Position numbers and translations under genes: made by a program. A stretch of DNA of 64,000 bases from an uncultured Lawsonia sp. (GTDB lineage Bacteria; Desulfobacterota; Desulfovibrionia; Desulfovibrionales; Desulfovibrionaceae). The stretch spans positions 5,924 to 69,923 of the forward strand of contig CAZIFC010000007.1 of assembly GCA_964538355.1 (NCBI GenBank). The letters are read 5' to 3'. Below, piece by piece: positions 1 to 64,000 of this stretch (positions are counted from its first letter, which is position 1; every line of letters starts with the position of its first letter). The notes beneath the pieces are model-generated. The model ran no database searches, was not told the origin of the DNA, and worked only from the letters and a program-made list of their open reading frames with translations.

Positions 1-2
1 TC

Positions 3-782
3 AGCCCGGAAGAGATCATGTTTTATCGGCATGTGCTTGCCTATCTTTCCTTGCTGGCAGCCTATCCGCATTTTCACCGTTCGGGCGGCTGGCGTGAGGA
101 GCTGCTGTTCATGGGCGCGGGGATTTTTGGAAGCACCCTGTACTTTTTGACGGAAAATTATGCGCTCAAGTTCAGTACGGCGACCAATGTAGGGCTGCTG
201 CTTGCCACCACCCCGATGTTGACCGCCATTGTGGCGCGTTTTCTTACAAAGGGGGAACCGTTCAACAGGCAGCTTGGCGCAGGGTTCTGTATTGCTTTTC
301 TGGGGGTGGCCCTCGTTATCTTTAACGGGCATTTTGTTTTGCAGCTGCATCCAGCCGGGGATATTCTCGCGTTGGCGGCGGGGCTTTCATGGGCACTGTA
401 TTCCACAATGGTCAAGAAGATCGGCACGCGCTATAACGGGATGTATATTACCAGAAAAATTTTCTTTTACGCTATCGTGACCATGCTCCCCGTGCTGGCT
501 TTTGGGGATTTCCGCTTTGAATTTACGCGGCTGGCCAATCCGACCGTCTACCTGAACTTGGTCTTTCTTGGCGTTGTGGCTTCTTCGCTCTGCTTTCTGA
601 TCTGGAGCAAGATCATCTGGAAGATCGGCCCGGTGGCGGTCAACAATTTTATTTATCTCATGCCGTTCATCACCATGCTTGCCGCGTGGCTTCTTTTAGG
701 GGAGCAGCTGACGCCTATAGCCGTCTTCGGCGGTGTGGTCATCCTTGCGGGGGTCTGGGTTTCCACCCGTGCCAGCCAATAA
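3..782 (+). CDS. DMT/EamA family transporter, 5'-truncated by the window edge
   Basis: Frame is open to the window start (SPEEIMFYRH...). It has many hydrophobic helices and EamA-like repeat halves. Confidence 0.8.
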   Translation, partial: SPEEIMFYRHVLAYLSLLAAYPHFHRSGGWREELLFMGAGIFGSTLYFLTENYALKFSTATNVGLLLATTPMLTAIVARFLTKGEPFNRQLGAGFCIAFLGVALVIFNGHFVLQLHPAGDILALAAGLSWALYSTMVKKIGTRYNGMYITRKIFFYAIVTMLPVLAFGDFRFEFTRLANPTVYLNLVFLGVVASSLCFLIWSKIIWKIGPVAVNNFIYLMPFITMLAAWLLLGEQLTPIAVFGGVVILAGVWVSTRASQ

Positions 783-971
783 AATGAGTGCAATAACGGG
801 GTGTTTTCATACTCCGTCTTGTCCTGCAACCGAGTGGAGGGCCAGCTGTTCCGTCATGAGATCGGCACTTTTTTGTGCGAATGATTTCTGGTAGGCTTTG
901 CTCCCCGCAGCGTCTTGGGCAAGGGCTTCAAGGCGGATTTGCATCGCGTACCTCAATCCGGCTGGAGGCGT

Positions 972-3900
972 ATGGCACGTTTTTTTATTGATCGTCCGGT
1001 ATTTGCATGGGTTATCTCCATTCTGATCATGATGTCGGGCGTGGTTTCGATTTTTCAGCTGCCCGTGACGCAATATCCCCGTATCGCGCCGCCGGTGGTG
1101 ACCATTACCGCGAAATATTCGGGCGCGTCGGCGCAAACCCTTGAAGATACCGTTACCCAGCTTATAGAGCAAAAGCTCAACGGCATTGATGGGCTGCTGT
1201 ATATCAGCTCTACAAGTGACGCCTCAGGCCGGGTGTCTATCCGGTTGACCTTCGATCCCGACACCAATCCTGATGTGGCCCAGATGCAGGTACAGAACAA
1301 GCTGCAGCTCGCCATGTCCTCGCTGCCTGAAGACGTGACCCGGCAGGGCCTGACGGTGACCAAGGTGGCGGACAGCTACCTCCAGATGTACGCGTTCGTA
1401 TCCGCCAACGACTCCATGAGCGCGGCAGACCTGTGCGACTTCGTCGGTTCGGTCATTCTCGATCCGTTGAGCCGTGTGGAGGGCGTGGGCGAAGTCTCGC
1501 TGTTCGGTGCGCCGTATGCCATGCGGATTTGGCTGGACCCCTCGAAACTCCACTCCTTCAAGCTGACCCCTTCCGACGTGATCAGCGCGATCAAGGTGCA
1601 GAACAAGCAGATCTCGCTTGGGGAGGTGGGAAGCACGCCCATCGAGAGCGGGCAGCAGCTCAACGTGAAGATCAAGGCGCAGCGGCAGCTGACCTCCGTT
1701 TCGGAATTCGAGCGGATTCTGCTCCGCGTGAACCGGGACGGCTCGACGGTCCGCCTCCGTGACGTGGCCCGGGTGGAGCTTGGGCAGGAGAGCTATGCGT
1801 CTTCGGCCCGCTACAACGGCAAGCCCGCGGCAGGGGTGGGCATCAAGCTGGCTTCGGACGCCAACGCGCTCAAGACTTCGGAGGCCGTTGCCGCTTTTCT
1901 GGAAGCGATGCGGCCCTATTTTCCGCATGGCGTAGAGGTGGTTTCCCCCTACGATACGGTTCCGTTTATCCGGCTGTCGATTCTTGAAGTCGTCAAGACC
2001 CTGCTTGAAGCCATTGCGCTGGTTTTTATTGTTCTGTATCTGTTCCTCCAAAATATCCGGGCAACGCTCATCCCCTCGCTGGCGGTTCCCGTGGTTCTGC
2101 TTGGCACCTTCGGGGTCATGGCGGCCTTTGGGTTCAGCATCAACACGCTCACCATGTTCGGGATGGTGCTCGCCATCGGCTTGCTGGTGGATGATGCCAT
2201 CGTGGTTGTGGAAAACGTGGTCCGCGTCATGCATGAGGACGCCCTGCCTCCACGCGAGGCGACCATCCGCACCATGCAGCAGATTACCGGCGCGCTCATA
2301 GGGGTGGCGGCGGTGCTGTCCGCCGTGTTTGTGCCGATGGCCTTTTTCGGGGGCACGGTAGGGGCCATCTACCGCCAGTTTTCGTTGACCATCGTTTCGG
2401 CGATGGTGCTTTCCGTTGTGGTGGCTGTCGTGCTGACGCCCGTGCTGTGCGCCACCTTTCTCAAGCCGGGGAACCATATTTCCCAGCACGGTTTTTTCGG
2501 CTGGTTCAACCGCTCTTTCGACCGGGCCACGATAGGCTATCGAAACCTTGTCGGCGTGGCTGTCCGCCGGGGCGGGCGGCTGATGATCCTGTATCTGGCC
2601 CTGCTCGCGTGCGGAGGCTGGCTGCTGTGGCGGATGCCCACGGCCTTTTTGCCTGACGAGGATCAGGGCATCCTGACGGTTCAGATCCAGCTTGGGCCAG
2701 GAGCCACGGAAACAGAGACCCTCAAGGTCGTCGAGCGGGTGGAGCGGTACTTTCTTGAAAACGAGAAAGACGTGGTGCACGGCATGATGCTGACGCTCGG
2801 CCGCTCTTCCGGCGGCAAGGGCCAGAGTGCGGCGCAGGGGAATATCCGCCTTCGGGACTGGAGCGAGCGCGATGCGCCGGAGCTGCGGGTCAGGGCCATC
2901 ATCGACCGTGCGAATGCCGCGTTTTCGTCGATCCGCAATGCGCGGGTGTTCGTCTCCGCGCCCCCGGCAATCCGCTCTCTGGGCAACGCGACGGGGTTCG
3001 ACTTTGAATTGCAGGATCAGGCCGGGCTTGGGCATGAGGCCCTCATCGCGGCGCGCGATCAGCTTATCGGTCTGGCCCGGCGCAGCCCGTTGCTGCGAAA
3101 CGTCAGAGCCTACGGGCAGGATGACGCTCCGCAGCTTGAAGTCGTCCTTGATCAGGAAAAGGCCGGAGCCTTCGGCCTGAATATTGATGCTGTCAATGCG
3201 GATCTGGCAGCCGCCTGGGGTGGCAAATATGTCAACGACTTTGTGGACCGTAGCCGCGTCAAGAAAGTGTATGTGCAGGCCGACGGGCCATTCCGCATGC
3301 TGCCGGAAGATTTCGGGCGGTGGCACTTCCGCAACAGCGAGGGTGAGATGGTCCCCTTTTCCTCCATCGGAGAGGCCTACTGGACCTACGGGCCTATGCA
3401 GCTTGAACGCTATAACGGCGTTTCGGCAGTGCGGATACAGGGACGGGCCGCTGCCGGGGAAAGCTCGGGAACGGCAATGCTGGAAATGGAACGCCTGATG
3501 CGGGAGCTGCCCGAGGGGATCGGATACCAGTGGACGGGCATGTCGTTTCAGGAGCGGCTTTCCGGCTCTCAGGCTCCCTTCCTGTATGCCCTGTCCATTG
3601 CCGTGGTGTTTCTCTGCCTTGCCGCGCTGTATGAAAGCTGGAGCATTCCGCTGGCGGTCATTCTCGTGGTTCCGCTCGGCGTGCTCGGGGCTGTGGCGGC
3701 TACCGGCGCGCGGGGCTTGTCCAACGACATCTATTTTCAGATCGGCCTGCTGGCAACCATCGGGCTTTCCGCAAAGAACGCCATCCTGATTGTGGAGTTT
3801 GCCCGCGAGCTGCACCGGCAGGGCGCAAGCCTTGTCGATGCGGCGGTGGAAGCCTCCCGCCTGCGCCTGCGCCCCATCCTGATGACCTCGCTGGCCTTTC

Positions 3901-4109
3901 TTATCGGCGTACTGCCGCTGGCCGTGAGCAAGGGGGCCGGTTCCGGCAGCCAGAACGCCATCGGCACGGGCGTCATGGGAGGAACCTTTTCCGCAACCGT
4001 GTTTGGGATCTTGTTTGTTCCTGTGTTTTTCGTAGTCGTCTTTCGCCTGCTTTCGCGCGTGGGCGGAACCGGGAAAGGCAGGGCAGGGAAAAAAGATATC
4101 ATGCCTTGA
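972..4109 (+). CDS. RND efflux permease, AcrB/MexB (HAE1) type
   Basis: MARFFIDRPVFAWVI N-terminus; proton-relay motifs LLVDDAIVVVEN, AKNAIL and RLRPILMTS. ATG 972 follows GGAGG. Confidence 0.95.
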   Translation: MARFFIDRPVFAWVISILIMMSGVVSIFQLPVTQYPRIAPPVVTITAKYSGASAQTLEDTVTQLIEQKLNGIDGLLYISSTSDASGRVSIRLTFDPDTNPDVAQMQVQNKLQLAMSSLPEDVTRQGLTVTKVADSYLQMYAFVSANDSMSAADLCDFVGSVILDPLSRVEGVGEVSLFGAPYAMRIWLDPSKLHSFKLTPSDVISAIKVQNKQISLGEVGSTPIESGQQLNVKIKAQRQLTSVSEFERILLRVNRDGSTVRLRDVARVELGQESYASSARYNGKPAAGVGIKLASDANALKTSEAVAAFLEAMRPYFPHGVEVVSPYDTVPFIRLSILEVVKTLLEAIALVFIVLYLFLQNIRATLIPSLAVPVVLLGTFGVMAAFGFSINTLTMFGMVLAIGLLVDDAIVVVENVVRVMHEDALPPREATIRTMQQITGALIGVAAVLSAVFVPMAFFGGTVGAIYRQFSLTIVSAMVLSVVVAVVLTPVLCATFLKPGNHISQHGFFGWFNRSFDRATIGYRNLVGVAVRRGGRLMILYLALLACGGWLLWRMPTAFLPDEDQGILTVQIQLGPGATETETLKVVERVERYFLENEKDVVHGMMLTLGRSSGGKGQSAAQGNIRLRDWSERDAPELRVRAIIDRANAAFSSIRNARVFVSAPPAIRSLGNATGFDFELQDQAGLGHEALIAARDQLIGLARRSPLLRNVRAYGQDDAPQLEVVLDQEKAGAFGLNIDAVNADLAAAWGGKYVNDFVDRSRVKKVYVQADGPFRMLPEDFGRWHFRNSEGEMVPFSSIGEAYWTYGPMQLERYNGVSAVRIQGRAAAGESSGTAMLEMERLMRELPEGIGYQWTGMSFQERLSGSQAPFLYALSIAVVFLCLAALYESWSIPLAVILVVPLGVLGAVAATGARGLSNDIYFQIGLLATIGLSAKNAILIVEFARELHRQGASLVDAAVEASRLRLRPILMTSLAFLIGVLPLAVSKGAGSGSQNAIGTGVMGGTFSATVFGILFVPVFFVVVFRLLSRVGGTGKGRAGKKDIMP

Positions 4110-4133
4110 CTTTAACGGGTTCGGCGGTACTCT
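4106..4133 (+). promoter_or_regulatory. possible sigma70 promoter for uspA
   Basis: TTGACT-16 nt-TACTCT about 50 nt upstream of the ATG. Confidence 0.4.
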
Positions 4134-4181
4134 AGGGACAAACCCTCGTGTCTGTCGAACTCGTTATGCAGGAGAAGCCTT

Positions 4182-4631
4182 ATGGAGATGAAGAAGATCC
4201 TTTGCGCTGTCGATTTGCAGGACAAGATCAACCCGGCCGTCGAATACACGAAAATGTTCGCGGAGGTTACGGACGCTTCAATCGTGCTGATTTACGTTAT
4301 TTCGTCTCGGTCCACCTATGAGAACCTGCAGATCCCCGTGGAAGAAATCGTGAAGGGGATGCGGGCCATCTGGGGACGCTCCCGGGAAGAGATGGATGCC
4401 TTCGCCAAGGCGCATTTCCCCGGCAAGGAGGTTCAGACCCTGATTTATGAAGGGCGGCCTGCCGAAAAGATTGTGGAAACGGCCAAGGAGCTGGGTGCGG
4501 ATATGATTGTAATGGGTACGCACGGACGTGAGGGGCTGGATCGCCTGTTCTTCGGGTCTGTCGCCAACGAGGTGGTGAAGACCGCCGAATGTCCCGTGCT
4601 GACCATCCGGCCCCATAAGCAGGAGGCGTAA
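4182..4631 (+). CDS. universal stress protein (UspA family)
   Basis: KKILCAVD N-terminus and ADMIVMGTHG...FFGSVANEVV motif. Confidence 0.93.
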   Translation: MEMKKILCAVDLQDKINPAVEYTKMFAEVTDASIVLIYVISSRSTYENLQIPVEEIVKGMRAIWGRSREEMDAFAKAHFPGKEVQTLIYEGRPAEKIVETAKELGADMIVMGTHGREGLDRLFFGSVANEVVKTAECPVLTIRPHKQEA

Positions 4632-4662
4632 GCCCGCCTTGCAACGCCTGACCTTGCAGCAG

Positions 4663-4697
4663 AAAAGAGGAGCACCTTCCCGTGTTCCTCTTTTTTT
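4663..4697 (+). terminator. intrinsic terminator
   Basis: AAAAGAGGAGCAC / GTGTTCCTCTTTT stem followed by a T run. Confidence 0.8.
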
Positions 4698-4854
4698 GTG
4701 CCGTTAAAAGACAAGTGATTCAAAGGGGAAAGGGAAATGTCTGAGAATCATCCAATGGTTGTTGTTATTTTTATTCATATTGTGTTACTCGTTACCTGAC
4801 GGCGCAAACGTGCCGGAGTCTCTTCAGATACATTTTAGAGAAGGAGTTTCGGGT

Positions 4855-5634
4855 ATGTGGAAAACGTTTCTGATGAGCGGGGCCTTGATGCTGTCCGTTT
4901 CCGGCGTTGCGCTGGCGCATTTTGGCATGGTGATTCCTTCCGCGAGCACGGTGACCGAGAAAAAGGACGCCAACGTGACGCTGGACGTTTCGTTTACGCA
5001 TCCTATGGAAATGCAGGGAATGCCCATGGCCGCGCCGAAATCCATGCGGGTGATCGCCAACGGCAAGAGCGAGGATCTGACCGGCACGCTCAAGCCCAAG
5101 AAGATTGTCGATCATGAGGCATGGACTACGCAGTACGCCATCAAGCGTCCCGGCGTATACCAATTCGTCATGGAACCCCAGCCGTACTGGGAACCTGCGG
5201 AAGACTGCTATATCGTCCACTACACCAAGACCTATGTGGCGGCCTTTGGCGAAGAGGAAGGCTGGGACGAACCCGTTGGCCTGAAAACCGAGATCGTGCC
5301 GCTGACCCGTCCTTTCGGCAATTATGCCGGGAATGCCTTTCAGGGGCAGGTGCTGCTGAACGGCAAGCCCGTTCCCGGCGCGATGGTCGAAGTGGAGCTG
5401 TACAACAAGGACAGGAGCTACGAAGCCCCCAACGACTACATGGTGACGCAGGTGGTCAAGGCAGATGCCAACGGTGTCTTCACCTACGCGGTTCCCTTCT
5501 CCGGCTGGTGGGGCTTTGCCGCCCTGAACACGGCTGACGAGAAGCTCGATCACGCCGGTTCTCCCAAGTCCGTAGAGCTTGGCGCGGTGCTGTGGGCAGA
5601 GTTTGTGGATCCTGTGGCTGCCAATCGCCCGTAA
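4855..5634 (+). CDS. periplasmic DUF4198 / NikK-like component of a Ni/Co ECF transporter
   Basis: Signal peptide ending [10 protein letters not shown]; first gene of an M-L-Q-O cluster; RBS AAGGAG. Confidence 0.8.
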
Positions 5635-5759
5635 TGCCCCGTTTTCTCGTGGTGCATCGGTGTTGGCGGGAACAGCGTTCCTGAACAGGGAAGGGCGCGG
5701 AACCGGGCCGGTTGAAAGGCCGGGTTCCGCCCCAACCGACGAACTCAGAGGGTTGGAAC

Positions 5760-6383
5760 ATGCATATTTCGGAAGGCGTGCTTTCTCCGGCGGTTCTTTG
5801 CGGTGGGGCGGCGTTGGCGGCGGTGGGCATTGCCATCGGGCTGCGGAAGCTGGATTATGATCGGCTGATGACGGTAGCGATTCTGGCGGCAACCTTTTTT
5901 GTCGGTTCGCTCATCCATGTGCCTATCGGGCCGAGCAGCGTGCACCTCATTCTGAATGGCCTTCTTGGGGTGCTGCTGGGCTGGGCGGCCTTTCCCGCCA
6001 TTTTCGTCGCCCTCATGCTTCAGGGCATCCTGTTCCAGTACGGCGGCATCACCGTGCTCGGCGTGAACACCTTGAACATGGCCTTCCCTGCGGTCGTCTG
6101 CGCCTGCCTGTTCCGCCCCCTGCTGCTGAAGTCTGCCCGCTGGCGAGCCTTTGGCGCGTTTTGCTGCGGGGCCTTTTCCGTCGCCGGGGCGGGCCTGCTG
6201 ACGGCGTTGTCCCTGAGTTTCAGCGAGGAAGGTTTTTTGCGGACGGCCCAGATCCTTTTTCTGGCCCATATTCCCGTCATGGTTGTGGAAGGCGTGATTA
6301 CCGCGCTGGCGGTTTCGTTCATAGCCAGAGTACGCCCGGAAATTCTGGAGTTTTCCAGATCAAAGGAGCCATCATGCGCGTAA
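5760..6383 (+). CDS. cbiM: Ni/Co ECF transporter S component (CbiM/NikM)
   Basis: N-terminal MHISEG metal-binding motif, HVPIGPSSVHL motif and multiple TM helices. Confidence 0.92.
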   Translation: MHISEGVLSPAVLCGGAALAAVGIAIGLRKLDYDRLMTVAILAATFFVGSLIHVPIGPSSVHLILNGLLGVLLGWAAFPAIFVALMLQGILFQYGGITVLGVNTLNMAFPAVVCACLFRPLLLKSARWRAFGAFCCGAFSVAGAGLLTALSLSFSEEGFLRTAQILFLAHIPVMVVEGVITALAVSFIARVRPEILEFSRSKEPSCA

Positions 6384-7012
6384 AGCTGTTGTGCGTGCCC
6401 TTGCTGTGCCTTGCGCTGGCCTCTCCCGCGCTGGCGCACAGGGTGAACATCTTTGCCTTTGTGGACGGTGACGCCGTACAGGTCGAGTGCGGCTTCAACA
6501 GGAGCCAGAAAGTCAAGGGCGGTACGGTCGAGGTGCTGGACGCGGTGACCGGGGCCAAGCTGGCGCAGGGGACAACCGACGACGGCGGCGTGTTCCGGTT
6601 CCCCGTGACCGGGGCAATCCGCGAGGCCGGGCATGATCTGACGATCCGCATCATTGCCGGAGAGGGACACCAGAACGACTGGACCGTCTCCGCCGATGAA
6701 CTGAAGGCGTCGGGCGGAGCGTCCGCCGTGCCGCCTGCTGCCGTGCCCGCGGTTTCGGCAGCGTCCGCCGGGCCGGTTCCCGCTGCTTCCGCGGCCTCCC
6801 CCGCCGCGCCTTCCCTGCCCCCGGCGCAGGGTGTGAGTGCGGCCGAGATAGCGCACATTGTAGATGCCGCACTGGATGCCAGGCTTTCCCCCATCAAGCG
6901 GATGCTTGCCGAACAGACGGAAGCCGGGCCGACACTGCGGGATATCATCGGCGGCATCGGCTGGATTTTCGGGCTGATCGGCGTTGCGGCCTACTTCCGG
7001 CGTCGTCCCTGA
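6374..7012 (+). CDS. CbiL/NikL-like accessory membrane protein
   Basis: Signal peptide then AHRVNIFA; C-terminal DIIGGIGWIFGL helix; lies between M and Q. Confidence 0.75.
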   Translation: MRVKLLCVPLLCLALASPALAHRVNIFAFVDGDAVQVECGFNRSQKVKGGTVEVLDAVTGAKLAQGTTDDGGVFRFPVTGAIREAGHDLTIRIIAGEGHQNDWTVSADELKASGGASAVPPAAVPAVSAASAGPVPAASAASPAAPSLPPAQGVSAAEIAHIVDAALDARLSPIKRMLAEQTEAGPTLRDIIGGIGWIFGLIGVAAYFRRRP

Positions 7013-7779
7013 TGTTTGACGAACCGTTTGCCCACGGGCGTTCTCCCGTGCACTCCCTCGACCCTCGGGTCCGCCTGGCGGCGGCGTTTGCGGGTGCGGT
7101 ATGCCTTGCCGTGCTGAGAACGCCGCAAGCCGCCGCCCTGGGTTTGGGGCTGGCAGGGCTGCTGCTTGGGCTGAGCAGGCCCTCGCCGCGCCTCGTGCTC
7201 CGCAGGCTTGCCGTGATCAATGCCTTCATCGCCTTTTTGTGGCTGACGGTTCCCTTCACCTCGGGCGGGGAACCGCTGGCCGTCTGGGGGCCGCTGGCGG
7301 TCAGCCGTTCCGGGATGCTGTTGACCCTGCTTGTCACCCTGAAGTCGAATGCCATTGTCCTGCTCTTTCTCGCGCTGGTGGCGACGATGGATTCCCCGAC
7401 CATCGGTTACGCGCTGGAGCGGCTGCGCTGTCCTCCCAAGCTGGTGTTTCTGTTCCTCTTCACGTATCGTTATCTGCACGTCATTGCCGATGAATGGCAC
7501 AAGCTGCATGTGGCCGCACGGCTGCGCGGCTTTGTGCCCCGCACGAACCTCCATACCTACCGTGCCATCGCCAACATGCTCGGCATGGTGTTCGTGCAGA
7601 GTTTCGACCGTTCCGTCAGAGTCTACGAAGCCATGTTGCTGCGCGGCTTTTCCGGCCGTTTCCAGTCGGTGACGGCATTCCGGGCCGCACCCCGGGACGC
7701 CGTGTTTGCCGTGGCAGCCCTTGCAGGCGCGGCGGGCATCCTCGCCCTTGATCTGTTTCTGGAGTTTTCCCGTGTCTGA
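7012..7779 (+). CDS. cbiQ: ECF transporter T component (CbiQ/NikQ)
   Basis: SPVHSLDPRVRL start; FTYRY and AMLLRGF motifs. Confidence 0.92.
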   Translation: MFDEPFAHGRSPVHSLDPRVRLAAAFAGAVCLAVLRTPQAAALGLGLAGLLLGLSRPSPRLVLRRLAVINAFIAFLWLTVPFTSGGEPLAVWGPLAVSRSGMLLTLLVTLKSNAIVLLFLALVATMDSPTIGYALERLRCPPKLVFLFLFTYRYLHVIADEWHKLHVAARLRGFVPRTNLHTYRAIANMLGMVFVQSFDRSVRVYEAMLLRGFSGRFQSVTAFRAAPRDAVFAVAALAGAAGILALDLFLEFSRV

Positions 7780-8491
7780 ACCCCTGCTGGAACTGGAACA
7801 TGTTTCCTTTGTCTATCCCGGAGGCCGAGAGGTCTTCCGTGACCTGCACTTTGCTTTCCGCCCGGATTGCCAGATCGGGCTGTACGGTCCCAACGGCAGC
7901 GGAAAGACCACGTTTTTTCGGCTGATCATGGGGCTGGCCAAACCCGGAACGGGCCGGATTCTGTTTCATGGGCGGCCTATGGAAACGGAAAGGGATTTCC
8001 GGGAACTGCGCTGCCGCATCGGGCTGGTGCTCCAGCATGCCGAGGATCAGCTGTTTTGCCCCACGGTGCTGGAAGACGTGGCGTTCGGCCCGCTGAATCT
8101 GGGCCTTTCGCAGGAAGAGGCGCGGGAGCGGGCAAGTGCCACCCTGCGGCGTCTGGGCTTGGAAGGGTTTGAGAACCGCCTGACGCATCGTCTGTCCGGC
8201 GGAGAGAAAAAGCTGGTGTCCCTGGCTTCCGTACTGGCGATGGAGCCGGAGGCCCTGCTTCTTGACGAGCCGACCAACGGGCTTGATCCAGAGGCCCGGC
8301 AGCGCATCATCGGCGTGCTGAAAACCTTGCCCACGGCCCGGATCATCATTTCCCACGATTGGGATTTTCTGGCGGAAACGTCCTCCGAATATCTGACGGT
8401 GGTGGACAGGCAGCTGACGTCAGCCGCGCCCTCTCAGGCGCACGCGCACACGCATCTTCACCCGCTTGGTTCCCACCCGCACGCGCACTAG
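7772..8491 (+). CDS. cbiO: ECF transporter ATPase (CbiO/NikO) with His-rich tail
   Basis: Walker A GPNGSGKTT, signature LSGGEKK, Walker B LLLDEP; GTG start overlaps cbiQ. Confidence 0.92.
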   Translation: MSEPLLELEHVSFVYPGGREVFRDLHFAFRPDCQIGLYGPNGSGKTTFFRLIMGLAKPGTGRILFHGRPMETERDFRELRCRIGLVLQHAEDQLFCPTVLEDVAFGPLNLGLSQEEARERASATLRRLGLEGFENRLTHRLSGGEKKLVSLASVLAMEPEALLLDEPTNGLDPEARQRIIGVLKTLPTARIIISHDWDFLAETSSEYLTVVDRQLTSAAPSQAHAHTHLHPLGSHPHAH

Positions 8492-8524
8492 AGCCGATAG
8501 CCGGCGACGGAACCGAGGGAACGC

Positions 8525-8561
8525 AAAGGCCCCGATCCCTCACAGGGCCGGGGCCTTCTTT
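8525..8561. terminator. bidirectional terminator between convergent genes
   Basis: AAGGCCCCG / CGGGGCCTT stem with an A run before it and a T-rich run after it. Confidence 0.7.
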
Positions 8562-8585
8562 CATGGAGATGGCAGGCAAGGCGCG

Positions 8586-10001
8586 CTATTCGTAGCGTAC
8601 ATTCGGCCCCCGCTTGAATTCGAGCAGCTTCCACCAGTCCGGGCATCCCGCCGCAAGCTTGCCCTGCGGCTTCAGATCCTTCCCGGCAAAGGCGGGGAAG
8701 TCCTTGCCGTAGCGGTAGGCCCGGTGCACCTGCGTTTCGGGGTTGTTGTCGCGCTTGACGCAATAGGGCTGATCGTTTGAGGAAATGGGGTTGTTGTACT
8801 CCCAGACGATCTGTTTGTCGGGGGTGACTTCAAAAAGATGTCCGTTGTTGGTGGACGTGATGAGCCAGTTGCCGTTGGGGAGCTTTTGGGCGGCGGACTG
8901 GAAATCTGAATAGAAGCTGTTGTGATCGCTGGTTTCGAACTGCCAGACGACCTGATTGGTGGCGGGGTTGATTTCCATGACCGTGCTGCGGTTCGCGCTG
9001 GGGCGATGCGTGCCGTTGTTGAAAATGGAGAGATTGCCGTTGGCGAGCCACTCCACGTCATGCGAGCCGAAGAGGATCTGATCCCCGTCGTCGTGATAGC
9101 CGGAAGGAGCCTTGCCTGCACCGTAGGCGGCGGGATTGCCGTAACGCCAGACTATCTTTTTGGTCTTGCGGTCGATGAGGTAGATTTCCCCGAAGTCGCG
9201 GGAATTCACCGCATACTGGTCGGTCTTGGCGTTGTAGCGGATCGAATTCCAGTGCGTCCAGTCGGCACGGGCGAAATAGCCCATGTTCAGGGGAAGATGC
9301 CAGTTGATGTCGATCTGGTCAGGGCCGGTTCCGATGTTGTCCCACACATGCCATTCCCACGCGGTTTCACCCTTGGGCGTGATTTCAAGGATGGCGTCGG
9401 GCCAGATGCCCTGAAGCGGCTGCCCGTCCGGGCCTTGCCCGGGCATCTTCATACCGTTGCGGCTCAGGGCGGGGTCCTTGGGATCGCGCCCCTTGGCAAG
9501 GGCTTCATCGTAGGTTTTGTTTTCCCAGATCAGGATGGCGGTATTGCCATTGGGCAGGCGGTCAAATCCGTGGTGGGCGATCTGGCGCGGATTGCTGACC
9601 CTGTATTCCCAGATCACCTTGCCATCCCACGAATATTCGCGCAGCAGGCCGTACCAGCCGCCGAAGTTCACCGGGCTGCCGGGAATCTTTTCGGCGCGCA
9701 GGAGGTTCCCGTTCGGCAGCAGTTCCGCATAGAAGGCGGGGTTTTCATGCTTCCATGTGTGCACGACATTGCCTTCCATGTCGATGAGGTAGGTCGTCTT
9801 GCTGCCGGAATTGGGTTCCGTGCCGACCTTCCATGAAGACACCAGCGGATGGGGCGTAAACAGCGTGTAGCCGTCATAGGCCCGTGCCTTGTCGTACGAA
9901 AGCAGGCCGAGCGGGCCAGTGATGGCTTCGTAGGCTCCTGCGGGAACCGCCATCAGGGCCAGGGAAAGCAGGGCTGCGGCAACGGAAAGGGTTTTGAACA
10001 T
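8586..10001 (-). CDS. aryl-sulfate sulfotransferase (ASST family), secreted
   Basis: Signal peptide (…VPAGA|YEA); beta-propeller repeats (LPNGN, WEW/WEY); His motifs HWNSI and GSHDV. Confidence 0.85.
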   Translation of the reverse strand: MFKTLSVAAALLSLALMAVPAGAYEAITGPLGLLSYDKARAYDGYTLFTPHPLVSSWKVGTEPNSGSKTTYLIDMEGNVVHTWKHENPAFYAELLPNGNLLRAEKIPGSPVNFGGWYGLLREYSWDGKVIWEYRVSNPRQIAHHGFDRLPNGNTAILIWENKTYDEALAKGRDPKDPALSRNGMKMPGQGPDGQPLQGIWPDAILEITPKGETAWEWHVWDNIGTGPDQIDINWHLPLNMGYFARADWTHWNSIRYNAKTDQYAVNSRDFGEIYLIDRKTKKIVWRYGNPAAYGAGKAPSGYHDDGDQILFGSHDVEWLANGNLSIFNNGTHRPSANRSTVMEINPATNQVVWQFETSDHNSFYSDFQSAAQKLPNGNWLITSTNNGHLFEVTPDKQIVWEYNNPISSNDQPYCVKRDNNPETQVHRAYRYGKDFPAFAGKDLKPQGKLAAGCPDWWKLLEFKRGPNVRYE

Positions 10002-10065
10002 GGGAAGCTCCTTTTCGGCTCGCCAGGGCGGGCGGGCCGGTTGTATGCGGGGAGGAGATCAGACG

Positions 10066-11469
10066 TTACAGAACCATTTTCCAGTAGGGGATGGCGATGA
10101 AGAAGACGAATGCGGCGGTCAGGACCATGCGGATGGCAAGCACCTTCACCATATCCTTGAAGAGCATGTAGCCGGAGCTGAAGAAGTAGAGGAGCACCGC
10201 GTATTCATACGGGAAGATGTAGTTGTCGAGTCCGTATTGGAACGCATAGAACAGGGTGCGGGGGTCCATGTTCATCTGCATCCCGAGTTCGGTTATGGGC
10301 GAGCTCATGGTCGTGGTTGCGGCGAGCGGGGTCAGCAGGAAGTTTGCCAGCGCGCCGAGCACATAGGAAGCCAGCCCCGCCGTGGAGGTGGTCATGCCGT
10401 GCAGGTAGGGCAGGGTTCCGTCGGCGATCCACGCGGTGACCTTGAGGTATCCGCCCGCGCTGCCGATGGTCATGCAGCCCATGATGAAGAACAGCGGCGC
10501 AAAGTTGATCTTGCTGAACGTGGCACCGTCGAGGAGCCGGACGCCGGGCAGGAAGGCCACAAAAGTCACCCCGAGGAGAACCAGCCCCGCGGCGACGCCG
10601 TGCAGCTTGTCGGTAGCGAGCAGAATAAGGGTAAGCAGCATGAGCAGGGCGGCCCGCTTCTGTTCGGGAGTGACCGGGCCAAGCTCCTGATACTTGATTT
10701 GCAGGGTGGCGTGGAGGGTCTGGCGGTCCACCTTCGAGGGCAGGACGAGCATGACGAGGCCCACGGACATGGCGGTATACAGCATGCCGGGGATGAAATT
10801 GTGCACGGCGAATTCCATCCAGCTGGTTGTCACGCCGGAAACCCGCTGCACAAGCTCCATGCCAAGCACAATGTCGGCCCCGCCGGTCAGGTAGCACAGC
10901 TTGGTCGAGGCAACGGCGAGGCAGCAGGTGAGAATGACGGCAGTGGCTTCGCGGCTCTTGGCCTTGAAGTCCAGCGCGTCACACAGGCTGATGCCGATGG
11001 CGCAGAAGATTGCCGCCTTGCCCGTGACGGCCGGAACAAGCGGGGCCACGATGGAGACGGCACAGGTGATGCCGATGAGGGTTCCGGTGAAGCTGCCGCC
11101 CATCAGCCGTACGCAGGTCAGGCCGATGCGCTTCCCGAGGCCTGTTTCCTGAAGGATCTTGCCGAGTGCGAAGCCGCCGATGACAATGAGGGGAACCTCA
11201 GAGAGCCACGGCGCGTAGACAACCTGCTGCTTCACACCGCAAAAGACGATGTAGAAGACGGGAAGGATAAGGCCTACGGCAATTTCGTTCATGACGTCCG
11301 TAGCCCAGATGGAGATGGCCCAAGCGGTAAGGGCAAGGAAAAGGGCCATCTGGTGGGTGACGACTTGTCCGTCTACGGGCATCATCCAATAGACGAAAAC
11401 CGGAATAACAAACGTGATGATCCATTTTAACGCAAGCGTCTTGTGCTTTCCCATGTCCATCAGAGTCAT
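10066..11469 (-). CDS. SLC13/DASS family anion permease
   Basis: About 13 TM segments; ETGLGKRIG motif; typical DASS length and layout. Confidence 0.8.
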   Translation of the reverse strand: MTLMDMGKHKTLALKWIITFVIPVFVYWMMPVDGQVVTHQMALFLALTAWAISIWATDVMNEIAVGLILPVFYIVFCGVKQQVVYAPWLSEVPLIVIGGFALGKILQETGLGKRIGLTCVRLMGGSFTGTLIGITCAVSIVAPLVPAVTGKAAIFCAIGISLCDALDFKAKSREATAVILTCCLAVASTKLCYLTGGADIVLGMELVQRVSGVTTSWMEFAVHNFIPGMLYTAMSVGLVMLVLPSKVDRQTLHATLQIKYQELGPVTPEQKRAALLMLLTLILLATDKLHGVAAGLVLLGVTFVAFLPGVRLLDGATFSKINFAPLFFIMGCMTIGSAGGYLKVTAWIADGTLPYLHGMTTSTAGLASYVLGALANFLLTPLAATTTMSSPITELGMQMNMDPRTLFYAFQYGLDNYIFPYEYAVLLYFFSSGYMLFKDMVKVLAIRMVLTAAFVFFIAIPYWKMVL

Positions 11470-11537
11470 TTTTTTCTCCTCCAGAGAGTGGTGCTCGGAA
11501 CGTGAACACAGTGTAAGCGTCTTCCGCAGGGGAATGA

Positions 11538-11553
11538 TGTAACCGTTGCTACA
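11538..11553. promoter_or_regulatory. candidate Crp-family operator 1 (TGTA-N8-TACA)
   Basis: TGTAACCGTTGCTACA in the divergent DASS/regulator intergenic region. Confidence 0.6.
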
Positions 11554-11734
11554 TTTTTCCCAAGGAACGTTTTTTTTGTGGAAGAAAACACAAAGAGCTT
11601 AACCTCTGGATTTGCAAGGATTGCCCGGAACAGGGAAGTGGTGTATCAAAACGCTATTGATAGCGTTTGTAAAAAAAGCTGTCTCGTTCCCCGAAAAAGG
11701 CTGTCAAAAGAGGCTTTTTGCACAAGGAGTTCCT

Positions 11735-12421
11735 GTGAACACGGATGATGCGAAGCTTATCGAATTTACGCACATACCACCGGAAGCGGGCGTATGGCGG
11801 CAAGTGCTCCACCTTGGAACCCGGCTGCACTTTCGCAAGGGCGAGGAAGTGATGCACGGAGGCGCGAAGGGGGAATACCTTTATTACGTCCATCAGGGGG
11901 AGGTGCGGCTGATGCGTTCGACGCTGGACGGGCGGGAAAAGATCCTGATGTCCATGCGCTCGGGGAGCATTACGGGCGAGACGCCTTTTTTTGACGAAGT
12001 CCCCGCCCGCAGCAGTATTGTCGCGGGAACGGATTGCGTTGTCTATGCCTTCTCCCATGACTGTGTAATGCATGAAATTGTTCCTTGCTACCCAGAGCTG
12101 ACGCTGGCTCTGCTGCATTCGCTGGCATCCAAGGTCAGGGTTTTGTGCAACCAGTCGGTGAGCCTCAGCCTTGAAGAGCTGCCTGCGCGCATCTGCCGGT
12201 TTCTGCACCTTCGGATGCGGAACAGCGGGCAGGGCGATCCCGATCCCCGTATCCTGCCGGGGCTGAATCAGCAGGAGCTGGCGAATCTGCTCGGCGTGCA
12301 CCGGGTTACACTCAACAAGACCCTGCGGGAACTGGAGCGGGAGGGAGTCCTCGGCCCCTACTCGCGAGATGAGGTCTATGTTGTGGATATGGAGCGTTTT
12401 CGGGAACTTGCCTTGAAATAG
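11735..12421 (+). CDS. Crp/Fnr family transcriptional regulator
   Basis: cNMP-binding-type domain (LYYVHQGEV, GETPFFD) and C-terminal HTH (NQQELANLLGVHRVTLNK); GTG after AAGGAG. Confidence 0.9.
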   Translation: MNTDDAKLIEFTHIPPEAGVWRQVLHLGTRLHFRKGEEVMHGGAKGEYLYYVHQGEVRLMRSTLDGREKILMSMRSGSITGETPFFDEVPARSSIVAGTDCVVYAFSHDCVMHEIVPCYPELTLALLHSLASKVRVLCNQSVSLSLEELPARICRFLHLRMRNSGQGDPDPRILPGLNQQELANLLGVHRVTLNKTLRELEREGVLGPYSRDEVYVVDMERFRELALK

Positions 12422-12522
12422 ATGCCGAAAACACTGGCAACATGCTGGATTGTTGGATGTTTTTGCCTTCGGCCCCGTTTTTTCCGGGGAGGCGGAAAGA
12501 AAAGGGAACTTTTTGCGCCAAA

Positions 12523-12538
12523 TGTAACAAAGGCAACA
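12523..12538. promoter_or_regulatory. candidate Crp-family operator 2
   Basis: TGTAACAAAGGCAACA upstream of the second ASST; shares TGTAAC-N4-GCWACA with site 1. Confidence 0.55.
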
Positions 12539-12618
12539 GTTCGGGAAGCCGCTTCGGGATAGTGTCGGCCCATAGAGAGAAACGCTCTCCTCAAGACAAC
12601 ACTATCAAGGAGCATGTC

Positions 12619-14070
12619 ATGGGCCACCCGACAATCTATCCCACCGGCGTCACTGTTTACGATCCCGAAAAGTGCTGGAACGGACTCACCATTTTTCAGG
12701 CGCAGGAAGTCGGCGCAGTCCTCATGGACATGAACGGCCGTGAAGTGAACGTCTGGAAGGGTGTGCATGGTATGCCCAACAAGATCCTTCCCGGCGGCTA
12801 TCTGGTGACCAGCCGGGGGCGGCGCAGCGGCAAGTTCAGCGTACAGGACGGGCTTGATGTCGTTCAGGTGGATTGGGATGGCAACGTTGTCTGGACATTC
12901 GACCGCAACGAATTCATTGAAGATCCCGGCTTCCCCGGTCGCTGGATGGCCCGCTACCACCACGATTTCCAGCGGGAAGGCAGCACCACCGGCTATTATG
13001 CCCCGGGCATGGAGCCGAAGGCCCTTTCCGGCAACACGCTGGTGCTCGCGCACCGCAACGCCCGCAATCCCAAAATTTCCGACAAGCAGCTCCTTGACGA
13101 CGTGATTCTTGAAGTCGATTGGGACGGCGATATCGTATGGGAATGGAACTGCCACGAGCATTTTGACGAAATGGGCTTCCGCGAAGGCCCCAAGAATACC
13201 CTGGCCCGCAATCCCAACTATCGCCCCACGCAGCCCGAAGGAATGGGCGACTGGATGCATATCAACTCCATGTCCGTGCTTGGCCCCAACAAGTGGTATG
13301 ACGCGGGCGACGAGCGTTTCCATCCCGACAACATCATCGTGGACGGCCGCGAAGCCAACATCATTTTCATCATCTCCAAGGCGACCGGAAAGATTGTCTG
13401 GAAACTCGGCCCGGATTACGACAACTCGCCGGAGGCCAAGGCCATCGGCTGGATCATCGGGCAGCACCACGCGCACATGATTCCGCACACCCTGCCCGGG
13501 GGCGGGAATATCCTCATCTTCGACAACGGCGGATGGGGTGGATACGACGTGCCGAATCCCGGAGCTCCTACCGGGGTGAAGGCTGCGCTGCGCGACTACT
13601 CCCGGGTACTGGAAATCGATCCGGTGGCCATGAAGATCGTGTGGCAGTACACGCCGACGGAAGCGGGATTCCTCGCTCCGATGGACAGCAACCGATTCTA
13701 CAGCCCCTTCATCAGCGGCATGCAGCGTCTGCCCAACGGCAATACGCTGATTACCGAAGGCTCCAACGGACGCGTTTTTGAAGTGACTCCCGACCACAAG
13801 ATCGTCTGGGAATTCGTTTCTCCCTATAAGGGCAAGTTTGTTCCCATGAACATGACGTACCGGGCCTACCGGGTTCCCTACGAGTGGGTTCCGCAGGTCG
13901 CCAAGCCCGTTGAAACTCCCATCGCGCCGCTGGATGTGGCTTCGTTCCGCGTGCCCGGTGCGGCGGCCCTCGGCGATCGGGACAAGGAAGTGAGCGTTGC
14001 AGGCTGCGTGCCCTACGAGGGCAGCAACGCCCTGTGCGTGGCTTCCGTGGATGATCCCGAAGACAAGTAG
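12619..14070 (+). CDS. aryl-sulfate sulfotransferase (ASST family), cytoplasmic
   Basis: MGHPTIYPTG start after AAGGAG; no signal peptide; motifs YHHDF, MHINS, GQHHAH, QRLPNGNTLI. Confidence 0.87.
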   Translation: MGHPTIYPTGVTVYDPEKCWNGLTIFQAQEVGAVLMDMNGREVNVWKGVHGMPNKILPGGYLVTSRGRRSGKFSVQDGLDVVQVDWDGNVVWTFDRNEFIEDPGFPGRWMARYHHDFQREGSTTGYYAPGMEPKALSGNTLVLAHRNARNPKISDKQLLDDVILEVDWDGDIVWEWNCHEHFDEMGFREGPKNTLARNPNYRPTQPEGMGDWMHINSMSVLGPNKWYDAGDERFHPDNIIVDGREANIIFIISKATGKIVWKLGPDYDNSPEAKAIGWIIGQHHAHMIPHTLPGGGNILIFDNGGWGGYDVPNPGAPTGVKAALRDYSRVLEIDPVAMKIVWQYTPTEAGFLAPMDSNRFYSPFISGMQRLPNGNTLITEGSNGRVFEVTPDHKIVWEFVSPYKGKFVPMNMTYRAYRVPYEWVPQVAKPVETPIAPLDVASFRVPGAAALGDRDKEVSVAGCVPYEGSNALCVASVDDPEDK

Positions 14071-14095
14071 ACGCTTCCTCCACGCTCTCCGCAAG

Positions 14096-14135
14096 AAGGG
14101 CCGTCCTCCGTTGGTGGGGGACGGCCCTTTTTTTT
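14096..14135 (+). terminator. intrinsic terminator
   Basis: AAGGGCCGTCCTCC / GGGGGACGGCCCTT stem plus T run. Confidence 0.85.
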
Positions 14136-14392
14136 GCGGCTTTAATCCGCTATCCTGCCTGATATTCTCAATCCCTCCACTTGCCTCCGGTACTGTTCTG
14201 CGTCATAGCTGGAACAGTCTTTTTCCATCCCCGTTTTTTCGGACAAGCCGGGCGTTCCGATCCCGCACCGTATTCATGCCACATGGAAAGTCTGCTCGGG
14301 AGCAGGGGGCGGGGCGTTGCGATGAAGCCCGGCCGCTTCTCTCCCAAGCCGTTTTCTCGTTCTTTTCCTTCTCTTTTTACAAAGGTTTTTTT

Positions 14393-16927
14393 ATGAAAAA
14401 GAAGCATTCCCGCCAGCGCGGTTATTTTGGTGATACAGTCCGTGAGGAGCCGTCCCGTCCGGCGCGGTCCACGCGCAAGGCGTCCCGGCAGTCCGGCGAG
14501 GTCACGGCGGCCCATGTCCCGGGCGGCCTAGACCCTCGTGAAGTTCTTGAGATGATGGGCAAGGTTCGCCACCCGGTGCGCCTTGACGATCTGATCCGCT
14601 TTTTGGATCTGTCCCGGCGCGACAAGCATCCGCTTGAGGCCCTGCTAGACAGCCTTCAGGCGGAGGGGCGGGTTATCCGGCTGCGCGGCGGCAAGTGGGT
14701 AGAGGCGTCTCAGGCGCGTATCGTTGCTGGCGTTCTTTCCATCCAGCGGTCTGGAGCGGGCTTCGTGACGCCCGATGCCGTGCAGGAGGCTCCCGAAGAA
14801 GCTCCGAAGCCCGTGGACGGCGACAAGCGCGGGCGGCGCAATCCCGAGTCGCGCCTTCAGCCGGACATTTTCATTCATCCGGGGTTCTTTGGCGATGCAT
14901 GGCACGGGGACCGCGTGGAGGTTGCGCTCCAGCCCGCTTCGCAGCAGCGGGGCGGCAGGATGAAGAACCCCGAGGGCCGGATCCTGCGTGTCCTTGAGCG
15001 TCGCCAGAAAGAGCTGGCTGTCCATGTCACCCGGAACCGGACGCCGCGCGGCGTGCTGTGCCGTCCGGCGGACCCGAGGCTGGATTTTTTGCTGGATACG
15101 GATGTTTCTGCATTGCAGACGCCTCCGAAACTCGGGGAGCTGCTGCTGGTTGCGCCCGGCGAAAAGCTGGATGACGAGCTGTGGGAAGCCACGGCCCGCG
15201 TGTCGCTGGGCCTTGAGGAAGATGCGATGGTGCAGGAGCGTCTGACCAAGCTCAACCATCAGATTCCGCTGGACTTTCCGCCCAATGTCCTGGCGGAGGC
15301 CGACGAGCTGGAACAGCGCGCGTCACAGGGCGTGGCGGATCTTGGCGGATTGAAGCCGCTGGAGCGTCTGGAAGCCGCCCCGACCCCGGATCAGGTATCC
15401 CGCGTTTCCACCGCAAAACGGCAGGATTTGCGCGGCGTGCCGTTCGTGACCATCGACGGCGAGGATGCCCGCGACTTCGACGATGCCGTTTATGCCCGCC
15501 CGCTGGCGCATTCCCCGGATGGGGCAACGTGGGAGCTGTGGGTCGCCATCGCGGACGTGAGCCATTTCGTGCAGCCCGGATCGCGGCTGGATCGCGAGGC
15601 CCGGGAGCGCGGCAACTCCTACTATTTCCCCACCTCTGTGGAGCCGATGCTTCCCGAAGTGCTGTCCAACGGCCTGTGCAGCCTGCGTCCCGACGAGGAC
15701 AGGCTGGTCATGGCGGCGAGGGTGGGCTTTGACGACAGGGGGATTCCGCGCTCGTCGGCGTTTTTCCCCGGCGTGATCCGTTCGCGGGGGCGGCTTACCT
15801 ATGAAGGCGTGCACGAGGCACTGGAGCAGGGCGGGGCCTTGCTGGAGCGTCATCCCTATCTGAAGGATGCCGAGACGCTGGCCCATGTGCTGCTCAAGCG
15901 GCGGCAGGAGCGGGGGAGCCTCGATTTCGATCTGCCGGAAGCGCAGTTCATCGTCAACCGGGAAACCGGCGAGGTGGAGGGCATCCGGCGGCGCAGCCGT
16001 GTCTTTGCCCATCGCCTGATTGAAGAGTTCATGCTGGCGGCGAACGAGGCCGTGGCCCGGTATCTGACGGAAAAGGGCACGCCGTTCCCGTACCGCATCC
16101 ATCCCGCGCCCGATCCCGAACGCCTGTCCACGCTGTTCCGAACGCTGGCGTCCACCGATCTCGCCCAGAGCGAGCTTTTGCAGCTCAAACGGGGAGAGGC
16201 TCCGTCCCCGGCGCGGCTTCGGGACATTCTGGCGCAGGCCGAGGGCACGCCTCAGGAATATCTGGTGGGGCGTCTGGTGCTGCGCTCCATGATGCAGGCC
16301 CGCTATTCCCCCGAACCGGGCGAGCATTTCGGGCTGGCCTCGCCGTGCTACTGCCACTTTACCTCGCCGATCCGCCGCTATGCCGACCTGTTGGTTCACC
16401 GCGCCCTGTCCTTTGCGCTGGGTGCGGCGCAGGGTCCGATCCTTGCGGGCCACAAGCTGCTCATGGCGGCGGATCAGTGCAATGCCCGCGAGCGCGCGGC
16501 GACCGAGGCGGAGCGCGAGATTGCCCGGCGTCTCGGCTGCCTGCTGCTGAAGGAGCGGACGGGCGAGACGTTCGAGGGGGTCGTTTCCGGGGTGTCGGAT
16601 TTCGGCTTTTTCGTGGAATTCAACGAGATGCCCGTGGAAGGCATGGTTCGGCTCACGAGCTTTCGTGACGACTGGTTCGAGTACGACCCTGATCGGCAGG
16701 AGCTTATCGGCGTGGGCACGGGACGGCGTTTCCGGCTCGGGCAGCCCGTCACCGTGCGGCTGGTTGACGTGAACGTCGGCCGGCTCGAAGTGAATCTCGA
16801 ACTTGAGGGAACTACAGATACGGGGAGAAAAGCCAGCTCGCGGCGTTCCGCAGGCGGGCGGGAAACGCGGGGAAGGTCTTCCGGACAGAAACGGAACGGC
16901 TTTGTACCTCGTCATAAAAGGCGGTGA
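14393..16927 (+). CDS. rnr: ribonuclease R
   Basis: RNB motif VTIDGEDARDFDDA, HFTSPIRRYADL, S1 domain and a basic C-terminal tail. Confidence 0.93.
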   Translation: MKKKHSRQRGYFGDTVREEPSRPARSTRKASRQSGEVTAAHVPGGLDPREVLEMMGKVRHPVRLDDLIRFLDLSRRDKHPLEALLDSLQAEGRVIRLRGGKWVEASQARIVAGVLSIQRSGAGFVTPDAVQEAPEEAPKPVDGDKRGRRNPESRLQPDIFIHPGFFGDAWHGDRVEVALQPASQQRGGRMKNPEGRILRVLERRQKELAVHVTRNRTPRGVLCRPADPRLDFLLDTDVSALQTPPKLGELLLVAPGEKLDDELWEATARVSLGLEEDAMVQERLTKLNHQIPLDFPPNVLAEADELEQRASQGVADLGGLKPLERLEAAPTPDQVSRVSTAKRQDLRGVPFVTIDGEDARDFDDAVYARPLAHSPDGATWELWVAIADVSHFVQPGSRLDREARERGNSYYFPTSVEPMLPEVLSNGLCSLRPDEDRLVMAARVGFDDRGIPRSSAFFPGVIRSRGRLTYEGVHEALEQGGALLERHPYLKDAETLAHVLLKRRQERGSLDFDLPEAQFIVNRETGEVEGIRRRSRVFAHRLIEEFMLAANEAVARYLTEKGTPFPYRIHPAPDPERLSTLFRTLASTDLAQSELLQLKRGEAPSPARLRDILAQAEGTPQEYLVGRLVLRSMMQARYSPEPGEHFGLASPCYCHFTSPIRRYADLLVHRALSFALGAAQGPILAGHKLLMAADQCNARERAATEAEREIARRLGCLLLKERTGETFEGVVSGVSDFGFFVEFNEMPVEGMVRLTSFRDDWFEYDPDRQELIGVGTGRRFRLGQPVTVRLVDVNVGRLEVNLELEGTTDTGRKASSRRSAGGRETRGRSSGQKRNGFVPRHKRR

Positions 16928-18305
16928 GCTGTGCCGTCAGATCGGCATCCAGCACTTCCATCACCAGCTCGAAGTTGAGGTTCAGGCTGCGGGGATCGAG
17001 GTTGGCCGATCCCAGCAGGGTGTATTCGCCATCGATGAGCAGCAGTTTCGTATGTGCGAAGGGCGGGGGCTGACGGTAAATCCGCACGCCCCTGTCCGCC
17101 AGCATGGGCATCTGGTGGCGCATGGCCCAGTCCACGAGGCGGTGGTTGTTTTCACCGGGGATGATGACGCTTACGTCCACTCCCCGCAGCACCGCGCTGA
17201 CCAGCTCGCCGTGCAGACGGTGCGGCGGCAGGAAGTAGGGGCTCATGATCCGCACGGAATGCTGCGCCGCCGAAATCTGGGCGCAGACCAGATCGAGGAT
17301 GGTATCCTCGGGCGTGCCCGGCCCGTCCATGAGGATGCGGCACAGCGAATCCCCCCGGCCTTGCATGTGCTTGAGCGGGATGGGCCTGTTGTCCCCCGTC
17401 GCGAAGGCCCAATCCATGAGGAAGGCTATTTCGAGCTGCTGCGCGATGGGACCGCTGCAATGGAAATGCACGTCCTGTACCCTGTGCGGGCGGTTCAGTT
17501 CCACAAGGTGGTTTTGCGAGATGTTCATGCCGCCGGTGAAGCAGGTCACGCCGTCGCAGACCAGTACCTTGCGGTGGGTCCGCAGGTTGATGGAAAACTG
17601 GGGCGGAACAAGGCGCGGCGGCAGAAAGAAGGCCAGCTGCACCTTCGGCCCGAGGAGCGTTTCCCAGCGGGGCCACAGGTGGAACGAACCCACGCCGTCC
17701 ATGAGCAGGCGCACGTCGCAGCCGCGCTCCGCAGCCTCGCGCAGGGCCGCCGCAAAGCGTTTTCCCACTTCGTCATAGCCGAAAATGAAGCTGGAGAGGT
17801 ACACCCTTTCCCTGGCTCCACGGATAGCCTCCAGCATGACCGGATAGGCGGCTTCGCCGTTGTGCAGAACCTCCAGCCGGTTGCCGCCGATCATGCAGCG
17901 GCCCGAGATGCTGCTTCCCGGTGCGGAGAGGTAATGCCAGGCCTCGGGCAGGCCGCTGTGATCGATAAAACCGTAGGGCTTCTCGCTCAGGGACTTGCCG
18001 TGCAGGTCCACAAGGCCGCCGATGACGTTCCGGGCGGCCTTTTCCATAAGCCGCACGGCCTGGCTGTCGATGCGGGCAATGCCGAACAGCCAATACAGCG
18101 GCAGTCCCACCGGAGGCATGAGCAGAAGGATGGCGATCCAGCCGAGTGCCGCCCGGGAGTCCCGCTTGCGGAGCAGGGCGTGGCCCGCGCTGAACAGGGC
18201 GACCCCGTGCATGGCTACGGCAAGGGTCAGGATAAGCACCGTATCCGGGACGAAGACGAGGCAGGCCACGGCCAGCAGCGCGAACAGAAAGGAAATGGCG
18301 ACCAT
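16812..18305 (-). CDS. cls: cardiolipin synthase (PLD superfamily)
   Basis: Two HKD motifs (RTHRKVLVCD, AHTKLLLID), N-terminal TM hairpin, GSANLDPRS. Confidence 0.88.
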   Translation of the reverse strand: MVAISFLFALLAVACLVFVPDTVLILTLAVAMHGVALFSAGHALLRKRDSRAALGWIAILLLMPPVGLPLYWLFGIARIDSQAVRLMEKAARNVIGGLVDLHGKSLSEKPYGFIDHSGLPEAWHYLSAPGSSISGRCMIGGNRLEVLHNGEAAYPVMLEAIRGARERVYLSSFIFGYDEVGKRFAAALREAAERGCDVRLLMDGVGSFHLWPRWETLLGPKVQLAFFLPPRLVPPQFSINLRTHRKVLVCDGVTCFTGGMNISQNHLVELNRPHRVQDVHFHCSGPIAQQLEIAFLMDWAFATGDNRPIPLKHMQGRGDSLCRILMDGPGTPEDTILDLVCAQISAAQHSVRIMSPYFLPPHRLHGELVSAVLRGVDVSVIIPGENNHRLVDWAMRHQMPMLADRGVRIYRQPPPFAHTKLLLIDGEYTLLGSANLDPRSLNLNFELVMEVLDADLTAQLTAFYDEVQSRSVSVRKTFPAFPARLRNAASWLFSPYL

Positions 18306-18547
18306 AGGAGGAAATGGGGGGGCGGGATGTTGCGTCTTCCCCGTGACCGCCCGGGGCAGACGGAGAGGCGGGCGGTCGGCCCCGAGGGTTGCCTCGGAGC
18401 CTTCCGCCGGAGAGAGGGGGGGAGAGGAGGGGGAGCCTCCTCCCATACACGGTATTGTTCTGGGTCAGGCCCTCCGCCCTGCGTCAGGGGGTCCTTTCCC
18501 GGAGCCTGCATGCAGGGGGGAAGGGGACAGGGGGAGAGGCGGTTGGC

Positions 18548-18967
18548 CTAGCGCACGACGAGCACGGGAATCTGGGCGAGCGTCAGCACCTTGTGGGTGA
18601 CGCTGCCGAGGAGCAGGCCCTCGATCTCGCTGCGGCCGCGCGAACCCATGACGATGAGGTCGCACTTCATGTCTTCAGCGGTTTCAATGATGCCGTCGGC
18701 GGTGGAGTTGTTCAGCACGATTTTGTCGGTGCAGGCAATGTTTTCTTTGGCGAGGATGTCCATGACCGGCTTGGTGATGAGGGCGGCATCGCTCTTGACG
18801 GCGGCCTCGGCTTCCTTGCGGGCTTCGCCGCCGATGACGTTGGGAATGGGGGGCAGGATCGTGATCACGACGACTTCGCCGTTCTTGGCGAGTCCGGCGG
18901 CATGGGCCACGGCGTGCATGGAGTGTTCGGAACCGTCGACAGGCAAAAGAATGCGTTTGTAGGCCAT
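18548..18967 (-). CDS. universal stress protein (UspA family)
   Basis: YKRILLPVDGS start and DLIVMGSRG...LLGSV motif. Confidence 0.93.
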   Translation of the reverse strand: MAYKRILLPVDGSEHSMHAVAHAAGLAKNGEVVVITILPPIPNVIGGEARKEAEAAVKSDAALITKPVMDILAKENIACTDKIVLNNSTADGIIETAEDMKCDLIVMGSRGRSEIEGLLLGSVTHKVLTLAQIPVLVVR

Positions 18968-19131
18968 ACGAGCTCCTTGGGTTGACGCGGATGCGTCAGG
19001 TTGGTGGAATCGCCCGCAGAATACACCTTGCAGAAGAAAGTGACAAGGCTTCTGTTTTGCAGAAGGTCGAGATACGTCGAAAAGTCGGCATGTTGAGCCT
19101 GTGGAGCTGCCGTTCCGGAAAGGCTCTCACG

Positions 19132-19160
19132 TTGACAAGGCCGCCTCGTCAGAGTACATT
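19132..19160 (+). promoter_or_regulatory. sigma70 promoter for guaB
   Basis: TTGACA-17 nt-TACATT. Confidence 0.65.
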
Positions 19161-19243
19161 TATCCATTCCATTTTTATATCCTACATTTATGGCCTCCGG
19201 TGTGCGCGACCCCCCGGAGCGTCTTTGTCCTCAGGAGGGCACG

Positions 19244-20704
19244 ATGTCCAAAATTTTGAGCAAAGGCCTGACCTTCGATGACGTGTTGTTGGTGCCCGCC
19301 TATTCTGAAGTCACGCCGGATCTGGTGGACGTGACCGCGTGGCTCACCCCGTCCATCTCTCTCAATATTCCTTTGGTTTCCGCAGCGATGGATACCGTTA
19401 CAGAGTCCGCAATGGCCATCTCCATGGCCCGCGCCGGCGGTATCGGCATCGTGCACAAGAACATGAGTATTGAGCGGCAGAAGCTGGAAATCGAGAAGGT
19501 CAAGAAGTCTGAAAGCGGCATGATCATCGACCCCATCACCGTGGAGCCGGAGGACACCGTCGAGCGCGCGCTTGATCTCATGCACGCCTACCGCGTGTCC
19601 GGCCTCCCCGTTGTGCGGGAAAAGAAGCTGGTCGGTATCCTGACCAACCGCGACGTGCGCTTTGTCGAAGATCTCGCCGGAACCAAGGTTCGCGACGTGA
19701 TGACCAGCGAACACCTCATCACCGTGCCTACCGGGACAACCCTTGAAGAAGCCAAGCACCACCTCCACGCTCACCGCATCGAGAAGCTGCTTGTGGTCGA
19801 CGAGCAGGGCCAGCTTGCCGGCCTGCTCACCATGAAGGACATCGACAAGGTCCAGAAGTACCCCAACGCCTGCAAGGACAGCAAGGGCCGCCTGCGTGTC
19901 GGTGCCGCCATCGGCGTTGGTTCTGAAGGCGAAAAGCGCGCCGCCGCGCTCATCGCCGCCGGCGTGGACGTGCTCGTGCTGGACTCCGCGCATGGCCATT
20001 CCAAGAACATTCTGAACGCCGTTTCCGCCATCAAGGGCTCTTTCCCCGACTGCCAGCTGATCGCCGGCAACGTGGCGACCTATGAAGGCGCGCGTGCCAT
20101 GCTGAAGGCTGGCGCGGATGCCGTGAAGGTCGGCATCGGGCCAGGCTCCATCTGCACCACCCGCGTGGTCGCCGGTGTGGGCGTGCCGCAGGTTACCGCC
20201 ATCATGGAATGCTCCCGCGCCGCCCGTGAAATGGATCGCTGCTGCATTGGCGACGGCGGCATCAAGTTCTCCGGCGACGTGGTCAAGGGCCTCTCCGCCG
20301 GTGCGAACTGCATCATGATCGGCAGCCTGCTCGCCGGAACCGAGGAAAGCCCGGGGGAAACCATCCTCTATCAGGGCCGTACCTACAAGATCTACCGCGG
20401 CATGGGTTCCATCGACGCCATGAAGGAAGGCAGCTCCGACCGTTATTTCCAGCAGAAGAGCAAAAAGCTCGTGCCCGAAGGCATTGTGGGCCGCGTGCCC
20501 TTCCGTGGCCCCGCCAGCGAAACCATCTACCAGCTTGTGGGCGGTGTCCGCTCCGGCATGGGCTATTGCGGCGCGGCGACCGTTCAGGAACTCTTCGAAA
20601 AATCCCAGATGGTGGAGATCTCCGCTGCGGGCCTGCGCGAAAGCCATGTCCACGACGTCATCATCACCAAGGAAGCTCCCAACTACCGCGTGGACAACGC
20701 CTAG
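19244..20704 (+). CDS. guaB: IMP dehydrogenase
   Basis: [12 protein letters not shown] pair, catalytic [11 protein letters not shown]. Confidence 0.98.
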
Positions 20705-20820
20705 TTCCCCCTTTGGCGGGGAGGGTTCCCTCCCCGTACCGTTTCCCCGTGTTCCGGGGAATCTCATTGACGGATGAAGTGCTTTGAGACAACGCTGCCT
20801 CTTGAACAAAAGGACATGTG

Positions 20821-22362
20821 ATGCCCAGTAAAGTTATTATTATAGACTACGGTTCCCAGGTTACCCAGCTTATTGCCCGCCGGGTGCGCGAAGCCGGCGT
20901 CTATTCCGAAATCCATCCCTGCATCGTGACCGCCGAACAGGTGCGGGCCATGCAGCCTTCCGCAATCATTCTTTCCGGCGGCCCCGCCAGCGTGGGCGAA
21001 GCCGATGCTCCCGCGCTGGACAAGGGCTTCCTTGATCTTGGCGTTCCGGTGCTCGGCATCTGCTACGGTATGCAGCTGCTGGCCTTCAACCTCGGCGGCG
21101 GGCTGGAACAGTCCGAAGTCCGCGAATATGGCCCGGCGGATCTGAAGTTCGTGCGTTCCTGCGCCCTGTGGGACGGCATCGATCTGACCAAGCCCTCCCG
21201 TGTGTGGATGTCCCACGGCGACACCGTGAAGACCCCCCCGGCGGGGTTTGTGGTCACCGGCAGCACGGATAATCTGGAAGTCGCGGCTATGGCCGACGAA
21301 GCCCGCAAGATCTACGCCGTACAGTTCCATCCCGAAGTGCACCACTCCGTGGACGGAACCACCATGCTCCGCAACTTCCTCTTCAAGATTGCCAAGATCA
21401 CGCCGGACTGGACCATGTCCTCCTTTGTGGAGCGCGTGATCAAGGACGTGCGGGAAACCGTGGGTGACGGGCATGTGGTCTGCGCCCTTTCCGGCGGCGT
21501 GGACTCCACCGTGGTGGCGGTGCTGCTGCACAAGGCCATCGGCAAGAACCTCCACTGCATTTTCGTTGACAACGGCGTGCTGCGCTCCGGCGAAGGCGAC
21601 GAGGTGGTCAACTACCTGCGCGAGCACTTCGATCTGAACCTCAAGCTGGTCAACGCGCAGGATCGCTTCCTTGATCAGTTTGTCGGCGTCGAAGATCCCG
21701 AACAGAAGCGCAAGATCATCGGGCATACCTTCATTGACGTGTTCGATGAAGAGGCCCGCGCCATCGGCAATGTCGAATGGCTGGCCCAGGGCACGCTGTA
21801 TCCCGACGTTATCGAGTCCGTATCCCACAAGGGGCCGAGCGCGGTCATCAAGAGCCACCACAATGTGGGCGGCCTGCCGGAAAAGATGAACATGAAGCTC
21901 ATCGAACCGTTGCGCGAACTCTTCAAGGACGAAGTGCGTCAGGTCGGCGCGGAACTGGGCATGCCCGAATCCGTGATCTGGCGTCAGCCGTTCCCCGGAC
22001 CCGGCCTTGCCATCCGCGTGATCGGCGAAGTGACCCGGGAGCGTCTGGATATCCTCCGCAAGGCCGATGTCATCGTGCAGCAGGAACTGCGCGAAGCCGG
22101 CTGGTACCGCAAGATCTGGCAGGGCTTCGCCGTGCTTCTCCCGCTGAAGACGGTGGGCGTCATGGGCGACGGCCGCACCTACGAGCATGTCATCGCCCTG
22201 CGCTGCGTGGACAGCGTGGACGCCATGACCGCTGACTGGGCGCGCCTGCCCTATGATCTGCTGGAACGGATTTCCAGAAGAATTATTAACGAAGTCAAGG
22301 GTGTAAACCGCGTGGTGTACGACGTTTCGTCGAAGCCTCCGAGCACCATTGAATGGGAATAG
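20821..22362 (+). CDS. guaA: GMP synthase (glutamine-hydrolysing)
   Basis: DYGSQ, GICYG, QFHPEV, SGGVDS and C-terminal [10 protein letters not shown]. Confidence 0.98.
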
Positions 22363-22374
22363 CGAGGAACTGTC

Positions 22375-22713
22375 ATGTTTGGTATTGGCGGTACAGAGCT
22401 GTTGGTGATTCTCGTCGTGGCCCTGATTGTCCTTGGTCCCAAGAGTGTTCCGCAGATTGCGAAGACGCTTGGCAGGGCTATGGGCGAATTCCGTAAGGTT
22501 TCTACGGAATTCCAGCGGACTTTGAATACGGAAATCGAGCTTGAGGAGCACGAAAAGCGCAAGCAGGAAGCGGAAAAGGAACTGTTCGGAACCGAGCAGA
22601 AGCCTGCCGCGGCTGCGAAGCCCTCGGAAACGGTTTCGCCTGCCGAAAAAACGGTCGTTGCGACTCCGGCAGCCCCCCAGACTGAAAAGCCTTCCGCAAA
22701 GGGTCAGGCATGA
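22375..22713 (+). CDS. tatB: twin-arginine translocase TatA/TatB subunit
   Basis: MFGIGGTELLVILVVALIVLGP followed by an amphipathic helix; directly upstream of tatC. Confidence 0.8.
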   Translation: MFGIGGTELLVILVVALIVLGPKSVPQIAKTLGRAMGEFRKVSTEFQRTLNTEIELEEHEKRKQEAEKELFGTEQKPAAAAKPSETVSPAEKTVVATPAAPQTEKPSAKGQA

Positions 22714-23879
22714 CAGAGCATGAAGCAAAGCCTTCCGCCGCGCCTTCCGGTGCGGCGGAAGAAGTGGAAATCTTGCTGGATTCCCCGATAGAGGAATCCA
22801 AGGATGTGCCCGGGGCGGATGACGCTCCGGGCGTCTCCGGTTCCGGGGCGGTCGAAGAGGCTGCCGTATCGGGCGGGCCTTCCTCTGCCGGAGATGCCGC
22901 CGTGGTTGCGTCCGCGGAAGCGGACTCCGCTGTGGCGGCAGGGCCGGAGGGTTCATCCCCTGCCGATGGGGAGCACCCGGAATCTGCGGAGTCTGCGGAA
23001 GTAGCGGAACCCGCCGAAGGCGCGTCGTCGCCGTGGCCTCGGGAGGATCTGCCCGTTGCCGCGTCCGGCGGCGAACCGCCAGCCCCCGTGGACCCGCCCG
23101 CCGAAAAGGAAGAGGAACCCGAGGAAGAAGCTCCCATGACGCTTCTGGAACATCTCGGGGAGCTTCGCAAGCGGCTCGTGCGGGGATTCCTTGCCGTGCT
23201 GGTGGGCTTTTTTGCCTGCTACGGCTTTGCCCAGCAGCTTTTTTACTACCTGTCGCTGCCGCTCCTGAAGGTCATGCCCGCCGACTCCAAGTTCATCTAT
23301 ACGGGGGTTGCGGAAGGCTTTTTTGTAGACCTGAAGGTTTCCTTTGTGGCGGGGCTTTTTGTGGCATGCCCGTTCCTGTTCTATCAGATCTGGGCGTTCA
23401 TTGCGCCGGGGCTGTATGAAGAGGAAAAGCGGTATGTCATGCCTCTGGCCCTGCTTTCGGCGGCGTTTTTCCTGCTTGGCGGGGTGTTCTGCTATTTCGG
23501 CGTATTCCCCTTCGCCTTCGAATTTTTCATGAGCTATTCGACCGGCAACATCGTGGCGATGCTGTCGATCAACGAATATCTGAGCTTCGCGCTCAAGATG
23601 ATGCTTGCCTTCGGGCTGGTGTTCGAGATGCCCCTGTTCAGCTTTTTCCTGTCGCGCATGGGCATCATTACCGCGCAGAAAATGCGGGATGTCCGCAAGT
23701 ACGCGGTGTTGGCAGTCTTTGTCATTGCGGCTATTCTGACGCCGCCGGATGTCTTCTCCCAGCTTATGATGGCTGGCCCCATGCTGATCCTGTATGAAAT
23801 CAGCATCGGCGTCGCCGCGCTGGTGGGCAAGAAAAAGATGCAGAAGGCAGAAGCGGAAAAGGGACAGGAGAACGCATGA
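22710..23879 (+). CDS. tatC: twin-arginine translocase TatC with long acidic N-terminal extension
   Basis: [18 protein letters not shown]-like FEMP, ILTPPD motifs. Confidence 0.93.
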
Positions 23880-24463
23880 ACCGGATCGGACATATCGCCA
23901 GAACGACCTCGGAAACCGACATCGACCTGACTCTTTGTCTTGAAGGCGGTGGAAACATTGCCGTAAAGACAGGCTTCGGCTTGCTGGACCACATGCTCAC
24001 GCTGACGGCTTTTTGGGCGGGGTTTGATCTTTCCCTGTCCTGCAAGGGTGATCTGCACATCGACGCGCACCATTCCGCCGAGGATATCGCGTTGTGCCTC
24101 GGGCAGGCCCTGGCGCAGGCCGTCGGTGACCGGAAAGGCATTGCGCGGGTCGGTTTCGCCCGCGTGCCGATGGATGAGGCTCTGGCGGAAGTCACGCTCG
24201 ACATTTCCGGGCGTCCGTGGCTGGAGTGGCGGGGTGACGAGCTTTTGCCCCCTGTCCTTGCCGGTGAAGAGCGCGATCTCTGGCGTGAGTTTTACAAGAG
24301 CTTTGCCGCCGCCGCCCGCATGAACGTGCATGTGGCTTTTCTGTATGGCCGGAACGGGCATCACTTGCTGGAATCCGCGGCCAAGGGGCTGGGGCTTGCC
24401 CTGGCACAGGCCGTTTCGCTCACAGGTAACGTGGTGCGGAGCACCAAAGGGAGTCTGGACTGA
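23876..24463 (+). CDS. hisB: imidazoleglycerol-phosphate dehydratase
   Basis: [27 protein letters not shown] motifs. Confidence 0.95.
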
Positions 24464-25104
24464 TGCGCGGACTGACTCGTCGTTTGTTCTGTCTGGCGGT
24501 TTTGGCCGTTTCGTTGGGCTTGTTTGCCGGTTGCCAGAAGTCGGCTCCGAATATCGTGCCGGATCTTCCCGCGTTGAAGATCGGCGTCGTGGGAGCCGTC
24601 CAGCCTATGGGGACAACGGACCTGCTGGCCGGCTTCATCCCCGAGGATCGGGTGCTGGCTTCCGACAAGGCCATCACGGAGCTGAATGAAAACCTGATGA
24701 AGCAGCTCAAGGCCGAAACGCGCCGTTCCTATGTGTTTATTCCGAGCGTGTCGGGAGCCGATCCCCGCGCCCGCAGCGGTGCGTTGGCGTATTGGACCAA
24801 GGTGGGCAAGGACATGGGCGTGGATCTGCTCATTGTTCCGCAAGTCCTCGACTGGCACGAGCGGGCGGGCAGTGCGGCTGGCGTGACGACCTCCGCTGCG
24901 GTGAATATGGATTATTATCTGATTGACGTGCGCGAGGCGGACGGTGCGCTGGTGTCCCGGTCGCACTTCAAGGAAAAGCAGATCGGCCTGAGCGACAACC
25001 TGATGAATTTTGACACGTTCCTGAAGCGTGGAGCCAAGTGGCTTACGGCTCAGGAGCTTGCGGCGGAAGGCATCCAGAAGATGATCAAGGAGTTTGGCTT
25101 ATGA
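24463..25104 (+). CDS. lipoprotein of unknown function
   Basis: Lipobox LFAG-C after a basic/hydrophobic leader; translationally coupled to hisB and hisA. Confidence 0.75.
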
Positions 25105-25838
25105 TTTTGTTTCCCGCGGTAGACATTCAGGGCGGGCAGGCCGTGCGCCTCAGAAAGGGGCGTGCCGAAGACTCCACGGTTTTTTCTGATGATCCGGTGG
25201 CGGCTGCGCTGAAATGGCAGGAACAGGGTGCGAAGTTTCTCCACCTTGTGGATCTGGATGGTGCGTTTCAGGGCGTTTCGCCGAATACGGATTTGGTGAG
25301 CCGGATTTGTTCCGCCCTGTCCATCCCCGTGCAGCTTGGCGGGGGTATCCGGGACGAGGAAACCGCCCATCGCTGGCTTGATGCCGGTGTGACCCGCCTG
25401 ATCATCGGTACGCTGGCGTTGGAAGATCCGAAGAGGTTCGCGGCGTTGTGCCATGCCTGCCCCGGCCGGATCGGGGTTTCGCTCGATGCCGAAAACGGAC
25501 GCCTCAAGACGCGCGGCTGGGTGGGCGATACGCCGTACACGGTGGATGATGTCGTTCCCCGTCTGGCCGACGACGGCGCGGCGTTCCTTGTGTATACCGA
25601 TATCGAGCGCGACGGGATGCAGACGGGCGTGAATGTGCCCGCGCTGACGCATCTGGCCCAGACCAGTGCCGTGCCGGTCATCGCCGCGGGCGGCGTTGCC
25701 ACGCTGGATGACGTGAAGGCGTTGTATCCCCTGTCCGTATCCGCGAACCTCGAAGGCGCGATCAGCGGTCGGGCCATTTATGAAGGCACGCTGGATCTCC
25801 GCGAGGCGATGGACTGGATCGCCGCGCAGGGGAAATAG
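25101..25838 (+). CDS. hisA: ProFAR isomerase
   Basis: [40 protein letters not shown]. Confidence 0.95.
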
Positions 25839-25852
25839 GGAAACGATTTGCG

Positions 25853-25894
25853 GGGAAAGGGAACACCTTTCTGGAGCGAGGTGCTCCCTTTCCC
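25853..25894. repeat. REP-like purine/pyrimidine hairpin
   Basis: GGGAAAGGGAACACCT / AGGTGCTCCCTTTCCC inverted repeat just after hisA. Confidence 0.55.
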
Positions 25895-25990
25895 AGGCTC
25901 TCCCTCCTCTTCCAAAGGCGTTCGTGCTTGTCGAATCCCTGTTCGGCGTTCGGGGAACGCATGAAAAATCGGAAGAGCGGGAAAAAAGTG

Positions 25991-26019
25991 TTGACTTCGG
26001 CAATGGGGTCTTGTAGAAG
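25991..26019 (+). promoter_or_regulatory. sigma70 promoter for tRNA-Ala
   Basis: TTGACT-17 nt-TAGAAG with a TG extension. Confidence 0.5.
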
Positions 26020-26032
26020 ATTCCTCACGCAT

Positions 26033-26108
<76 letters not shown>

Positions 26109-26114
26109 GATTTT

Positions 26115-26149
26115 GAAGGGTTCGTAGCAATACGGACCCTTCCTTTTTT
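26115..26149 (+). terminator. intrinsic terminator after tRNA-Ala
   Basis: GAAGGGTTCGTA-GCAA-TACGGACCCTTC plus T run. Confidence 0.85.
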
Positions 26150-26263
26150 GTGCGCTTTCCGGTGCGGAGGCGGGGAGGATTCCCTTGCCTCAGGGCTGCG
26201 GAATGTGCGGCTATAGGAAAAACGCCCGAACGGAAGGTTCGGGCGTTTTCTGTTTGTGGGGCC

Positions 26264-27118
26264 TCAGGACGAGTTCCCGAATGGTTGGACGCGCAGGTGG
26301 CAGCCTCCGCGTCCGGTGCGGGCTGCAAAATCCTGATGATACGCCTCGGCAGGGTAGAAAGCCGCGGCGGGGAGCAGTTCGGTTGCCACGGCATAGCCGC
26401 GTGCCCTGAGCTGTTCCATCAGGGAAAGAGCCGTTTGTTTCTGCTCCTCGTTTACATAGAAAATGGCGGAGCGGTATTGCGGGCCGATATCCGGGCCTTG
26501 CCTGTCGATTTGGGCGGGATCGTGGATCTCGAAGAACAGCCGGGCCAGCGTCTCGTAGGAAACCTGTGCCGGATCGAAGCGTACGCGGACGGTTTCCGCG
26601 TGGCCTGTGCGTCCCGTGCAGACCTGCTCGTAGGTCGGATTGGGAACCGTGCCGCCGGCATAGCCGGATTCGGCATCGCAGACCCCGGGAACGGACTGGA
26701 AGGCATCCTCCACCCCCCAGAAGCAGCCGCCTGAAAAAAAGGCCTCTTCCGTGCAGGATTGCGGCTTTTCGGGCGTAAATTCCAGAGACAGGGAGTTGAC
26801 GCAATGCCGGGTGTTCTTGGAGGTAAAGCCTTCGCCTTCAAAAACGTGTCCGAGGTGCCCGCCGCAGGAGGCGCAGACGATTTCCATGCGCTGCCCGTCA
26901 GGATCGGGACGCCGGATGACGGCTCCGGGGATGGCCTCGTCGAAGGAGGGCCAGCCGCAGCCGGAATCGAATTTGTCTTGGGAGTGGTACAGGGCCGCCC
27001 CGCAGCGTCGGCAGGCATAGGTTCCGTCGGCCTTGTGGTTCCAGTAGCGGCCGCTGAACGGGGGTTCCGTCGCACCGTGGGCAATGACTTGTTCTTCATT
27101 GTGGGTCAAGGGTCGCAT
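26264..27118 (-). CDS. msrAB: bifunctional methionine sulfoxide reductase, MsrB-MsrA fusion
   Basis: MsrB motifs GCGWPSF and RHCVNS with two CxxC; then MsrA GGCFWG and AEAYHQ. Confidence 0.93.
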   Translation of the reverse strand: MRPLTHNEEQVIAHGATEPPFSGRYWNHKADGTYACRRCGAALYHSQDKFDSGCGWPSFDEAIPGAVIRRPDPDGQRMEIVCASCGGHLGHVFEGEGFTSKNTRHCVNSLSLEFTPEKPQSCTEEAFFSGGCFWGVEDAFQSVPGVCDAESGYAGGTVPNPTYEQVCTGRTGHAETVRVRFDPAQVSYETLARLFFEIHDPAQIDRQGPDIGPQYRSAIFYVNEEQKQTALSLMEQLRARGYAVATELLPAAAFYPAEAYHQDFAARTGRGGCHLRVQPFGNSS

Positions 27119-27408
27119 GATGCCTCCTTGAATGCGTCGTATGCCAGAGAGGTATGTCTTTTTGTAAAAATGGCAATGAGCGGATGGCGGGAAAGGCCGG
27201 GTGCGGAAAGCAGGAAGCCAATCATGCATTGCGGTTTGTAATGAATGATTGCATCCTGCACGGAGATGCCCGGGCGGGGGAATGGCAGTGGTGTGGGATC
27301 ATGCGTTTTTTGCCCTGGCATGGCGTTTGAAAGGTTTTTCCGGTTTTGTGCCGGACGGGTGCGGTGTTCTGGGAGCAGGAACGGAAAAACGTTTTGAAAG
27401 GTGATCCT

Positions 27409-28536
27409 ATGGATGGTTTTGCGGAGCTGATCGAGCGCAAGCGGCAGGGTTCGCTCAAGGTGTATTTGGGATACGCGGCGGGGGTCGGCAAGACCTACGC
27501 CATGCTGCAGGAAGGGATACGGCTCAGGCAGCAGCATGTGGACGTGGCAATCGGCTACCTTGAGCCGCATGCCCGCCCGGAAACGCAGGCCCTTGGGGAA
27601 GAGCTGGAAACGATTCCGCCCCGGGAGTGGCGGGTGGGGGACGCCGTATTCCGGGAGATGGACGTGGAGGCCATCCTTGCCCGCAGGCCGCAGGTGGCTC
27701 TGGTGGACGAGCTGGCGCATACCAATGCCGACGGTTCGCCCAACGCCAAGAGATATGCTGATGTGCTGGAGATTCTGGCGCAGGGTGTCAATGTCATTTC
27801 CACGCTCAACGTCCAGCATCTGGAATCGGTGGCGGCACGGGTAGAGGACGCGACCGGCATTGCCGTCAGGGAGCGGATTCCCGATGCGGTGCTGCGCCGG
27901 GCCGATCAGGTGGTCAACGTGGACGTGACCAAGGAAGAGTTGCGGGAGCGTCTGCGGCAGGGGAAGATTTATGCTCCCGAGCAGGCGGAGCGGGCGTTAT
28001 CGGCCTTTTTTACCTATGAAAACCTGTCGTTTTTGCGTGAATTGTGCCTGCGCGAGGCTTCGGGCGATCAGGTCCGCAAGATTGAGGCGCAGGAGCTTCT
28101 CCGCCCCGCGCTGGCGGGCTGTGCGGTGGAGGCCGTCATGGTGGCCCTAAGCTCCGTGCCCACGGATGCCGAGGCCTTGGTCCGCCGAGGCGTGCGGATG
28201 GCGAACCAGCTCGGGTCGCCCTGCTATGTGGTGTATGTCCGCAGGCCTCAGGAAAGCCCTACCCGCATCGATGCCGGAATCCAGCGGCTGCTTCAGAACA
28301 ATTTGCAGCTCGCCACCCGGCTTGGCGCGGAGGTCGTGCAGCTTGAGGGGGTGGATATTGCCGAGACGCTGGTCAATTTTGCCAGCGAGCGCAACGTCCG
28401 CCATGCCATTTTCGGAAAATCCCGGCTGACGCCCCTGCGGGAGCGGATCCGCGGTTCGTTTCTGCTGGATTTCCTGTATGAGGCCGTGGGCGTTGACGTC
28501 CATGTCGCCAACGTCACTCCCAAGCACATGAAGTGA
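27409..28536 (+). CDS. kdpD: stand-alone KdpD N-terminal sensor domain plus Usp domain
   Basis: LKVYLGYAAGVGKTYAML, LVDELAHTN, STLNVQHLES; no TM or kinase domain. Confidence 0.87.
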   Translation: MDGFAELIERKRQGSLKVYLGYAAGVGKTYAMLQEGIRLRQQHVDVAIGYLEPHARPETQALGEELETIPPREWRVGDAVFREMDVEAILARRPQVALVDELAHTNADGSPNAKRYADVLEILAQGVNVISTLNVQHLESVAARVEDATGIAVRERIPDAVLRRADQVVNVDVTKEELRERLRQGKIYAPEQAERALSAFFTYENLSFLRELCLREASGDQVRKIEAQELLRPALAGCAVEAVMVALSSVPTDAEALVRRGVRMANQLGSPCYVVYVRRPQESPTRIDAGIQRLLQNNLQLATRLGAEVVQLEGVDIAETLVNFASERNVRHAIFGKSRLTPLRERIRGSFLLDFLYEAVGVDVHVANVTPKHMK

Positions 28537-28543
28537 GCCTGCC

Positions 28544-30316
28544 ATGATTGTTCTGCCTACCATGCACAAGGGAATACGGCGTTCCTTTTTGCGTCTTGTG
28601 TTGCTGTTCGGTGCGCTTGGCCTGCTGCTGGTTGCCGGGATTACGGTTGCATGGCGCGTGCCTGCGGAGCTTATCCGCATGAATTATGATTCCATTTCCT
28701 ACGCGCAGACGATGTATCAGGCCATGAACGGCATCCGCTTTCCCGATCTGTATCCCGAGAACAGCGTTTCCGGCTGGGCCGGGCTGTTTTCCGATGCCGT
28801 GGAACGCGCCGAGGCCAACGTGAGCGAAACGGCCGAGCGCGGCATCGTCGCGGATCTGCGGACCGCGTGGGAGGCATACCGGGACACCCCGGACAACGCG
28901 CACTACCGGACGCTGGAAAAACAGATTCAGGAGCTGGTGCGGGTCAATGAGCGGGGCATGTTCCACCGGCTCGATCGGAACACCCGGTTTCGGAACATCA
29001 TGCTGGCGGTGACGGCGGCGGCGTTTGTTCTGGGGACGTTCTGGGCTTTTTTGATGGCGGACAGCGTGGCGCAGCGTCTGGCGCATCCGCTCAGGAGGGC
29101 GGCGGAGCTGTTCCGCGACCGTCCGCAGCTTGGGGGGAGCCTGCACCTGCCGGAACCGCAGACGCTGGAAGTCCGGCTGCTGTTCGACGAGCTGTCGCGG
29201 CTGTGGGAACGCCTTGGCGAGCTGGATGCCCTGAATGTCCACAAGCTGGTGGCGGAGAAAAGGAAGCTGGAGATCATCCTTGAGTCTGTGGAGGATGGGG
29301 TGCTGGTTTTGGATGCCTCTGGACTGGTGGCTCTGGTCAGCCTCAGGATGATCGGCTTTTTGGGCCTGGAGCCTTCGGAGGTGCAGGGCAGGCCCTGGAA
29401 TGACCTGTCTACCCTGTCGCCCAACTACATGGCCCTGCGGGAGGGGCTTTCCGTGGATATGCAGGCCGTGCGGGAAATTGCCCTGCGCGTCGAGGGCGAG
29501 GAACGCCTGTATGCGGCCCGGAGGCGAGCCTTGATCAATGCCGAGGGCACGGAGACGGGGCAGGTCTTTTTGTTGAGCGACGTTACGGAACGGCGGCGGC
29601 GTGACGTGCTGCGTTCCGAAATGATGGACTGGATTTCCCACGAGCTGAAGACCCCCATGCAGTCCCTCGGGCTGGCGGCGGATCTCATGGCCCGGCGTTC
29701 CGGGCTGGATGAGGAAATGGCCATGCTGGTTGAAACCGTGGGGCAGGACGCCGCCCGCCTGCGTACCGTGGCCCGCCAGTTCATGGACATCGCCCGCATG
29801 AGTCCGGCCATGCTTCAGCTTGTTCCTGAAAATGTGCCCCTTGCGGACAGGGTGCGCGAGTGGCTGGCCCCGTTTCGTCTGGTGGCCCGGGAGTCCGGCG
29901 AACGGCTGGAGCTGGAGGTTCCCGAAACGCCGCTGATCGTGACCATAGACGCGGACCGTTTTGCGTGGGTGGTTTCGAATCTTGTCTCCAACGCGCTGCG
30001 GATGGGCAAGGCAGGCTCCACGGTTCGGGTTGTTCTCGCACGCGGGGCGGACGAGGCCGTCCTGCGGGTGGAGGACGACGGGCCGGGCATTGCTCCCGAG
30101 CTGGAAGAGCGGCTGTTCGAGCCGTTCTCGCACGGGCGCACTGCCGGAAGGCGGCTCGGGCTGGCGGGGCTGGGGTTGGCGATCACCCGGGACATCGTGG
30201 AGGCGCATGGCGGGGTGATCCAGTATGCCCGCCGCGCGGGAGGCGGATCGATTTTTACCGTGTTGCTGCCGCTGGCGAAGGAGGAAACGCACCATGCTGC
30301 ACGTTCTGGTTGCTGA
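28544..30316 (+). CDS. membrane sensor histidine kinase (periplasmic, HAMP, PAS, HisKA, HATPase)
   Basis: Two TM helices, H-box SHELKTP, N-box NLVSNA, G boxes DDGPGI and GLGLAI. Confidence 0.92.
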   Translation: MIVLPTMHKGIRRSFLRLVLLFGALGLLLVAGITVAWRVPAELIRMNYDSISYAQTMYQAMNGIRFPDLYPENSVSGWAGLFSDAVERAEANVSETAERGIVADLRTAWEAYRDTPDNAHYRTLEKQIQELVRVNERGMFHRLDRNTRFRNIMLAVTAAAFVLGTFWAFLMADSVAQRLAHPLRRAAELFRDRPQLGGSLHLPEPQTLEVRLLFDELSRLWERLGELDALNVHKLVAEKRKLEIILESVEDGVLVLDASGLVALVSLRMIGFLGLEPSEVQGRPWNDLSTLSPNYMALREGLSVDMQAVREIALRVEGEERLYAARRRALINAEGTETGQVFLLSDVTERRRRDVLRSEMMDWISHELKTPMQSLGLAADLMARRSGLDEEMAMLVETVGQDAARLRTVARQFMDIARMSPAMLQLVPENVPLADRVREWLAPFRLVARESGERLELEVPETPLIVTIDADRFAWVVSNLVSNALRMGKAGSTVRVVLARGADEAVLRVEDDGPGIAPELEERLFEPFSHGRTAGRRLGLAGLGLAITRDIVEAHGGVIQYARRAGGGSIFTVLLPLAKEETHHAARSGC

Positions 30317-31625
30317 TGATGATCCGGGGATTGTCCGCACCTTGCTGTTGAGCCTCAAGGCTCTGGGCTGTTCTCCCGTGGGCGTGGACAGCGCAGAGGC
30401 TGCACTGCGGACGCTGGAGGGCGGGCAGCCCGATCTCCTGCTGACGGATATGCGTATGGAAGGCCTTTCCGGGGTGGAGCTGGTGCAGGAAACCCGGAAC
30501 CGCTGGCCCGGTGTGGTGTGCGTGGTGATGACGGCCTTCGCCTCCTATGAAAATGCCGTATCCGCCATCAAGGCCGGGGCGTACGACTACCTCCCCAAGC
30601 CGTTCACGACGGATCAGCTGGAGCATCTTGTCCGCAAGGTGGAGCTGCTGGTGGAGCTTAAGCGCGAGAATGCCCGGCTTCGGGCCGGTATCGGAGACTG
30701 GTTTGACGGGCTGACCTCCCCGAAGATTCAGGCCCTCAGGAGCGTGGTCGAGCGGGTTGCCCCGAGTGAGGCGACGGTGCTGCTCTCCGGGGAGACGGGT
30801 TCTGGCAAAACGGAGCTGGCCCGCGCCATCCATCGGCGATCTTCGCGGGCCGACAAGACGCTTGTGGAGGTGACCTGTACCGCCATTGCCGAAAACCTTT
30901 TCGAGTCCGAGGTGTTCGGGCATGTGAAGGGCGCGTTTACCGGTGCGGTGCGCGACCGGGAGGGCAAGTTCGAGCTGGCTGACGGAGGAACGCTGTTTCT
31001 TGACGAGATAGGGGAGCTTTCGGCGGCGGCTCAAGCCAAGCTGCTGCGGTTCCTTGAAGATCGTGTTATCGAGCGGGTCGGGGGAAATGTTCCCATCCGG
31101 CTGGACGTGCGTGTCATCGCCGCCACCAACAGGGATCTTGCCGCCATGATCCGGGCCGGAACCTTCCGCGAGGATTTGTACTATCGGCTGAACGTGTTCG
31201 AATGTGTGGTTCCTCCGCTGCGCGAGCGTTCCGAGGATATCGAGCCGCTCGCCGCGAGGCTGCTTCATGCCGCTGCCGCACGGTATGGGGAACCCCCCGT
31301 GCTTTCACCGGCGGTTCGGCATGCCCTGCGGGGGTACGGCTGGCCCGGCAATGTCCGCGAGCTTCGCAATGTTATGGAACGGCTGGCCCTGCTGGCCTCC
31401 GGGCGGGAGGCAACCCTTGCGGATCTGCCTCCGGCGTTGACGGAAGGGCTGGCGGGAGTGGCGGCGGAGCAGGGCGCGGAGCCGCATATCCTGACGCTGA
31501 AGGAGCTGGAGGCGGAACATGTCCGGCGAGTGCTGGGGCTTGGGGTCAGCATGGAGCGTGCTGCGGAGCTTTTGGGGATCAATACGGTTACGCTTTGGCG
31601 CAAACGCAAGGAACTGGGAGCCTGA
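30294..31625 (+). CDS. sigma54-dependent response regulator (NtrC family)
   Basis: Receiver domain (VADDD, TD, KP), [15 protein letters not shown], Fis-type HTH. Confidence 0.94.
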
Positions 31626-31670
31626 AACCGGGTGATATACCGTTTCGCTTGAGCAAGAAGGAGGTTGGAG

Positions 31671-31952
31671 ATGGCGTTCATTGCCGGAGACAGCGTGCTT
31701 GATGCCGCATACGGGTATGGCATGGTATGCGATGTGATCAGAAATCCCGATGAGACCTATCCTGTTATTTGCAGGTATTGGAAAAACGGGCGGCCTGTGG
31801 AGGTCTCCTATACGCGGGAAGGCTTCAATGATGTTTCCGACCCCGCGCCATCTCTCGTGCATGCCAGAGCCGGTTCCGCCCGGGAAAAGCCAAGCCGCCT
31901 GTCGTTTGAGGATTTTGATGAGGAATACCGGGAACTGTTTGAAAGGCCGTGA
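31671..31952 (+). CDS. small hypothetical protein
   Basis: ATG after GGAG, beta-rich pattern, fills the gap between two clear genes. Confidence 0.6.
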   Translation: MAFIAGDSVLDAAYGYGMVCDVIRNPDETYPVICRYWKNGRPVEVSYTREGFNDVSDPAPSLVHARAGSAREKPSRLSFEDFDEEYRELFERP

Positions 31953-32150
31953 GCCGTCGGCCTGAGAGCCTGTACGGAATCTTTTTCAGGATAGCCAATG
32001 ATTTCAGGGGAGAATGCGGGACTACCGGTAACTGGCCCGCCGATAATATAAAAACAGTTACTATTAGTATTGACTTCTTTCGTGATTTGTCCAAAAATAC
32101 GCAAACAGGAGCAGAGGAACTATTTCAAGCATATAACAAGAGAGGGAAAG

Positions 32151-33554
32151 ATGAGAACTCGTTCCGCTTTGCTGGTAGCCAGCTGCGTTCTGGCTGCTAC
32201 GGTGGCTACAGGCGGTGCCCTGACCGAGAGTATCGGAGCCGACAAGGGGGTGCCGGCCAATCACCCGCAAATGGCAAAATTTTCTCAGGTGTCCGGCATT
32301 GTTATGGAAAAATGCATGGCCTGTCATTCGCGCAATTATGATCTTCCGTTCTATGCCAAGATTCCGGGCATCAAGGAAATCATCGAGAAGGATTTCAGGG
32401 ACGGCCTGCGCGCGATGGATCTGAATATTGAGCTGATCGAAGCCGCCAAGGACAAGCCTGTCGGGGAAGCCACCCTCGCCAAGATGGAATGGGTCATCGC
32501 CAATGAAACCATGCCGCCCGCCAAGTTTACCGCCGTGCATTGGGGCAGCCGTGTTTCCGCCGTCGACAAGGAGGCTATCCTTGAATGGGTGAAGGCTTCT
32601 CGCGCCGCCCATTACGCGACCGGCCTTGCGGCTCCGAAGCACGCCAATGAGCCGCTTCAGCCGTTGCCGGATTCCGTCAAGACCAACGCCGCCAAGGTTG
32701 CCCTTGGAGAAAAACTTTTTGCTGACAAGCGGTTGTCTGGTGACAACACCGTAGCCTGTCTGACCTGCCACGATTATGAAAAGGCGGGAACGGACAACAA
32801 GCGTTTTGCCGAAGGCATCCGCGGGCAGTTCGGGGACATCAACGCTCCGACCATGTTCAACGCGGTTTTCAATACCAGGCAGTTCTGGAATGGCCGGGCC
32901 GCGGATCTTCAGGAGCAGGCCGGCGGCCCGCCCATGAATCCCATAGAAATGGGCAGCAAGGACTGGGATGAAATCAGTGCCAAGCTCGCGCAGGATGAAG
33001 CGTTGACCGCAGCCTTTACCGCCGTTTACCCTGATGGCTGGAACGGAAAGAACATCACCGACGCCATCGCCGAATATGAAAAGACCCTGATCACGCCGGA
33101 CAGCCGTTTCGACAAGTGGCTGAAGGGTGATGACAAGGCTTTGACCGCACAGGAAATCGAAGGGTATCAGCGTTTCAAGATGTACCGCTGCTCCAGCTGC
33201 CACGTCGGCAAGTCTGTGGGTGGGCAGTCCTTTGAATATATGGATCTCAAGAAGGACTACTTTGCGGTACGCGGCAATCCGCTGGGATCGGATGAAGGGC
33301 TCAAGGGCTTCACCGGCAAGGCGGAAGATCTGCACCGCTTCAAGGTTCCGAATCTCCGCAACATTGAATTGACAAGCCCTTATCTGCATGACGGTACGGT
33401 AACGACGCTTGATGAAGCCGTAGGCATCATGGGCGAATATCTTTCCGGGATGGATATCCCGAAGGGGGATCGCGAGCTTATTGTTGGCTTCCTGCGGACG
33501 CTGACTGGCGAATGGCACGGCCAGCCCGTGGCTGGAACGGCTGTAAAGAACTAG
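32151..33554 (+). CDS. triheme cytochrome c peroxidase (YhjA-like)
   Basis: Three CxxCH motifs (CMACH, CLTCH, CSSCH); QFWNGRA and FKVPNLRNI...PYLHDG of the CCP_MauG family. Confidence 0.92.
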   Translation: MRTRSALLVASCVLAATVATGGALTESIGADKGVPANHPQMAKFSQVSGIVMEKCMACHSRNYDLPFYAKIPGIKEIIEKDFRDGLRAMDLNIELIEAAKDKPVGEATLAKMEWVIANETMPPAKFTAVHWGSRVSAVDKEAILEWVKASRAAHYATGLAAPKHANEPLQPLPDSVKTNAAKVALGEKLFADKRLSGDNTVACLTCHDYEKAGTDNKRFAEGIRGQFGDINAPTMFNAVFNTRQFWNGRAADLQEQAGGPPMNPIEMGSKDWDEISAKLAQDEALTAAFTAVYPDGWNGKNITDAIAEYEKTLITPDSRFDKWLKGDDKALTAQEIEGYQRFKMYRCSSCHVGKSVGGQSFEYMDLKKDYFAVRGNPLGSDEGLKGFTGKAEDLHRFKVPNLRNIELTSPYLHDGTVTTLDEAVGIMGEYLSGMDIPKGDRELIVGFLRTLTGEWHGQPVAGTAVKN

Positions 33555-33572
33555 CCTTCTCACCATACGCAC

Positions 33573-33609
33573 AAAAGGCGGCATCGGGACATTCCGGTGC
33601 CGCCTTTTT
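33573..33609 (+). terminator. intrinsic terminator
   Basis: AAAAGGCGGCATCGG / CCGGTGCCGCCTTTTT stem. Confidence 0.82.
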
Positions 33610-34152
33610 CCATGCCGGCGCGACGGGAAGACGCTCCATAAAGGGAAACGGACAGGCTGAAAGCGTTTCGGGAGTTCTGCTTTTGGAAAGCATGAAAAAG
33701 TTTTTTTGCGGTGGATGCAGAGGCTCCTTCAGGCATGAGCATGGAATGGCATATTATAAAAAGGTAAGGATAGGCATGGAACGATGTCCCACGGCAGTAT
33801 AAAATCATGGTTTTTGAAGTTGATTATTTGTAAGTTTAGGCGGTTAGTGTTTCTTGTGATTTATAGTGTAAAGTGCCCATATTTATCATGGAAATAGTTC
33901 TCTCTTTTTAGGAGGTTTCATCCATCCCCCAAAACATGAAACCTTGGCCTGGCTTTTTCTGTGAGTATGCTGCAAATGTATTTTGAGTTGATAGTTTTTT
34001 CTTTACAGAAGCCTGATTGTATTGCAAAAGATTTTTGTACAGCTTCCGTATTTGGCTTTCAGAAAAGAAAAACGATCGACATACGGTCAATCCATGTATC
34101 GGATGCTGAAAATCAACTGGGATTTGAAGAAATCCACTTTGGAGGTATATAA

Positions 34153-34641
34153 ATGATTAGTGATGCCGAACTCCTGAAGTTGGTCATGGAAAGATATCCC
34201 GAACAGCCCACTTCTTTTGTCATCGACCAGTTTACGGTGCTCAAGGCAGGTCTGATTCAGGCAAACAATAAGCTTGCCGCCATGGATATGGAAGAAATCG
34301 TCTGCGAAACCGTTGCCGTTGAAGAAGCTCTCGCCGAAACCGAGGAAGCTCCCGCGGCTGCGCCGAAAAAGAAATTTACCAAACGCAGTCTCGTGGTGCG
34401 TCCCGAAGAAGCCATCGGCGACGACACCGTGCAGTGCTGTCTGTGCGGTCGTGCCTTCCAGAACCTGACGGCGAAGCATCTTCTTTCCCACGGCATTTCC
34501 GTGGACGAATACAAGAAGCTCTGCGGCTATGCCCCCGAACAGAAGCTGATCAGCCACAACCTGCTGATGAAGCTTCAGGAAAACGTCCAGAAGGCCCAGC
34601 GTTCGAGAGAACAGAAGCTTTCGGGCGAACATCTGAAATAA
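34153..34641 (+). CDS. MucR/Ros family zinc-finger regulator
   Basis: EEAIGDDTVQCCLCGRAFQNLTAKHLLSHGISVDEYKKLCG pattern. Confidence 0.8.
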   Translation: MISDAELLKLVMERYPEQPTSFVIDQFTVLKAGLIQANNKLAAMDMEEIVCETVAVEEALAETEEAPAAAPKKKFTKRSLVVRPEEAIGDDTVQCCLCGRAFQNLTAKHLLSHGISVDEYKKLCGYAPEQKLISHNLLMKLQENVQKAQRSREQKLSGEHLK

Positions 34642-34769
34642 TGTGTCTGCGGGGCATCCGAAACGGTGTCCCGCTTTTGTTTTTGCAAAAGGCTCTGGAC
34701 CTGCTGTGTCGGGACGTGTATGGAAAATGCGAAACGCTTTGTTTCCACTTTTCATCCAGGCGGTTTTCA

Positions 34770-35162
34770 ATGCTTGAAACGATTTCTCCCTCCGAGGCCG
34801 TTTCGCTGTTTCGTAGCGGAGAGGCTCTTTTTGTCGATGTCCGTACCGAAAAGGAGTTTTTGAAGCGTACCATTCCCGGTTCTCCGCTGGTTCCTCTTGA
34901 TCGGCTGGAGCAGGAGAGGGGGCTTGAGGCTCGTTTTGGGGAAAAGCCGGTGGTCTTTTTTTGCCGCTCGGGAAACCGCACCCGGGACAAGGCCGAGCTG
35001 CTGGAAAACAGTGTCCGGAGCAAAGCCTATCAGCTTGATGGGGGCATCCTCGCATGGGAGCGGGCCGGGTTTCCCGTATGGAGTCCCCGGGAGCTTCTTC
35101 CCTGCTTTCAGGACAAGGCCTCCTGTACGTCCGGCGTCTTTTCCAGAGCTGTCCCCTGCTGA
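34770..35162 (+). CDS. rhodanese-like domain protein
   Basis: FVDVRT, IPGS, active-site loop FCRSGNRT, LDGGILAW. Confidence 0.82.
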   Translation: MLETISPSEAVSLFRSGEALFVDVRTEKEFLKRTIPGSPLVPLDRLEQERGLEARFGEKPVVFFCRSGNRTRDKAELLENSVRSKAYQLDGGILAWERAGFPVWSPRELLPCFQDKASCTSGVFSRAVPC

Positions 35163-35596
35163 GGAAGCGCGTTTGAAGCCGCTGTTGAAAATTTTCTCGA
35201 AGTCCTCTTGGGCCTCTGAAACGGAGCCGAGAGGGATTGGCTGGAGCGCGGGCCACTGCGGATTCGGCCTGCAAAAAAATATTTGCTGAGACACCACTTT
35301 TTTAGTGATGTCTCTTTTTTTATGTATTGTTAAACGGTTGCGCCGTGTAGTCGGGGCGCGGACAAAGGATGGCCTGCCTTTTTTCGGCTCCAGAAACGTT
35401 GCCAAAACGCTGTTGCGAGGTTTCCGTTGTGCCCAAATATCCCTTTTTCTCTTTTTTTTGCAAAAAAATGTAAAAAATGGGCCAGGAATTTTTGAAAGCC
35501 GCCCCGAAATGGATTTTTTGCCATTTTTCTAATCAAGGTTATAAGTCATGAAAAGTAAAGTATATTTTTGCTGTTTGGCTTTACAAACAGCCCTTT

Positions 35597-35618
35597 GATT
35601 GTGACTCTTGTGACAATC
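35597..35618. promoter_or_regulatory. palindromic operator upstream of the TRAP operon
   Basis: GATTGTGAC-TCTT-GTGACAATC, arms 8/9 complementary. Confidence 0.5.
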
Positions 35619-35788
35619 TGAGGGGCTTATTCAAAATTCTGACCAAAATTTATATCTGCAATATTCCCCGCTTTTTACAATGCTTTCTCTATGTTGTTTT
35701 GAACTTCCCCTAGCCTTCGATTATTTTTTGTGCTAGTCAGTGCATTAGGTTTTTTTTCACAATCCATTAACAGAGTGAGAGGAGAACG

Positions 35789-36802
35789 TTGATGACCTGC
35801 AAGAAGATTCTTCCCCTGGTGTTGGCTGCTTTGTTCTTGTGGTCTGCTGCTCCTGCAGTGGCCGCTCCCGAAATGACGCTGAAAATCGCGGCGGGAGACC
35901 CCGAAGATTCCGAAATGGGCGTCGTGGGTAATGCCTTCAAGAAGTATGTGGAAGAAAAGAGCAACGGCAAAGTGGAAGTCCAGTGCTTCTACGGCGGCTC
36001 CCTCGGTGACGAAAGCGAATGCTTCCGTAACGTGCAGAAAGGCACCCTGCCTCTGGCCCTGGGCGGCATCGCCAACCTCGTGCCTTTCGAAAAGAAGCTT
36101 GGCATGCTGACTCTTCCCTACCTCTTCGCCAACATTGACGAAGTGGTTGCCGGCACCAACGGTGCTCCTGCCGAACTGCTCAACAAGTACGCCACCAAGG
36201 CCGGTTTCCGCGTTCTTACCTGGACCTACACCGACTTCCGTTACATCTCCAACTCCAAGCGTCCCATCACCAAGATGGCCGACATCCAGGGCCTGAAGTT
36301 CCGCGTTCCCCAGAGTGCCGTGCTCATCGCTGCCTACAAGGCCTTCGGCGGCAGCCCGACTCCTATCTCTTGGGCCGAAACCTTCACCGCTCTCCAGCAG
36401 GGCGTTGTTGACGGCCAGTGCTACGGCTACATCGGCTTCAAGGCCATGAAGTTCAATGAAGCCAACCAGAAGTACATCACCGAAGTCCACTACACCTATC
36501 AGCTGCAGCCTCTGGTCATCAGCGAACGCGTGTTCAAGAAGATGACCCCCGAAATGCAGAAGCTGATGATCGACGCCGGCAAGTACGCTCAGGACACCGT
36601 TCTGAAGTACCAGATCGAAAATGCTGACGCCGCCAAGAAGGAACTCATCGCTGGCGGTATCCAGGTTGCCCAGCTTGAAGACGAAGACCAGTGGAAGAAG
36701 GCCGCCATTGAAAAGGTATGGCCCGAAATGGCCGACTTCGTGGGTGGCAAGGCTGCTATCAACGAATACCTCAAGGCTTGCGGCAAGCCTGAATGGAAGT
36801 AA
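35789..36802 (+). CDS. dctP: TRAP transporter substrate-binding protein 1
   Basis: Signal peptide, LTLPYLF, GLKFRVP, ALQQGVVDG. Confidence 0.92.
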   Translation: MMTCKKILPLVLAALFLWSAAPAVAAPEMTLKIAAGDPEDSEMGVVGNAFKKYVEEKSNGKVEVQCFYGGSLGDESECFRNVQKGTLPLALGGIANLVPFEKKLGMLTLPYLFANIDEVVAGTNGAPAELLNKYATKAGFRVLTWTYTDFRYISNSKRPITKMADIQGLKFRVPQSAVLIAAYKAFGGSPTPISWAETFTALQQGVVDGQCYGYIGFKAMKFNEANQKYITEVHYTYQLQPLVISERVFKKMTPEMQKLMIDAGKYAQDTVLKYQIENADAAKKELIAGGIQVAQLEDEDQWKKAAIEKVWPEMADFVGGKAAINEYLKACGKPEWK

Positions 36803-36814
36803 GTCGTTCTTGAT

Positions 36815-37012
36815 GAAGACAGGGTATCGGGCCTGCGGGGGCGGGCCTGATACCACTGCGCATCTGTGAAGGAGTCCGTGTAGAGCCGTCTATCGGCCCC
36901 GGTTATCGGGATAGCGGAGACGGCAACACGGATTCCTTCTGCGCGGGTCTTCCCTGACTCAAGGTTGTGCAGCGGGCCGTAACCCGCTCCGGTTCCTGCC
37001 GTAACGGGAACC
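36815..37012 (+). other. highly structured intergenic RNA segment
   Basis: Two 14-bp stems, an enclosing GAAGAC/GTCTTC pair and two hairpins sharing the loop CCGTAA. Confidence 0.55.
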
Positions 37013-37058
37013 GTATGGCCTTGCGGTTTCAAAGGTTTTGGGAGGAGGAATAGCAAGC

Positions 37059-37604
37059 GTGAAAAAAGCAGTTCTGGCCCTTTTGGACCACTTCGAAAGC
37101 TATCTGTGTCAGGTTTTGCTCGTATTCTTTGTAATCATCATTTTCCTTCAGATTGTTTTGCGTCAGATCAACATGTCGCTTCCCTGGACGGAAGAAATCG
37201 CCCGCTTCGCCTTTATCTGGTTCATTCTGTTCGGTGCCTGCTACGCTACGCGTCTGTGCGCCCTGAACCGCGTGACGCTCCAGTTTTCCAAGGCACCCAA
37301 GTGGGTGGGCGACATGTTTTTGTTCATCGGCGACGTGATTTGGCTCTGTTTTTCGCTCATCATGGCGTGGCAGGGATATATCGCGGTTATGGATCTCGTT
37401 GAATTCCCCTACGCGACCCCGGCCCTCGACTGGGATTTGGGCATGGTCTACCTTGTCTTCCCGCTCAGCTTTCTGCTGATGGCCATCCGTATTGTTCAGG
37501 TGAACGTTATCAAGTTCATCCTGAAGGAGGAAATTCTTGACCCCGATCAGGAAGCCATGAAGGAAAGCCAGAAGACGCTTATGACAGAAGGAGACAAGGA
37601 ATGA
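37059..37604 (+). CDS. dctQ: TRAP transporter small permease
   Basis: Four TM helices, PWTEEIARFAFIW; GTG after GGAGGAGG. Confidence 0.92.
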   Translation: MKKAVLALLDHFESYLCQVLLVFFVIIIFLQIVLRQINMSLPWTEEIARFAFIWFILFGACYATRLCALNRVTLQFSKAPKWVGDMFLFIGDVIWLCFSLIMAWQGYIAVMDLVEFPYATPALDWDLGMVYLVFPLSFLLMAIRIVQVNVIKFILKEEILDPDQEAMKESQKTLMTEGDKE

Positions 37605-38908
37605 TGGAAGCCCTTTCCCCCGCGAACATCGGCCTCATGCTGTTCGCCATCTTCTTTGTGCTGCTGCTCATCGGCAGCCCGATCATGGTTGCGCTCGGCG
37701 TGGCCACCATGACCTGCTTCATTGTTCTGGATATTGACCTCAGCCTCATGATTGAACGTGCCTTTGCCTCGTTGACGGCCTTCCCGCTTATGGCATTGCC
37801 GGCCTTCGTCCTGGCAGGGTCACTGATGGAAGCGGCAGGCGTATCAAGACGCCTTGTGCATGTCGCTGAAAACATTGTCGGGCCCACGCCCGGCGGCCTT
37901 GCCATCTCCACAACGCTTTCCTGCGTGTTCTTCGGAGCCATTTCCGGTTCCGGTCCCGCTACGACGGCCGCTGTGGGCATGCTCATGATCCCCGCCATGG
38001 CCAAGCGCGGCTACAACATCGGCTATGCGGCTGCGGCCACGGCTACCGCCGGCGGTATCGGCATCATCATCCCGCCGAGTATCCCGATGGTTATTTTCGG
38101 CGTATCCGGCCAGCAGAGTATCTCCAAGATGTTCATGGCCGGTATCCTTCCCGGTTTCCTCATCGCCATCGGCCTCAGCCTGATGCACTTCTTCCTGTGC
38201 CGCAATCTGAAGACAGAAGGGCTGGACTGGTCCATCAACTCTTTCTGGCACTCCCTGCGTGACGGTTTCTGGTCCATCCTGGCCCCCGTCATCATTCTTG
38301 GCGGTATCTACGCCGGTATCTTCACGCCGACGGAAGCGGCTGTCGTTGCCATCTTCTACACGATCCTTGTGGGTATCTTCATCCATAAGGAACTGACGAT
38401 GAAGAGCTTCATGGCCTCCCTCAAGACCACCTCATGGCTGACGGGCCGAGTTCTGGTCCTCGTCTTCACGGCGACTGCCTTCGGGTATCTGCTTACGTCC
38501 TACCGTATCCCGGTGGAAATCGCCAACTGGATCCTTTCTTTCACCAACAACGTGCATCTGGTTTGGTTCTTCGTGGTCGTCCTCCTGCTTTTCTTGGGGA
38601 TGTTCATGGAAACCCTCGCCATCATCATGCTGGTTACGCCCGTGCTGCTGCCCATCATGACGGCGTATGGCGTCGACCCGATCCACTTCGGTATTATTCT
38701 CATCTGCTGCTGCGGTATCGGATTCTCCACGCCGCCGCTGGGTGAAAACATGTTTATCGCTTCCGGTATCGCCAATATTTCTCTTGAAGAAATATCCCTG
38801 CGCGCGTTGCCGCTCGTGGCGGTCAACATTGCTGTTATTGCGATTTTGGTTCTGTTCCCGGATATCGTGCTCTTCCTGCCCAACCTGATGGGCACAGGCC
38901 TCGAGTAA
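37601..38908 (+). CDS. dctM: TRAP transporter large permease
   Basis: GAISGSGPAT, IIIPPSIPM, FTPTEAA, STPPLG motifs. Confidence 0.95.
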   Translation: MMEALSPANIGLMLFAIFFVLLLIGSPIMVALGVATMTCFIVLDIDLSLMIERAFASLTAFPLMALPAFVLAGSLMEAAGVSRRLVHVAENIVGPTPGGLAISTTLSCVFFGAISGSGPATTAAVGMLMIPAMAKRGYNIGYAAAATATAGGIGIIIPPSIPMVIFGVSGQQSISKMFMAGILPGFLIAIGLSLMHFFLCRNLKTEGLDWSINSFWHSLRDGFWSILAPVIILGGIYAGIFTPTEAAVVAIFYTILVGIFIHKELTMKSFMASLKTTSWLTGRVLVLVFTATAFGYLLTSYRIPVEIANWILSFTNNVHLVWFFVVVLLLFLGMFMETLAIIMLVTPVLLPIMTAYGVDPIHFGIILICCCGIGFSTPPLGENMFIASGIANISLEEISLRALPLVAVNIAVIAILVLFPDIVLFLPNLMGTGLE

Positions 38909-38988
38909 GCTGAGGGCGGCGGGGCGGATGCTCCGCCGCCTCTGCTTCCACCATCAGCAATTGTAAAAAGACGAAAAAAGAGAACATT

Positions 38989-40011
38989 ATGAGCTGCAAG
39001 AAATTTGTTTCCTTGCTTCTGGCCAGCCTGTTTGTCTGCGTATCGTCGGCTTCCGCCGCTTCTGCCCAGGCTCCTCAGATGACCTTGAAAATCGCCATGG
39101 GTGACCCGGAAAGCTCTGAAATGGGCGTTGTGGGCAATGCCTTCAAGCGGTATGTCGAGAACAACACGAATGGTGCCGTGCAGGTTGTCTGCATTTATGG
39201 CGGAACTCCCGGCGATGATGAAAGCGAACGTTTCCGCAAGGTGCAGAAGGGTACGCTTGATATGGCCCTTGGAGGCGTGGCGAACATCGTGCCTCTGGAA
39301 AAGAAGCTCGGCCTGCTGACCCTGCCGTATTTGTTCAACAACCTGAATGAAGTGGTGGCGGGCACAAACGGTGCTTCCGCGGAACTGCTGAACAAGTATG
39401 CAGCCGAAGCTGGCTTCCGTGTTCTGACCTGGACCTACACCGGCTTCCGGTTCATCTCCAACAGCAAGCACCCCATCACCAACCTTACGGATATGAAGGG
39501 CCTGAAGATTCGTGTGCCCCAGAATGCCGTCATGGTCGATACCTACAAGGCGTTTGGAGCTATTCCTTCCGTTATTCCGTGGGCTTCCACCTATACGGAA
39601 TTGCAGAGCGGCAACGTGGACGGCCAGTGCTACGGCTACATCGGATTCCGCGCCATGAAGTTTAACGAAGCCGATCAGCACTTCATTTCCGAAGTGCATT
39701 ACAACTACAACCTTCAGCCGCTGGTGATCAGCCTGCGTATCTTCAACAAGCTGACTCCCGAACTCCAGCGGATCCTTATTGATGCCGGTCGGTATGCTCA
39801 GGAACGTTCCCTCATCTTCCAGATCGAGCAGGCCGAAGCCGCCAAGCGTGAGCTGCTGGCAAGCGGCGTCAAGATTTCCCAGCTGACCGACGAATTTCAC
39901 TGGAAGGAAGTTGCCTTTACAAAGGTGTGGCCCCAGATGGCCGACTTTGTGGGCGGCAAGGATGCCATCAATGAATATCTGAAGTCCTGCGGCAAGCAGC
40001 CCTGGAACTAG
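38989..40011 (+). CDS. dctP: TRAP transporter substrate-binding protein 2 (paralog of protein 1)
   Basis: Colinear with the 35789 protein, including SEMGVVGNAFK and DGQCYGYIGF. Confidence 0.92.
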   Translation: MSCKKFVSLLLASLFVCVSSASAASAQAPQMTLKIAMGDPESSEMGVVGNAFKRYVENNTNGAVQVVCIYGGTPGDDESERFRKVQKGTLDMALGGVANIVPLEKKLGLLTLPYLFNNLNEVVAGTNGASAELLNKYAAEAGFRVLTWTYTGFRFISNSKHPITNLTDMKGLKIRVPQNAVMVDTYKAFGAIPSVIPWASTYTELQSGNVDGQCYGYIGFRAMKFNEADQHFISEVHYNYNLQPLVISLRIFNKLTPELQRILIDAGRYAQERSLIFQIEQAEAAKRELLASGVKISQLTDEFHWKEVAFTKVWPQMADFVGGKDAINEYLKSCGKQPWN

Positions 40012-40030
40012 CCTTAAAAGCCTCATCGGA

Positions 40031-40065
40031 GAAAGGCCCGGACAGTCTGCCCGGGCCTTTCTTTT
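40031..40065. terminator. bidirectional terminator
   Basis: GAAAGGCCCGG / CCGGGCCTTTC stem plus T run, between convergent genes. Confidence 0.8.
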
Positions 40066-40086
40066 ATGGAAAGCCGCAAAGGGAAA

Positions 40087-64000: not shown

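Follow-up and report, generated by a model that had tools for sequence, protein, structure and literature searches.

The described systems closest to the locus analyzed here are those of the PAPS-independent aryl-sulfate sulfotransferases (hereafter abbreviated as ASST), namely AssT of Escherichia coli CFT073 (EcAST; PDB 3ELQ/3ETS) and the enzymes of the Desulfitobacterium hafniense type, which are six-bladed beta-propellers of the same Pfam families as the two ASST proteins considered below. The roles of the catalytic residues in ASST have been described (PMC13426309). The best match in both structure and sequence for the two proteins is Cpz4 from the biosynthesis of caprazamycin (PDB 9KF4/9KF6). 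In CysH, the thioredoxin (Trx)-dependent PAPS/APS reductase, the sulfuryl group is carried by a cysteine of the flexible C-terminal tail, from which a dithiol of the Trx or glutaredoxin (Grx) type releases sulfite with formation of a disulfide. Lipoyl relays are exemplified by Lpd-DlaT-AhpD-AhpC of Mycobacterium tuberculosis and by the LbpA lipoate-binding proteins of sHdr sulfur oxidation, and CprK is a chlorophenol sensor of the Crp/Fnr family in Desulfitobacterium, with a palindromic operator of the 5-N4-5 type.

Four genes occupy positions 8586-14070 of the window, by which we mean the whole 64-kb stretch of DNA that was analyzed. As reported in the initial annotation, two ASST-family genes flank a DASS permease and a Crp-family regulator, and the genes, their order and their outer coordinates were all verified. 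On the reverse strand lie the genes of the secreted ASST (ASST1; 8586-10001, 471 aa) and of a DASS/SLC13-type anion permease (10066-11469, 467 aa), which are probably co-transcribed across a 64-nt gap in which no terminator-like site was found. On the forward strand lie the genes of the Crp/Fnr-family regulator (11735-12421, 228 aa) and of a cytoplasmic ASST-fold protein (ASST2; 12619-14070, 483 aa). The regulator likely starts at the GTG at 11735, which has AAGGAG upstream, rather than at the TTG at 11612 given in the list of open reading frames, and ASST2 starts at the ATG at 12619 (MGHPTIYP..., with AAGGAG 6 nt upstream), the listed start at 12442 being too early. The terminators claimed for both outer ends were recovered. 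That following ASST2 (14089-14139, forward strand) is a strong intrinsic terminator with a 15-bp G+C stem and U8 (dG -39.3 kcal/mol, z -5.1), the folding energy of which was matched by 0/200 shuffles; the weaker, G+C-rich hairpin between the convergent genes cbiO (forward) and ASST1 (reverse), at 8528-8549 (dG -28.4 kcal/mol, z -1.4, weak U-run), is a probable terminator serving both directions. A literature search found no characterization of this four-gene module, in agreement with what had been surmised, nor of the sulfite-releasing role that we propose below for ASST2.

Both ASST proteins match PF05935 and PF14269 above the curated cut-offs (E 1.6e-26 and 4e-18 for ASST1, 5.9e-25 and 3.6e-19 for ASST2), and their AF2 models (pLDDT 87.8 and 85, respectively) retrieve Cpz4 and E. 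coli AssT as Foldseek matches, the top ones in the case of ASST1 (5e-19 and 1e-15 for ASST1, 6e-18 and 2e-10 for ASST2). The catalytic His/Asn/Arg set of AssT and Cpz4 is intact in both: His252, His356, Asn358, Arg374 and the sulfo-His His436 of AssT align with H144, H250, N252, R268 and H314 of ASST1 and correspond to H115, H214, N216, R244 and H283 of ASST2, and their equivalents are invariant in 87/87 homologues of the latter. ASST1 is a homologue of the six-bladed-propeller sulfotransferases. The earlier distinction between one exported and one cytoplasmic enzyme also stands, since the N-terminus of ASST1, preceded by the ribosome-binding site AAAGGAG, reads as a Sec-type signal (MFKTLSVAAALLSLALMAVPAGA, followed by YEA) and that of ASST2 contains no signal peptide. 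ASST1 has two conserved cysteines, C414 and C453, that probably form a disulfide.

The C-terminal tail of ASST2 (FRVPGAA...ALCVA plus an acidic end) carries a cysteine, C473, that is present in 86/86 complete homologues from the surveyed loci, and this tail is missing in at most one (P0058) of 113 database homologues; neither ASST1 nor the secreted relatives P0364 and P0366 have a counterpart of this residue. In the relatives P0022 and P0363 the cysteine tail is followed directly by a fused thioredoxin-fold domain with a CxxC motif. The ASST2 clade spans 65-95% identity from Desulfovibrio and Bilophila through to Desulfotomaculum and Moorella, and the 65-70% identity between homologues of Desulfovibrionaceae and Firmicutes implies strong constraint. 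Judging from the best 80 of 445 genome matches, its hosts belong almost exclusively to sulfate- or sulfite-reducing lineages, including Desulfovibrio, Bilophila, Mailhella, Desulfomicrobium, Desulfotomaculum, Desulforamulus, Desulfosporosinus, Neomoorella sulfitireducens and an Olavius delta-1 symbiont.

We then counted the genes near ASST2 in 79 species-level genome loci containing an ASST2 homologue. The conserved core of the module is the cytoplasmic ASST together with an organic-anion importer, which lies within 6 kb in 70/79 loci and in 44 of the 45 that have full flanks. These importers are of four unrelated types (DASS in 37 loci, MFS in 14, TRAP in 14 and TTT in 6), which argues for an organic anion taken up by the cell as the substrate. 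Conversely, a secreted ASST is found in just 5/79 loci and is thus an optional extra; in Desulfovibrio relatives ASST1 is accompanied by an outer-membrane porin. The cluster is kept in relatives in rearranged form, although the four-gene unit as originally conceived is not what is conserved. The permease of the window matches PF00939 over its full length (E 4.5e-24), which upholds its assignment to DASS carriers with the qualification that its TIGR00785 score of 90.6 bits falls below the cut-off of 198.6, as in a divergent member. Its nearest solved relatives are the chloroplast exchangers DiT1/DiT2 (PDB 9MCR/9MCU; E 1e-7), with whose basic hairpin-tip motif PSVSARA its PAVTGKA is aligned; this kinship suggests that the protein works by exchange instead of symport. 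The Ser-Asn-Thr motif marks the sodium site in the DASS family; it was not found in the permease sequence, as in DASS exchangers.

A second association concerns thiol chemistry. At least one gene for a Grx-like protein, GcvH or dihydrolipoyl dehydrogenase (Lpd) is present at 53/79 ASST2 loci: the Grx-like gene at 48, GcvH with its lipoyl-Lys motif at 24 and Lpd, a true one by TIGR01350 (565 bits), at 29, while loci of the Desulfotomaculum type (L044-L046) have lipB and lipA in addition. The Grx-like protein, whose only invariant cysteines are those of its CxxC, fuses a Grx-like domain to an NrdG-like domain devoid of the radical-SAM Cys motif. An adjacent relay gene is absent at about one third of the loci, among them that of B. 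wadsworthia ATCC 49260 (L009) and those of Mailhella linked to TRAP carriers, and none was found within the window itself, whose DNA similarity to L001, L003 and L004 stops at the ASST2 stop codon. Yet the view of the initial annotation that the module is self-contained does not hold, because its nearest relatives (L001, L003, L004 and L005) continue after ASST2 with the Grx-like gene, Lpd and GcvH, and because contigs resembling these genes have depths of 25, 43 and 72-81 in the three samples holding the window, where the window itself has 25-26, 42-48 and 69-80. The relay thus appears to be encoded at another locus in the same organism.

The regulator combines a cNMP_binding (PF00027) with an HTH_Crp_2 (PF13545) domain, and its sequence does not contain the N-terminal Cys cluster of the FNR type. 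Its PDB matches are CRP-family proteins including the phenol-sensing CprK, which is not the closest of them (E 3e-7 vs. 8e-19 for mycobacterial CRP). A Crp-family gene is found near ASST2 in 46/79 loci. The 16-bp sequence TGTAAC-N4-GCNACA has only two matches in the window, one before each transcription unit. Predicted operator 1 (TGTAACCGTTGCTACA, 11538-11553) is located in the spacer between the divergent units, 69 nt before the permease ATG, a position conserved in L003, L005, L007, L008, L029 and L038; predicted operator 2 (TGTAACAAAGGCAACA, 12523-12538) precedes the start codon of ASST2 by 81 nt, and many loci of Desulfovibrionaceae have the same operator 95-160 nt upstream of ASST2. A wider consensus, ATGTTGC-N4-GCAACAT, also precedes MFS, porin and Grx-like genes in Desulfovibrionaceae loci. 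The common operator at both promoters supports the proposal that the unit is regulated. The locus was found in no RNA run.

The dithiol partners, the invariant C-terminal cysteine and the thioredoxin fusions of the cytoplasmic clade point to reductive release of sulfite, and suggest that ASST2, which in most relatives adjoins a thiol-reducing relay, turns the sulfate groups of phenol sulfates into sulfite for respiration. In the pathway that we tentatively favor, and to which we would give a little less than an even chance, import of an aryl sulfate would be followed by transfer of the sulfuryl group from sulfo-His to thiol, and the sulfite set free would undergo dissimilatory reduction. The Crp-family regulator would bind TGTAAC-N4-GCNACA at both promoters and control uptake and processing together. 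The DASS-type carrier, probably an exchanger, would bring an anionic aryl (or otherwise activated) sulfate ester into the cytoplasm, where H283 of ASST2 would accept the sulfuryl group as in known ASSTs; the next acceptor would not be another phenol but a thiol, most likely that of Cys473 in the same protein. We have found no precedent for such a transfer from sulfo-His to thiol in the ASST papers examined. A dithiol would then resolve the S-sulfo-cysteine into sulfite and a disulfide, with reducing equivalents presumably flowing from NAD(P)H via Lpd, lipoyl-GcvH and the Grx-like CxxC protein to ASST2, a relay encoded alongside in most relatives, and the sulfite would enter dissimilatory sulfite reductase. 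ASST1 would be accessory, probably using a range of external aryl sulfates as donors to sulfurylate a phenolic anion that the carrier recognizes.

Alternatively, both proteins might be ordinary phenol-to-phenol transferases that add sulfate to phenolic compounds or remove it, for detoxification or metabolite editing in the periplasm and the cytoplasm, with the carrier moving the conjugates. This is close to the sulfuryl shuttling on both sides of the membrane proposed initially, and we consider it unlikely, even if all characterized members of the family are transferases, all their catalytic residues are present in both proteins and the Crp-family relative CprK responds to a phenolic ligand. 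It would require a pool of phenol acceptors in the cytoplasm for no obvious gain, and it leaves unexplained the retention of Grx-like, GcvH, Lpd and LipAB genes with ASST2, the tail cysteine and Trx fusions, and the extreme conservation of a protein restricted to sulfite reducers among the 80 best matches.

Rather less probable is that the ASST2 clade has been repurposed for another thiol-dependent reaction, the imported anion being an S- or N-sulfonate, a disulfide or some other oxidized sulfur compound instead of an O-sulfate ester, so that the ASST name would be misleading. Five further histidines (H145, H181, H235, H284 and H286) are invariant in the clade and could mark a different chemistry, for example a metal site; the clade is isolated, with at most 52% identity to its nearest neighbors; the usual ligands of TRAP and TTT carriers are carboxylates; and one relative with a C-terminal Trx domain, P0367, has lost H214 and H283 and shows no tail cysteine. 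However, the invariance of the complete sulfuryl-binding set is difficult to reconcile with such a change, as are the recurrence of ASST2 with a second, secreted ASST in Desulfovibrionaceae and the location of another secreted ASST homologue beside a gene for an alkyl sulfatase of the SdsA type, a location that connects the family with sulfate esters.

Marginally less probable still, ASST2 could be a desulfating enzyme of the cytoplasm that uses water as acceptor, the sulfate serving as sulfur source or as input for ATP sulfurylase and APS reductase, and the thiol proteins only keeping ASST2 reduced. Sulfate is usable by sulfate reducers, and a weak aryl-sulfatase side activity, in which water replaces the acceptor, has been reported for an ASST (PMC13426309). 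Against this, importing an ester to free its sulfate inside saves nothing over a periplasmic sulfatase, and it would be costly to devote a lipoyl relay, complete with lipA and lipB, to housekeeping protection. Moreover, Bilophila, which is not known to respire sulfate, retains the gene at 87% identity. Chance proximity of four genes with unrelated roles, which the rarity of secreted ASST beside ASST2 might suggest, is very improbable given the operator confined to these two promoters, the linkage of ASST2, carrier and Crp-family gene in varying orders across genera, and the joint presence of all four genes in L003, L005 and D. legallii (L082/L083).

Returning to the sulfite-releasing pathway, its components can be compared with the known systems. 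AssT is exported like ASST1, whereas ASST2 is cytoplasmic and has the Cys-bearing tail that distinguishes it from AssT. The sequence similarity of AssT and ASST1 is marginal (phmmer E 0.045), and the window proteins, of about 470-480 aa, are shorter than the AssT-type enzymes of 571-600+ aa (70-76 kDa) and align with them over the propeller only, so that they probably lack the N-terminal beta-sandwich domain; the locus also lacks the partner genes of dsbL/dsbI type. Cpz4 has a similar size (about 470 aa), a profile match of E 2.5e-15 and the DxxHINS and QH motifs in common with both proteins, despite only 16-19% identity, but it is a biosynthetic tailoring enzyme of an actinomycete antibiotic cluster, without transporter, regulator, thiol-relay context or conserved tail cysteine. 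The permease shares the tip P-x-V/T-S/T-x-K/R-A with DiT1/DiT2 and with bacterial antiporters of the CitT type, at low identity and with the TIGR00785 score noted above. CprK resembles the regulator in its Crp fold, small-molecule effector domain and palindromic operator, which differs in sequence from that of the window, and offers a precedent for phenolic effectors in this family. In lipoyl relays, too, electrons pass from NADH through dihydrolipoyl dehydrogenase, a lipoylated carrier and a thioredoxin-like adaptor to a terminal enzyme, as proposed around ASST2, and genes for lipoate maturation lie in the same locus, as do lipB and lipA in L044-L046; here, however, the terminal enzyme has the ASST fold, the adaptor is a Grx-like/NrdG-like fusion and the relay genes are absent from the window. 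CysH, finally, is not a relative, its fold being unrelated, yet its mechanism is like that proposed for ASST2 on the basis of the tail cysteine, Trx fusions and Grx-like neighbors. Its donor is a nucleotide sulfate whereas that of ASST2 would be an aryl sulfate acting via sulfo-His, so that no ATP would be spent on activation; if this is true, a gut sulfite-respiring bacterium would have in phenol sulfates a source of sulfite for its respiration that, unlike the PAPS/APS reductase route, carries no ATP cost for the donor.

Between two hairpins of the window lie four genes, as the initial annotation had described; this content is confirmed by the list of open reading frames (ORFs), the sequence itself and Pfam searches, with two start codons corrected. 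The secreted ASST, hereafter ASST1, is encoded at 8586-10001 on the minus strand (471 aa, with a Sec-type signal peptide) and follows, on the same strand, a DASS-type permease of 467 aa matching PF00939 (10066-11469, minus), the two being separated by 64 nt in which no terminator-like site was seen. The divergent gene of a Crp-family regulator of 228 aa (11735-12421, plus) has a plausible GTG start at 11735 behind AAGGAG, and the cytoplasmic ASST, or ASST2 (12619-14070, plus; 483 aa), begins with MGHPTIYP, also behind AAGGAG, and has no signal peptide. The hairpin 3' of ASST2 is a strong terminator (dG -39.3 kcal/mol, z -5.1), that of the cbiO/ASST1 intergenic region being weaker. A scan for sigma-70 promoters gave one site vs 1.8 expected from shuffles, which is no better than chance, and thus no promoter was called; the locus occurs in three gut metagenome runs of DNA and in no RNA run. 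A 572-aa antisense ORF (12376-14094, minus) covers all of ASST2, and the ORF of RNase R, listed as 13997-16927 (plus), begins 400 nt too early, its true ATG being at 14393. Shadow ORFs and over-extended starts of this kind are common in G+C-rich DNA, and neither the antisense ORF nor the extension was accepted as a gene; the long antisense shadow ORFs of G+C-rich related loci (ORF clusters 6, 12, 19, 20 and 24) were likewise rejected as artefacts.

The assignment of both proteins to the ASST families is upheld by HMM profiles, since ASST1 scores 93.7 bits with PF05935 and 66.2 bits with PF14269, and ASST2 88.5 and 69.7 bits, respectively, above the curated cut-offs of 24.2 and 27; no NCBIfam model matches either of them. 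The similarity of the single sequences to solved enzymes is remote (E 0.045 for ASST1 vs AssT of E. coli, 3e-7 for ASST2 vs Cpz4, the ASST of the caprazamycin cluster), and a profile of 50 homologues finds Cpz4 at 2.5e-15 and AssT at 1e-7. AlphaFold (AF2) models built on those homologue alignments have a pLDDT of 85 for ASST2 and 87.8 for ASST1, and their top Foldseek matches in the PDB are Cpz4 (6e-18 for ASST2, 5e-19 for ASST1) and AssT (2e-10 and 1e-15). Both proteins are accordingly modelled as beta-propellers of the AssT/Cpz4 type.

The active site of AssT is formed by His252, His356, Asn358, Arg374 and the sulfated His436 (PMC13426309, a 2026 review). These residues align with H115, H214, N216, R244 and H283 of ASST2 and with H144, H250, N252, R268 and H314 of ASST1, the equivalence of His252 depending on a low-scoring alignment segment. 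The catalytic columns are invariant across both ASST families, except that of H214/H250, which is nearly so, and the catalytic His of the H283 column is present in 50/50 aligned sequences and in all 87 of the 87 locus homologues. The context of the sulfo-His is GQHHAHM around H283 of ASST2 and GSHDVEW around H314 of ASST1, to be compared with TQHTAW in AssT and WQHDV in Cpz4. AssT-type enzymes have a mass of 70-76 kDa, whereas ASST1 and ASST2 are shorter and their alignments are confined to the propeller; within the ASST superfamily they fall into short clades that are uncharacterised. Every AssT-type bacterial enzyme characterised so far is exported, either into the periplasm or out of the cell. 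As judged by eye, ASST1 has a Sec-type signal peptide and is probably exported as well, and ASST2 and its 483-aa homologues have none and are probably cytoplasmic.

ASST1 and ASST2 are, indeed, very different kinds of gene. The divergence of the ASST1 type is ordinary, with 47-50% identity in other deltaproteobacteria and Acidobacteriota, and its genes also stand alone (locus L084) or adjoin an SdsA-type alkyl sulfatase. The latter situation is found in Syntrophorhabdales (locus L086; coordinates 3773-5152 and 7001-8377), where the SdsA-like neighbour with Lactamase_B and Alkyl_sulf_dimr domains provides independent support that the secreted ASST clade handles sulfate esters; the same neighbourhood also contains a second ASST together with a two-component system of the sigma-54 type. 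The ASST2 clade, for its part, spans 445 species-level genomes and more than 7,000 database homologues, with identities of 80-95% among Desulfovibrionaceae, remaining at 65-70% in Desulfotomaculum, Desulforamulus, Desulfosporosinus and Neomoorella sulfitireducens, and it is isolated, its nearest neighbours showing at most 52% identity in an exhaustive search of 50%-identity representatives. An exact-sequence look-up found no database record identical to the ASST2 of the window. Among the best 80 of the 445 genome matches and among the database homologues, the named carriers are almost all sulfate- or sulfite-reducing lineages.

The ASST2 clade carries distinctive features of sequence. Five further histidines are invariant in it (H145, H181, H235, H284 and H286), and the protein ends in a tail, FRVPGAA...ALCVA followed by acidic residues, in which Cys473 is conserved in 86/86 complete locus homologues; among 113 full-length database homologues this cysteine is seen missing in at most one (P0058). 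Such a Cys-bearing tail is absent from ASST1 and from P0364 and P0366, the secreted relatives of ASST2. In the AF2 model the tail looks mobile, with mixed pLDDT along its length and low values at the extreme end. Three relatives of ASST2, namely P0022, P0363 (589 aa) and P0367 (596 aa), possess a C-terminal thioredoxin-fold domain with a CxxC motif, which directly follows the tail in P0022 and P0363. No tail Cys is seen in P0367, and its H214 and H283 are replaced by D and A, respectively, so that this paralogue may be without catalytic activity or act in a different way.

We compared the surroundings of ASST2 in 79 species-level genome loci, in which the neighbouring ORFs were clustered and their presence re-scored by tblastn. 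The association of ASST2 with an organic-anion importer is conserved: 70 of the 79 loci have one at a distance of at most 6 kb, as do 44 of the 45 with at least 4 kb on both sides. The four-gene set is not conserved, an ASST1 homologue near ASST2 being rare (5/79 loci, plus L082/L083 of D. legallii, all from Desulfovibrionaceae). The importers belong to four unrelated types, DASS (37 loci), MFS (14), TRAP (14) and TTT (6), and a regulator is usual, of the Crp family in 46 loci, LysR in 7 and GntR-like in 6. Three additional neighbours recur that are not in the window. The first, found in 48 loci, is a protein of ~279 aa with a glutaredoxin-like N-terminus (hereafter Grx-like), in which C11 and C14 of a CxRC motif are the sole invariant cysteines, and a C-terminus resembling NrdG-type activases without their radical-SAM Cys motif; the second (24 loci) is a GcvH scoring above the GcvH cut-offs, with the lipoyl-lysine motif kept; the third (29 loci) is dihydrolipoyl dehydrogenase, or Lpd (TIGR01350, 565 bits vs a cut-off of 409). 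In Desulfotomaculum/Desulforamulus (L044, L045 and L046), the genes for octanoyltransferase (lipB) and lipoyl synthase (lipA) lie between Lpd and the Crp-family gene (~6300-7850 in L044), which indicates that the pathway has dedicated lipoate maturation. Desulfovibrionaceae loci add an outer-membrane porin, DESULF_POR1 (19 loci). The fullest locus, that of Solidesulfovibrio alcoholivorans (L005), reads permease(-), Crp(+), ASST2, Grx-like, Lpd, GcvH, ASST1 and porin; that of B. wadsworthia ATCC 49260 (L009) holds MFS-ASST2 only. Two loci labelled Bulleidia sp. (L014) and Odoribacter splanchnicus (L022) have an ASST2 84-85% identical together with DASS permease, Grx-like and Crp genes; their gene order is of the Desulfovibrio type, and they are probably mis-binned Desulfovibrionaceae contigs.

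The self-contained character attributed to the four genes is contradicted by the nearest relatives, which continue past ASST2 with Grx-like, Lpd and GcvH genes. The locus of an uncultured Bilophila (L003) has the order ASST1-permease-Crp-ASST2 of the window, with ~86% DNA identity, and then a Grx-like gene (MSITLYTAPDCLRCK...); in the related loci L001 and L004, ASST2 is followed by Grx-like, Lpd and GcvH. The similarity of the window to these three loci ends at the stop codon of ASST2, beyond which the window has its terminator and RNase R, and none of the Grx-like, GcvH, Lpd and porin genes is present in its 64 kb. By this comparison of sequences the window's locus is a trimmed version of that of its relatives. 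In the three gut metagenome runs the contigs of the window reach depths of 25-26, 42-48 and 69-80, and contigs 80-90% similar to the Grx-Lpd-GcvH genes of L001 have depths of 25, 43 and 72-81 in the same runs; this match in depth suggests a location of the relay elsewhere in this genome. Other contigs of 13.5 and 16 kb in two of these runs (X2 and X3) have an MFS carrier gene after a paralogue of ASST2, with depths of 33 and 58 vs 48 and 78 for the window, and represent either a second locus or a second species of Desulfovibrionaceae.

The rest of the window contains other gene groups. Upstream of the four genes (915-8491) lie an AcrB-type RND pump (915-4109), an uptake operon of the CbiM/N/Q/O type for cobalt or nickel (ECF; about 4850-8491) and a universal-stress-like ORF; apart from sporadic weak matches to a CbiO-like ABC ATPase, these genes show no linkage to ASST2 in relatives. 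A TRAP transporter set in the region 35789-42163 comprises two DctP-type binding proteins (35789-36802 and 38989-40011), as well as DctQ/DctM (37038-38908), and bears only a weak resemblance to the TRAP systems accompanying ASST2 in Mailhella; an EamA-family exporter (40087-41169, minus) and a LysR-like gene (41210-42163, minus) come after it. Past a phage-type integrase (PF00589, 42756-44015) G+C drops up to position 64000, its value at third codon positions falling from about 0.7-0.8 to 0.37-0.6, and the genes are of surface-polysaccharide and nonulosonic-acid types: Capsule_synth (46116-48143), UDP-GlcNAc 2-epimerase (49623-50954), NeuB (50951-51979), a 1492-aa ORF without Pfam match (54149-58627) and an AMP-binding enzyme (58631-60022). 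The region 42756-64000 is probably a horizontally acquired capsule island.

The permease is covered by PF00939 (Na_sulph_symp) over residues 13-466 of its 467 (85.7 bits, cut-off 27) and does not reach the cut-off of TIGR00785, the subfamily of sodium-coupled anion symporters (90.6 vs 198.6 bits). Sodium-coupled DASS members are marked by Ser-Asn-Thr motifs at their hairpin tips. No such motif is present in the permease sequence, the hairpin tip of which, PAVTGKA, aligns with PSVSARA and PSTTARA of the exchangers DiT1 and DiT2; these are its closest solved relatives and share with it a basic motif in place of Ser-Asn-Thr. This kinship and the basic tip make an exchange of aryl sulfate for phenolate plausible.

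The regulator combines PF00027 (cNMP_binding, 67.7 bits) with PF13545 (HTH_Crp_2, 51.3 bits) and matches CRP-family proteins in the PDB; it has no N-terminal Cys cluster of the FNR type, there being no Cys in the first 100 of its 228 residues. In many Desulfovibrionaceae loci the palindrome ATGTTGC-N4-GCAACAT lies 95-160 nt upstream of ASST2, and it also precedes MFS, porin and Grx-like genes. The form in the sub-clade of the window, TGTAAC-N4-GCNACA, occupies two conserved places, before ASST2 and in the divergent permease/Crp region, in the window as well as in L003, L005, L007, L008, L029 and L038. With one mismatch allowed, its copies at 11538-11553 and 12523-12538 are the only matches in 64 kb, vs 0.41 expected, and at least two matches occur in 10/100 shuffles; placement and conservation across species are a stronger argument than this count. 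The same placement and conservation in orthologous promoters support a common regulation of ASST2 and the permease-ASST1 unit, presumably exerted by the neighbouring Crp-family protein, which we infer to bind these operators; the view of the initial annotation that the genes are regulated is thereby supported. A CRP-like palindrome, TTGTG-N8-CACAA (~11576-11593), is not conserved in L003 and was dropped in favor of TGTAAC-N4-GCNACA. CprK, which senses phenolic ligands, shows that the Crp family is capable of such recognition. At the place of the Arg-Ser pair that binds the cyclic phosphate in CRP, the regulator has an Arg-Ser pair of its own (...DEVPARSSIVA..., residues ~85-100), and it is pure speculation that a negatively charged group, for instance that of a sulfate ester, might be bound at this site.

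An imported organic anion, a full site for sulfuryl transfer, an invariant tail Cys and recurrent dithiol partners or fusions together point to a sulfite-forming mechanism of ASST2, a tentative hypothesis to which we give somewhat less than even weight. The sulfuryl group of an aryl, or similarly activated, sulfate would be transferred onto H283 and from there to C473, forming an S-sulfo-cysteine, which a dithiol would resolve to sulfite and a disulfide; the disulfide would then be reduced again by Lpd, with NAD(P)H as donor and with lipoyl-GcvH and the Grx-like protein as intermediaries. The place of ASST1, accompanied by the porin in other species, would be beyond the inner membrane; there, an attractive, conjectural role for it would be to load an anion accepted by the carrier with sulfuryl groups taken from a variety of external aryl sulfates. 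If the product is sulfite, this would account for the retention of the gene in organisms having dissimilatory sulfite reduction as a common trait, including Bilophila and Neomoorella sulfitireducens.

It is possible, instead, that ASST2 releases sulfate hydrolytically, as a sulfatase side reaction has been reported for an ASST (PMC13426309). A dedicated lipoyl relay would then be hard to justify, and the release of sulfate would bring no gain to a host that does not respire it. Bilophila is not known to respire sulfate. The extra histidines of the clade would also be compatible with a propeller recruited for the conversion of some other oxidised sulfur anion, but the invariant residues for binding of the sulfuryl group and the repeated occurrence of ASST2 together with a second ASST argue against it. 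Plain transfer of sulfuryl groups from phenol to phenol on both sides of the membrane, the model originally proposed for the two enzymes, agrees with the catalytic residues and accounts for none of the clade-specific features of ASST2. Chance adjacency of the four genes is excluded by the operator and the synteny.

The physiological roles and natural substrates of bacterial ASSTs are stated to be unknown (PMC13426309, a 2026 review), and the characterised PAPS-independent ASSTs that we found in the literature are all exported AssT-type enzymes or Cpz4. Searches of full-text literature that covers few subscription journals found nothing relevant on a cytoplasmic ASST clade or on ASSTs of Desulfovibrio or Bilophila, no link of an ASST to lipoyl, GcvH, Lpd or glutaredoxin, and no mention of an aryl-sulfate reductase or of aryl sulfates and sulfate esters as sulfite source or electron acceptor; within that coverage, the four-gene unit is uncharacterised, in line with the initial annotation. 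Its folds and protein families are familiar; of the conserved system in which ASST2 takes part, and of the chemistry that this system implies, no account was found there.

A wider reading, possible but rather doubtful as a whole, is that the ASST2 clade forms the core of an unrecognised, ATP-independent route from sulfate esters to sulfite. This "aryl-sulfate reductase" would proceed from sulfo-His to tail-Cys S-sulfonate to sulfite, served by the lipoyl-GcvH/Lpd/Grx-like relay, and with it Bilophila, Desulfovibrio and environmental sulfate or sulfite reducers would respire host, dietary and sedimentary conjugates to H2S, the ASST1 of the window widening the range of donors by trans-sulfating a shuttle anion. 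If the cytoplasmic clade does make sulfite, it would open a new way into dissimilatory sulfur metabolism, one on which no ATP need be spent to activate sulfate. Bilophila and gut Desulfovibrio would then turn phase-II sulfate conjugates (cresyl, indoxyl, polyphenol and drug sulfates) directly into H2S, which would connect the products of detoxification in the host with the formation of sulfide and with what becomes of sulfated drugs, and anoxic soils and sediments would contain an unrecognised sink for organic sulfate esters. Even if sulfite is not formed, the close association of an ASST-fold enzyme with a lipoyl-protein relay of its own and with anion importers of four classes calls for an explanation; the system is widespread and can readily be put to the test.

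The couple sulfate/sulfite has a potential of about -516 mV vs about -60 mV for APS/sulfite, and we estimate that an ester of high group-transfer potential could put the reduction within reach of a lipoyl/NADH donor. ASST2 has the fold of a propeller and no Pfam or NCBIfam match to the PAPS reductase fold; it may work like sulfonucleotide reductases, among which we do not claim its membership. Its proposed chemistry would mirror that of the thioredoxin-dependent PAPS/APS reductases, without homology to them and without ATP being spent.
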